This document shows positions 1-64,000 of a DNA stretch of 64,000 bases, in pieces (position 1 is the first letter of the stretch; each line of letters starts with the position of its first letter). This DNA is from Gekko japonicus (taxonomy: Eukaryota). The DNA lies in NCBI RefSeq assembly GCF_001447785.1, contig NW_015171648.1, forward strand, positions 1 to 64,000, given 5' to 3'. Both the position numbers and the translations under genes were made by a program. The notes beneath the pieces were generated by a model. It made no database searches. It was not told the origin of the DNA and saw nothing but the letters and a program-made list of their open reading frames with translations.

Positions 1-1720
1 GAAATCTCCTAGCTGACATGTCTCACAATAGTCTTGTATGTAGAGTGTATGTAGACTTCAGAATGACCTGAAAGGCATCTCCTGTCTCAGTCAAATTTGG
101 CATTTGCACAGGCCCAGGAAAAAGCCTTATTAGCCTCATTAGCCAGTGAAGCTACCTCAATACATGCAGCAGAAATCGAGAGGGCAACTGCTTACGCCAG
201 TACCATCCACAGCAAGCAGGAAGAGAGCTCTCGGCATCTGGATCAGCAGAAAATAAGGAATGCATCCTCTTCAGCATATGCAGATAAACCATTCTGACTC
301 CTGTTCAGGCTGTGGGTGGTCACTCTGATGCACTGTCTACAGATTCAAGGATGTGGGATGCATAGTTTGTAGAAAGAAAGGTCACATGGAGGCTGTTTGT
401 CATTCAAATTCCACTATTATATAGCCAAGGAACTGCAGTGGGGATTGACATCCTGTGAACCTTGCCAGTCACTTAACTTATGAAGGAGCTTTTGGGGACA
501 AGCACCACCCATTTGGTATTTCTGTTCCTCCAGGAATCTACCAATTCTTAATGGACACCCAGTTTTCCAGAATTCTGGGTGTTGTACCATGTTGCAACAA
601 TATCTTATCCTAACAACAGAAGATGGACTTACTGAAAAAACTCCAGCAACTCTTGCACTCGTTCAATAAATTGGACATTTGAGCTAAAAAAAGAAATGTG
701 AAACTTGAACTGCTGGTGTTACTTTTTAAGGTTATTGCATTGATGCTTCTTGTATCTACCGCACCCAGGGCAAGATGCCAGCAATCCATAACGTGCTTAC
801 AGCTAGATCAAAGCAGGTGCTGCAAGACTTTTCCTTGGGCAACTCCTACCTTTCTGTCCTCCCCAACCTTTGGGGAGCTGCTCCACTAACTACTGGAAAA
901 GGAACTTCCTAGAGTTGGAGTCACCAGCATGAATTATTCTGATTATTATTTGTGATATAGACACTCTTGTTTCTGGCCGGGACTGCATTTATTTCACCTG
1001 AGCACAAGGAATCGGCAGGCAGGAACCTCATCCAGGTTGTCACAATTGCATCAGGCTATCCCCATGCCAGTTGCCAGGCTTAACACATGGAGCAGACAAT
1101 CAAGGAAGCCATAAAATGAATTATTCGAGGACTGAACAAAAAGACTTGCTGGGTTTCTTAGTGCCCAACATATCAGTCCTTGCTTGAGAAGCCCTGCTGA
1201 GCTGCTGAAGGGATGCCATTTAAAAACTAACCTCAGTGATATCAGCCCTGACTAAACGGAGAGCTTGCTAGATAAACAGGAATATACATTTAGTGCTGCT
1301 CTGTCTTTACTTGCTTTTTGTGTATTTAACTACATAACCAGAGTTTTGCCAGGAATGATGGACCTGGATCAATGAGGGTTCTTTCCACTATTGTTGAGGT
1401 CAAATACAAGATCCTGAGTGCTGATGGCCACATGTGGCAACACCATATTGATCAGCCGAGAAAAGCATTTGTCTCAGAATGATGTGACAGCAGCAGGTTC
1501 ATCTCACTTCAGTTTAGAGCAACAGGTACATCACACGAGGACTTGACAGAAAAACCCAGTGAACAGAGTTGTAATTCTTCCTTGCCCATAACAACTGCTG
1601 AAGTACAGCCAATGGGAATGTCTACTGTTGCCAAGGAAGTGAAAAGACAACACAGTGAGTGGGTATCCCCTTGTTGGGTGAAGGATTGTGTTCTGTGTTG
1701 TCTGTGGGGTGGGAGAGGGG
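1..1720 (+). mobile_element. Degenerate Gypsy-type LTR retrotransposon internal region
   Basis: Gag knuckle remnant CIVCRKKGHMEAVC (~358-400); integrase remnants (TLVS..TAF, EQTIKEA, SPAELL, WQHHIDQ); PCWVKDCV end motif followed by polypurine tract GGGGTGGGAGAGGGG. Confidence 0.7.
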
Positions 1721-1725
1721 TATCG

Positions 1726-2109
1726 CAGGGCTCTTTTTGTAGAAAAAACCCAGCAGGAACTCATTAGCATAATAGGCCACACCCAACACCAGAAACTCAT
1801 TAGCACCCCTGCCAGCACAGCTCATTAGCACATTAGGCCGCACCCCCATTTTACCAGAAGTGTGGTTATCCAGCCACACCCACCTTTTGCTTCTTATTCT
1901 GTTGACCTTGTTTGTTGTCAAAACCGAGGGCCTTTTTTGTAGCAGGAACTCCTTTGCATGTTAGGCCACACACCCCTAATGTAGCCAATTCTAATGAGTT
2001 TCTGCTGTTGGGTGTGGCCTATTATGCTAATGAGTTCCTGCTGGGCATGGCCAACTTGGGAGCCAGCCGGAACTCCGTTCCTGTGCGTTCCTGCCCAAAA
2101 ATAGCCCTG
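1726..2109. mobile_element. hAT-like MITE (family X), copy 1
   Basis: TIRs CAGGGCTCTTTTTG / CAAAAATAGCCCTG; internal repeats CTCATTAGCATA and GGCCACACCC; flanks GTATCG / GTATCATG. Confidence 0.8.
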
Positions 2110-2415
2110 GTATCATGTAAGAGGTGATTCAGAGCCACTGTTTTTGAGCTTATTGGATTCCTGCAGTTTGTGCTCCCAACTCTTAGTTACTGGGTGGAGT
2201 TAATTTTCTTATTGTGATGCTGCAGTACAGTTTGTTGTGTTTTAAGGACTTGCATGCTGATCCCACCACAATACTTTTTTTATCATTTGCTAGCATGCAT
2301 GAGAGAGGAACAGTACAAGAGCTGAGAGGTAGAAGAAAGTAAATTAGTGTATAGGAAATGTCCCCCCCCCCCCGGGACATATACCCCCCCGGGACATATA
2401 AGTAGTCACTACAAC

Positions 2416-2769
2416 CAGGGCTATTTTTGGGCAGGAACGCACAGGAATGGAGTTCTGGCTGGCTCCCGAGTTGGCCACACCCAGGAAGAACTCATTAGCA
2501 TAATAGGCCACACCCAACAGCAGAAACTCCTTGGGATTGGCTACATTAGGGGTGTGTGGCCTAACATGCAAAGAAGTTCCTGCTACAAAAAAAGGCCTTG
2601 GGTTTTGACAACAAAGTAAACAGAATAAGAAGCAAAAGGTGGGTGTGGCTGGATGACCACACTTCTGGTATCATGGGGTGTGGCCTAATATGCTAATGAG
2701 CTGTGCTGTTGGGTGTGGCCTATTATTCTAATGAGTTCCTGCTGGGCTTTTTCTACAAAAAGAGCTCTG
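2416..2769. mobile_element. hAT-like MITE (family X), copy 2, inverted relative to copy 1
   Basis: TIRs; perfect 8-bp TSD ACTACAAC (2408-2415, 2770-2777). Confidence 0.88.
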
Positions 2770-3105
2770 ACTACAACAATCCCCAGACTGATCTTAACCC
2801 CATCTGCAAGCTATGCAGCCAAATGACAAAGACCACTGTGCCTGACAGATCCTGAAACGAAAGGTCAAGAATGGCTTTGGCCACAGAGATGGGAGAAATA
2901 ATAAGTACCTACGTGGCTATAGCTCATCTTTGTGGCCAGATTTCCATAAATGAGCTCACCATTTTATGGGCGTTTTGTACTGGTAAAATGCAGCAGCCTG
3001 ACTAGGTGAACAGGGTAAATCTAGGCCTTTCCTATTAATTGTATTGTGCATTGGGCTTGCCATGCAATGAAATATATAGAAAGTTAATTATTTTTCCTTA
3101 CTCAG

Positions 3106-3120
3106 CCACATGGTGGCGGC
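3106..3120 (+). promoter_or_regulatory. CSE/CTCF-like promoter element of A1
   Basis: CCACATGGTGGCGGC, 261 bp upstream of ATG. Confidence 0.75.
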
Positions 3121-3366
3121 ATTGGCAAACACACTAGTTGGAATTGAGTTTTGTAGCAAAAAAACACGACTGGAAGCTGAGACAGACAGCTATAGCGACA
3201 GCAGAGGCAGCCCATTTTATCAGCAATAGAGAAGGAACATTCACCGGAATAAAAAACCCTGCAGAGCAAAACCCACTTCCTTAGCAGTGCAGATAGTCAC
3301 TGAATGAAAATCAGAAGATCTGCATTTTAACCAAGGGATTTATCTGACCTGGATGTGGCTGGCACC

Positions 3367-5790
3367 ATGGGTGATATCTTCAGGATGAGAAAAGGTCTGT
3401 ACCTTTTGTTCTTACTCTCTCTGTCTGGAGTGGTGTGTGTCTCAATTCGCTATTCTTTGCCTGAAGAGAAGAAAAGTGGGTCTCTGGTGGCTAATGTGCT
3501 GAAGGACTTGAAACTGGGACCAGGGGAGCTCTCTGCTCGCAGAGCCCAACTGGTTTCCAAAAGCCATAAGCAATATTTCCAGCTGGATAATCATTCTGGG
3601 AATCTTTTTATAAATGACAAAATAGACAGAGAAGCTTTGTGTGGCCAGACCGACCCCTGCTTGCTTCTTTCTAAAATTGCACTGGAAAAACCTTTAGAGG
3701 TCATCAGTATAGAAATGAACATAGAAGATGTGAACGATAACTCTCCTAAGTTTTCTAAAAATGAATTTAACCTAGAAATCCCTGAGAATGTTCCCACAAA
3801 TACTCGATTCCCCCTGGAATCTGCCCAAGATGCAGACTTGGGTGAAAACAGCATCCAGAACTATACACTCAGTCCCAATGAAAATTTTCACTTGGAAATA
3901 CAAAGTGGCAGGGGTGGAAAGAAGCATTTGGACCTTGTTCTAGAGAAACCACTAGACAGAGAGAAGGAGGCTCATGTCGGGCTGACCCTCACAGCAGTTG
4001 ATGGAGGGTTGCCCCAGAGAACAGGCACAGTTCAAATAAATATTAATGTTCTGGACAGTAATGACAACTTCCCTGAGTTTACACAATTTGAATATATAGT
4101 CGGTTTAAAGGAAAATAGCCCTCGAGATACTCTGGTACTGAAAGTGGAAGCCAGAGATTTGGATTTTGGTTCAAATGCACAGATCACCTTCTCCTTCCAT
4201 CAGGTGCCTGAGGAAATAAGCCAGTTGTTCTACTTGCATCAAACTACTGGGGAAATCACAGTTTTGGGTCCAATTGACTATGAAGAAGAAACCAGCTATT
4301 ATATGAATGTCAAAGCAACAGATGGAGGGGGTCTTTCAGGCCACTGTAAGGTCCTGGTGGAAATCGAGGATGAGAATGACAATGCCCCAGAAGTCTCTCT
4401 CATATCTATCTCCAGCACTGTGCAAGAGGATTCTCCCCTGGACACAGTGGTGGCGCTTTTCAGTGTCACAGATCAAGACTCTGGGGAGAACAGCAGAACT
4501 TCATGTTCCATAGACACAAACCTTCCCTTCATGTTAAAAGCCACTGGGAGTAACAACTACCAGCTTGTGATCCAAAGTCCCTTGGACAGAGAGAAAGTCC
4601 CTGAGTATAACGTCACCATCACAGCTACTGATCGGGGCTCTCCCAGGCGCGCTTCAAGAAGAACAATTACGGTTTTGATCTCAGACATCAATGACAACTC
4701 TCCAGTGTTTGAGAAGTCCAAGTATGAAATGCAAGTGTGGGAAAACAACATTCCAGGCCTTCTGATGGGTTTGGTCCGTGCTGTCGATCTGGACGTGGAG
4801 CAGAATGCCAAGGTGACCTATTCCCTTGTGCCTGGAAATGCTACTGGTGCTCCTGCGGCCTCTTATGTTTCCATCAACTCTGAGACGGGGAATCTGTATG
4901 TCCTGCGATCTCTGGATTATGAGCAGATCAAGGAATTCCAAGTGAGAGTGAGGGCTTCAGATGGGGGGTCTCCTCCACTGAGCTCGGAAGCTGTTGTTCG
5001 AGTTGTGATCCTGGATGAAAACGATAATGCCCCCTTCTTCCTCCACCCTCTTCAGAACAGCACATCCCCCTGCAACGAGCTGGTTCCCAAGTCAGTGGAG
5101 GCCGGTTACCTCGTCGCCAAGGTGGTGGCTGTGGATGGGGATTCGGGCCAGAACTCTTGGCTTTCCTATGAACTGCTGAAGGCCACGGACCCCGGCCTTT
5201 TCAGCATAGGAGCCCAGAACGGAGAAGTCAAAACCAGGAGACCACTGACGGAGCGAGATACAAACAAGCAGAGACTGATTATCCTGGTGAGAGACAACGG
5301 CCACCCTCCCCAGACCAGCACTGCAACATTAAATATTCTTCTCATGGATGGCTTTTCAGATCCTTATCTGAATATTGCAAGCGTCAGTCACGAAGCCGGT
5401 GAAGAAGATGGCTCCTTGACCATGTACCTGGTGATCTGCTTGGCTGCGGTGTCCTTTGTGTTCCTGATTTGCATCATTGTGTTTGTTGTCATCAAAATGT
5501 ACAAGAAAGACTCCAGTTTTATCACCGCCCTTCCTCAGTTCCCACCTGCCTTACCTGAGATCCCAGAAACTGGTGTCAATTCTCAGAGTGGATCACTTTC
5601 CCGGACCTACCAATACGATGTTTGCCTAACTGGTGGATCCTTAAGCAGCGATTTCAGATACCTTAGGCCTCTCATTCCTGTTTTTTCTATGGGGGACCCA
5701 AGTGCCTTTGAGAATCACAGATTTTCTTCGTTCTCTCAAGAGACTCCTGAGCAGGTGGAGAGAGGAAAACCAAGTGAACAGGTAAGTTAG
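3367..5790 (+). CDS. PCDHB: Clustered protocadherin beta-like large exon, subfamily A copy 1 (A1)
   Basis: ATG in GGCACCATGG; signal peptide; six cadherin repeats (PE, DRE/DYE, DxNDNxP); beta-type EC6 PLQNSTSPCNELVP..GYLVAKVVAVDGDSGQNSWLSYELLKAT; TM; [11 protein letters not shown]; donor CAG|GTAAGT after 5781. Symbol is family-level only. Confidence 0.95.
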   Translation: MGDIFRMRKGLYLLFLLSLSGVVCVSIRYSLPEEKKSGSLVANVLKDLKLGPGELSARRAQLVSKSHKQYFQLDNHSGNLFINDKIDREALCGQTDPCLLLSKIALEKPLEVISIEMNIEDVNDNSPKFSKNEFNLEIPENVPTNTRFPLESAQDADLGENSIQNYTLSPNENFHLEIQSGRGGKKHLDLVLEKPLDREKEAHVGLTLTAVDGGLPQRTGTVQININVLDSNDNFPEFTQFEYIVGLKENSPRDTLVLKVEARDLDFGSNAQITFSFHQVPEEISQLFYLHQTTGEITVLGPIDYEEETSYYMNVKATDGGGLSGHCKVLVEIEDENDNAPEVSLISISSTVQEDSPLDTVVALFSVTDQDSGENSRTSCSIDTNLPFMLKATGSNNYQLVIQSPLDREKVPEYNVTITATDRGSPRRASRRTITVLISDINDNSPVFEKSKYEMQVWENNIPGLLMGLVRAVDLDVEQNAKVTYSLVPGNATGAPAASYVSINSETGNLYVLRSLDYEQIKEFQVRVRASDGGSPPLSSEAVVRVVILDENDNAPFFLHPLQNSTSPCNELVPKSVEAGYLVAKVVAVDGDSGQNSWLSYELLKATDPGLFSIGAQNGEVKTRRPLTERDTNKQRLIILVRDNGHPPQTSTATLNILLMDGFSDPYLNIASVSHEAGEEDGSLTMYLVICLAAVSFVFLICIIVFVVIKMYKKDSSFITALPQFPPALPEIPETGVNSQSGSLSRTYQYDVCLTGGSLSSDFRYLRPLIPVFSMGDPSAFENHRFSSFSQETPEQVERGKPSEQVS

Positions 5791-6501
5791 CCCTTCTTAA
5801 TTACTCTGTATCCTATTGAAATCTCATCAGTGATGTAATATAATGCTTTTTGCTATTGTTGTTGAATTATTTCCCACCCTTTCCCCCCTGTATGTTGCTC
5901 CTTGAATTGTTGCTAAATAGCTGCAGTTATTGAAATCAATGTGTGAAATTCTACCCACTCCTCCATTTACCTTTTCGCTTTTTTCCCTAGCTCCTTTCCC
6001 TGTAAGGCTTTCACTTGCTGCACCTGATACTCATGTAAGGTTTTTCTCTGAGATCACCATCACTCTTTATGTGGCTTATCCTTCTCCAGTCTCTCTGTCC
6101 ACTGTTTTCTTTCCCATGAACAAAAAGGAGTGAAGTTGCTCTGGTAGCATTAAATATAAGGATAAGGAAGTGATTACAACAGAACTGGAGGAGGGACTGA
6201 GAGCTACTTTGAATGGTTTGGAGAATGAGTGACCCTCTACTGACCCCTGATGTGGAACACATTGCCGAAATCTGGTCTTGAAGTTACCAAGGGATGCGTA
6301 TCCAGGACCTTACAATATCATTCACCTAGAGTCTGTATCTTTGATAGGTCTTTGGTAGAAACTATTGAGCATTTCTTCTTTTTCCGTGTAATCTATTTGG
6401 AACTGAGAAAAAAAAATCTGGATCCTCATCTGAATAAGAAGCCAGTTCTAACTATTATTTAATGGCTCTGTTAGCCGACCTGGATTTTGATATAACATTA
6501 G

Positions 6502-6841
6502 GTAAAGGTTTCCCTTGCTTGAAAGCCAGTCGAATCCGACTCTAGGGATGTGGTTCTCATCTCTGTTTCCAAGCCGAAGAGCCAGCGCTGCCCAAAGACG
6601 TTTCCGTGGTCATGTGGCCGGCATGACTAGACGCCAAGGCGCATGGAATGCTGTCACCTTCCCACCGAAGTGGTACTGATTTATCTACTTGCAATTTCTT
6701 GCTTTCAAACTGCTAGGTTGGCGGGAGCGGGGACCAGAGACGGGAGCTCACTCCATCTTGCGGCACTCGGGTCTCGCTGCTGAACTACCGACCTTCCAGC
6801 CTGCAGTTCAGTGTCTCAACCACTTGAGGCACTGCAGCCCC
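6502..6841 (-). mobile_element. Sauria SINE, full length
   Basis: (AAAGGT)n tail at left; GTGGTCATGTGGCCGGCATGACT core; 13-bp TSD GATATAACATTAG. Confidence 0.9.
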
Positions 6842-7458
6842 GATATAACATTAGATGTGTGTAAATATATAGTTGCTGCAATTAAATGTTGTTTGCTTTT
6901 AATTAATAATGAACAGCAATAACTTTTTGTTATACTGCTTGCTTTTTCTGGTCGAATAGCCTGTTGGCTTGAAGACCTAGATGGGATTCACTCACCAGCC
7001 TTCCAGTGCCAAGTACTTCTCTTTAGCATGGTGTCCAGCAGCACACAGTTCTAGGGGTGCCAGGCAATGCCTGACAACCAGTGAGAGCTTAGGACAGGGG
7101 TGTCAAACCTACGGCCATGGGCCAGAACCAGCCTGTCCAGGGCTCTTATCCGGCCCATGAGCAACTGGTCATTACCTTTATTGCCAGATGACAGAGACTG
7201 TGCATTATGTTCCTGTATACTGTCCCACTGCTAATGAGAAATGGGTGGTGGAAGTGGGAGGGTGGGCATTAGGGAGATGTCAGATCTGGCCCTTGTGACA
7301 AATGGGTTTGACACTTCTGGTTCAGGAGGGGGGGCATGGGGGAAGCATGAGATCCTGTGCTCACTGTGTCACTTTGGTGGAAAACCATAGAGTTTCTGGT
7401 GATCCCTAAAGGTACTAAATGCCACTTCTGGGTTTTCACCAGAAGTGACATAGTGGTA

Positions 7459-7813
7459 AAAGGTAAAGGTAAAGGTTCCCTTGCTCGAAAGCCAGTCGAG
7501 TCCGACTCTAGGGTTGCGGTGCTCATCTCCGTCTCAAAGCCGAAGAGCCAGCGCTGTCCGAAGACGTTTCCGTGGTCATGTGGCCGGCATGACTAAACAC
7601 CAAGGCGCATGGAACGCTGTGACCTTCCCACCGAAGGGGTACCTATTTATCTACTTGCAATTTCTTGCTTTCAAACTGCTAGATTGGCAGGAGCTGGAAC
7701 TAGAGACGGGAGCTCGCTCCGTCATGCGGCACCCGGGTCTCGAACCGCTGAACTACCGACCTTCCACAGCCTGCAGTTCAGCGTCTTAACCTCTTGAGCC
7801 ACCGCAGCTCCTC
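7459..7813 (-). mobile_element. Sauria SINE, full length
   Basis: (AAAGGT)n tail, same core; 12-bp TSD GACATAGYGGTA. Confidence 0.9.
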
Positions 7814-8206
7814 GACATAGCGGTACACTGACTTAAACCTTTTCCCCCCCTCCTGCCAGTGCTTTATAGTGGTTTCAGGCAATGACAGCTGCAGGCAGGG
7901 AGGCCTCCAGCCACAACCGGGCCCCATCCATGGAATTCTCAGCAATTTGAGGAGAAGACACAACAGAAGTACCTTGGAATGTTTCCCAGAGACTCCTACA
8001 TTCTCCAAAGCCTATGCAAAAGGAAAATAACTCCACCGGTTTCCTGACCCTTCTGTAGATGGTAGAAAAATTAGAGGTGGGGAGCGGGGTTGATGATGGC
8101 CATGAATGCAGTAGCCATGGCGTCGGTGTTTCCTTATCCCTTGCAGCCACTTGTGCATCTACACGGTAGGTGAAATAGATCCTTCCCCCAAAGATCATGG
8201 AAGTGT

Positions 8207-8540
8207 GTCTTCACCCAAAGAGTAATTAACACATGGGATTCAGTCCCACGGGAAGTGGCAGTGGCTACAAGCATGGATGGCTTCAAGAGGGAATTGGATA
8301 AGCATACGGAGCAGAGGTGCATCTGTGGCTATTAGCCACAAGGTATAGATGGAACACTCTGTCTGGGGCAGTGAAGCTGTGTATTCTTGGTGCTCGAGGG
8401 GCAGCAGTGGGAGGGTTTCTGGAGGTCTGGACCCACTGGTGGACCTCCTGATGGCACCTGGGTTTTGGCCACTGTTTGGCCACTGTTGGATTGGATGGGC
8501 CACTGGCCTGATCCAACATGGCTTCTCCTATGTTCTTATG
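8207..8540 (+). mobile_element. CR1 LINE 3' fragment
   Basis: FTQRVINTWDSVPREVAVATSMDGFKRELDKH; TATGTTCTTATG tail. Confidence 0.85.
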
Positions 8541-9204
8541 ATGATTGGGACAGATAATTCCCTAGTGAGGTAGCAGGGACTATGACTCCCAAAAGTCAGT
8601 GCAAAAAATGCATGGATGAGATAATGCTAACATAGACTTAAACAAACATAAAACACTAATACTTTAAAAAAACCCAAGAAAATCATCACACACAGTGAAA
8701 GTCCTCATGAAGGGATGTTACCTCATGACATTTCTGAAAACACTTAGTCGTTAGCCCATCAAGTTCAGGGAATTTGTATTTTTCAGATTTTAGGTAGCTC
8801 TATTTACTTCTTTGATTGTGAAGGTGTGATTTAGAGTAGTTCTAGCATCATCTAATAAAAGTTTTATTTTACTTTTTTGCAAAACTTCCTTTATGCTAGA
8901 CAAAACATAAGAGGTTCATAAATGGACAACCAATTGCTCAGGTAAAGCAATTTAGGTATCTGGGGGTCATCTTTCAGCCCATCTGACTAGCGCTGATTCA
9001 CTAGAATCTAGAAAAGCTAGATTCACTAGTAATGCAATTCTTCTTCTTCACCCAAGGTGGCAATTACATACCAGGTGCTAGTAAGGTCTTAAATTCTAAG
9101 GTAGTATCTCAAGTATACTTTTTAGAAACTGAACTTTATCATATCACAAATTCTGGGGTATGTATTTATTGCACTAGGAAATAAACGTTTATTTTGATAA
9201 AGGT

Positions 9205-10188
9205 TAACAAGGATAAGTGTCAAGTTCTAACAAAAATGAGGAATACACATACTGGATGGGGGATACACTTCTGAGTAGCAGTGTGTGTGAACTAGATCTT
9301 GGGGTATGGGTGGACTGTAAGTTAAATATGAGCAGCCAGTGTGATGCAGTAACAAAACAGGCTAACGCAATCTTGGGGTGTATCAAGAGAGGCGTAACAT
9401 CCAAATCGCAAGATGTGATAGTCCCGCTGTATACTGCATTGGTACTGTGTGCAGTTCTGGAGGCCTCACTTCAAAAAGGATGTAGACAGAATGGAGCGGG
9501 TGCAGAGGAAAGCGATGAGAATGATTGGGGGTCTGGAGGCCAAGCCCTATGAGGAAAGGCTGAGGGATTTGGAACGGTTTAGTCTGGAGAAGAGGAGGTT
9601 GGGGGGGACATGATTCTCTATTTGAAGGGCTGTCACTTAAAGAAGGGCAGGGAGCTTTTGGCAGCAGAGGATAGGACTCATGATAATGGGTTTAAAATAA
9701 GGGCTATTAGGATATTGGGAAAAAACTTTTTCGCAGTAAGAGTTGTGTAACAGTGGAATCAGCTGCCTAGGGAGGTGGTGAGCTCCCCCTCACTGGTAGT
9801 CTTTAAGCAGCAGCTGGTCAAAGAAGAAGAAGAAGAAGAGATTGGATTTATACCCCGCCCTTCACTTGGAGTCTCAGAGTGGCTTACAAACTCCTTTCCC
9901 TTCCCCTCCCCACAACAGACACCCTGTGAGATGGGTGGGGCTGAGAGAACTCTGACACAAACGGCTCTTTTTCAAGGACAGCTGTGCCAGAGCTTGTGAC
10001 TGACCCAAGGTCACATCAGCAGGTGCAAGTGGAGGAGTGAGGAATCAAACCCGGTTCTCCCAGATTAGAGTCTGCACACTTAACGACTACACCAAACACG
10101 CTTTGGGGATGCTCTAGGTTGATCCTGCATTGAGCAGCAGGCTGGACTAGATGGCCTGTATGGCCCCTTCCAACTCTATGATTCTATG
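9205..10188 (+). mobile_element. CR1 LINE 3' fragment interrupted by a SINE
   Basis: [42 protein letters not shown]; tail CCCTTCCAACTCTATGATTCTATG. Confidence 0.88.
9820..10097 (-). mobile_element. tRNA-derived SINE (Squam3-like); related copies ~16785-17290(+), 37256-37497(-), 45820-46040(+), 57160-57375(-)
   Basis: A/B boxes on the minus strand (TGGTGTAGTCG, GGTTTGATTCC); (CTT)n tail. Confidence 0.75.
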
Positions 10189-10432
10189 GTTCGATGAATC
10201 TGCAGTTGAACAGAGATGTCCCATTTTAAGGTTCAAGTGTCTTGAATCAGTTGTCCATTCCCAGGGAAAGTAAACCAAAAACTTGGGGTGGGTGGGGGAC
10301 ATGACTAAGGGAGCTCCAAGGACCTATAAGAGCCACGTTACTGAAGTGTAAGTTCAATGCAAGCTCTCCTTACCCAAGATAGTTCATGTTCAGTCATAAG
10401 AGGCAATTTAGAGGAGTCATATTATTGTTCAA

Positions 10433-10457
10433 ACACAAGGTGGTGCAATTGCACCAC
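10433..10457 (+). promoter_or_regulatory. CSE/CTCF-like element of B1 overlapping an 18-bp palindrome
   Basis: ACACAAGGTGGTGCAATTGCACCAC, 280 bp upstream of ATG. Confidence 0.7.
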
Positions 10458-10712
10458 ACAAAGCGCATTTTCGGGGAATATCGGCTCTCTCACAAAACTG
10501 CCTTCACGTAGAAGGGATCTCAAAGAGAAAACAGCCTTCATTGCAGGCAAAGAGTCTGAAATTTCAGGAGAAAACAGCCACTACTCTCTAACCGAAAGCA
10601 AGGACAGAAAAAGGAAAACATTGCCTCAGGAACCACACGACAATCACTTCCAGCAGCTGCTTTACAAAGAAATATCCTGTGCATTGGATGTGCCTGGAAG
10701 GAGGCTGAGACG

Positions 10713-13157
10713 ATGGAGATGCATCCCAACAACAGGCAAGGTTGGTCCTTTTTCTTCTGTCTCTGCATGTGTGGGGCAATATGTGAGTCCTTCCATTATT
10801 CAGTGCCCGAGGAAAAGAAAAGTGGGTCTCTGGTGGCAAATGTGCTAAAGGATTTGAAAATGGATGTGAAGGAGCTCTCTGCTCGCAGGGCCCGGCTGGT
10901 TTCTGAAGGCACCAAGCAATATTTCCAGCTGGATCCTCACAATGGGAATTTGATATTACAGGACAGAATAGACAGAGAAGCTCTGTGTGGTCAGAAAGAC
11001 CCTTGCATCTTACACTCAGAGATTGTGCTGGAAAACCCACTGCAAGTGCACAGAATCGAGGTTGAAATAGAGGATGTGAATGACAATTCTCCCCACTTCT
11101 CTAAAAAGGAATTTATCTTTGAAATACCTGAGCACATGCCAACAAATACCCGATTTCCTGTGGAGAGTGCTAAAGATGCAGACCGAGGAGAAAATATTGC
11201 TCAGAATTACACGCTTAGTCCAAATGACCATTTTCGGCTGGATGTGCAAAGTCACAATGAAGGAACTAAATTTGCAGAATTAGTGTTGGAGAAACAACTA
11301 GACCGGGAAGAGGAAACACATCTTTTTCTGATTCTGTCAGCTGTTGATGGAGGGATCCCAAAGAGAACAGGCACAGCAAAAATTATCATTGAAGTTCTGG
11401 ATTCAAATGATAATGTTCCTGTTTTCGATAAAAACATTTACAAAACTAAATTAATGGAAAACAGCCGACTAGGCTCCTTTGTAACAAAAGTGGAAGCAAC
11501 TGACCGAGATTTTGGTTCCAATGCAGAGATCAATTACTCTTTCAGCCAGGTGCCAGATGATGTACAAAGAGTATTCAACTTAAACAAACATACTGGGGAA
11601 CTTACTGTAGCAGAGAACATCGATTATGAAATGAATCAAAATTATGCAGTAAACATCAAAGCCATGGATGGAGGGGGGCTCTCTGCTTATTGCAAAGTCA
11701 TAGTGGAGATTGAGGACAGAAATGACAATGCCCCAGAGGTGACAATCACATCCCTCATCAGCCCCTTACCAGAAGATTCTCCTCCTGATACACTGGTGGC
11801 CCTCTTCCGTGTCACAGATATGGACTCTGGAGACAATGGCAGAACTGCCTGCACCACTGAGGCAAACCTGCCTTTCATGCTCAAAGCTTCTGAGAATAAC
11901 TATTACCAGCTGGTTACCCAGCAGCCCCTGGACCGAGAAAGAGTCTCAGAGTACAACATCACCATCACAGCCACTGACTGGGGCTCACCCAGGCTTACTT
12001 CAACAAGAATAATTAATGTCCAAATCTCAGATGTCAATGACAATGCTCCAGTATTTGAAAAGTCATTGTATGATATGCAGTTACATGAAAATAATATTCC
12101 AGGTCTCCTCATAGGTCTGGTCCAAGTCAACGATCTGGACACAGAGCAGAATGCTAAAGTGACCTATTCTCTTTTGCCTGGGAAGGTCATTGATCAACCT
12201 GTGTCCTCTTACGTCTCCATCAACTCTGAAACTGGGAATCTGTATGCCATCCGATCAGTGGACTATGAGCAGGTGAAAGATTTCCAGGTGACACTGAGGG
12301 CTGTGGACAGCGGTTCTCCTCCCCTGAGCTCTGAAGTTATGGTCCGAGTTTTTGTCATGGATGAAAATGACAATGCCCCGTTCATCCTCTACCCTCTTCA
12401 GAATGGCACCTCCCCATCCAATGACCTGGTTCCAAGGGGGGCCGAGGCTGGCTACCTGGTCACCAAGGTGGTGGCCGTGGACAGAGATTCTGGTCAGAAC
12501 TCTTGGCTTTCCTATGAGCTCCTGAAAGCCACAGAACCAGGTCTGTTCACTGTGGGGGCCCAGAATGGAGAAGTGAAAACCATGAGACCCATTAACAAAC
12601 GAGACACCTTCAAACAGAAACTTATTATTGGAGTCAGTGACAATGGGCATCCTCCCCAGTCCACCTCTGCCACACTAAGCGTTCTTCTAGTGGATGGCTT
12701 TTCTGACCCTTATATGAAAATGGTGGATATCCCAAAGGATGAAGTGGTGGAGGGGGAAGACCGTACCCTGACGATGTATCTGGTCATATGCTTGGCTGTC
12801 ATCTCCTTTATTTTTCTGGTTTCTGTGTTGCTGTTTATTGCCATCAAGATTCAGAAAAGGAGGAAGTTCATAGAGAACTCCACCCTGAGTTTCCCAGTGG
12901 GACCAAATTTCCCAGAGAACTGTGGAGATGCTGATGCTGGATCCCTTTCCCGGGCTTACAACTATGAGGTGTGCTTAGCTGGTGGGTCTCTGAACAGCGA
13001 GTTCAGGTTTCTCAGGCCTTTCTTTCCTTTGTTTTCTGTGGAGCCTGCTCAGTCCCAGGGGGCTCCAAGGATTTCACCAGGCTCCCAAGATCTTTCCAGT
13101 CATGAAGAAGAAAGTCAGCCCAAGGGTCAGGTGAGAGTATCATTGACATTTCATTGA
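10713..13157 (+). CDS. PCDHB: Protocadherin beta-like large exon, subfamily B copy 1 (B1)
   Basis: 814-aa ORF with 6 EC repeats, TM and [21 protein letters not shown]; donor CAG|GTGAGA after 13130. Confidence 0.95.
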   Translation: MEMHPNNRQGWSFFFCLCMCGAICESFHYSVPEEKKSGSLVANVLKDLKMDVKELSARRARLVSEGTKQYFQLDPHNGNLILQDRIDREALCGQKDPCILHSEIVLENPLQVHRIEVEIEDVNDNSPHFSKKEFIFEIPEHMPTNTRFPVESAKDADRGENIAQNYTLSPNDHFRLDVQSHNEGTKFAELVLEKQLDREEETHLFLILSAVDGGIPKRTGTAKIIIEVLDSNDNVPVFDKNIYKTKLMENSRLGSFVTKVEATDRDFGSNAEINYSFSQVPDDVQRVFNLNKHTGELTVAENIDYEMNQNYAVNIKAMDGGGLSAYCKVIVEIEDRNDNAPEVTITSLISPLPEDSPPDTLVALFRVTDMDSGDNGRTACTTEANLPFMLKASENNYYQLVTQQPLDRERVSEYNITITATDWGSPRLTSTRIINVQISDVNDNAPVFEKSLYDMQLHENNIPGLLIGLVQVNDLDTEQNAKVTYSLLPGKVIDQPVSSYVSINSETGNLYAIRSVDYEQVKDFQVTLRAVDSGSPPLSSEVMVRVFVMDENDNAPFILYPLQNGTSPSNDLVPRGAEAGYLVTKVVAVDRDSGQNSWLSYELLKATEPGLFTVGAQNGEVKTMRPINKRDTFKQKLIIGVSDNGHPPQSTSATLSVLLVDGFSDPYMKMVDIPKDEVVEGEDRTLTMYLVICLAVISFIFLVSVLLFIAIKIQKRRKFIENSTLSFPVGPNFPENCGDADAGSLSRAYNYEVCLAGGSLNSEFRFLRPFFPLFSVEPAQSQGAPRISPGSQDLSSHEEESQPKGQVRVSLTFH

Positions 13158-14639
13158 ATAATTTTTTCATACGGAAATTCTTAATATTTGAATCTGTCAC
13201 TAATATCTCTCAGCAACTATATTGTTTAGTTTTTCAGTGGGAATTAAGGACAAATTTCTGCATTGAAAACATTCTCAATAAGAGGATAAAAAGTATTTTT
13301 CTCTCTTTTTTAGTATGGAGAATAATAACTATTTCATTGACGCATTTTTATATAGTGCAGTTTTACAAAATAACAGTTAAATGAACATAAATGTAAGCTT
13401 TTCCTCTTAAATGTATTTGGCTCTAAGATGCTTTTATTTTCTAATCAAACAATAAGTGGTGGAATTGGGAAACATATTTGTGGGAAACCCAAGTTTCACT
13501 TTGAAGCTACTATCATGAGAAGCAGAGAGAATTTAAAAGATTGAGGCATTGGTTGAAGAGAGGATGTCGAGGCTCACCCTACCTTGGTGCAGTAACATAA
13601 CCAAGCTATAATTGGGTTTGGATTTAGTAATCTGTAATTTTGAAAGGATTAGATTATCTTCCACTAAAGACTGAAACTAAGACCTATAGCTCTAAGTGTC
13701 TGATAGATTTCCATCTAGATTCAGTTTCCTATTTTATTTCCCAATTCAGCTTGTATATTCATTCTGAAGAGCACCACAGTTTGTCCAAATTGATATCCAG
13801 CCTTCAAATTATATTCCTTTATTATTTCAAGTTAATAAATGAATCTGAAGGGTATCTTATCATGAAAACTACATCATCTCACCTATCTTTTCCTGAATAC
13901 CAGTACCTTGTATGTTTGCTCCAGATCGGATCTCTATTGCCAGAACTTTTGTACATGTATTAAAAATGCTGTCCTGATACTAGAGCAGCTATACCAATTC
14001 TGCCTTTGCAGTAAGTACACTATAAATTAAATCTATCTAATTTCTAAAACACTGATGAAATTCAAATTTTAATAAGACATCTCTTAAGAAATTCTACTCA
14101 ATACTATCAAATGCCTTCTCAGTATCTGTTAAACAGAATTTCTCAGCACAAATGGAGTACTTTCCCTGATGGATTGTAAATAAGGCTCAGCCAATGCTTC
14201 CTTTGTAAACAACAATGGCTGTATGTCAGGTTAGCCAATTTCTTCATACCGAGCCTCTATTAATGCATCTTGCTGGGTTGTAGACTTTATTCCCTGAAGG
14301 CATCAGTGATCAGTAGCTGCTGAACTACCAGCAGCCCAGAATGGCCAACCATTGCCTGGAGCCCTCTGCTGCAGCTGCTTTTCAGCATTTGCTTTTCTGC
14401 TGCCTCTCTGGGAAGTATGTGGGTGGCCATAACATCAAGAGTAGTCAGAAGGTGCCATATCCTGTCTGAGCACAAAGATGGCAGAGGCAGAGGGTCACTA
14501 GCAAGGATTCGTGAGAAAGGGCCAACCTGAGAGCTGAAGTTGGGGAGATGTCTTATGAAGCAAAGACCTGGAGAAGAGCATTTGAAAACTAGGACTCAAA
14601 AATCAAACCCAAATCTGAACCTCCTTGGACTAGTTAAGC

Positions 14640-15194
14640 TGGACCACCACACAAATGATTGGGACAGATTACAGGACCGTAAACTATTATGTCCGGGTAT
14701 CACCCAAGATGTGATAGAAGTCACGAGTAGACAAGAACTGTCACAGGTTATTAGAAGACGTTTGAGAGACTTTGACTATGAGAGCACATCAATTAGAGCC
14801 CGCAGAGTGTGCTCAGCCTTTTCAGTAGGCATTCAGCCTCCAACAACAATCTGAGATAATTCTTCCAAAGTATGGAAGGGCATTAGCACGTGTGAATGCC
14901 CTACCTTCAGCTGTGATATCAGGAAGATTTAATGGGATTTCATACTCAGATCAACTCTGTAATAGCTGCAGCAGTAAAATGGACTCTGTGGATTATATTT
15001 TGCTTGATTGTCCCAAATTTTCAGCTCTAAGAGATGAACTGATCTCCCCTTTATTTAATCAGGACTTTATCTCTCCAGAAGCAAAATCATCCTGGTTACT
15101 TAGAGATGAAGACAAACAAATTACTATACATGTGGCAGACTTTCTAGCAGCTGTTGTCAAATCACATGACAGCTTTTGCAGTAGCAACCTTTAA
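14640..15194 (+). mobile_element. Degenerate non-LTR retrotransposon (RTE-X-like) C-terminal fragment
   Basis: NALPSAVISGRF..QLCNSC..DSVDYILLDCPKFSALR; resembles the 23142 ORF. Confidence 0.6.
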
Positions 15195-16296
15195 ATTCTT
15201 CCATGTTTTCCTGTGGAATGAGGTTTATTGTTGGATGAGGGTTTGACTCCGGTTGCAAAAACAGTAAAAACAATAGAAATACAACAGAGAAAGGGCCAAC
15301 TGACAGCAACTTATTTAAGGGCTCCTACCATCTGATGCTGCCCTGGACTTCCTGCCCAGGGAAATAATGAAGGCCAGAAACAGATAATATGTTAGGGCTT
15401 CTCTGGCTGTGAGAGATGATTCTTACCTCTACCCCCCTGCCCAATATGAGACATCCTCAGAGAAAGTACAAAACTCTGTCCTCTATTTTTTCCTCAAATG
15501 CTATTCACAGGACAGCAACTAGTACTTTTTGTGATAAAAAGTTTTAGTTCATTGGAAACCTCCACACACCCCAAGTGCCATGAAGTTTAATTCCAACCTG
15601 TTGTTTCTGTCTCCCATGACGTACTTTATGGGCAGAGTACTCCAGTAACTTCAGCAGCGACTAACCCTAAATGAAGCAGCATGAGGAGAAGGTAAAGGTC
15701 TTCTTACCTTGAATAGGTAGAGTCATGGCATAGTCACCTCCACAGAGAGAGGCCCTGAGCACACTAACAACCTGAGAATGACTGACAGTGCTATGAATGG
15801 AACCATGACATTTCTGGCTATCAGTCAGGCCCATTACTAGATATTGACTAGACACCAAAATCAACATTTGCATTCAGTTGGAGGATACTTTCAATACTTA
15901 GGCCTCATTTTATTTATAGGGATGGGCACAAGCTGACTCGTTCATGATGAATTTTGACTGGTTCTTGGTACACGAACTGAAGTTCATGGCAGGCCAACCG
16001 GCATGAACTTTCCACAAACTTTCAAGCTGTTTGTGACAGTATCTCCATTCAATCTAAATGTTTACCAAACTTCAAAGGAATTGGGGGGGCATAACTTGGA
16101 GGGTATGTAGAAGAGCATCTGAGGGAGATCCCCTGTGACTTTGATGTCTCTAGTGTACACAGGATCTGTTCTATACACTTCTGAACCTGTACCTTTCATT
16201 TCCCCAGAAAACAGTTTCTCAGGGGCACCTTCTTTGTGGGGGCATAACTCAGACCCCATAAACCAAATCCTCACCAAACCTGGTGGGCAGGTAGAG

Positions 16297-17125
16297 TCAT
16301 CACTTTGGGCTCTCTGTTATATTGGGTTTTCATTTCTGTTGGTTTCAATGAGAAACTGGTGTGGTTAGTGTTGAGCTATGATCAGGGATGGGCATGAACC
16401 ACATTTTAGCAGTTCAGTTCATGGTTCATGGCTGAACCACAAACTGAACGATGAACCAATACGAACTGGGAGGCTGGTTTGCCAACTGAACTGGTTCGTA
16501 TCAGTTCATGACCCCTGCTTTCTCCTCCCCACCACTTTCTGCTCTTCACAAACTGCCACAAACTGCCTTAATGGTGTTCATGGGGGCTCTTCAGTTCAGA
16601 AACATCACTTCGTAAACCACAAACCAACCAAAATTTGTCACAAACTTTCATTTGTGAGCCAGTTCCTGTGCATCCCTAGCTATGATCTGGGAGACTTAGG
16701 CTGGAATATTGTTTTATAAGTTATTTCATCACTTTGGGCTCTCTGTTATATTGGGTTTTCATTTCTGTTGGTTTCAATTAGAAACTGGTGTGGTTAGTGT
16801 TGAGCTATGATCAGGGATGGGCATGAACCACATTTTAGCAGTTCAGTTCATGGTTCATGGCTGAACCACAAACTGAACGATGAACCAATACGAACTGGGA
16901 GGTTGGTTTGCCAACTGAACTGGTTCGTATCAGTTCATGACCCCTGCTTTCTCCTCTCCACCGCTTTCTGCTCTTCACAAACTGCCTTCATGGTGTTCAT
17001 GGGGGCTCTTCAGTTCAGAAACATCACTTCGTAAACCACAAACCAACCAAAATTTGTCACAAACTTTCATTTGTGAGCCAGTTCCTGTGCATCCCAGCTA
17101 TGATCTGGGAGACTTAGGCTGGAAT
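16297..17125. repeat. Tandem duplication, 429-bp period (16297-16707 / 16726-17125)
   Basis: Near-identical direct copies; each contains a MITE. Confidence 0.95.
16383..16678. mobile_element. hAT-like MITE inserted in a SINE head (second copy from 16812; related left end at ~15917)
   Basis: TIRs CAGGGATG / CATCCCTA; 8-bp TSD GCTATGAT. Confidence 0.85.
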
Positions 17126-17754
17126 CCTCATTTTCCCTTGGAAGCTTGTTGGGTGACCTTAGGACAGTCACATTCTCAGCCTAACCTACCTCACAGGTTT
17201 GTTGTGAGGATAAAATGGAGGGGAAGAGGGGAGAATGACATAAGCCTCTTTGTGGCCCCATTGGGGAGAAAGGCAAGGATGAATTAAGCAAGTAAATAAA
17301 CAAATACCTTTAACATTTTTTCTCTCACTGGCCTTTTGAAATATGGAGGAAATTGTGCTTTCTATTGGATCATCCCTCACAAATCTCAGGCAAAGAGAAG
17401 AAAGCACTCCTGTTTTGTAGACACTTAAATTGCTGTCTTGGAGGGACGGCATATGACAGTTTCCCCTAAATTCTGAAGTTTTTTTTGTGGGTGGGTGGGT
17501 CTGTTGGAGTGCAAAAAATGGAGTGCAAATTTGAGGGGAACTAACCTCTGTCCCTCTTGCACCATGTCTTAGTATACTTTCTTCTCCCAGCCAGGCTCTT
17601 AATACCACAAGTGACCAGGCTGGGGAAAAACTACTTCAAGTACTGGAGTAAGGCTCAAGAGGAGGCCTGGCTTAGCTCCCAATCACTTGTCTCCTCAGTT
17701 TTTGTTTAAAAATAGAATGCTAATTTCATTACACAAAAGACTCCTCATAGTTTG

Positions 17755-17949
17755 CCTGAAACTGCCTTATACTGGATCAGACCATCTGTTCATCAAGTTG
17801 ACTAATGTTTTGCCAGAGAGATAGTGATTTTTCAAGGTCTCAGGTAGGGGTCTTATACATCACCTACTGCCTGGTCCTTTTAACGGGAGCTGCCCAGGAC
17901 CTTCTGCATGCAAACCAAAGGCTCTTCCACTAAGCCACAGCCCCTCCCC
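17755..17949 (-). mobile_element. tRNA-derived SINE; related copies ~46488-46666 and 51420-51590
   Basis: Minus strand GGGGAGGGGCTGTGGCTTAGTGG..GCATGCAGAAGGTCC tRNA-like head. Confidence 0.65.
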
Positions 17950-18745
17950 AATTCTACTTGTTCTACTGATTTTACTTCTATAGCATAAATGAAACTGTCT
18001 CAAAGCCATTCAGACGGTTGCAATGATTGAGGTAAAGTGGAAATACTGTGTACATCTATTGAGATATTGCTCTTGAGTGGAAGTATCCATTAACTCTTGA
18101 GGCTGAAAAACGCCCCTGTCAGTTACATTTTCTGCTGATTAAACCTTTCATCTGAACTGGCCCTACTGCTTGCTCTTCCCTTACATTTTGTGTGCATAAA
18201 AGGTAGGCAGCCATTTCTGAAGACTGTCAGAAATTATTGCAGGTTGTTAATTTTTAGTTATCAGATTTGGTCTGTTAAAGATATTAAGGTGTACAGGGAT
18301 TAGTCAAATTTGGATTAATGGATTTATGAATGCATATCTGTGGCACATAGATGAATGAGATGAAAACATAGCAGAAAACTGAAATAGACAAATGTAAAAT
18401 AGATGTTACACATTCCAGTCCTATGTGTCCCAGCACTGATCCTTCTATATTCCTTTCTTAAAAAGAGGACGTAGCCATTCCCAATCCTATTCCCTGTCTG
18501 AAGTTTCTTGTCCCAGTATAAATAATATACTTAGGTTTTTAGGGTTAAGATTCTGTGTCTCTACATCTTTATATATCCATACAAGCACAACAGATCATGG
18601 TTTGGATCCAGGTTTTTTATATATACCATTTCTGTTTCTTACCTGTAAGGTACAGGTGTAAGCATTACGCAGAAAGACCACTGTAAACTATTATTTCAGG
18701 AAAATGTTTTGTGCAGATCAATGAAAACAGAATAATATGTGCAAC

Positions 18746-18778
18746 TGCTGTATTTTACTTCAAGCACAAGGTGGTGCT
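18746..18778 (+). promoter_or_regulatory. CSE/CTCF-like element of C1 with upstream module
   Basis: Core GCACAAGGTGGTGCT at 18764 with TGCTG starting 18 bp upstream; core 251 bp from ATG. Confidence 0.75.
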
Positions 18779-19014
18779 GTTGGCCAACAAAGCAGATATT
18801 GTTGAAGATGCTCCTTGCAAAAGCTGGGGCCATTAGAGAAAGCTGTATCAAGGAAACAGGCAGCAGCTCTGTATTTCAAGAAAACAGTCAGAAATATTAG
18901 GAGGAAAAGGCTTCTGAATCAATCTCCAACAATAAGAAGACCAAGGAAAGAAAGGGAACCAGGTGCTTTACAAAGAATCCCCTTGTGTTTTACTCCTGGG
19001 GAAAAGCTGCAAGA

Positions 19015-21444
19015 ATGCAAAGGAGCCACCTTAACAGGCAAGTCTGGTCTTTTTCTCTGTATTTATGCCTTGCTGTTGTGGTGTGTGAGACTTTCCACTA
19101 TTCAGTGCCTGAGGAAAAGAAAAGTGGGTCTCTGGTGGCAAATGTGCTAAAGGATTTGAAAGTAGATGTAAAGGAGCTGTCTGCTCGCAGGGCCCGGCTG
19201 GTTTCTGAAGGCAACAGGCAATATTTCCAGCTGGATCCACACTCTGGGAATGTGATATTGCAGGACAGAATAGATCGAGAGTCTCTCTGTGGTCAGAAGG
19301 ACACTTGTGTCTTATTCTCGGAGATTGTGCTGGAAAACCCACTGCAAGTGCACAGAATTGAGGTTGACATAGAGGATGTGAACGACAATTCCCCTGAATT
19401 CTCTAAGAAGGAATTCCTTTTTGAAATACCCGAACAGACTCCCCTGAATACTGGATTTCTACTGGAGAGTGCTACAGATGCAGACAGAGGGGGAAATGGT
19501 GTTCAGAACTATACCCTTAGTCCAAATGACCATTTTAGGTTGGGTGTTCAGAGTCACAGCGATGGCAGCAAAAGTGCAGAATTAGTACTGGAGAAACAAT
19601 TAGACCGTGAAGAGACTGCACGGCTTTTCTTGATTCTGTCAGCTATTGATGGAGGGACCCCAAAGAGAACAGGCACAGCAAAAATTGTAATTGATGTTCT
19701 GGACAACAATGATAATGTCCCTCAGTTCCATCAATCTCTGTACAAAGTGAAGGTACTGGAAAATGCCCCCCCAAACACACTTGTAGCTAAAGTGGAAGCA
19801 ACAGACAGGGATCTTGGTTCCAATGCCGACATCACTTATTCCTTCAGCCAGGTAACAGAAAATATCCTTAAATCTTTCAAGTTAAACAAAAATACCGGGG
19901 AACTTGCCGTTGCAGGGAAAATTGATTATGAAGAGGAGAGAAATTATGCAATAAACATCAAAGCCACTGATGGAGGGGGACTCTCTGCTTACTGCAAAGT
20001 CATTGTGGAGATTGAGGACATGAATGACAATGTGCCAGAGGTGACGCTCACATCCCTCATCAGCCCCTTACCAGAAGATTCTCCCACAGATACAGTGGTG
20101 GCCCTCTTCCGTGTCACAGACCGAGACTCTGGGGACAATGGCAGAACTGCCTGCACCACTGAGGCAAGCTTGCCTTTCATGGTGAAAGCAAATGCAAATA
20201 ATTACTATCAACTGGTCACTCAGCAGACCCTAGACAGAGAAAAAGCTTCAGAGTACAACGTCACCATCACAGCCACAGACCAGGGCTCTCCTAGGCTCAC
20301 TTCAAGAAAAACGATCAATGTCCAAATCTCAGACATCAACGACAACTCCCCAGTATTTGAAAAGTTATCATATGAAATGCAGTTATGGGAAAATAATATC
20401 CCAGGTCTGCTGATAGGTTTGGTCCAAGCCAAGGACCCGGACACAGCAAAGAATGCCAAAATGACGTATTCTCTTTTACCAGGAAAGGTCAGCGATCAAC
20501 CTGTATCCTCTTACGTTTCCATCAACACTGAAACTGGGAATCTGTATGCCATCCGATCTCTGGACTATGAGCAGGTGAAAGATTTCCAAGTGACTGTGAG
20601 GGCTGTGGACAGCGGTTCTCCTCCCCTGAGCTCTGAAGCTATGGTCCGAGTTTATGTCATGGATGAAAATGACAATGCCCCATTCATCCTCTACCCTCTT
20701 CAGAATGGCACTTCCCCATCCAATGACCTGGTTCCCAGGGGGGCGGAGGCTGGCTACCTGGTCACCAAGGTGGTGGCAGTGGACAGAGATTCCGGTCAGA
20801 ACTCTTGGCTTTCCTATGAGCTCCTGAAGGCCACAGAACCGGGTCTGTTCAGTGTGGGGGCCCAGAATGGAGAAGTGAAAACCATGAGACCCATTAACAA
20901 ACGAGACACCTTCAAACAGAAACTTATTATTGGAGTCAGTGACAATGGACATCCTCCCCAGTCCACCTCTGCAACACTAAGCATTCTGCTAGTGGACGGT
21001 TTTTCTGACCCTTATATGAAAATGGTGGATATCCCAAAGGAGGAAGTGGTGGAGGAGGAAGACCGTACCCTGACGATGTATCTGGTCATATGCTTGGCTG
21101 TCATCTCCTTCATTTTTCTGGTTTCTGTGTTGGTGTTTGTTGCCGTCAAAATTCAGAAAAGGAGAAAGTTCGTAGAGAGCTCTGCCCTGAATTTCCCAGT
21201 GGGACCAAATTTTCCTGAGAACTGTGGAGATGCTGATGCTGGATCCCTTTCCCGGGCTTACAACTATGAGGTGTGCTTAGCTGGTGGGTCCCTGAACAGC
21301 GAATTCAGGTTTCTCAGGCCTTTCTTTCCTGTGTTTTCTGTGGATCCTGCTCAATCCCAGGGAGCTCAAAGGATTTCACCAGGTTCCCAAGAAGTTCCCA
21401 GCCATGCAGCAGAAGGTCAGGTGAGAATAATTAATTTAATATAG
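19015..21444 (+). CDS. PCDHB: Protocadherin beta-like large exon, subfamily C copy 1 (C1)
   Basis: First ATG (MQRSHLNRQVW) of the 819-aa ORF; 6 EC, TM, beta tail; donor CAG|GTGAGA after 21420. Confidence 0.95.
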   Translation: MQRSHLNRQVWSFSLYLCLAVVVCETFHYSVPEEKKSGSLVANVLKDLKVDVKELSARRARLVSEGNRQYFQLDPHSGNVILQDRIDRESLCGQKDTCVLFSEIVLENPLQVHRIEVDIEDVNDNSPEFSKKEFLFEIPEQTPLNTGFLLESATDADRGGNGVQNYTLSPNDHFRLGVQSHSDGSKSAELVLEKQLDREETARLFLILSAIDGGTPKRTGTAKIVIDVLDNNDNVPQFHQSLYKVKVLENAPPNTLVAKVEATDRDLGSNADITYSFSQVTENILKSFKLNKNTGELAVAGKIDYEEERNYAINIKATDGGGLSAYCKVIVEIEDMNDNVPEVTLTSLISPLPEDSPTDTVVALFRVTDRDSGDNGRTACTTEASLPFMVKANANNYYQLVTQQTLDREKASEYNVTITATDQGSPRLTSRKTINVQISDINDNSPVFEKLSYEMQLWENNIPGLLIGLVQAKDPDTAKNAKMTYSLLPGKVSDQPVSSYVSINTETGNLYAIRSLDYEQVKDFQVTVRAVDSGSPPLSSEAMVRVYVMDENDNAPFILYPLQNGTSPSNDLVPRGAEAGYLVTKVVAVDRDSGQNSWLSYELLKATEPGLFSVGAQNGEVKTMRPINKRDTFKQKLIIGVSDNGHPPQSTSATLSILLVDGFSDPYMKMVDIPKEEVVEEEDRTLTMYLVICLAVISFIFLVSVLVFVAVKIQKRRKFVESSALNFPVGPNFPENCGDADAGSLSRAYNYEVCLAGGSLNSEFRFLRPFFPVFSVDPAQSQGAQRISPGSQEVPSHAAEGQVRIINLI

Positions 21445-21456
21445 AGATATAGAATG

Positions 21457-21784
21457 NNNNNNNNNNNNNNNNNNNNNNNNNNNNNNNNNNNNNNNNNNNN
21501 NNNNNNNNNNNNNNNNNNNNNNNNNNNNNNNNNNNNNNNNNNNNNNNNNNNNNNNNNNNNNNNNNNNNNNNNNNNNNNNNNNNNNNNNNNNNNNNNNNNN
21601 NNNNNNNNNNNNNNNNNNNNNNNNNNNNNNNNNNNNNNNNNNNNNNNNNNNNNNNNNNNNNNNNNNNNNNNNNNNNNNNNNNNNNNNNNNNNNNNNNNNN
21701 NNNNNNNNNNNNNNNNNNNNNNNNNNNNNNNNNNNNNNNNNNNNNNNNNNNNNNNNNNNNNNNNNNNNNNNNNNNNNNNNNNNN
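21457..21784. other. Assembly gap (also 49160-49713 and 54810-54980)
   Basis: Runs of N. Confidence 1.
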
Positions 21785-23400
21785 CTAAATCCTTCTGTCT
21801 GTTTTTCGCAGTAAAATTGTCACCATCCTATGTTTAGGAAATCAAGTGATCCCAGGCCCCTGCCACACGGCAGGGGAAAAGCCTCTTAAGGCGCGGCTTT
21901 TAAAAGCCACGCCAACGTTGAGGCGCCACGACGGGATCCCACGGATCCCCTGGCCGCGGCGCCTTTTCTCCCCGGTGCGATCAAACGCCGGGGAGAAAAC
22001 ACGGCCCGAACGGGAGCGGGCCGAACTGCGCATGTCCGGGCATGCGCAGTTCAGATCTGGGCCGGGGTTGAGCCGGCGCAAGGAAGCGCCGGCGATCAAA
22101 CGACCCGGTTGCCGCGCTGCTTCCCTTTAAACCACCTAGATAGGTGGTTCCGTTTGCGGCGGCGTTTCCTGGGAATGGGACAGTTCGGCCACGGAAGCAA
22201 GACGCTTCCCAGATGTTGTGGTGTGATCGCGCCGAACTGTCCCGCTCCCGGACCAAATCGCCACGTGTGAATGGGACCCCAGTCTTATTATATTCAGATG
22301 ATACGGTTTTGTTGTCTTGTTCCCACATTGGGTTCCTGAGGTTATTAAATAGGTTGGCCAGTTACTGCCACTCTGAAGGTTTAGAAATTAACTGCAGTAA
22401 GGTGCAAAGTATTACTATTTTATAAGAGAAGGAACCCTCCTGCATCCTGGTTGTCTATTGATGGTGTTCAAATTCAACAAATGAAAAAGTTTATGTATCT
22501 TGGTATACTTTTTTCTCACAATCTGAATTGGTCATTTCATCAAAAGGCTTTGCTAAAGAATATCAACAGTATGTAAAAAAAATTCAGGTATTGTGGGGGA
22601 CGTTATGTTCCTGGGGCGATTCACGTTTTTAATATGAAAAATTATTCTTATTTTGCTTTTTGGGGTGGCTATTTGGATTCAATTGGATTCAATTTTGATC
22701 TTCCTTCAATTCATTTTCTTTGTAAATTGATTAATGTATCTAAATGTGTAGCTGGAGTGTTGCTACATGCCGAATTGGGTCAATTATCCTTGGAGGCTAG
22801 AGCTTGGCAATTGGCTTTCTGTTTCTATTTTAAAGTTGTTGTTTTTAAATATTCTGGATATTTAGCTCTGATAAAAAAGCAAATTCTTTCAAATCCTCCT
22901 GGCTTAAGATTTTTACTCAAAACTTCCTCTCATTGGTTTAATTTCTGACATGATTCAGGAATGTGGTTCTGTAGCTGAAAATTCCTTTATTAGGAAACAT
23001 ATCCAAGAGATGGATTATTTGAGTACATGTTTTCGTGCCTGCAGGGTTTGTTCTTCCTTATTTTTTGGAATACCCTCCACCTAGGTCACTGCCTTCTTAT
23101 ACCTTCCATTTGTCCATCCCAAATTTTTAAAAACTTTTTTATTGACACGGCTAAATGCACAGCCCACCCCTGTTATGAGCGGTAGATTAAAGAGGACACC
23201 TTTTTCAGAGCAGTTATGTGACTGTTCTTTAGGGAAGATTGGTACCTTGGTTCATATTTTATTGGAATGTCCCCTGTATGTGATTTCTAGGAATCAATAT
23301 ATAATGTACTATTTGGACAATATTTCTTTTTTACTCACTATAAGAGAACGTCATTCCTTTTATCTGATAGATCTCCTACTATTCTCCTAGTTGGCACTAA
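21785..23400 (+). mobile_element. Degenerate RTE-X-like LINE (RT and C-terminus)
   Basis: LLYSDDTVLL..LEINCSK; AELGQLSLEARAW; LCDC..TLVHILLECPLY. Confidence 0.7.
21855..22278. mobile_element. CpG-rich PIF/Harbinger-like MITE inserted in a LINE RT
   Basis: Imperfect TIRs GGCCCCTGCCACACG / CGTGTGAATGGGACC; 3-bp TSD CCA; removing it restores CLGNQVIPVLLYSDDT. Confidence 0.75.
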
Positions 23401-23665
23401 TTTTTTTTGTTTGGATTTAAAACCTTGAAGACGATGTGTATCAGAGGAGGTATATGACTGCTCAAGCTAGTTGATCAAAGGAGCTTTAATCAAATGAAAG
23501 GAATCAGTCCCTCAGTCCATCAGAGTCAATGGCTCCCCAGTGTCTCATATCACTTCCTACCTGGTCCTTTTAACTGGAGATGCCAGGATTAAACCTAGGA
23601 CCTTCTGCAGGACAAGGAGATGCACTGAGCCAGTGCTGTTCCCCACAGAAGAGAAGACGCTATAG

Positions 23666-24050
23666 CAGCCCCATGGACAGAAAATTTTGGTGGGGCAGTG
23701 GCCGGGGTGCTGGGGCAGGGGAGCGGGGGTAGCATGCATTCTCTCGCTCTTTCCTACCCCAGCCCCACCCCACCCCGCCGCACAGTGGCAGGAAGGTTGG
23801 GGAAGGAAAGGGAAGTGGCCTTGCCACTTCTAGTCAGTTTTATTCCCCTCCCATCAGCTGTTAAAACAGCTAATCGACAGGGAGTGAAACTGACCAGAAG
23901 TGGCAGGACGGCTTCGCTTTCCTTCTCTATCCTCCCAGCCACTGCAGGGGTAAGGCGCACCGGGGGTGGGGGTCTGGGGGGGATCGGCATCGTCCCAGGG
24001 TGGGCAGGGCTCATCCGTGGTGGGTCTTCACCCCCATGGCTACGGGCCTG
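23666..24050. mobile_element. Palindromic GC-rich MITE
   Basis: Internal inverted repeat centred near 23862; imperfect 8-bp TSD CGCTATAG/TGCGATAG; empty site in the paralogous flank near 51600. Confidence 0.7.
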
Positions 24051-24847
24051 TGCGATAGAGAGATGAAATGTCTTTCCTTTTAAGAGGAACCCTGCTGGAT
24101 CAGACCAGCGGTGCATCTAGTCCAGCATCCTGTCTCACACAGTGGCCATCCAGTTCCTCTGGAGGGCCAACAACAGGGCATAGAGGCTGAGGCCTTCCCC
24201 TGATGTTGCCTCCTGGCTCTGGAATTCAGAGGCTGACTGCCTCTGAACATGGGGCTGGTAGCCACTGATAGACCTGTCCTCCGTAAATTTGTCTACTCTC
24301 CTTTTAAAGCTCTCTGTGCCTGTGGCCCTCAGTTCTCCTTCCTTCGTGGCACTCTCTGCCCTTTCTTCTCTCATCTTTCCTGCCGGAGTCTATTTCTTCA
24401 GCCAAGACAGTAGAAGCCACTGCACGCACTACATTTTTATGTCTACCTGTAATAATTGTATGTGTCTTCCTAGAAATACAAATTGAATTTGGCATTCACA
24501 CATTTATAAATGTGAGCATTGGATGGCATGCTCTTTGGAGAGTGTAACAGGCTGCAGGTCCTGCTGAGCATATAGCTGGTGCCAAATTTGCGACTGCATC
24601 TGCCTAAAATGCAAAAGGACCACGAGATCTTTACACAGCTTGTTGCTCAATATAATAAACAAACTTGTTTGTTGTGAAGTGATATGAGATTTTTGCATTT
24701 TATGTATGTGGGTTAGTTTATTTAGGTTAATTTGCAAGTGGATGCTGAAAGACTGATTAAATTTAGACATGGGTCCCCCTTTAAAAAATTTGAGAACCAC
24801 TGGTTTAATGGACAATACACAATCCTTCTGGTTTACTTCTGCTTGGG

Positions 24848-24862
24848 CCACAAGATGGCAGT
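24848..24862 (+). promoter_or_regulatory. CSE/CTCF-like element of A2
   Basis: CCACAAGATGGCAGT (close to CTCF core consensus), 272 bp upstream of ATG. Confidence 0.8.
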
Positions 24863-25119
24863 ATTGGCAAACAGATGAGTTGCAACTTGCATTTCAGACA
24901 AAAAAAAAGTCACAGTTTATCAGCCCAAGGAGAAACCTATGAAGAGAGAGACAGAATCTGAAGTCCGATGGAAGATACACTGAAAGATTCAAGGAATGAA
25001 AGTGATGAACATAGCATATGGAGATCAGTTTTTCCAACAACATTAATTGCCTCTGGATAATACCCAACTGCTTCATGTTTTCAAAACCATAAATATCTGA
25101 CCTGGGAGAGTCTGGCACC

Positions 25120-27546
25120 ATGGACCATAGCTTCAGGATCATGAAAGGTCTGTATCTTTTGTTCTTACTCTCTCTGTCTGGAGTTGTGTGTGTCTCAATT
25201 CGCTATTCTTTGCCGGAAGAGAAGAAAAGTGGGTCTCTGGTGGCTAATGTGCTGAAGGATTTGAAACTGGGACCAGGGGAGCTCTCTGCTCGCAGAGCCC
25301 AGCTGGTTTCCAAAAGCAATAAGCAATATTTCCAGCTAGATACCCATTCTGGGAACCTGTTTGTAAATGACAAAATAGACAGAGAAGCTTTGTGTGGCCA
25401 GACTGACCCCTGCTTACTTCTTTCTAAAATTGCACTGGACAAACCTTTAGAGATCGTCAGTATAGAACTGAAGATAGAAGATGTGAACGATAACTCCCCT
25501 AAGTTTTCTAAAACTGAATTTAATCTAGAAATCCCTGAGAATGTTCCCACAAATACCCGATTCCCCCTGGAATCAGCCCAAGATGCAGACTTGGGTGAAA
25601 ACAGCATCCAGAACTACACCCTCAGTCCCAATGGGAATTTCAGGCTGGATGTACAAAGTGATGAATTTGGGAGCAAATATGTGGACCTTGTTCTGGAGAA
25701 GTCACTAGACAGGGAGGAGAAGGCTCAATTTGGGCTGACTCTCACAGCTGTTGATGGAGGGGTGCCCCAGAGAACAGGCAAAGTTCAAATAACTATTAAG
25801 GTTTTGGACAACAATGACAACTTCCCTCAGTTTATACAATCCGAATATAAAGTGAAGCTGAAGGAAAACTGCCCACGTGGTACTGTGGTGTCTAAAGTGG
25901 AAGCCAAAGATTTGGATTTTGGTTCAAATGCACAGATCTCCTATTCATTCCATCGGGTGCCTGAGAAAATAAGCAGCTTGTTCCACTTACATGAGAGCAC
26001 TGGAGAAATCACTGTTTTGGGTCCAATTGACTATGAAAAAGAAACCAGCTATAATATGAACATCAAAGCCACAGATGGGGGAGGTCTTTCAGGCCACTGC
26101 AAAATCTTGGTGGAAATTGAGGATGAGAATGACAATGCCCCAGAGATATCAGTCATATCTATCTCCAGCACTGTGCAAGAAGATTCACACCTGGACACAG
26201 TGGTGGCGCTTTTCAGTGTCACCGACCAAGACTCTGGGGAGAACAGCAGAACTTCATGTTCCATAGACACAAACCTTCCCTTCGTGTTAAAGGCCACTGG
26301 GAGTAACAACTATCAGCTTGTGATCCAGAGTCCCTTGGACAGAGAGAAAGTCCCTGAGTACAACATCACCATCACAGCTACTGATCGGGGCTCTCCCAGG
26401 CTCACTACAAAAAGAACAATTACGGTTTTGATCTCAGACATCAATGACAACTCTCCAGTGTTTGAGAAGTCCAAGTATGAAATGCAGGTGTGGGAAAACA
26501 ACATTCCCGGCCTGCTGATGGGTTCGGTCCGTGCTGTCGATCTGGACGTGGAGCAGAATGCCAAGGTGACCTATTCCCTTGTGACTGGAAATGCCAGTGG
26601 TGCTCCTGCAGCCTCTTACGTTTCCATCAACTCTGAGACGGGGAATCTGTACGTCCTGCGATCTCTGGATTATGAGCAGATCAAGGAGTTCCAAGTGAGA
26701 GTGAGGGCTTCAGATGGGGCTTCTCCTCCACTGAGCTCGGAAGCTGTTGTTCGAGTTGTGATCCTGGATGAAAACGATAATGCCCCCTTCTTCCTCTACC
26801 CTCTTCAGAACAGCACCTCCCCCTTCAACGAGCTGGTTCCCAAGACAGTGGAGGCCGGTTACCTGGTCGCCAAGGTGGTGGCTGTGGATGGGGATTCGGG
26901 CCAGAACTCTTGGCTTTCCTATGAACTGCTGAAGGCCACGGACCCTGGCCTTTTCAGCATCGGAGCCCAGAATGGAGAAGTGAAAACCAGGAGACCACTG
27001 ACAGAGAGAGATACAAACAAGCAGAGACTGATTATCCTGGTGAGAGACAACGGCCACCCTCCTCAGTCCAGCACTGCAACCCTGAATATCCTTCCGGTGG
27101 ATGGCTTTTCAGATCCTTATCTGAATATTGCAAGCGTCAGTCACGAAGCCAGTGAAGAAGATGGCTCCTTGACCATGTACCTGGTGATCTGCTTGGCTGC
27201 GGTGTCCTTTGTGTTCCTGGTTTGCATCATTGTGTTTGTTGTCATCAGAATGTACAAGAAAGAGTCTAGTTTTATCACCGCCCTTCCTCAGTTCCCACCT
27301 GCCTTACCTGAGATCCCTGAAACCGGTGTCGATTCTCAGAGTGGATCACTTTCCCGGACCTACCAGTATGATGTTTGCCTAACCGGTGGATCACTAAGCA
27401 GCGATTTCAGATTCCTTAGGCCTCTCATTCCTGTTTTTTCCATGGGGGATCCAAGCTTTTCTGAGAATCACAGATTTTCTTCTGTCTCTCAGGAGACTCC
27501 TGAACAGGTAGAGGGAGGAAAACCAAGGGAACACGTAAGTGATTAG
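25120..27546 (+). CDS. PCDHB: Protocadherin beta-like large exon A2 (mosaic of A1-like and A3-like tracts)
   Basis: 808-aa ORF, start in GGCACCATGG; donor CAC|GTAAGT after 27534. Confidence 0.95.
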   Translation: MDHSFRIMKGLYLLFLLSLSGVVCVSIRYSLPEEKKSGSLVANVLKDLKLGPGELSARRAQLVSKSNKQYFQLDTHSGNLFVNDKIDREALCGQTDPCLLLSKIALDKPLEIVSIELKIEDVNDNSPKFSKTEFNLEIPENVPTNTRFPLESAQDADLGENSIQNYTLSPNGNFRLDVQSDEFGSKYVDLVLEKSLDREEKAQFGLTLTAVDGGVPQRTGKVQITIKVLDNNDNFPQFIQSEYKVKLKENCPRGTVVSKVEAKDLDFGSNAQISYSFHRVPEKISSLFHLHESTGEITVLGPIDYEKETSYNMNIKATDGGGLSGHCKILVEIEDENDNAPEISVISISSTVQEDSHLDTVVALFSVTDQDSGENSRTSCSIDTNLPFVLKATGSNNYQLVIQSPLDREKVPEYNITITATDRGSPRLTTKRTITVLISDINDNSPVFEKSKYEMQVWENNIPGLLMGSVRAVDLDVEQNAKVTYSLVTGNASGAPAASYVSINSETGNLYVLRSLDYEQIKEFQVRVRASDGASPPLSSEAVVRVVILDENDNAPFFLYPLQNSTSPFNELVPKTVEAGYLVAKVVAVDGDSGQNSWLSYELLKATDPGLFSIGAQNGEVKTRRPLTERDTNKQRLIILVRDNGHPPQSSTATLNILPVDGFSDPYLNIASVSHEASEEDGSLTMYLVICLAAVSFVFLVCIIVFVVIRMYKKESSFITALPQFPPALPEIPETGVDSQSGSLSRTYQYDVCLTGGSLSSDFRFLRPLIPVFSMGDPSFSENHRFSSVSQETPEQVEGGKPREHVSD

Positions 27547-28258
27547 CTCTTTTTCTAAAATACCTGATATTCTATTGTAATTTCATCGGTGATGTAATAT
27601 AATGCTTTTTGCTATTGTTGTTTAATTATTTCCCACCCTTTCTTTTCCCCTGTGTATCGCTTCTTGAATGTTTTCTTAATAGCTTCAGTACTTGAAATCA
27701 GGATGTGAAATTCTGCCCCACTCCTCCGTTTACATTTTCACGTTCTTTGTTTACCCAGTTCCTTTCCCTGTTGGGGGAACACACCTGACACTCATGTAAG
27801 GTTTTTCTTTGAGATCCCCACCACACTTTACATGGCTCATTCTTCTTCCTTCTAATATGTCTCCAGTCTCGTTGTCTACTGTCTTCCTTCACATGAACCA
27901 AAAGAAGAGCGAAGCTGCTCAAGTAGTTTTAAAGATAAGGATAAGAAAGTGATTACAACAGAACTGGAGGAAGGGCTGAGAGCTACTTTTAATGGCTGGA
28001 AGAAAGACCGGTCACTCCTGACTGACCTTCTGCTGACCCCAGTGTAGAACACATTTTGGCAATCTAGTCATGAGGTTACCAAGCAATGCATGTCCAGACC
28101 TTCACTGATCCATTCACAAGCCCTCCAGGGCCAAAGGTAGGGTGTCCCTCAGCTCATGTTTCTAAGGACAACCAGAAAGAGGTTTGGAGGTGGGGATGTG
28201 GTGGGTGTGATGTTCTGTGCTCCACTATGTCAATTCTGGGGAAAACCATAGAGTTTCC

Positions 28259-29290
28259 TTTTTTCTTCTTCTTCAAAAGTTTATTTATCATATTTTCAAT
28301 CTAATTACAAACTTTTCTCTTGATTACATATATATTTAGAGTCTTAAATCAAATTACATGTCATATATCACACTATTATCTCTTTTCGTATTACATTTTT
28401 TCATGATTAATCCAGTAGTAAACCCTTGACCATCTTCTATTCTGTATTTTTTCGTCTTTCTTTTGAAGTATTAAACTTAAACTGTCCATTTGTGCTAGTT
28501 CTAATAATTTTACTACTAGGTCCTCTTTTGAGGGTATTTTATCCATTTTCCAATTTTTAGCCACTAGAATTCTTGCAGCTGTTATAATATATACTAATAA
28601 GTACACATCTTGCTTATCAAAACCTTTTGGGATTATATTCAACAAGCATGTTTCTGGAGTTAACATAACATTTATATTCAATATTTCAGAAATAACTTTA
28701 TAAACCATTTTCCAGTATGTTTGAATTTTATTACAATTCCACCACATGTGATAAAAGGTCCCCACATTTGACTTACATCTCCAACATTTGTTGGATGATT
28801 GTGGATAACACTTCGCTATTTTATCTGGGGACCAATACCACCTGTGGAACATTTTATAAATATTTTCCTTATAAGATATGGCTCTCATAAATTTTGCTGA
28901 CTTCCATATGGCATCCCATTGTTCTATATCAATCTCTTTTTGCATATCCTGCATCCAGGAAATCATAACCGATTTAATATTTTCATCCAGTTCGTAATCT
29001 TCTAGTAAAAATCTGTACAGCTTTTGAATTAATTTATCACTGGATGACAGCCATATCTTGTCAAGTTGGGAGTTCCTAGCTTCAAATCCTTTAAGTTTAT
29101 CTTTTCCGTATCTATCTCTTAATAAGTTATTTTCCCACCATGACAATTTAATTTGATACTCTTGTAGCAATTTTTCTTCTGTTTTTAAATTATTATTCCC
29201 TTCTAGCAACAAATTGTAGTTTGCTTTTAATCTTGTTGTCAAAAGTGAGGGTTTTACGAAAGCTTCCAAAGGGGACACCCATCTTGGCGT
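28259..29290 (-). mobile_element. 5'-truncated L1-clade LINE (ORF2 C-terminus)
   Basis: 295-aa open frame with CWRC..GTFYHMWWNC knuckle; AATAAA and A-rich tail; 20-bp TSD GGGAAAACCATAGAGTTTCC; empty site at ~31400. Confidence 0.92.
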
Positions 29291-29630
29291 GGGAAAACCA
29301 TAGAGTTTCCAATGATTCCTAGAGCTACCCTATGTCACTTCTGGGGAAAACCCAGAAGTGACATAACAGCACACAGGATGCCAATATTTTCAGCAGTAAC
29401 AGCTGAAGGCGGGAAAGCTTCCTGTCATAACTGGAAGTCAGGCAGCCTTACACTGATCCTATCTGTGGAATTCTCAACAAACTAAGGACAAGATACAACA
29501 GAAGTGTCTAATTTTATCTGCAAATTCTGTGTAAATATGACACAGCAATCACACTCACACAAATGTATACACAAAGGCTGTGACTGATTCTCTGTTCACC
29601 TGGAACAGGTCTACCCAGTGGTACTGTTCA

Positions 29631-30623
29631 CCCTAGTACCCTAGGCTGATTGTCTTGGGTGATTTCAACGTCCATGCTGAGGACACGGCCTCCAGTCGGT
29701 CTGCGGACCTAGTGTCATTCATGACGGCACTGGGACTCTCTCAACTTGTTACGGCCCCCACGCATCGGGCCGGTCACACGCTCGATTTGATCTTCGCGGC
29801 TGGGGTGAGGGTGGACTGGATTACTGCGGAGGCAGTACCATGGTTGGACCACCAGGCCCTGAAGGCCCGTCTGAATGTTCCACCCCAACCCTGTTTAGGT
29901 GGCGAGCGGATTTTTGCTCGCCCGTGTGGCCAAATGGACCCTATGCAGCTTCAGATGGCCTTGTGGGATCCTAAGCCCCCTGGCGGCTCATTAGATGAGC
30001 TGGTGGAGGATTGGCATGACCGGCTCTCCACGGCCATCGACAAGATCGCTCCCAGGCGTCCTCTCCGAACTCATATTAGGCGGGCGCCCTGGTAAACACA
30101 GGAGTTACGTCAGCTGAAGCAAGAACTGAGACGACTAGAGAGACGATGGTGTTGCGCTCACGACGAGGCTTCAAGAACATCCTATAGGACGTTTATGAGA
30201 TCCTATGAGATGGCAGTCAAGGCCACAAAGAGAGATTTCTATGCGACCATGATTGCATCTGCTAGCTCACGCCTGGCACAATTATTTAGTACGATTCGAT
30301 CTTTTGACAGCTCTGCCACAGGGCAGGCAAAATGCTAGGGAATTGGATATCGGCTGTGAGGCATTTGCGAGCTATTTTGCAGAGACCTCCCCGCCACAAT
30401 TGATACAGTGAGCGAACTTGAGGCCCCTTGCACGTCTTTGGTGCCGGGTTTAGTGAGTTTTGGCCCACTCAGCCTGGAAGAAGTTGACAGATTGCTTGTA
30501 TCGGTGCGCCCAACCACATGCGATCTTGATCCGTGCCCCTCTTGGCTCATTAAATTGGGTCATGAGGGGTTTCGAGATGCCCTGCGGGAGAAGGTCAACA
30601 AGTCTCTCTTGGAGGGATGGTTA
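29631..30623 (+). mobile_element. Internal L2-clade LINE fragment (endonuclease to pre-RT)
   Basis: GDFNVH..LGLSQLVTAPTHRAGHTLDLIF; PTTCDLDPCPSWLIK; CpG-rich. Confidence 0.85.
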
Positions 30624-30707
30624 GAGAATCACAGATTTTCTTCTGTCTCTCAGGAGACTCCTGAACAGGTAGAGGGAGGAAAACCAAGGGAACACGTAAG
30701 TGATTAG
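30624..30707 (+). pseudogene. Duplicated 3' tip of A2 (ENHRFSSVSQETPEQVEGGKPREH) with orphan splice donor
   Basis: Identical to 27463-27546, including CAC|GTAAGT (donor after 30695). Confidence 0.9.
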
Positions 30708-31449
30708 CTCTTTTTCTAAAATACCTCTCATTCTATTGTAATTTCATCAGTGATGTAATATAATGCTTTTTGCTATTGTTGTTTAATTATTTCCCACCCT
30801 TTCTTTTCCCCTGTGTATCGCTTCTTGAATGTTTTCTTAATAGCTTCAGTACTTGAAATCAGCATGTGAAATTCTGCCCCACTCCTCCATTTACATTTTC
30901 ACGTTCTTTTCCCCCCAGTTCCTTTCCCTGTTGGGGGAACACACCTGATACTCATGTAAGGTTTTTCTCTGAGAACCCCACCACACTTTACATGGCTCAT
31001 TCTTCTTCCTTCTAATATGTCTCCAGTCTCGTTGTCTACTGTCTTCCTTCACATGAACCAAAAGAAGAGCGAAGCTGCTCAAGTAGTTTTAAAGATAAGG
31101 ATAAAAAAGTGATTAGAACAGAACTGGAGGAAGGGCTGAGAGCTACTTTTAATGGCTGGAAGAAAGACCGGTCACTCCTGACTGACCTTCTGCTGACCCC
31201 AGTGTAGAACACATTCTGGCAATTTAGTCATGAGGTTACCAAGCGATGCGTGTCCAGAACTTCACTGATCCATTCACCAGCCCTCCAGGGCCAAGGGTAG
31301 GGTGTCCCTCAGCTCATGGCTCTAGGGACAACCAGAAAGAGGTTTGGAGGTGGGGATGGGGAGGGTGTGATGTTGTGTGCTCCACTATGTCAATTCTGGG
31401 GGAAACCATAGAGTTTCCAATGATTCCTAGAGCTACCCTATGTCACTTC

Positions 31450-31701
31450 CAGTAGCTTTCAGCTCATTAAGCCTTCTACTTTTTTGACTGCCAACAGTAA
31501 CTGTTTAGGAATTCCACTGTTATTTTGGGGCTGTTGGCAGCCACTGATATTCTATTGTTTTCTTATTGTTGTAAATATTTGGGGAAATTTTGTATACTTT
31601 ATAGTAACTATCTAGTATAAAGCAATTGTATCTAGCATACTACTCATGGTTCAGAGTGTATTATTGGTTCTATATTGGCCCCAGTTTTGTCTTGTTTCCT
31701 C
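31450..31701. other. Unclassified 252-bp insertion flanked by CACTTC direct repeats
   Basis: Absent from the duplicate copy (~29336) and from the related repeat near 7425. Confidence 0.65.
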
Positions 31702-32384
31702 CACTTCTGGGGAAAACCCAGAAGTGACATAACAGCACACAGGATGCCAATATTTTCAGCAGTAACAGCTGAAGGCGGGAAAGCTTCCTGTCATAACAGG
31801 AAGTCAGGCAGCCTTACACTGATCCTATCTGTGGATTTCTCAACAAACTAAGGACAAGATACAACAGAAGTGTCTACTTTTATCTGCAAATTTCTGGGTA
31901 AATATGACACAGCAATCACACTAACACAAATGTATACACAAAGGCTGTGACTGATTCTCTGTTCACCTGGAACAGGTCTACCCAATGGTATTGTTCAGGC
32001 ACAATATTGGGAAAGAATAACAGAGCTTCACTGCAATCATGTACATTAGAGGTGCTGCTAACTTCATAACAAATATGTCTGGCTGTTGAACATACCATTT
32101 TCATCAGCCACAATGAATTGTGAACCAAGCCTTGTATCTCCTCGCCTTGCTGCCGTTCAAATTCAGCAGCTGCTGGACAGCTTTGGAGCTATGCAGTAGC
32201 CATGGTATTGGTGTTTCATTTTGTTCTGCCTTGAAGCCACTTATGCATCTACACATTAGGTGAAATTGATCCTTTCCCAAAGGTCATGGATGGTTGGGTC
32301 ATGTAATTCCAGAGTGTAGTGGCAGCGACAATGACTCCCAAAAGTCAGTGCAAAAAAATAATAATGCACAGATGAGATAATATT

Positions 32385-32800
32385 TATTTATTTATTTAGA
32401 TTTTTAGGCCATCCTTCCTTGCAAGCAAGGCTGAGAGTGGCTTACAACAGAAGAGGACAAACAAGGAGTAATTAAAAGTTAAAAACCAAGAATAAATATA
32501 TAAAACATATAACACCAATAATTCATCAGCATAATTCAGTCGATCCAAGGTGGTGGGGAAAAAATTTCTCATGCCTCCAGGCTGCGGAGAATGAAGGTTT
32601 ATGGGAGTGCCAGACTACATGCTATACTGTCGCTGTCCTCAACCGAATGCCTGCTGGAACATCTCTGCCTTACATGCCCTGCAGAAAGGTAACAAATTCT
32701 GCAGGGCAGAGATGTCCTCAGGCAGAGAGTTTCACCAGGTGGGGGCCAGGACCGAAAAAGCTCTGGCCCTGGTTGAGGACAGCCGGATCTCTCTCTCCAA
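32385..32800 (-). mobile_element. L2-like LINE 3' end; similar tails ~32945-33050 and 55560-55750
   Basis: (TTTA)n tail followed by GGCT(C/G)AG..GGCTTAC; GGCAGAGAGTTTCACCAGGTGGGGGCC. Confidence 0.6.
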
Positions 32801-33342
32801 TAACATGGACTTAAATGAACATAAAACACTAAGACCAAAAACAAACAAACACCCCAAGCCCACACACAGTGAAAGTCTTCATTAAGGGATCTAATATTAC
32901 ATCATGGAATTGCTTTTAACATTCAGCTGTTAACCCACCGGCGTTATTTCCATTTATGCTTTCAATTTATATTCCGCCCTCCCCGCATGGGCAGGCTCAG
33001 GGCGGCTTACAACAAGTTAAAAAAACCCAGAATAAATACAGTAAAACATGGATACATCGACAAAGCAAAAATCATATTTTCAGTCGCTTTATTTACCTCT
33101 GATTGTAATTGCTTGATTTAAATTCGTTCTAACATCATCTACTACATATGTTATTTTGCTTTTTTTTTTTTGTGCAAAGCCTCCTTTATGCTAGACAATT
33201 CAGGACTACGAGATGAATATAAATTGCTATAAAAATCCCTAAATACTTGAGAAGTCTCTTGATCAGTTATCGTTAATGTCTGTGGTCTCTAAGAAAAAAA
33301 CAGGCTGGATCATCCCTTCCTTACTCTTGTCTTATCAGTCAC

Positions 33343-33789
33343 AGGCCCCGGTCACACGGGAGATTTCGGGCCGGAAGAGGGACGGATCGGGGGCACAGCA
33401 AATGGGCGCAATCAAACCGCAACTTCTGGGAAGCAGCGCACACCCGTCCCCGATCCGGCCCTTCAGGCCGAAAATGCGCAGCAAAAAAGAACCTGCTAAA
33501 GAGCAGGACTTACCTAAAACACTGTAGCAAGCGCGACTGTTGGATCGCTGGCATGGCCGTCTGCAGGAGCAATCGAGGCTCCCAGCTGAACTGCACATGT
33601 GCACACATCCGCAGCCGGCGGCCTCACGCTCCCTTCCGTGGCTTTCTCCCCGGCATCTGATTGTGCCGGGGAGCAACTGCGCGGCGGCTCATGGGATCTG
33701 TCTGATCCCCCTGCCGCGTGTTTCTTTTGGTGCAGCTTTCAAAAGCCGCACTTTGCCCGCATCAATTTCTCCCCGTGTGGCAGGGGCCT
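33343..33789. mobile_element. CpG-rich MITE related to the 21855 element
   Basis: 17-bp TIRs AGGCCCCGGTCACACGG / CCGTGTGGCAGGGGCCT. Confidence 0.75.
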
Positions 33790-35085
33790 TATTATCTTTT
33801 CAAAGTACTTTTGATTAGCAAAGCTTTACTAGCTTAGTGTATGTTGATCATTTCCATGTGGTTTTTACAAACTTTAAGTTGACATTTAACACCTATACTT
33901 AGTGCCTCCTTTTGCCTTTTGTGTTAACTGCTGAATTGAATTAAATTAAATTAAATTAATATTTCTTTAATGTATGACATTTCCCCTTTTCCTATATTAT
34001 ACTGCCGAAATATAATACCTCTCAAGAACACTTTACTTGAGTCCCAAATAGGTTTCTAACTGACATCAAAGATATTATTAAGGGCATAAAACTCTTTAAG
34101 TTGCTTTGTTATCTGTTTACATATTTCATCTTGTTTCAGTAACATGGTATTTAATTTCCATATATGTTGAATCAGAACCCCGTTTATATCGTCTAGTTCT
34201 GGGAATCGCCTCTCTAAACGTACTATTTTATCTTCCAAATCTCTTTTAGTGTCGTCTTTACAGATATGTTCAAAAATAGAAAATTTCTGTTGCTCCAGAG
34301 CAAACTAATTTATGCAGTATCCAAATCACTTGCTCACAGCTTCAATGCCAGTAGCTCAGAAAGTAGAATTTTTGCTCACAGGGCTCCACAGCTTAGAGGG
34401 AACATTGGTAGTAACGTATATTTAATATCCTCCAAAGTAGGCATGGTATTTCTACCATCAGATTTTGAATTTTTCTTGGAATGTCTCATATTCATTAGAT
34501 CAAGATGAGAAGAAATTAAGGTCTCAGTCTTAAAAATATTGCTTCTCTTTTTCCCAGTTCTATTTGGTATAATACCATATGTAGAACAGTAACACAAACA
34601 AAAGGAGGGGAAGAAGAAGAAAAGAACAGGAAAACAGAACACTAACAGGGAGGGCCCTCTGGAGGTCCCCTTCTGAAGGCCCATGAGTCAAGGCCTGGCC
34701 CTTAATGCAACGCCCTTCATGTGCCACTTACAGCGTGCATCAGTGATGTGTGCCACTAGCCAATCAGCTAGGGATGCCAGCCTCAAAGTGGGACCTGGGG
34801 ATTGCCCAAAATTACCGCTCTTACCCCCCCTTCTCTAGGAGTTTCCCAAACTGGAGCTGGCAACCCTAACCCCCCTACCCCCGTACCCCACCAGTGGTCA
34901 GGGGGAGCTGGCAACTTTTATCAATAGGTCTGAAAGCATGGATTATAACCAGTTAGGTCCAGGTGGTTCCTTTCACTCTTGTTCAAGCTCTTGCATCACT
35001 TCAAGGCGAGGGGTGTTGTCAAGTGAGATGCAGTCCAAGAAGAGAGCACCGTAAACAGCTGATTTCAAACTCTTGAGGTAGTTCT

Positions 35086-35805
35086 CATAAGAACATAAGA
35101 GATGCCAATGTTGGATCAGGCCAAAGGCCCATCCAGTCCAACACTCTGTGTCACACAGTGGCCAGAAATACCAGGTGCCATCAGGAGGTCCACCAGTGGG
35201 GCCAGGACATTAGAAGCCCTCCCACTGTTGCGCGCCCCCCCCCAAGCACCAAGAAGACAGAGCATCACTTGCCCCAGAGCCCCTATCTATACCTTGTGGC
35301 TAATAGCCACTGATGGACCTCTGCTCCATATGCTTATCTAATTCCCTTTTGAAGCCGTCCATGCTTGTAGCCATCACCACTTCCTGTGGCAGTGAATTCC
35401 ATGTGTTAATCACTCTTTGGGTGAAGAAGTACTTCCTTTTATCCGTTCTAACCCGACCGCTCAGCAATTTCATGGAGTGCCTACGAGTTCTTGTATTGTG
35501 AGGAAGGGAGAAAAGTACCTCTTTCTCTACCTGCTCTTTCCCATGCATAATCTTATAAACCTCAATCATGTCACCCCTCAGTCGTCGATTCTCCAAGCTA
35601 AAAAGCCCCAAGCGCTTTATCCTTTCCTCATAGGGAAATTCCAACCCTTTTATCATTTGAGTTGCCCTTTTCTGCACTTTTTCCAAAGCTATAATATTCT
35701 TTTTAAGGTGTGTTGACCAGAACTGCACACAATATTCCAAATGAGGTCGCACCATTGATTTATATAGGGGCATTATGATATTGGCTGATCTGTTTTCAAT
35801 TCTCA
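35086..35805 (-). mobile_element. CR1 LINE 3' fragment
   Basis: PLYKSMVRPHLEYCVQFWS..LEKVQKRAT..RLRGDMIEVYKI; tail reads CATAAGAACATAAGA on the plus strand. Confidence 0.92.
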
Positions 35806-36513
35806 TCAGAATACCGGCAAAAGTAGCCAACAGCAGTGTAAGATCTCAAAATGCAGTGTGCAGATTGTACCTCAGAGTAAATAGCAACAGCAACGATTAC
35901 TAGCTGGCAAGGCATCTCATGGTGAAATGGGCAGTCCAGCCTCCCCCAGTTGGCCACCCTAAAGCTTGTCATATTTTACTGAGCTTTTAGAATGATGCAT
36001 TGTACATATTCATCACATCAAATGGTATAAATTTACTATGACTCTCTCCCTTCCCCACAGTATATACACACACTGGTATATTCTTAGATGTATTAATAAT
36101 CTAAACGTGAACCTTTCCCTAAACATATTGGTTTCCAGCCTGGGGGAACTATTTGATCTGAGCCTACCAATGGAGGTGCAGGTCTCCTCTGTGGCATATA
36201 GGAGTTTTGGTCTGTTTGGCTGTTGTGCCAGCCTGTTTGGTCTGTTTTGGCTGTTGTGCCAGCTACACTTTGAGTTGCAATATTTGGCTATTTCACCAGT
36301 TATGAGCTCAGTTCCAGCTGATGGCCATTATAAAACACCACAGAGTCCGTGACCAGAGTATTTAAAGTAGAGGAAGTAGCTCATCTGTTAAAATCAGCAC
36401 CAGCTGCTCTGATCTGTGTCCTCAGAAACAAGGCCTTTTCTGTACCGTCACCTGCATTATAGAATTTCCTCCCCTCTTGTTATACAAATAAATAATGTAT
36501 TCTCCTGGCACCT

Positions 36514-37014
36514 TGGTTATTACTATTACTGGTGGCTTTGTTGTCAATATGGCGGGCTTTTAAACTGCTGGTTTATTTTTAATTTTAGTGCTCCGCCCCA
36601 AGTGTAGTTAGGTAATTTTTAATCTCTGGGCTCAGCCTGGGTTTTATGTGACTGTTATTATGTACCTTGACATATTTATGTCTATTTTATGTACCTATTT
36701 TACCCCCCTTTGGTATCCTCTTGGTCAAGACTTCGGTCATAAAGACCTGTAATAAATTGAAAAAAAAATTGAAAATTGAATTTTAGTGCAGCTGAATTGT
36801 TAACCACAGGTTGCTTTTTAATTATTTTTTTATTTGTAAACTACCTCTGAAATAGATTTTACATGGTTATTACTATTACTGGTGGCTTTGTTGTCAATAT
36901 GGCGGGCTTTTAAACTGCTGGTTTATTTTTAATTTTAGTGCAACTGAATTGTTAGCAACCGGTTGCTTTTTAATTATTTTTTTAGTTGTAAACTACCTCT
37001 GAAATAGATTTTAC
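36514..37014. repeat. ~150-bp tandem duplication; the first copy carries a short retroposon end (36592-36778)
   Basis: GGTTATTACTATTACTGG..TTTTACA twice; insertion has an A-rich tail and 11-bp TSD AATTTTAGTGC. Confidence 0.8.
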
Positions 37015-37824
37015 AATGAGTAAAAGATACGATTTTTAAAAATATTGAACTTTACCATATCTCAAAGCCTGTGGGGTATATTTATGTATTGCACTAGGAA
37101 ATACAACTTGGTTTCTACAAGCACAGACATGAGTTACTGGTTGATAATGGGAAGTGTCCTTCCCCAGTGCAAATCTTACCTTGCCCTTTTATGAGGTTAC
37201 GGGTCTTGAGGTAATAAAATATATAAAACAAACATGGGTATGGGGAAAAGATGGAGAAGAGAGGATAAGGTTTTTATACCCTACTTTTTTCTACCCTGGA
37301 GAGTCTCAAAGTGGTTTACAATTGCATTCCTTCCCCCTCCCTACAAAAGGCACCTTGTGAGGTAGGTAGGGTTGAGAGAGTTCTGAGAGAACTGTGACTT
37401 GCCCAAGGTCACCCAGCGGGCTTCCTGGGGAGGAGTGGGGAATCAAACCTGGTTCTCCAGATTAGAGTCTGCCACTCTTAACAGCGACATCACACTGACA
37501 CACAAGATGAAGTTTCAGCTGTTCAACAAGCATGTTAGGGTAAAATTCTAACTCTACAGTTGAAGACAGAGATGTAAATCCCATTTTTAGACTTTTTCTA
37601 ACAACCGCTGTCTTGAATCAGTTGTCCACTCTCAGGGAAAGTACACTTTTTTGAGGGGGGAAACATGAGTAAGGGAGTCCCAAGGGCCTATAGGAGCCAA
37701 TCTACTGAAGTGTAAGTTAGAAGAATATGCATTATGAATGATTACAAACAATGCAAGCTCTCCTTACACAAGATAGTTCCCGTTCAGTCATGAGGCAATT
37801 TAGAGATGTCATATTATTGTTGAA

Positions 37825-37849
37825 ACACAAGGTGGTGCAATTGCACCAC
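37825..37849 (+). promoter_or_regulatory. CSE/CTCF-like element of B2 with palindrome
   Basis: ACACAAGGTGGTGCAATTGCACCAC, 272 bp upstream of ATG. Confidence 0.7.
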
Positions 37850-38096
37850 ACAAAATGCATTTTCAGGGAATATCAGTTTCCATCTTCACATAGAAGGGAG
37901 TAAACAGCCTTCATTGCAGGCAGAGAGTTAGCCATTTCAGGAGAAAAAAGCCACGGTTCTCTGTAACCGAAAGCAAGGACAGCAAAACCCCCCCAAAAAA
38001 ATTGCCTTGGAATCAAAAGACAGACAATCACTTCCAGCAACTGCTTTACCAAGAACTATTCTGTGCATTGGATGTGCCTGGAAGGAGGCTGAGACG

Positions 38097-40580
38097 ATGG
38101 AGATGCATCCCAACAACTGGCAAGGTTGGTCCTTTTTCTTCTATCTCTGCATGTGTGGGGCAATATGTGAGTCCTTCCATTACTCAGTGCCTGAGGAAAA
38201 GAAGAGCGGGTCTCTGGTGGCAAATGTGCTAAAGGATTTGAAAGTGGATGTGAAGGAGCTCTCTGCTCGCAGGGCTCAGCTGGTTTCTGAAGGCACCAGG
38301 CAATATTTCCAGTTGGACCTTCATTCTGGGAATGTGCTATTAGATGATAGACTAGACAGAGAAGCTCTGTGTGGCCACAAGGATCCTTGCATCGTACTCT
38401 CTGAAATTGTGCTTGAAAACCCACTGCAAGTCCACAGAATTGAAGTTCAAATAGAGGATGTGAATGACAATTCCCCCAAATTCTCTAAAAAGGAATATCT
38501 TTTTCAAATACCTGAGCACACTGCAACAAATACCAAGTTCCCTATAGAGAGTGCTGAAGATTCAGACAGAGGTGAAAACGCTGTTCAGAATTACACACTT
38601 AGTCCAGATGACCATTTTCAACTGGATGTGCAAAGCCACAGTGATGGAACCAGATCTGCAGAGTTAGTATTGAAGAAGCAGTTAGACCGGGAAGAGGAAA
38701 GACGTCTTTCCCTGACTCTGTTGGCCGTTGATGGAGGAATCCCACAGAGAACAGGCACGGCACAAATTATCATTGAAGTTTTGGATTCAAATGATAATGC
38801 TCCTCATTTCGATAAAAACGTATACAGAGTTAAACTCACGGAAAACAGTCCACTAGGCTCATTTGTAACAAAAGTGGAAGCAACGGACCGAGATTTTGGT
38901 TCCAATGCAGAGATCAGTTACTCTTTCAGCCAGGTGCCAGATGATGTACAAAGAGTATTCAACTTAAACAAACATACTGGGGAACTTACTGTAGCAGAGA
39001 ACGTTGATTATGAAATAAACCAAAATTATGCAGTAAACATCAAAGCCACGGACGGAGGGGGACTCTCTGCTTACTGCAAAGTCATAGTGGAGATTGAGGA
39101 CAGAAATGACAATGCCCCAGAGGTGACCCTCACATCCCTCACCAGCCCCTTACCAGAAGACTCTCCCCTGGATACGGTGTTGGCCCTCTTCCGTGTCATG
39201 GATAAGGACTCTGGAGACAATGGCAGAACTGCCTGCACCACTGAACCAAACTTTCCCTTCATGTTAACAGCCTCTGTGAATAATTATTACCAGTTGGTGA
39301 CCCAGCAACCCTTAGACAGAGAAAAAGTCTCAGAGTACAACATCACCATCATAGCCACGGACTGGGGCTCACCGAGGCTAACTTCAATGAGAATAATTAA
39401 TATTCAGATCTCAGATGTCAATGACAACTCTCCAGTATTTGAAAAGTCATTTTATAATATGCAGTTAGGGGAAAATAATATTCCAGGTCTGATGATTGGC
39501 TTGATCCAAGCCAAGGATCTGGACACGGAGCAGAATGCCAAAGTGACCTATTCTGTTTTGCCTGGGAAGGTCATTGATCAACCTGTGTCCTCTTATGTCT
39601 CCATCAACTCTGAAACTGGGAATCTCTATGCTATCCAATCTCTGGACTATGAGCAGGTGAAAGATTTCCAAGTGATTGTGAGGGCTGTGGACAATGGGTC
39701 TCCACCCCTGAGTTCCCAAGTTATTGTCCAACTTCTTATTATAGATGAAAATGATAATGCCCCATTTATCCTGTATCCTCTTCAGAATGGCACCTCCCCA
39801 TCCAATGACCTGGTTCCGAGGGGGGCAGAGGCTGGCTACCTGGTCACCAAGGTGGTGGCAGTGGACAGAGATTCCGGTCAGAACTCGTGGCTTTCCTATG
39901 CGCTCCTGAAGGCCACAGAACCGGGTCTGTTCAGTGTGGGGGGCCAGAATGGAGAAGTGAAAACCATGAGGCCCATTAACAAACGAGACACTTTCAAACA
40001 GAAACTTATCATTGGAGTCAGAGATAATGGGCATCCTCCCCAGTCCACCTCTGCAACACTAAGTATTCTGCTAGTGGATGGCTTTTCTGACCCTTATATG
40101 AAAATGGTGGATATCCCAAAGGATGAAGTGGTGGAGGGGGAAGACCGTACCCTGACGATGTATCTGGTTATATGCTTGGCTGCCATCTCCTTCATTTTTC
40201 TGGTTTCTGTGTTGGTGTTTGTTGCCATCAAGATTCAGAAAAGGAGGAAGTTCGTAGAGAGCTCCGCCCTGAATTTCCCAGTGGGACCGAATTTCCCTGA
40301 GAACTGTGGAGATGCTGATGCTGGGTCACTCTCCCGGGCTTACAACTATGAGGTGTGCTTAGCTGGAGGGTCTCTGAACAGCGAGTTCAGGTTTCTCAGG
40401 CCTCTCTTTCCTGTGTTTTCTGTGGAGCCTGCTCAGTCCCAGGGGGCTCCAAGGAGTTCAGCAGTTTCCCAAGATCTTCCCAGTCATGAAGCAGAAAGTC
40501 GGCTTGGGAGTCAGGTGAGAATGTACCTTGCATTCTATCTAATGGTTAAACATTTTCCAATGGAATTTTATAATATTTGA
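38097..40580 (+). CDS. PCDHB: Protocadherin beta-like large exon B2
   Basis: ATG (MEMHPNN) equivalent to B1/B3; 6 EC, TM; donor CAG|GTGAGA after 40514. Confidence 0.95.
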   Translation: MEMHPNNWQGWSFFFYLCMCGAICESFHYSVPEEKKSGSLVANVLKDLKVDVKELSARRAQLVSEGTRQYFQLDLHSGNVLLDDRLDREALCGHKDPCIVLSEIVLENPLQVHRIEVQIEDVNDNSPKFSKKEYLFQIPEHTATNTKFPIESAEDSDRGENAVQNYTLSPDDHFQLDVQSHSDGTRSAELVLKKQLDREEERRLSLTLLAVDGGIPQRTGTAQIIIEVLDSNDNAPHFDKNVYRVKLTENSPLGSFVTKVEATDRDFGSNAEISYSFSQVPDDVQRVFNLNKHTGELTVAENVDYEINQNYAVNIKATDGGGLSAYCKVIVEIEDRNDNAPEVTLTSLTSPLPEDSPLDTVLALFRVMDKDSGDNGRTACTTEPNFPFMLTASVNNYYQLVTQQPLDREKVSEYNITIIATDWGSPRLTSMRIINIQISDVNDNSPVFEKSFYNMQLGENNIPGLMIGLIQAKDLDTEQNAKVTYSVLPGKVIDQPVSSYVSINSETGNLYAIQSLDYEQVKDFQVIVRAVDNGSPPLSSQVIVQLLIIDENDNAPFILYPLQNGTSPSNDLVPRGAEAGYLVTKVVAVDRDSGQNSWLSYALLKATEPGLFSVGGQNGEVKTMRPINKRDTFKQKLIIGVRDNGHPPQSTSATLSILLVDGFSDPYMKMVDIPKDEVVEGEDRTLTMYLVICLAAISFIFLVSVLVFVAIKIQKRRKFVESSALNFPVGPNFPENCGDADAGSLSRAYNYEVCLAGGSLNSEFRFLRPLFPVFSVEPAQSQGAPRSSAVSQDLPSHEAESRLGSQVRMYLAFYLMVKHFPMEFYNI

Positions 40581-41014
40581 ATCTGTAACTAAATTTTCTT
40601 AGCCACTATCTAGTTGGTTTTCCAGTGGGAATTCAGCACAGCTGTTCTGAAAACGTTTTCAATGAGAGTATTAAAAACTATTTTTCTAGGAGGGAAAATA
40701 ATAATTATATTGTTGACGTATTTCATCTAGTGCAGTTTTACAAAATAATAGGCTTATCCTCCTAACTGTATCCGGCTCTGAGCTGCATTTATTTTTTCAT
40801 AAAAATAAAAAGTGGGGGAATTGGAGAACGTATTTGTGGGAACCCAGAGTTTTGCTTTGAAGCTACTATCACAAGAAGTAGATTGAATGAAAAAAGATGG
40901 AGGGTTGGTTAAAGAGTGGAACTCATTTATTCTTATAGAACCCAATCCATTCCCCTTCAGCAAAGGTGGCCGCTCAACAAATATCTCAAGTTTTCAGTTC
41001 TGAGTGGAGATAAT

Positions 41015-41452
41015 TGAGCTTGGGAAAGGCTGGTAACATTGATGATATCTTCAGAAAAGACATATTTTTTTTCCTTTTACTCTGGCATGATGTGCATCTT
41101 AATTTCCTATTCGGTGCCTGAAGATAGGAAAAGTGGATCTCTGGTTAACGTGCTGAAGATTGATAATTGGGACTAGAATTCTGCTTGCAGAGCCCAGCTT
41201 GTTTCAACAAGCTCAGTGGAGTATTTCTATATCGATAACTCCTTTTGTAATGGAGAAAATTGCCTGAGAATCTTTGTTTACTAGTCTCAGATTAATGTTT
41301 TGGACAATAACTTCTTTTAGCTTGCACTATTTGAGTATGAAGTGAGGTCAAGGGGAAACAGCCCTCAAGCATTCTGATCAGAAGCCAGAGATCGGGATTT
41401 TGGTTTAAATGTGGCAATCAGCTATTAGTTCCAGGGTGCTCTTGAGAAAATA
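41015..41452 (+). pseudogene. Degenerate, internally deleted A-type protocadherin relic
   Basis: GGCTGGTAACATTGATGATATCTTCAG resembles the A1 start GGCTGGCACCATGGGTGATATCTTCAG; YSVPEDRKSGSLV-NVLK, RAQLVS, then a jump to INVLDN..ARDRDFG; stops and frameshifts. Confidence 0.85.
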
Positions 41453-41689
41453 AAAGGACAATCCTTAACTCAGTCTTCAATCAGTTTTGGATGGTAGTTA
41501 AGCCCACAGTTATAACTCAGAATAATATCTGCAGAGCTACTTGCACTACTTTCACTGCAGAGCTCTTCCCAGTCACACCTGCGTGCTCCTTCTAGGGGAG
41601 AGTACTGTTTGATCCCTGTCTCAATGTTTTCAACTTATGGGGAGCGGTGGCCTGACATCAGTGTGTGTGTGTGTGTGTAGCTGCATGCA

Positions 41690-42549
41690 CTGGTCGGCTA
41701 CTTTTTAAACTTTAAATTGAGTAAAGGAGTCAAGCAAGGATGTATCCTAGCTCCGTTGCTATTAGCTTGCATCTCAATGGTTTAAGTTCTCATATTTCTG
41801 GACATGAATTTCACCCACCTTGCCTGGCTCATGTTAAATTACCCCGTCTCTTATATGTAGACGATACTGCTCTTCTGTCAAGAACTGTGGTTGGCCTACG
41901 TAAGCTTATAGGTTCCTTTTCAGAGTATTGTTCCAGTGAGGGCTTAGCTGTTAATGTTACTAAGTCAAAAGTTCTTCTTTTCAGTAAAAAACAAAAACAA
42001 AGCATAAAGAAGTATGACGGGTCAGTAGCAGATCAGCCCATTGAGCAAGTGGAACATTTTGAATATCTAAGAGTTAATTTTCAAGCAAGCCTTTCATAGA
42101 AGGCGCACTTGAACTCTCTTGTAAGAGCTGCTATAAATACTGGGAAGGCCATCTCAAGATTTTATTACTCTTCTGGTGGTCAATATGTTCCTGTGGCAGT
42201 TAAAGCTGTACACTTGGTGGAAAAGGACAACCATCTCAGATAGGAGTGTACTGTTCTTCAGTCAAAGGTGTACAATAGCTACGCTCCCCTGCTAGAACCT
42301 CCAAAAAAGCTCAAGGTATTTAATGCTAAAGTCACCAGGCAGATGCTATATGCTGCCAGGGTTTGGATCAGAGCAGTAACAGACAACATCGAGAGACCAA
42401 TGTTAAGATTCCTATATAATATTTTGAGAATGGGGGGGATAGCTCTGAGAGCCGAAGTTGGGGAGATGTACTTTGAAGCAAAGGCCTGGGGCAGAGCATT
42501 CAATCTGAAAATCAGGATCCTAAAAGCAAATCCAGACATCTTTCCCTGA
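41690..42549 (+). mobile_element. Degenerate RTE-X-like LINE RT fragment
   Basis: GVKQGC; LPRLLYVDDTALLS..GLAVNVTKSKV; LRAEVGEMYFEAKAW. Confidence 0.75.
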
Positions 42550-45443
42550 GTACCAGTTCCTTGTATATTTGGTCCAGAACTGGTCTGTATTGCCAAACCT
42601 TCTGTACATATATTAAACATGCTGTGTCCTGATATACCAGGAGCTATACCAATTTTGTCCTTGCAGTCAGTACACTATGAATTAAATCTATTTAATTTCT
42701 AAACCACTGATAAAATTCAAATTTTAGCATAATCGCTCTTAAGGAATTCTACTCAATCCTATCAAATGCTTTCTCAGTGTCTGTAAAGCAGAATTTTTCA
42801 GTACAAATGGAAAAAGTCTTCTGATGGACTCAAAGTTAGGCTCAGCAGACCAAGCTATTTTTTTAACAAAAAAGAAAATAGCTCTTTTTTCCTGAAACCA
42901 ATTCCAAATTTATCAATTACACATGTTGAGACTTATTTAGACATTCTGTATGTGTTTATTTTTCCCTAAATAAAATGTGGAGAGGGCGAGAGGGCTGGGA
43001 GCATCTAAGCCATGTGTTGACAAATTATCTTTGGCTCTAGGAGCCAGTCCAAATATTTAAGAGCCAGACTCTTATTTCCGCTTTTAGGGTTTCGTATTCT
43101 AATGACCGTATTTATGCATTATTGTTACAACAAATCCTAATTCTAGCCTCTACATGGTTTCTCATAATATTATTAAAATTTATTAAAAGTGTTGTAGTGT
43201 CTAAATAAATATAGACATAACCCTGGCTGTCATCATGACAATGAAAACTGAACCTTTAATCCTACCCAAACCTATCTCCAATTTCTCATAATTTCATTAT
43301 TTGCTTTATAAAGCTCCATTTAATTGGAAACTGGAGCCAGTACAGAAAGCAAGTGGTTAAGGAACAGATTCATCAACCACCATTGAGTAGTATAAAGGTA
43401 AGTTTTCATATAAACAAGAAGTGGCAAAGACTTTATACACATTTATTTTTATATTATTCAATCAAACATTTAGATGCAAAATTATAAGTTTGAGATGGAG
43501 CCAGCCAACTTAGCTTTTTGGTGGTAAAAGGTGAACCCTTCATTCCTTATTCACAAGTAGAAAAACTGGTTGGATGTAATAGTCAGAAGCCCATTTCATG
43601 TTTTATATTAGTTCCAGAGTACCAAAATCTGGAGGAGTTCCAGTCCAGGTTTTACTTATTGCTCTGGGTAAGCGAGTCTAGGTAAGCTGCTGTGAAGAAA
43701 TTTGTTAGGCCATGTGTTCCTTTCTTTCATTTGTTTACGAAAACATTCTAGCTGAATGATTGCAGTATCCTTCAGGATCCACCCCTTTATACTGAGAGAT
43801 GCAACAATAAAATCACTGTTGAAAACACTAGGTGGCACAGTGAAATTTCTAGGTGCCATGGTGAACTGAGCCTGAAATTGGCAAGCTCTCATCTAGCCAT
43901 TGGGACAAGTGTTCACATTTTACAGGATACCCGGGCACTTGGGGGCTGTTCTTGGGGAACAGTTGGGAAACAGATAGAGGCATAGATGGTTCTGGGAAAC
44001 AGGTAGGGATGGAGGCAGGCAGAGTGGACATTTTGTATTGGAAGTGGTAACAAAGATGCTACCATAGGTTTATACTGGGAAACGGTTGACAGGTATATGA
44101 TGTGATTTAGTTTGGAAGGGTGCGAGATACCCAAGGGTGGGTGCTGTTGTGGGAAGTGGATATTGTGTTGCTGCAGATGTGTACATAGAGGGAAAAGGGT
44201 AGGAGATGAGTGATGCTCACAAGCAAGGTTTGAGGACAAGGGATGCAGTAAATTCTGTATTTATATATGTTTTCTCTTTGGGTGGGGACAACATACGATT
44301 CAGAACCTGGAGAAGTTTATATATAACTCTGTAGGGGTTTATTCTCACAAGACACTCTTCTGCCTCTCTTTTTTAAATGACAACAGCTCATCCATTTTTC
44401 ATATGATTTCTCTGAAATTTGAAATTCCCAACCTCATAACCTAAGGGAATTTCCATCTGGAATTTCAATTGCAGGACAAATCATCTCAGTTTTTATATGG
44501 AACTGATTTTGAGGTTTTAACAAAGAATACAAGATAATTACAGAGATGTCCTTGTGGCTCTGTGATTTAAAAAAGTCATCAGGTTAAGGCGGAACAGTAA
44601 AGCATTGGGGAACTGGAGAGAAGTTCAACAAATGAGCTGAAATGAGCAATAAAACTGGATCCTGAACGGACTTTCATTCCAGGGTTTGTTGCCGCTTTCC
44701 ACAGGCAGTGGTAGGGACGGTGGCTTCCAGAAGACAGAAGATAGGGACCCTTTAAATGCTTTGGATGAGAAGCAGAGGCTGCATGCCTGCACTCCAAGCC
44801 ATGAATCCGCAGCTTGGAGGGCAGGTGCGTGCGGGGCCTCCCCCCGTTTTTCTCCCAAAGTCGTGGGGCCTTGGGAGGAAGTTGGGAGGCTGGGCCCCCC
44901 AGGAGGCCCCACTGTAGCTATGGGCTTGCTCTCCTCATACTCTATTCGCATTCACACACTGCCTGACAAAAACATCTAGACCACTGGAGATCTATGCATA
45001 CCTCCCAAGCTCTATAAATTCCAGCCTGGTGTTTCTGTTCCAGAGTTCCAAAATCTGAAACTGGTGAAACTGGTGTGGTATAGTTATTAGTGTTGCCTCC
45101 AGAGCAGTTTGTTAACTTCAGCAGAGTCCTACAATGAAGCAGGATGAGGGAAAGGTAAAAGCTCACCTACCATGAATGGGAAAAGACTTGCCATAGTCAC
45201 TTCAACAGAGGGAGGCCCAGGACATAGTAACAATCCAAGAGTGATTGAGATTCCTATAAATGTAACCATGACATTGGGGTCCATTACTTGATGTTGGGTA
45301 GCCACCAAAACCATCATTTGCATTCAGTTGGTAAGTCCTTCTGGAATCAACCATCTATAGCTAATTTGATGGTTTTGCAAGAGCTAGGTTAATCCTTTGT
45401 ATGCCTTCCGCTTCATCCGAATTTCAAATGGGACGTCTTCAAT

Positions 45444-45672
45444 AAAGGTAAAGGTTCCCTTGCTCAAAAGCCAGTCGAATCCAACTCTAGGGTTGCGGTG
45501 CTCATCTCCATTTCAAAGCCGAAGAGCCAGCGCTGTCCAAAGACGTTTCCATGGTCATGTGGCCGGCATGACTAAACACCAAGGCGCACGGAACGCTGTT
45601 ACCTTCCCACTGAAGTGGTACCTATTTATCTACTTGCAATTTCTTGCTTTCGAATTGCTAGGTTGACAGGAG
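45444..45672 (-). mobile_element. Sauria SINE, 5'-truncated
   Basis: Matches the tail and core of the 7459 copy. Confidence 0.85.
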
Positions 45673-46959
45673 TTATATTTTCAATACTTGGGCCCAATTT
45701 TATTTACCTCATTTGGATCATGTTGTTTTTGTTCTACAGCAATCTTGTTTATTATTATTATTTCATCAGTTGGGGCTCTCTGCCATACTTGGTTTTCATT
45801 TCCGTTGGTTTAAATGAGAAACTGGTGTGGTATAGTTATTAGTGTTGGACTACGATTTAGGAGACCTAGGTTGGAATCCCCATTCTGCTGTGGAGGTATT
45901 TTGGGGTGACCTTGGGACAGTCACATTCCCAGCCTAATCTACCTCACAGGTTTGTTGTGAGGATAAAATCAAGGGGAAGAGAGGAGAATCATATAAGCAG
46001 TTTTGGGGACCTATTCGGGAGAAAGGTAAGGATGAAGTAAGTAAACAAATACCTTTAACATTTTTTTCTCTCGCCGGCCTTTCTAAATATGGATGAAATT
46101 CTGCTTTCCTTCACAAGTTTCAGACAAAGAGAGGAAATTATTCCTATTTTGTAGGTAGTTAAATTGCTGTCTTGCAGGGAAGCCATATGATAGTTTCCCC
46201 TGAATTCTGAAGGTTTTTTTGGGGTTCTCTTTCTAGAAAAATGGAGAGCACATTTGAGGGGAACTAACCTCTTTCTCTCTTGCGCATTGTTTTAGTGTAC
46301 TTTGGTGCTATTTTTCTCCCAGCCAGGCTTTTAATACCAAAAGTGACCAGGCTGGGGGGGAAAACTTCAAGTACTGGAGTAAGGCTCAAGTGAAGCCTCG
46401 CTTAGCTCCCATCATTTGTCTTCTTGGTTTTTGCTTAAAAATAGAATGCCCATTTCTTTACACAAACACCTATTCCTCGTTTGCCTCAAACTGCCTTATA
46501 CTAAATCAGTTCATCAAGTCCAGTATTGTTTTCCCAGACAGGTAGTGGTTGTCCAGCATCTCAGGGTTTTTACACATCACCTACTGCCTGGTCCTTTTAG
46601 CTGGAGATCCCCAGGACCTTCTGCAGGCAAAGCAGAGGCTCTTCCACTGAGCCAAAGCCCCTCCCCTAATTCTACTTCTAAAGCATAAATGAAACCATTT
46701 CAAAGCCAATCAGATGGTGCAGTGATTGAGGTAAAGTGGAAATGCTGTGTACATCTATTGAGATGTTGCTCTTCAATGGAAGTATCCATTAACTTTTGAT
46801 GTGGGAAAATGCCCCTGCTGATTAAACCTCACCTCAGAACTGACCCTACTGCTTCTGTACATGAAAGGTAGACAACCATTTCTAAAGAATGTCAGAAATG
46901 ATTGCAAGTTGTTAATGTTTAGTTATCAGATTTGGTCTATTAACAATATTAAAGCATTT

Positions 46960-47271
46960 TTTGTTGCTCAGTCGCACAGTCGAGTCCGACTCTTTGCGCC
47001 CCCATGGACCAGATCACACCAGGCCTTCCGGTCTTCTGGCGTCCTCTGAAGTTTGCTCAATTTCATGTTCGTTGCATCTATGACACTGTCTAACCATCTC
47101 ATCCTTTGCCGTCCCCGTCTTCTTTGACCTTCAGTCTTTCCCAGCATCATTCTCCAGTGAGTGCTCCCTTCTCATTTGGTGGCCAAAGTATTTGAGCTTC
47201 AGTTTCATTATCTGGCCTTCCAGGGAACAGTCAGGGTTGATTTTCTTTTAGGATTGACTGATTTGATCTTC
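46960..47271 (-). mobile_element. Bov-B (RTE) LINE 3' fragment
   Basis: LKLKYFGH..MLGKTEGQRRRGRQRMRWLDSV..VHGGAKSRTRL. Confidence 0.9.
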
Positions 47272-47739
47272 TTTAATGAATTTATGAATGTATATGTGCC
47301 ACATAAATGAATGAAATGAAAACATAGCAAAAACCCTGAATGGACAAAATAAAACAAAGATTACACATTCCAGTCCTATGTGTCTCAGCACTGCTTCCTC
47401 TGTACTGCCATGTTACAAAGAGGACATAGCCATTCCTAATCCTGTGCCCTGTCTGAAGTTTCTTTTCTTAGTATAAATAATTTACTTAGGTTTTTAGGAT
47501 TAAGACTCTCTGTGTGTATGTGTGTAAATCTATATCTATATATCCCTACATGCGCAATAGACTATGATGCAGCATCTGGGCATTATATATATGTATTTAT
47601 ATATAAATACATATTCTATTTTTACTTCTAAGGCATGGATTGCATAAGGCATTTTGAAATAAAGCCATTGCAACCTCTTATTCCAGAGGAATATTCTGTG
47701 CTAATCAATGAAGGGAGAATAATTTGGAAAATGTGCAGC

Positions 47740-47772
47740 TGCTATATTTTTCTTCAAGCACATGGTGGTGCT
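47740..47772 (+). promoter_or_regulatory. CSE/CTCF-like element of C2
   Basis: Core GCACATGGTGGTGCT at 47758 with TGCTA 18 bp upstream; core 259 bp from ATG. Confidence 0.72.
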
Positions 47773-48016
47773 GTTGGACAGCAAAGCAAATATTGTTGAA
47801 GACTATAAACGCTCTTTGCAAAAGCTGTGGCCATTAGACAAAGCAGTATCAAGGAAATAGGCAGCAGCTCTGCATTGCAAAATAACAGTCAGAAATGATA
47901 GGAGGCGAAAGCTGCAGAATCAATCTCCAACAATAAGAAGAGCAAAGAAAGGGAACCAGGTGCTTTACAAAGAACCCCCTTGTGTTTTACTTCTGCCTTG
48001 GGGAAAAGCTGCAAGA

Positions 48017-50667
48017 ATGCAAAGGAGCCACCTTAACAGGCAAGTCTGGTCTTTTTCTCTGTATTTATGCCTTGCTGTTGTGGTGTGTGAGACTTTCCAC
48101 TATTCAGTGCCTGAGGAAAAGAAAAGTGGGTCTCTGGTGACAAATGTGCTAAAGGATTTGAAAGTAGATGTAAAGGAGCTGTCTGCTCGCAGGGCCCGGC
48201 TGGTTTCTGAAGGCACCAGGCAATATTTCCAGCTGGATCCACACTCTGGGAATCTGATATTACAACACAGAATAGACCGAGAAGCTTCTTGTGGTCAGAA
48301 AGACCCTTGCATCTTGGTTTCAGAGATTGTGCTGGAAAATCCATTGCAAGTCCATAGAACTGAAGTTCAAATAGAGGATGTGAATGACAATTCCCCCCAC
48401 TTCTCTAAAAAGGAATTCCTTCTCGAAATTCCTGAACAAACTCCGTTGAATACCCAGTTCCCATTGGAGAGTGCTAAAGATACAGACAGAGGAGAAAATG
48501 CTGTTCAGAACTATACACTTAGTCCTAATGACCATTTTAGGTTGGATGTTCAAAGTCACAGTGATGGTCGCAAAAGTGCAGAATTAGTACTGGAGAAACA
48601 ATTAGACCGTGAAGAGACTGCACGGCTTTTCCTGATTCTGTCGGCTATTGATGGAGGGACCCCAAAGAGAACAGGGACAGCAACAATTGTAATTGATGTT
48701 CTGGATACCAATGATAATGCCCCTCAGTTTCATCAATCTCTTTACAAAGTGAAGCTAATGGAAAACAGCCAGTCAAGTACACTTGTAGCTAAAGTTAATG
48801 CAACGGACAGGGATTCTGGTTCCTATGCGGACATCACTTATTTTTTCGGTCAAGTGCCAGAAAACGTGCTCAGATCTTTTAAGTTGAATAAACATACTGG
48901 GGAACTTACTGTTGCTGGAGCCATTGATTATGAAGAGGAGAGAAGTTATGAGATAAAAATCAAAGCCACAGATGGAGGGGGGCTCTCTGCTTACTGCAAA
49001 GTCATTGTGGAGGTTGAGGACATGAATGACAATGCCCCAGAGGTGACCCTCACATCCCTCACTAGTCCCTTATCAGAAGATTCTCCCTTAGACACAGTGG
49101 TGGCCCTTTTCCGTGTCACAGATCAAGACACTGGAGACAATGGCAGAACTGCCTGCACCNNNNNNNNNNNNNNNNNNNNNNNNNNNNNNNNNNNNNNNNN
49201 NNNNNNNNNNNNNNNNNNNNNNNNNNNNNNNNNNNNNNNNNNNNNNNNNNNNNNNNNNNNNNNNNNNNNNNNNNNNNNNNNNNNNNNNNNNNNNNNNNNN
49301 NNNNNNNNNNNNNNNNNNNNNNNNNNNNNNNNNNNNNNNNNNNNNNNNNNNNNNNNNNNNNNNNNNNNNNNNNNNNNNNNNNNNNNNNNNNNNNNNNNNN
49401 NNNNNNNNNNNNNNNNNNNNNNNNNNNNNNNNNNNNNNNNNNNNNNNNNNNNNNNNNNNNNNNNNNNNNNNNNNNNNNNNNNNNNNNNNNNNNNNNNNNN
49501 NNNNNNNNNNNNNNNNNNNNNNNNNNNNNNNNNNNNNNNNNNNNNNNNNNNNNNNNNNNNNNNNNNNNNNNNNNNNNNNNNNNNNNNNNNNNNNNNNNNN
49601 NNNNNNNNNNNNNNNNNNNNNNNNNNNNNNNNNNNNNNNNNNNNNNNNNNNNNNNNNNNNNNNNNNNNNNNNNNNNNNNNNNNNNNNNNNNNNNNNNNNN
49701 NNNNNNNNNNNNNGTCTCCATCAACTCTGAAACTGGGAATCTGTACACCATCCGATCTCTGGACTATGAGCAGGTGAAAGATTTCCAAGTGGCCGTGAGG
49801 GCTGTGGATAGTGGTTCTCCACCCCTGAGCTCCCAGGTCATGGTCCGAGTCATTGTCATGGATGAAAATGATAATGTCCCGTTCATCCTCTACCCTCTTC
49901 AGAACGGCACTTCCCCATCCAATGACCTGGTTCCCAGGGGGGCGGAGGCTGGGTACCTGGTCACCAAGGTGGTGGCCGTGGACAGAGATTCTGGTCAGAA
50001 CGCGTGGCTTTCCTATGAGCTCCTGAAGGCCACAGAACCGGGTCTGTTCAGTGTGGGGGCCCAGAATGGAGAAGTGAAAACCATGCGGCCCATTAACAAA
50101 CGAGACACCTTCAAACAGAAACTTATCATTGGAGTTAGAGACAATGGTCACCCTCCCCAGTCCACCTCTGCAACGCTAAGCATTCTGCTAGTGGACGGTT
50201 TTTCTGACCCTTATATGAAAATTGTGAGCATCCCAAAAGATGAAGTGGTGGAAGAGGAAGACCGTACCCTGACGATGTATCTGGTCATATGCTTGGCTGT
50301 CATCTCTTTCATATTTTTGTTTTCTATGTTGGTGTTTTTTGCCATCAAGATTAATAAAAGGAGGAAGTTCGTAGGGAGCTCTGCTTTGAATTTCCCAGTG
50401 GGACCGAATTTCCCTGAGAACTGTGGAGATGCTGATGCTGGATCCCTCTCTCGGGCTTACAATTATGAGGTGTGCTTAGCTGGTGGATCTCTGAACAGCG
50501 AGTTCAGGTTTCTCAGGCCTCTCTTTCCTGTTTTTTCTGTGGAGCCTGCTCAGTCCCAGGGGACTCAAAGGATTTCACCAGGTTCCCAAGAAGTTCCCAG
50601 TCATGGTGCAGAAGGTCAGCTTATGAGCCAGGTGAGAATAATTGATTTTATATATAATTATTATTGA
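48017..50667 (+). CDS. PCDHB: Protocadherin beta-like large exon C2 (EC4-EC5 hidden by N gap 49160-49713)
   Basis: MQRSHLNRQVW start; open frames on both sides of the gap match C1; donor CAG|GTGAGA after 50631. Confidence 0.85.
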
Positions 50668-50870
50668 ATGAATCCTATTAGCCTCAAATAAGTATTTGCT
50701 TTTTGAACTCCATTGAATCACTAGAAATGATACGGTGTGCTTTTCCTTGCACCCATATTGATCCTCTTCCAATCTGTCTCCTCTTGTACATCTTTTTGAA
50801 CATGCAAAGAAACAACAAGAACCATACTACATATGAAATGGAACCATGTATGAAACAATATACCTGAGTC

Positions 50871-51266
50871 CAGGGGTATTTTTGGGCAGGAACGCACAGG
50901 AACGGAGTTCCGGCTGGCTCCTGAGTTGGCCACGCCCAGCAGGAGCTCATTAGCATAATAGGCCACACCCAACAGCAGAAACTCATTAGGATTGGCTACA
51001 TTAGGGGTGTGTGGCCTAACATGCAAAGGAGTTCCTACTACAAAAAAAACCCCTGGGTTTTGACAACAAACAAGGTAAACAGACTAAGAAGCAAAAGGTG
51101 GGTGTGGCTGGATGTCCACACTTCTGGTAACTTGGGGGCGTGGCCTAATATGCTAATGAGCCATACTATCAGGGGTGTGGCCTAATATGCTAATGAGTTT
51201 CTGCTGTTGGGCATGGCTTATTATGCTAATGAGTTCCTGCTGGGCTTTTTAAAAAAAAATGCCCTG
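50871..51266. mobile_element. hAT-like MITE (family X), copy 3
   Basis: Same internal sequence; 8-bp TSD CCTGAGTC/CCTGAGAC. Confidence 0.85.
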
Positions 51267-52594
51267 CCTGAGACATTAGTGTAAATCAAGCACAATATTG
51301 ACTGGATTCGTGTTTAATTCCACGGTTCTCAAACCATGGGTTACCTTCATAAAATGGGTCAATATTGTCCATAGGTTAGTCACAGAAAGGAAGAAGAAGC
51401 AGGATGAGCTTAACACACATGAAGCTGCCTTATACTGAATCAGACCCTTGGTCTATCAGAGTCAGTCTTGTTTACTCAGTCTGACATTGGCTCTGCTTGC
51501 ATATTACTTCCTACCTGGTTCTTGATGCTGGGATTGAACCTGGGACCTTCTGCATGTCAAGAAGATGCACCGAGCCATTGCCCTTGGCCATAGAAGAGAA
51601 GATGCTAGACAGATGTAATTTCTTTCTTTTAAGGACATACAAAGAGCCCTGCTGGATCAGACCCAGTGGTCTATCCACTGTCTCACACAGTGGCCAGTCT
51701 GTTCCTCTGGATGGCCAACAACAGGACATAGAGGCTGATGTTTCATCCTGGCACTAGAATTCAGAGGTTTACTGCCTCTGAACATGGAGATTCCATTTAG
51801 TCACTATGGCTAGTAGCCACTGATAGACTTCTCCACAGATAGGTCATGTTTGAAGCTCTCTGTGCCTGTGGCCTTCACTTCCCATTCATTGATAACACAC
51901 TCTGCCCTTTGTTATCTATTTTCCTGCAGAAGTCTTTCTTCAACCAAGAGAGTAGAAGCTACTTCACACATTAGATTTTTAGGTGTACTAATGTTCCCTC
52001 TAAGCTGTGGAGTCTTGTGAGCAAAAATTATACTTTGTGAGCGACTGGTATTAAAATTTTGAACGAGCGATTTGGCTGTTGCATAAATTAGTTTGCTCTG
52101 GAGCCATCCTTCCTGAGCTGAGACGAAAACGTGTGAGCCATAGGTTAAAAAACTGATACTTCACACATTAGATTTTTAGGTGTACTTGTGATAATTTCAT
52201 GGGTGTTTCTAAAAATGCAAACTGAATTTGGCATTTGCACATTTATAAATGTGAGCACTGAATGACGAGCTCTTCAGAGAGTGGGACAGGCCGCAGGTCC
52301 CGTGGAGCATATAGTCAGTGCCAGATTTGGAGTTGCCTGTGCATAGTGTGCAAGAGGACCATGAGATCTTTACACAGCTTGTTGCTCAGTATTGCTATTA
52401 ATAAATAACCTTGTTCATTGTTAAAGTGGTACAAGATTCTTGCATTTTATGTGTGTGAATTAGTTTATTTGGGTTAATTTGCCATTGGATCCTGAAAGAT
52501 CGATTAAATGTAGACGTGGATCCCTCTTCAAAACATTTGAGAACCACAGGTTTAATAGACAACATACAATCTTTTTGGTTTTCTTCTGCGTGGA

Positions 52595-52609
52595 CCACAA
52601 GATGGCAGT
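52595..52609 (+). promoter_or_regulatory. CSE/CTCF-like element of A3
   Basis: CCACAAGATGGCAGT, 266 bp upstream of ATG. Confidence 0.8.
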
Positions 52610-52860
52610 ATTGGCAAACAGATGAGTTGCAACTTGCATTTCAGACAAAATCACATTCTAGCAGCCCAAGGAGAAATCTATGAACAGACAGACAGACTCT
52701 GAAGGCAAAGAGGAGGTGCAATGGAAGACTGAAGGAAGGAAAGCAATGAACACCACATATCAAGATTAATTTCTCCAACAGTATCAATTGTCACTGGATA
52801 TTACCCAGCTTCTTTATGTTTTGAAAACCATAAATACCTGACCTGGGAGAGTCTGGCACC

Positions 52861-55267
<2,407 letters not shown>

Positions 55268-56012
55268 AGATTTTTCAGCAGGGTTGTATGACTGAATAAA
55301 GTTTTTGTTGAATAGTCAATCACATTGCATTTTTTCCCTCCATCCTCTTTTTCTGAATATTGTTCCTTGTATGGTGGCTAGATAGCTGCTGGCCACTGGC
55401 CTGTGTTCCCATATACTTTCCCCTCCTACATCTCCTTTCCCATGATCAATTGTCCCAGTTCCCTTTCTCTTAGACTTCATAACTCAGTGTCAGTATGCAA
55501 ATCTTCTGCCCCTGAATAGCATGTGAGTGTTTTCCCTCAGCCTGCCACCATGCTGTACATTTATTTATTTATTTATTTATTATTAGCATTTTTACTCTGC
55601 CCTCCCCGCGAACAGGCTTAGGGCGGCTTACACGGGGGCACAAGCCCATACATAAAAACAGTATAAAACAGTAAAACTATTAAATCACAACAAAAACAGA
55701 ATAAAGTGCTCCATACAAACAAGATGGTCTCCGATGATGGTATCAGTCATTTCATTAGGGTGATATTGTCCTGTTGATGGTCCAAGGCAGTCCAGCAGTA
55801 TCAGTGCCATGCAAAATTGTGGCAGTTCTTCCGGGGACCGCCCCTAACCCTGTTGTTTTCTCCACCATTGAGGGTGGTAGTAATGATGATGGCCCATCCT
55901 TGTTCAGTCTAACATATCTCCAGTCTCTCTGGCCCTGGACATCTCCTTTTCCTCCCATCTTTTACTTCAACCTCTGCCTCCAAGCCTTTTTGGCCAAGTC
56001 TGGGAGTTTCCC

Positions 56013-56333
56013 TGTTACGTATTAACCATGGACTGCACACGTGGTTGGACCAACATGTGGTCAAGTGCTAGGGTTAAGCTTCACTCAAGAGACAATAGCC
56101 GGCTTGGATCCTAGTGTGGACCATTCGGCCACCCCGGTTCTGGGAGTGGACCCATGGGTGTTAGGGCACTGTAAATAGCCTATCACGGGTTGTGTGTGTG
56201 TGTGTGTGTTGTGTGTGGTGTTCTTGGGGATTTAAGCAGGCTCCGACCTTGCTACTGTGTCTTTTAGTTCCTGATACTTCTAATAAACTATGAGCTGATC
56301 ACTATGCTACGCCTCGGAACTCAGTATATTTTA
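56013..56333 (+). mobile_element. Probable solo LTR
   Basis: TGTTA..TA termini; 5-bp TSD TTCCC; AATAAA at 56282. Confidence 0.7.
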
Positions 56334-57802
56334 TTCCCTGTGCTTTGTCCCCTATCCACTGGCCTCTTCCCCACTAAAGGTGGCTTTGTATAGTAGTTAT
56401 GCCATGCTCCCCACCCCAATACTTTTTATTTATTTATTTTCATTAATATTCCACCGTTCTCACTGGGATGTACAGTGGAATACAACTATGATAGAAATAG
56501 TTGGAACATTGAACTGAGCTCAGTAAGTGATTAGTGATTTGTCAAGTGCAAATGAAATGTGTATATCTTTAAAGCATATACTTGCAAACCCTGATGGAAT
56601 ATATGAGGCGTTTTAAAATGCAGGACTCTTATCCACACTTTTCCCCTGCAGGAATACTTACTGCGTAGTACATATTATAAGCGGTTGGAGCTCACTCTTC
56701 TATTGTGCTGTAGATGTGCGGGCTGAGTTACAAGATGAGATTTCAAAATAATATGAACTCAGAATGATGTGTGAAAGGAACAGTCCACTAAAGAGATGTC
56801 ACCAGTTCAAAATAAGAGCAGTCACTAATCCCATCAAGAAACATCAGAGTCAATTCTCTACAGCGACCTTTTTTGTGCAGGTTACAAACTACTTTCAAGC
56901 CATCGACCCCCTCAGAGAAGACCATTGTGACAGCCCTTCTCCACTCCCACAGAGTGCATAACACCGAGGAATTTCAGACAGACGATATAATCCAGAAGAG
57001 GAACGGTTCCCAAACAGTTTCTGGTCTGTCATTTCAGACAGAACCGTTTTAGAACTGGTTCCCTACCGGAATATATTTGTAATTTCACATACAAACGCTT
57101 TTCTCCCATTTAGGAAACGGGGCTGAAGCGTTTTACCTGTCAACCGCTTCCAAGTAGTCTTCAGTTACCCTATGGAGTCTCAAAGCAGCTTATCATCTCC
57201 TTCCCTTCTTTTCCCAACAATAGGCACCCTGTGAGGTAGGTGGGGCTGAGAGAGTTCTGAGAGACCTGTGACTGGCGGAAGGTCACCCAGCAGGCGTCAT
57301 ATGGAGGAGTGGGGAATCAAATCTAATTCTCCAGATTAGAGTCTGCCACTCTTAATCACTACACTATGCTGGCTCTCCCAGCCCCTTTGATAACAGGCCC
57401 TCATTCAAACACTTCACTGAGTTATTGGAGCTGGAGTCTCATACACTCACTTGCCACCATTTATTTGTATCCTGTACTGTAGCCATAGACTGAGATATGA
57501 ACTTGTGTGGGGGTGGGGGTGTTTCTGTCCCTGGGACATGCAGCCCACAGGGTTAAACAAAGAGGGGGTTAACTTTTATTTATGGTTTGAACGTAACACT
57601 GAAGAAAGTAAGGTAGAGGTTTACAACGTTTCTTTTCCCTTGAACTTTCACACTGTTTCCCTATTCCAGCATTTGGGATTTTTTTGTTGTAAATTGACTT
57701 TCCTTTCCATTAAGCTTTAAGCTGCTCTCAGCTTCACTCAGTCAGATATATTTGGTACCCTCCAACTCCCCTCACTGCCAACTCTTTAACTGCTCTCCTA
57801 AC

Positions 57803-58008
57803 CAACGCTCCCTCTATGCTGTGGAGTCTTGTGAGCAAAAATTTCACTTTATGAGCTGCTGCCATTAAAGTCGTGAGCGAGCGATTGGGCTACTGCATAA
57901 ATTAGTGTGCTCTGAAGCCATCCTTCCTGAGCTAAGACAAAAATGTGTGAGCTGGAGACTGAAAAACTGTGAGCTAGCTCACACTAACTCAGCTTAGAGG
58001 GAATACTG
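57803..58008. mobile_element. hAT-like MITE (TIR CAGTGTTCCCTCTAAGCTG family); partial copies ~34290-34407 and 51988-52160
   Basis: TIRs and shared internal sequence. Confidence 0.8.
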
Positions 58009-59220
58009 AGTGCTATTTTCTAGCTGTCTCTCACAAACATTCCAACAACTCTTATTGGTCGCTCTTAGGGAAAGGTGGAACCTAACCTAACCATCACCAC
58101 TATCTTCAGCATTTCGACAGCACCAGCAGGGAAAGGAATGACGTGCCAGACTGGCAGTGTGTGTGTGCGCAGAGAAATGCTTCTAATGATAAATATGGTG
58201 TAGAAGCACTCTGCAATTGCTATTAGCTCCACTGCTCCCCAAAACTATCTTTCGTGAGTTTCCCACTTGGTTCTTTCTGGCAGTAGAGTTCCTACTCCTT
58301 CCACTCTGTGCCACAAGCCATCTCCCATCAGATTTCTTTCAGCTTCTCCTCTTCCCCACCGCAAAGGTGTGTCTCTCCTGAACCCCAAGCTGTGTGAGGT
58401 ACATACGAAGAATAAGAAAAAAGACAGCTGTCTCCAAGTAATTTGAACTGCCTTGCTGATTAGGATACTACAGTTCTCCAACAGATAACTGGAAAATTCT
58501 TTGTGTCCAGTTATAGTAAAAGAAGTTTATTAAGAACATGGCAGAATGTGCATGCATGAAATGCTACTGATTGCACTGTACTGTGCCATTTGCACATTTG
58601 AAAGGTAACTGCCCAACAGGCTCAATGAAAATTCTGTTCTCTACATACAACCGGAAAACAGAATATCAGCCAAACTGATGGGTCCTTGAACATCCCTGAC
58701 ATAGATTAGGCCCTAACAGGGTTCCTTAAACTCAGATTCATCTTAAGTTTTCCTCTAAGGGCGCTCCACCCATGAAGCTTCTTGTTAGAAGTACTGGCCA
58801 TTTGGTTATGAAACCCTACATTGTCCAAGACTAGAGTATTTAAAGTATTGGCTTCTTCCAATTAATGAGCTCATCATCTAAAATCAATACCAGTGGGTCT
58901 GATCACCATGTGCAGAGTCAGGTCATCTCTGTCGTGGCACTTCCACAATAGAGGTTTCCCCCCCAAAGCATTCTGGTTCCCTCTCCTCCCCTACTGTCCT
59001 TGTATAGATAAGCATTTTATTCCCCTGGCACCCTGATGACTACAGTTACTGGTGGTATTATTGTTCTTATGAAGAATCTTTAAACTGCTGGTTTTATAGT
59101 TAATTTTAGTGCAGTTGGATTATTAATAGTAGTTTTTTTAATTGTTTTTTAATTTGTACAATACCTCATAGCTAAACTTTGCAAAGAATAAAGGATATAA
59201 TTTTTTAGAAAGTGAACTTT

Positions 59221-59361
59221 GGCTGCGATCACACACAGTAATTAATCCACTTTCAATCCACTTTCAGTGCACTTTTCCAACTGGATTTTACTGTGTGAAC
59301 TGGAAAAACCCAGGTGGTAAGTGCACTGAAAGTGGATTGTTTAATGTGTGTGACCTCAGCC
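59221..59361. mobile_element. Short hairpin MITE (PIF/Harbinger-like)
   Basis: GGCTGCGATCACACACA..TGTGTGTGACCTCAGCC; inner arms AATCCACTTTCAGTGCACTT / AAGTGCACTGAAAGTGGATT; TTT flanks. Confidence 0.75.
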
Positions 59362-59966
59362 TTTAACTCGTATCATGAAGGCTGGTGTGTATGTTTGAGT
59401 ATTGCACTCAGAAAAAAAACAAGCATAGCCATGAGATACTGGTTGTTGTTACTGGGGACCCACCTTCCCCAATGCAAGTTTATTTATGAGGCAGATGGCC
59501 ATGAGATAAACAAATATATTTAAAACACTTAGTCATATGGAGAAAATACGACGTTTCACTTGTTCGACAACAAGCATGCTTTCTACTGTCTAACAGATAA
59601 ATACACACCCCATGTTTTAATGTCTTGAATGTTTTAATGTTGAAATTGTTTTGATGATCGCCACCTTGGGGACATTATTTGGGTAGAAAAGTGGCACATA
59701 AATGCTTTAAATAAATAAATATTAACATTTTTCTAATAAGCCCACTGTTTTAAAACTTTTTCAGTCTCAGAGAAATACACTAAGAATTCTGGGGAAACAT
59801 GCAGAGGTTGATGAGTCCCAAGGGTCTATAGGGGCCATGTTACATTATGAAAGATTATATAAATATGCATTACGAAAGATTATATAAAGAACGCAAGCTC
59901 TCCTTGCACAAGATACTTCATGTTCAGTCGTAAGAAGCAATTTAGAGGAGTCATATTATTGTTGAA

Positions 59967-59991
59967 ACACAAGGTGGTGCAATTGCACCAC
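59967..59991 (+). promoter_or_regulatory. CSE/CTCF-like element of B3 with palindrome
   Basis: ACACAAGGTGGTGCAATTGCACCAC, 285 bp upstream of ATG. Confidence 0.7.
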
Positions 59992-60251
59992 ACAAAATGC
60001 AGTTTCAGGGAATATCAGCTCTCTCACAAAACGGCTGTCTTCACTAGAAGGGATCTCAAAGAGAAAACAGCCTTCACTGCAGGCAAAGAGTCTGAAATTT
60101 CAGGGGCGGAAAGCCACTGCTCTCTCTAACCAAAAGCAAGGACAGGATAAACGAAAGATTTGCCTCAGGAACCACACAACAATCACTTCCAGCAGCTGCT
60201 TTACAAAGAACTATTCTGTGCATTGGATGTGCCTGGAAGGAGGCTGAGACA

Positions 60252-62681
60252 ATGGAGATGCATCCCAACAACTGGCAAGGTTGGTCTTTTTTCTTCTATC
60301 TCTGCATGTGTGGGGCAATATGTGAGTCCTTCCATTACTCAGTGCCTGAGGAAAAGAAAAGTGGGTCTCTGGTGGCAAATGTGCTAAAGGATTTGAAAAT
60401 GGATGTGAAGGAGCTCTCTGCTCGCAGGGCCCAGCTTGTTTCTGAAGGCACCAAGCAATATTTCCAGCTGGATCCTCACACTGGGAATGTGATATTAAAG
60501 GACAGAATAGACCTAGAAGCTTTTTTTGGTCAGAAAGACCCTTGCATCTTGGTTTCAGAGATTGTACTGGAAAATCCATTGCAAGTGCACAGAATTGAGG
60601 TTGAAATAGAGGATGTGAATGACAATTCCCCACAGTTCTCTAAAAAGGAATTCCTCTTTGAAATACCTGAGCACATGCCAACAAATACTCGATTCCCTTT
60701 AGAGAAAGCCAAAGATGCAGACAGGGGAGAAAATGCTGTGCAGAATTACACACTTAGTCCAAATGACCACTTTCGTCTGGATGTGCAAAGCCACAGTGAT
60801 GGAACGAAATTTTCAGAATTAGTATTGGAGAAACAATTAGACCGGGAAGAGGAAACACGTCTTTTTCTGACTCTGTTGGCTGTTGATGGAGGGATCCCAC
60901 AGAGAACAGGCACAGCACAAATTATCATTGAAGTTATAGATTCAAATGATAATGCTCCTCATTTTGATCAAAATGTTTACAAAGTGAAAATAATGGAAAG
61001 CAGCGAACCGGGCTCACACGTAGCCAAAGTGGAAGCACATGACCGTGATATTGGTTCTAATGCAGAAATCACTTACTCCTTCAGCCAGGTGCCAGATGAT
61101 GTACAAAGATTATTCAAATTAAATAAATTTACTGGGGAACTAACTGTGGCCGATGAAGTTGATTATGAAATAAATAGAGTTTATGATGTGAATATCAAAG
61201 CCGCTGATGGAGGAGGACTCACCGATTACTGCAAAGTCATTGTGGAGGTTGAGGACAGGAATGACAATGCCCCAGTGATGACCCTCACATCTGTCACTAG
61301 CCCCTTACCAGAGGATTCTCCCCCAGATACTGTTGTGGCCCTTTTCCGTGTCACAGACCGAGACTCTGGAGACAATGGCAGAACTGCCTGCACCACTGAG
61401 GCAAACTTACCATTTGTGTTAAAAGCGACGGTGACCAATTATTTCCAGCTGGTGACCCACCGAGCATTAGATCGAGAAACAGTTTCTGAATACAACGTCA
61501 CCATCACAGCCACAGACTGGGGCTCTCCCAGACTCACTTCCAGAAGAGTAATTAACATTCAGATCTCAGATGTCAATGACAATGCTCCAGTATTTCAGAA
61601 GTCCACATTTGAAATGCATCTATGGGAAAATAATATTCCAGGTCTGCTGATAGGTTTGGTCCAAGCCAAGGATACGGACATGGAGCAGAATGCCAAAGTG
61701 ACTTATTCTGTTTTGCCTGGGAAGGTCAGCGATCAACCTGTGTCCTCTTATGTCTCCATCAACTCTGAAACTGGAAATCTGTATGCCATCCGATCCCTAG
61801 ACTATGAGCAGATAAAAGATTTCCAGGTGACTGTCAGAGCTGTGGACCATGGTTCTCCACCCCTGAGCTCTGAAGCTATTGTCCGAGTTGTTGTCATGGA
61901 TGAAAATGATAATGCCCCATTCATCCTGTACCCTCTTCAGAATGGCACTTCCCCATCCAATGACCTGGTTCCCAGGGGGGCGGAGGCTGGCTACCTGGTC
62001 ACCAAGGTGGTGGCAGTGGACAGAGATTCTGGTCAGAACTCGTGGCTTTCCTATGAGCTCCTGAAGGCCACAGAACCAGGTCTGTTCAGTGTTGGAGCCC
62101 AGAATGGAGAAGTGAAAACCATGAGGCCCATTAATAAACGAGACACCTTCAAACAGAAACTTATCATCGGAGTCAGAGATAATGGGCACCCTCCCCAGTC
62201 TACCTCTGCCACACTAAGTATTCTGCTAGTGGATGGCTTTTCTGACCCTTATATGAAAATGGTGGATATCCCGAAGGATGAAGTGGTGGAGGGGGAAGAC
62301 CGTACCCTGACGTTGTATCTGGTCATATGCTTGGCTGCCATCTCCTTCATTTTTCTCATTTCTGTTGTGGTGTTTGTTGCCATCAAGATTCAAAAAAGGA
62401 GGAAGTTCCTAGAGAGCTCCGCCCTGAATTTCCCATTGGGACCAAATTTTCCTGAGAACTGTGGAGATGCTGATGCTGGATCCCTCTCCCGGGCTCACAA
62501 CTATGAGGTGTGCTTAGCTGGTGGGTCTCTGAACAGTGAGTTCAGGTTTCTCAGGCCTTTCTTTCCTGTGTTTTCTGTGGAGCCTGCTCAGTCCCAGGGG
62601 GCTCAAAGGATTTCACCCGGTTCCCAAGAAGTTCTCAGTCATGGAGCAGAAAATCAACATGTATGTCAGGTGACAGTATAA
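60252..62681 (+). CDS. PCDHB: Protocadherin beta-like large exon B3 (EC1 DRE->DLE, Cys->Phe)
   Basis: 809-aa ORF; donor CAG|GTGACA after 62669. Confidence 0.92.
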   Translation: MEMHPNNWQGWSFFFYLCMCGAICESFHYSVPEEKKSGSLVANVLKDLKMDVKELSARRAQLVSEGTKQYFQLDPHTGNVILKDRIDLEAFFGQKDPCILVSEIVLENPLQVHRIEVEIEDVNDNSPQFSKKEFLFEIPEHMPTNTRFPLEKAKDADRGENAVQNYTLSPNDHFRLDVQSHSDGTKFSELVLEKQLDREEETRLFLTLLAVDGGIPQRTGTAQIIIEVIDSNDNAPHFDQNVYKVKIMESSEPGSHVAKVEAHDRDIGSNAEITYSFSQVPDDVQRLFKLNKFTGELTVADEVDYEINRVYDVNIKAADGGGLTDYCKVIVEVEDRNDNAPVMTLTSVTSPLPEDSPPDTVVALFRVTDRDSGDNGRTACTTEANLPFVLKATVTNYFQLVTHRALDRETVSEYNVTITATDWGSPRLTSRRVINIQISDVNDNAPVFQKSTFEMHLWENNIPGLLIGLVQAKDTDMEQNAKVTYSVLPGKVSDQPVSSYVSINSETGNLYAIRSLDYEQIKDFQVTVRAVDHGSPPLSSEAIVRVVVMDENDNAPFILYPLQNGTSPSNDLVPRGAEAGYLVTKVVAVDRDSGQNSWLSYELLKATEPGLFSVGAQNGEVKTMRPINKRDTFKQKLIIGVRDNGHPPQSTSATLSILLVDGFSDPYMKMVDIPKDEVVEGEDRTLTLYLVICLAAISFIFLISVVVFVAIKIQKRRKFLESSALNFPLGPNFPENCGDADAGSLSRAHNYEVCLAGGSLNSEFRFLRPFFPVFSVEPAQSQGAQRISPGSQEVLSHGAENQHVCQVTV

Positions 62682-63471
62682 TTTTACATTTAAATATTTT
62701 TTGTATATTAATTCCTAATGTTTATGTTCTAAAGTTTACATTTCAAAATTCTCTTTGACACCGTGAGAGTTGAGCATCTTATTTCCCTATGGAAATTAAT
62801 GTAAATGAGAGGATAAAAGACTCTTCTTCTTTTTGTTTCTCCTGATCTACATATTTTATTTCTCCTGATCTGTATATAGAGAAAAATAACTATATCTTTG
62901 ATTATGTTTGCATACAATCCTACACACTGATAACATACCTGAGCACAAACTAAAGCTTTTCCTCTTAACTGAAACTAGCATTGACTCACTACTGTAGAAT
63001 TTTCATGTTTATTTTTTATGTCATACCCAAATTTAATGGAATTGGAAAACATATTTTGGGAACACAGAAACTTGCTCTGTAGCTGCCCTCATGAGAACCT
63101 GTGAATAAACAGAATTTTAAAAGAAAAGAATGGAGGGTTGGTTGAAGAAAGTAAAGCAATCATACGTGAAGCAACATTAACCTTCCCTACAGGAAAGATG
63201 GCCAGTCAATGAAAGTCAGAACTTTCTACATTTTGACCAGAGCTTGAAGATACGATCTAGGACAGTGTTTCCCAACCTGTGGGTCAGTACCCAAAAGTAG
63301 GTCGCAAAGCCTCTGCAAGGGGGTCATAAGCCAGCCCTCCCTAATGGTCGCCACTGCCCTTTTCATTGCTTTCTTTGGTACCTTGGAAGCCCAGATCTGA
63401 CCTTGGAAGCATCATCATCCATGTCATACATTAGTTGGTATTTTTTCTGCACTGCATATCCATGTCCTGAT

Positions 63472-63936
63472 TAGTGCTCCCTCTAAGCTGTTGAGTCTTG
63501 TAAGCAAAAAATCTACTTTGGGAGCTACTGGCATTAAAGTTGTGAGCGAGCGATTTGGCTACTACATAAGTTAGTTTGCTCTGGAGCCATCCTTCCTGAG
63601 CTAAAATGAAAATCTGTGTTTGTTGTTCAGTCGCACAGTCGAGTCCGACTCTTCGCGACCCCATGGACCAGATCATGCCAGGCCTTCCGGTCTTCCGCCA
63701 TCCTCTGAAGTTGGCTCAACTTCATGTTCGTTGCATCTATGACACTGTCTAACCATCTCATCCTTTGCCGTCCCCGTCTTCTTCGACCTTCAGTCTTTCC
63801 CAGCATCAGGGTCTTCTCCAGTGAGGGCTCCCTTCTCATTGGGTGGCCAAAGTATTTGAGCTTCAGTTTCATTATCTGGCTGGAGGCTAAAAAACTGTGA
63901 GCTAGCTCTCACTAACTCAGCTTAGAGGGAACACTG
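63472..63936. mobile_element. hAT-like MITE with nested Bov-B
   Basis: TIRs TAGTGCTCCCTCTAAGCTG / CAGCTTAGAGGGAACACTG; TSD GTCCTGAT/GTCCTGGT. Confidence 0.85.
63619..63880 (-). mobile_element. Bov-B (RTE) LINE 3' fragment
   Basis: LKLKYFGHPMRREPSLEKTLMLGKTEGRRRRGRQRMRWLD. Confidence 0.9.
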
Positions 63937-64000
63937 GTCCTGGTGGTCGCTGGAGTGAGTGAGAATCTTAGGGAGGATGGATTAATGGAGGAGAGTGCGG

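What the first reader, a model, noticed from the sequence alone, without database searches (positions are those of the whole stretch)
25120..27546. A2 is a natural chimera with matched EC1+EC4 like A1 and EC2/EC3 like A3
Seen: A2 shares its promoter with A3. Distal EC1 and early EC2 are A1-like (GQTDPCLLLSKIAL.KPLE; ~25375-25615, with small exceptions). Mid-EC2 and EC3 are A3-like ([30 protein letters not shown]; [10 protein letters not shown]; [11 protein letters not shown]; ~25633-26154). From the start of EC4 (EISV|ISISSTVQEDS) through EC4 and the 3' flank it is A1-like again. Established: clustered Pcdh trans dimers are antiparallel, with EC1:EC4 and EC2:EC3 interfaces setting homophilic specificity. 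Inference: recombination or conversion shuffled interface pairs as units, e.g. a crossover near EC3/EC4 plus compensatory EC1 conversion, creating a new self-recognition identity. Which gene is the recipient cannot be fixed from three sequences.
Basis: partly seen in the sequence, partly recalled or inferred. Interest (0 to 1): 0.76.

Follow-up and report, generated by a model that had tools for sequence, protein, structure and literature searches.

The report
Mosaic protocadherin exon at duplication junction
One gecko neuronal self-recognition gene (a clustered protocadherin) is a real and ancient patchwork of its two neighbouring sister genes, best explained by an old tandem duplication followed by local sequence exchange rather than by a special mechanism that moves binding surfaces as matched pairs.

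Summary
The window (Gekko japonicus by protein match) holds eight clustered-protocadherin variable exons in a repeated A-B-B' unit. Of 242 informative sites, 0 of 20,000 shuffles reach the observed clustering.

The tracts are:
- 25375-25609, A1-like
- 25617-25720, A3-like
- 25724-26152, weakly A3-like
- 26157-26473, A1-like
- EC5 to the exon end, alike in all three

It is not an assembly chimera. G. kuhli, Heteronotia and Euleptes proteins carry the same arrangement. Per-domain trees stay incongruent with 47 sequences (AU p=3.7e-5 and 3.9e-106).

A2's 5' flank matches A3's and its 3' flank matches A1's. Both differ by K2P 0.20-0.21, within the 0.15-0.28 range of the other colinear blocks of the two repeat units. 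A2 is therefore the junction gene of an old unequal-crossover duplication, later patched by gene conversion.

The EC1+EC4 match needs no compensatory event, because one central EC2b-EC3 tract differs. EC1-EC4 coupling disappears outside this one clade. The B duplicate pairs do not follow it either. EC3 is not simply A3's. Binding specificity is untested.

The parts
24056..25093 (+). A2 5' flank and promoter, homologous to the A3 5' flank (51606-52834). MAFFT suggests the homology reaches back to about 23464. A1 shares only the promoter motif.
   Evidence: Self-BLAST; 100-nt window identities; K2P 0.21 over 669 nt and 0.20 over 355 nt.
24849..24874 (+). Conserved promoter element 271 nt upstream of the ATG. 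It looks like the protocadherin conserved sequence element / a CTCF-type site; that label is recalled, not tested.
   Evidence: Alignment of the 8 upstream regions. The pattern derived from it hits 8 times on the + strand, once 250-284 nt upstream of each of the 8 exons.
25120..27534 (+). A2 variable exon: signal peptide, EC1-EC6, TM and a short cytoplasmic part. Open frame. A GTAAGT donor follows at 27535.
   Evidence: ORF. Pfam Cadherin_2, Cadherin (5 stretches) and Cadherin_C_2. PDB best match Pcdh gamma-B4 EC1-6, E 4e-173. Donor. Gecko gene models splice here to a shared tail of about 39 aa.
25120..25363 (+). Signal peptide plus proximal EC1, about equally like A1 and A3 (homogenised).
   Evidence: 7 of 15 informative sites A1-like. 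dS 0.16-0.21 for all three pairs.
25375..25609 (+). A1-like tract: distal EC1 plus the first third of EC2 (aa about 86-164). It ends at the family-wide QNYTLSPN motif.
   Evidence: 40 of 44 sites A1-like. dS A1-A2 0.137 against A2-A3 0.86.
25617..25720 (+). A3-like tract in mid EC2; a recent A2-A3 exchange.
   Evidence: 29 of 29 sites A3-like. dS A2-A3 0.034 against A1-A2 0.84 for aa 165-210.
25724..26152 (+). End of EC2 plus EC3: an old, separate lineage that is only weakly A3-leaning. It ends just after the DENDNAPE linker.
   Evidence: 40 of 57 sites A3-like. dS 0.37 (A3) and 0.47 (A1). Nearest proteins are the G. kuhli A2 orthologue (8 differences in 134 aa) and Heteronotia P0017 (14), against A3 (17).
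26157..26473 (+). A1-like tract: EC4.
   Evidence: 67 of 73 sites A1-like. dS A1-A2 0.118 against A2-A3 1.01.
26474..27534 (+). EC5, EC6, TM and cytoplasmic part, homogenised among A1, A2 and A3.
   Evidence: 94-98% identity for all pairs. dS 0.12-0.18.
27535..28102 (+). A2 3' flank, homologous to the A1 3' flank (5782-6311) and not to A3's.
   Evidence: Self-BLAST. K2P 0.20 over 512 nt. 54-57% identity to A3 in 100-nt windows.
3367..5781 (+). A1 variable exon, the parent-type for distal EC1, EC4 and the 3' flank.
52861..55234 (+). A3 variable exon, the parent-type for the promoter and mid EC2. It holds the N gap 54810-54980. The end is inferred from the offset to A2.
5782..25119 (+). Repeat unit U1 (A1 3' flank, B1 exon 10713-13157, B'1 exon 19015-21444, A2 5' flank). 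It is colinear with U2.
   Evidence: Colinear BLAST blocks 5707>27463, 10238>37609, 13885>42538, 15646>45113, 17098>45850, 18315>47273 and 24056>51606. K2P 0.15-0.28.
27535..52860 (+). Repeat unit U2 (A2 3' flank, B2 exon about 38097-40580, B'2 exon about 48017-50650 with an N gap, A3 5' flank).

Best explanation
A2 is a genuine, intact and old variable exon of a gecko beta/gamma-B-like clustered protocadherin array.

Origin. It arose as the junction gene of a tandem duplication of a roughly 22-25 kb A-B-B' unit. The duplication came from unequal crossing-over (non-allelic homologous recombination) between two older paralogs, the A3 lineage (giving the promoter and 5' end) and the A1 lineage (giving the 3' end and 3' flank). 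That single event explains why the two flanks have different relatives of the same age.

Later history. The exon has since kept exchanging sequence with both neighbours by gene conversion. It exchanges with A1 everywhere except a central tract (late EC2 plus EC3), and with A3 in the 5' end and mid EC2. Exchange is blocked where the partners are already about 75-80% identical. The tract edges sit at family-wide conserved motifs.

The domain pattern. The protein's trans dimer is antiparallel. A single central tract therefore keeps EC2b-EC3 together and leaves EC1 and EC4 together. The 'matched pairs' pattern follows from geometry and needs no compensatory event.

Shown and inferred. Shown: the mosaic, its age, the equal-age flanks, the incongruent trees, and within-species homogenisation. 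Inferred: the crossover mechanism, the position of the crossover, the direction of each conversion, and any change in binding specificity.
For: Mosaic:
- 242 informative sites; 0 of 20,000 shuffles reach the clustering.

Not an artefact:
- G. kuhli P0121 (aa 824-1631) is 94.6% identical to A2 over 808 aa. It is fused in its gene model to the orthologue of the upstream B'1 exon (89.8% to B'1 against 82.9% to B'2).
- Heteronotia P0008 and Euleptes P0009 also combine A1-type aa 91-164 and 345-447 with A3-type aa 165-210.
- Unitigs of three other runs and RNA reads lie on A2 at 97% or more, with no joints.

One duplication:
- K2P is 0.21 and 0.20 for A2up-A3up and 0.20 for A2down-A1down.
- Five other colinear noncoding U1/U2 blocks give 0.15-0.28 (blocks).
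- A1's upstream shares only the promoter motif.

Continuing exchange:
- dS for A1-A2 is 0.12-0.19 in every region except aa 165-344, where it is 0.47-0.84.
- dS for A2-A3 is 0.034 in aa 165-210.
- G. kuhli A1 and A2 are identical in aa 91-164 (0 of 74 differ).
- Heteronotia A1+A2 pair by species on S1+S4 (99/87), and Heteronotia A2+A3 pair on S2+S3 (100/96).

Stable edges:
- A1-A2 differences are confined to aa about 172-329 in three species.

Incongruence:
- S1+S4 give a 10-member clade (100/98).
- Holding it together on S2+S3 costs 136.6 lnL (AU p=3.7e-5).
- Holding A2-types with the A3 group on S1+S4 costs 157.8 lnL (p=3.9e-106).

Mosaicism is the rule here: B1 is nearest to B3, then B2, then B'1 along its length.
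Against: - No read or contig was shown to span a break point in G. japonicus itself. The listed Logan pieces are 356 nt or shorter, and none has 31 nt on both sides of a break.
Whether the flank relations hold in other geckos is therefore unknown.
- The A1-like patch in distal EC1 or the central tract still needs a second event beyond the crossover.
- EC3 (dS 0.37 to A3) is older than the duplication (K about 0.2) and has no donor among the sequences seen.
- dS of A1-A2 in EC1b, EC4 and EC5 (about 0.13) is below the flank K (0.20). The 'same age' reading therefore needs later homogenisation.
- The six non-A1-type members of the clade are not one lineage in EC2-EC3 either (AU p=0.0034). The history is more tangled than two events.
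- All 16 clade-diagnostic columns lie in EC1b and EC4, and one of them is the gamma-B 369 position. This is what selection on the EC1:EC4 interface would also give.
Confidence: 0.68

Rival explanations
1. Selection for self-compatible binding surfaces moved the interface pairs as units. A crossover near EC3/EC4 first made a mismatched EC1(A3)/EC4(A1) hybrid. A compensatory conversion of distal EC1 from A1 then restored the EC1:EC4 match, creating a new homophilic identity that selection has kept.
For: - Separate trees of aa 91-164 and aa 345-447 recover exactly the same 8 rows (SH-aLRT 94 and 96). Concatenated with the two G. kuhli pieces they give 10 rows at 100/98.
- All 16 columns diagnostic for that clade lie in aa 94-118 and 349-397, and none in EC2-EC3.
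- aa 397 aligns with gamma-B residue 369 (read off the gamma-B4 alignment). It is N in 10 of 10 clade members and Y in 32 of 32 other A-family rows. Residues 86 and 369 are named as a correlated EC1:EC4 specificity pair in passages of PMC5106212.
- The tract edges are the same in three species.
- All four combinations of EC1b/EC4 type and EC2-3 type exist in G. japonicus: A1, A2, A3, and P0021/P0033/P0034.
Against: - The coupling rests on one lineage. The EC1-EC4 Spearman correlation is 0.42 with the clade and -0.12 without it, while neighbours correlate (EC1-EC2 0.30, EC2-EC3 0.64, EC3-EC4 0.25).
- In the other two duplicate pairs of the same duplication the pairs are split. For B1-B2, dS is 0.17 in EC3 but 0.41-0.42 in EC2. 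For B'1-B'2, dS is 0.89 in EC1b but 0.29 in EC4.
- Single-domain exchanges occur: distal EC1 alone in G. kuhli, and mid EC2 alone in G. japonicus.
- One central tract gives the same pattern with one event fewer in need of selection.
- Lab chimeras with EC1 and EC4 from different paralogs still aggregate, according to a passage of PMC5001838.
- No binding data exist.
Confidence: 0.2
2. A1, not A2, is the derived chimera in the ectodomain. The ancestral gene of the A1/A2 clade already combined the clade's EC1b/EC4 with an A2/A3-type EC2-EC3. After the duplication, A1 took a different EC2b-EC3 cassette from another paralog group in the gekkonid ancestor. This is compatible with the junction-gene origin of A2's flanks if the crossover lay in the 5' homogenised part.
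For: - A1-type EC2-3 rows (A1, G. kuhli A1, Heteronotia P0015, Paroedura P0024) are all Gekkonidae. They sit inside a 20-row clade (99/89) of other paralogs.
- The clade's members from Sphaerodactylidae (P0009, P0018) and Eublepharidae (P0029) have the other EC2 type: 3-8 differences from A2/A3 against 12-17 from A1 in aa 165-210.
- A search with A1's variable region listed no further A1-type gecko protein.
- dS of A1-A2 is uniform (0.12-0.19) on both sides of the tract.
Against: - The six non-A1-type members do not form one lineage in EC2-EC3 (AU p=0.0034). Their EC2-3 has been replaced repeatedly, and 'ancestral state' is weakly defined.
- Only annotated proteins clustered at 90% and listed in the best 120 were seen. 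An A1-type gene in other families could be missed.
- No donor close to A1's tract was found; the best are 88%.
Confidence: 0.35
3. A2 is an assembly chimera of A1 and A3 reads in a short-read, gap-containing scaffold.
For: The scaffold is short (70,773 bp) and has three N gaps in the window. The paralogs are 94-98% identical over long stretches. No piece was shown to bridge a break point.
Against: The same arrangement is present in independent assemblies of G. kuhli (94.6% over the full length, differences evenly spread), Heteronotia and Euleptes. The frame is intact with dN/dS 0.17-0.29 in every segment. Unitigs from three other runs match A2-specific stretches with 0-3 differences, and no joints or loose ends fall at the break points.
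Confidence: 0.02

Closest known systems
Regional gene conversion in clustered protocadherin arrays that spares EC2-EC3. Sources: passages of PMC1852091 (fugu), PMC4978886 (Xenopus and mouse) and PMC2764143 (anole), which cite Noonan et al. 2004 and Wu 2005. Those two papers were not held.
   Same: The A1-A2 pair shows exactly this pattern. Everything is homogenised (dS 0.12-0.19) except late EC2 plus EC3 (dS 0.47-0.84). EC5, EC6, TM and the cytoplasmic part are homogenised family-wide.
   Different: - The A2-A3 pair shows the reverse. EC2 is exchanged (dS 0.034 in G. japonicus; the Heteronotia A2/A3 pair is 100/96 on EC2-3), while distal EC1 and EC4 stay apart (dS 0.86-1.0).
- The anole paper reports little conversion in its beta subcluster, whereas this gecko family is strongly patchy.
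Laboratory domain-shuffled protocadherin chimeras used in cell-aggregation assays. Rubinstein et al. 2015 was seen only as described in passages of PMC5106212 and bioRxiv 10.1101/493106.
   Same: A1, A2 and A3 form a natural series. A1 and A2 share EC1b/EC4 and differ in EC2b-EC3. A2 and A3 share mid EC2 and differ in EC1b/EC4.
   Different: The series is natural, old and conserved across gecko genera. The swaps do not follow domain borders: early EC2 goes with EC1, and EC3 is a third lineage. No binding data exist.
Hybrid genes at the junction of unequal-crossover duplications (anti-Lepore-type globin and opsin hybrids; recalled, no call).
   Same: The 5' flank and 5' end come from one parent and the 3' end and 3' flank from the other. 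The duplicated interval between them is colinear and of equal age.
   Different: Here the junction gene is one of many alternative first exons with its own promoter. Later conversion has blurred the original crossover point.
Anolis carolinensis protocadherin beta subcluster (PMC2764143; the anole proteins named 'Protocadherin beta-1' are 70-73% identical).
   Same: The same subfamily by best matches. Single large variable exons, each with its own promoter.
   Different: NCBI models in Heteronotia, Paroedura and Sphaerodactylus splice these exons to a shared tail of about 39 aa. A GTAAGT donor follows the A1 and A2 exons. The anole and mammalian beta genes are described as lacking constant exons.

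Membership tests
Clustered protocadherin variable exon (beta / gamma-B-like) | Six extracellular cadherin repeats, one TM and a short cytoplasmic part encoded by one exon of about 2.4 kb | tested here: met
   808-aa open frame. Pfam Cadherin_2 (2.5e-37), Cadherin (5 stretches, 1.6e-87) and Cadherin_C_2 (9.3e-22). Aligned to Pcdh gamma-B4 EC1-6 over residues 26-665, E 4e-173.
Clustered protocadherin variable exon (beta / gamma-B-like) | Tandem array of paralogous exons, each with its own promoter carrying a conserved element | tested here: met
   8 exons on one strand in 64 kb. A conserved motif lies 250-284 nt upstream of each ATG, 8 of 8. Its function as a promoter or CTCF site was not tested.
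Clustered protocadherin variable exon (beta / gamma-B-like) | Expression | tested here: inconclusive
   RNA-seq raw reads (X21, about 3% of the run read) lie on the exon at 97% or more, depth about 1-7. Paralog cross-laying cannot be excluded in the homogenised parts.
Recombinant (unequal crossover plus gene conversion) paralog | Informative sites clustered in tracts beyond chance | tested here: met
   66 runs against a mean of 116 in shuffles; 0 of 20,000 shuffles reach the observed value.
Recombinant (unequal crossover plus gene conversion) paralog | Per-segment trees incongruent when other paralogs are included | tested here: met
   AU p=3.7e-5 and 3.9e-106 on 47 rows.
Recombinant (unequal crossover plus gene conversion) paralog | Flanks related to different parents, and a duplicated interval that is colinear and of equal age | tested here: met
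   K2P 0.20-0.21 for both flanks and 0.15-0.28 for five other noncoding U1/U2 blocks.
Recombinant (unequal crossover plus gene conversion) paralog | Single molecules spanning the break points in this species | tested here: inconclusive
   Listed Logan pieces are 356 nt or shorter, and none has 31 nt on both sides of a break. There are no contradicting joints. Support comes from other species' assemblies instead.
Interface-matched domain-swap chimera (EC1+EC4 from one parent, EC2+EC3 from another) | EC1 and EC4 share one parent | tested here: met
   Distal EC1 is 40 of 44 sites A1-like and EC4 is 67 of 73. The same clade appears in separate trees. Proximal EC1 carries no signal.
Interface-matched domain-swap chimera (EC1+EC4 from one parent, EC2+EC3 from another) | EC2 and EC3 together come from the other parent | tested here: not met
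   Early EC2 (to aa 164) is A1-like. Mid EC2 is a recent A3 exchange (dS 0.034). EC3 has dS 0.37 to A3 and 0.47 to A1, and groups with G. kuhli A2 and Heteronotia P0017.
Interface-matched domain-swap chimera (EC1+EC4 from one parent, EC2+EC3 from another) | Pairs move together as a rule in the family | tested here: not met
   The EC1-EC4 correlation is -0.12 without the one clade. The B1-B2 and B'1-B'2 patches split the pairs.
Interface-matched domain-swap chimera (EC1+EC4 from one parent, EC2+EC3 from another) | Distinct homophilic specificity of A1, A2 and A3 | not testable with these tools
   This needs cell-aggregation or biophysical assays.

The most novel reading that the evidence does not exclude
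The gecko beta-like protocadherin family diversifies by cassette exchange in a two-key code: a distal-EC1/EC4 key and a late-EC2/EC3 key. The trans dimer is antiparallel, so swapping the central cassette between paralogs yields a protein whose two interfaces are each still self-matched. Recombination can therefore produce a working new self-recognition identity in one step. Selection has then held the same tract edges for the whole gekkonid radiation. On this reading the A1/A2/A3 triad, plus the fourth combination in other paralogs, is a natural 2x2 experiment. It could settle whether EC1:EC4 contributes specificity or only affinity.
Probability: 0.2. Interest if true: 0.65.

Novelty: new member of a known kind. 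Interest (0 to 1): 0.4.

Why it matters
Clustered protocadherins give neurons individual identities. How new, strictly homophilic isoforms arise after duplication is usually discussed in terms of point mutation plus escape of EC2-EC3 from conversion.

This locus is a clean, datable example of two things:
- Array growth by unequal crossover that leaves a hybrid junction gene.
- Duplicates then diverging by importing or keeping whole tracts rather than by point changes.

It also offers a ready-made natural series for the open dispute over whether EC1:EC4 encodes specificity. A1/A2 differ only in late EC2-EC3. A2/A3 share mid EC2 but differ in distal EC1 and EC4.

The processes themselves (tandem duplication, gene conversion, EC2-EC3 diversity) are already known. 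My searches found no paper on gecko protocadherin clusters. That covers only the open-access library.

Tried and rejected
- Assembly chimera: rejected on orthologues in three other gecko assemblies.
- 'A3 is the converted one because its distal EC1 and EC4 look B-like'. This was my early idea (note 1). It is rejected because A3's segments fall inside the large A-family clades, not with the B exons. The shared residues are the common state, and the A1/A2 clade is the derived one.
- Family-wide EC1-EC4 coupling: looked positive (0.42) but is carried entirely by one clade.
- Vertical descent of an A2-like arrangement in all six non-A1-type clade members: rejected by AU p=0.0034.
- Homology of the A1 promoter to anything else in the window: none apart from a repeated element of about 400 nt at 1725-2119 and 2414-2769 that is also at 50861-51267.
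- Nucleotide-level orthologues: not obtainable.
- Interface mapping: only positions named in passages of PMC5106212 could be placed, by counting along the gamma-B4 alignment. The letters at chain positions 41, 86, 338 and 340 agree with the residues the paper names. The alpha-7 and gamma-A numbers (36, 38, 79, 322, 324) were placed with the same offsets and may be off by an indel. Figure supplements and supplementary files with full interface lists were not seen.
- Variant letters in other runs: 21 of 30 equal the A1 and/or A3 state. This is either cross-laid paralog sequence or allelic conversion, and was not resolved.
- Earlier-findings look-ups: nothing relevant.

Rows dropped before counts:
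- P0013 and P0047, which are identical to A1 and A3.
- P0037, which lacks the N-terminus.
- The five B rows, only.
- Non-gecko hits, which were never put in the trees.

Full report
WHAT IS IN THE WINDOW

Eight long open frames lie on the + strand. All are clustered-protocadherin variable exons. A2 has Cadherin_2, five Cadherin stretches and Cadherin_C_2. It aligns to mouse Pcdh gamma-B4 EC1-6 at E 4e-173.

The exons fall into two kinds in a repeated order:
- A1 (3367-5781)
- B1 (10713-13157)
- B'1 (19015-21444)
- A2 (25120-27534)
- B2 (about 38097-40580)
- B'2 (about 48017-50650)
- A3 (52861 to about 55234)
- B3 (60252-62681)

Three N gaps (21457-21784, 49160-49713, 54810-54980) were left as they are.

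The exact A2 protein and its neighbours are Gekko japonicus 'protocadherin beta-16-like' entries on a 70,773-bp contig. Each exon has a conserved motif 250-284 nt upstream of its ATG, 8 of 8. A GTAAGT donor follows A1 and A2. In Heteronotia, Paroedura and Sphaerodactylus gene models the exon is spliced there to a shared tail of about 39 aa.

THE OBSERVATION

Over 25120-27066 there are 242 informative sites, 147 A1-like and 95 A3-like. They form 66 runs, against a mean of 116 and a minimum of 81 in 20,000 shuffles. The longest runs are 26 and 29, against shuffle maxima of 25 and 14. No shuffle reaches any of the three values.

The BIC-best segmentation has four breaks:
- 25124-25363: mixed (7 of 15 A1-like)
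- 25375-25609: A1-like (40 of 44)
- 25617-25720: A3-like (29 of 29)
- 25724-26152: A3-leaning (40 of 57)
- 26157-27039: A1-like (83 of 97)

A five-break model narrows the clearly A1-like part to 26157-26473 (67 of 73). Beyond that all three exons are alike.

Upstream, A2 aligns to A3 over at least 24056-25093 and not to A1. Downstream, 27535-28102 aligns to A1 and not to A3.

The two sharp breaks sit at motifs shared by all eight exons. One is the QNYTLSPN stretch of EC2 (aa 164-171). The other lies just after the DENDNAPE linker between EC3 and EC4.

HOW DEEP EACH TRACT IS

Synonymous divergence:

| Region (aa) | A1-A2 | A2-A3 |
|---|---|---|
| 1-90 | 0.19 | 0.21 |
| 91-164 | 0.137 | 0.86 |
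| 165-210 | 0.84 | 0.034 |
| 211-344 | 0.47 | 0.37 |
| 345-447 | 0.118 | 1.01 |
| 448-646 | 0.126 | 0.18 |

A1 and A2 are therefore about equally close everywhere except one central tract. A2 and A3 share a very recent exchange in mid EC2. EC3 of A2 is old relative to both. 'EC2/EC3 like A3' is thus only partly right. dN/dS is 0.17-0.29 in all segments for the A1-A2 and A2-A3 pairs (except 0.12-0.14 in aa 448-646), so the gene is under purifying selection.

NOT AN ASSEMBLY ARTEFACT, AND OLD

Reads from G. japonicus:
- Logan unitigs of three other runs of the same organism label and RNA-seq raw reads lie on A2 at 97% or more.
- There are no joints and no loose ends at the breaks.
- No listed piece has 31 nt on both sides of a break, so this does not prove continuity.

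Evidence from other species is stronger:
- G. kuhli P0121 is a fused model. Its second half is 94.6% identical to A2 over all 808 aa.
- Its first half is the orthologue of the upstream B'1 exon (89.8%, against 82.9% to B'2).
- P0122 holds the A1 orthologue. P0006 holds the A3 orthologue followed by a B3 piece.
- Heteronotia P0008 and Euleptes P0009 also have A1-type aa 91-164 and 345-447 together with A3-type aa 165-210.
- In G. japonicus, G. kuhli and Heteronotia the A1-A2 amino-acid differences are confined to the same stretch, aa about 172-329.

Euleptes is a sphaerodactylid, and Heteronotia and Paroedura are gekkonids. The arrangement therefore predates the split of those families. Absolute dates would be recall and are not given.

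TREES WITH OTHER PARALOGS

The set has 47 rows: the 8 window exons, 36 gecko proteins (P0006 among them, trimmed to its A-type exon part) and pieces of two other G. kuhli fused models (P0121, P0122).

On aa 91-164 plus 345-447:
- The tree gives a 10-member clade at 100/98. It holds A1, A2, their G. kuhli orthologues, Heteronotia P0015 and P0008, Euleptes P0009, Sphaerodactylus P0018, Paroedura P0024 and Eublepharis P0029.
- The two segments analysed separately each gave the same 8 rows.

On aa 165-344 the clade breaks up:
- A2 and G. kuhli A2 group with Heteronotia P0017 (94/92). This group sits next to A3, G. kuhli A3 and the pair P0008+P0016 (99/90).
- The A1-type rows sit in a 20-row clade of other paralogs (99/89).

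AU tests:
- Holding the 10 together on aa 165-344 costs 136.6 lnL (p=3.7e-5).
- Holding A2-types with the A3 group on the outer segments costs 157.8 lnL (p=3.9e-106).
- Holding even the six non-A1-type clade members together in EC2-EC3 is rejected (p=0.0034).

EC2-EC3 has therefore been exchanged more than once.

Signs of continuing within-species exchange:
- G. kuhli A1 and A2 are identical in aa 91-164 (0 of 74 differ).
- The Heteronotia A1/A2 pair groups by species on the outer segments (99/87).
- The Heteronotia A2/A3 pair groups on EC2-3 (100/96).

ORIGIN: THE JUNCTION GENE OF A TANDEM DUPLICATION

Self-comparison shows that the interval from A1's 3' flank to A2's 5' flank (U1) is colinear with the interval from A2's 3' flank to A3's 5' flank (U2), in seven blocks.

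Noncoding K2P distances:

| Pair | K2P |
|---|---|
| A2up-A3up | 0.21 and 0.20 |
| A2down-A1down | 0.20 |
| B1up-B2up | 0.15 |
| B1down-B2down | 0.28 |
| Intergenic blocks | 0.20 and 0.17 |
| B'1up-B'2up | 0.24 |

A1's own upstream shares only the promoter motif with A2 and A3. A3's 3' flank is unrelated to the other two.

This is the signature of unequal crossing-over between an A3-lineage exon and an A1-lineage exon. It makes one duplicated interval and a hybrid exon at the junction, with the A3 promoter and the A1 3' flank. Because the G. kuhli B' exon next to its A2 is closer to B'1 than to B'2, the duplication predates the two Gekko species.

The crossover point itself is not recoverable. 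Three cases are possible:
- In the 5' homogenised part: one further event is needed, replacement of the central tract in A1 or A2.
- At EC3/EC4: one further event is needed, conversion of distal EC1.
- In EC5 to the cytoplasmic part, the longest high-identity stretch: two further events are needed.

IS THE EC1+EC4 / EC2+EC3 PATTERN MORE THAN GEOMETRY?

For:
- The same clade appears in both outer segments.
- All 16 clade-diagnostic columns lie in aa 94-118 and 349-397.
- aa 397 aligns with gamma-B residue 369. It is N in 10 of 10 clade rows and Y in 32 of 32 other A-family rows. Residues 86 and 369 are named as correlated EC1:EC4 specificity residues in PMC5106212 (passages).

Against:
- Among within-species paralog pairs the EC1-EC4 distance correlation is 0.42 (117 pairs). 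It falls to -0.12 (77 pairs) without that one clade. Neighbouring domains then correlate as expected for random tracts (EC1-EC2 0.30, EC2-EC3 0.64, EC3-EC4 0.25).
- The two other duplicate pairs made by the same duplication have different patches. B1-B2 has EC3 at dS 0.17 but EC1b 0.64, EC2 0.41-0.42 and EC4 0.42. B'1-B'2 has EC1b and EC2a at 0.89-0.90, EC2b 0.22 and EC4 0.29.
- A nearest-paralog scan shows every exon is a patchwork. B1, for example, is B3-like, then B2-like, then B'1-like.
- Single-domain exchanges occur.

One central differing tract gives the observed pattern without a compensatory step. I therefore put selection-driven 'unit' shuffling at about 0.2.

WHICH GENE IS THE ODD ONE

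A1-type EC2-3 was seen only in Gekkonidae. The clade's members in Sphaerodactylidae and Eublepharidae have the A2/A3-like EC2 type. A1 may therefore be the gene that took a foreign central cassette, with A2 keeping the older ectodomain combination. This rests on annotated proteins only. It is weakened by the repeated EC2-3 exchange.

LITERATURE

- Passages of PMC1852091, PMC4978886 and PMC2764143 describe regional conversion that homogenises the C-terminal domains and spares EC2-EC3. They report low conversion in anole.
- Passages of PMC5106212 say specificity residues lie in both EC1:EC4 and EC2:EC3, and that domain-shuffled mutants depend on the identity of EC1 and EC4.
- Passages of PMC5001838 say EC1/EC4 gives affinity, and that chimeras with EC1 and EC4 from different paralogs still aggregate.
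- bioRxiv 10.1101/493106 (passages) models the published chimeras.
- Five searches found no description of gecko protocadherin clusters or of a natural junction hybrid in a protocadherin array. The library is open-access only. Noonan 2004 and Wu 2005 were not held. Supplements were closed.

VERDICT

The chimera is real, intact, conserved and old. The mechanism is best read as an unequal-crossover junction gene plus ongoing, homology-limited gene conversion. That makes it a new, well-resolved member of a known kind. The functional claim is untested, and the 'pairs as units' idea is not supported beyond this single lineage.

Noticed in passing
window 27463-29630 and 30624-31997: There is a young local duplication downstream of A2. 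27463-28258 matches 30624-31418 at 96% (K2P 0.041), and 29336-29630 matches 31702-31997 at 97%. The copy includes the last 72 nt of the A2 exon and its splice donor, so a stray exon-end fragment lies at about 30624-30701. Whether it is real or an assembly duplicate is unknown.
   Followed up: partly
window 3107, 10434, 18765, 24849, 37826, 47759, 52596, 59968 (+ strand): A conserved motif of about 26 nt lies 250-284 nt upstream of every one of the 8 start codons. It is found nowhere else on the + strand with the pattern used. It looks like the protocadherin promoter element / CTCF-type site; that label is recalled, not tested.
   Followed up: partly
window 27535 and 5782; proteins P0008, P0015, P0016, P0018, P0024: These 'beta-16-like' exons end at a GTAAGT donor. 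In three other geckos' gene models they are spliced to a shared C-terminal tail of about 39 aa. Beta protocadherins of anole and mammals are described as lacking constant exons (PMC2764143 passages). The constant exon is not in this window.
   Followed up: no
window 10713-13157 (B1), 38097-40580 (B2), 60252-62681 (B3), 19015-21444 (B'1): The B exons are mosaics too. B1 is nearest to B3 up to about aa 250 (including the promoter, K2P 0.106). It is nearest to B2 in aa about 225-500 (97% at aa 250-299), then to B'1 in EC5-EC6 (94-97%).
   Followed up: partly
window 1725-2119 (-), 2414-2769 (+), 50861-51267: A repeated element of about 400 nt with internal inverted parts is present twice, in opposite orientation, upstream of A1 and once upstream of A3 (86-90% identity). 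It is probably a transposable element and was not classified.
   Followed up: no
window 24909-27654 (30 places listed): In other runs of the same organism label, 21 of 30 differing letters equal the A1 and/or A3 letter at that position (for example 25605, 26017, 26022). Either paralog sequence was laid on A2, or conversion tracts are polymorphic among individuals.
   Followed up: partly
proteins P0121, P0122, P0006, P0003 (Gekko kuhli), P0127 (Sphaerodactylus): Several deposited gene models fuse two neighbouring variable exons into one protein of 950-1680 aa. They are useful here as synteny evidence but are annotation errors.
   Followed up: partly
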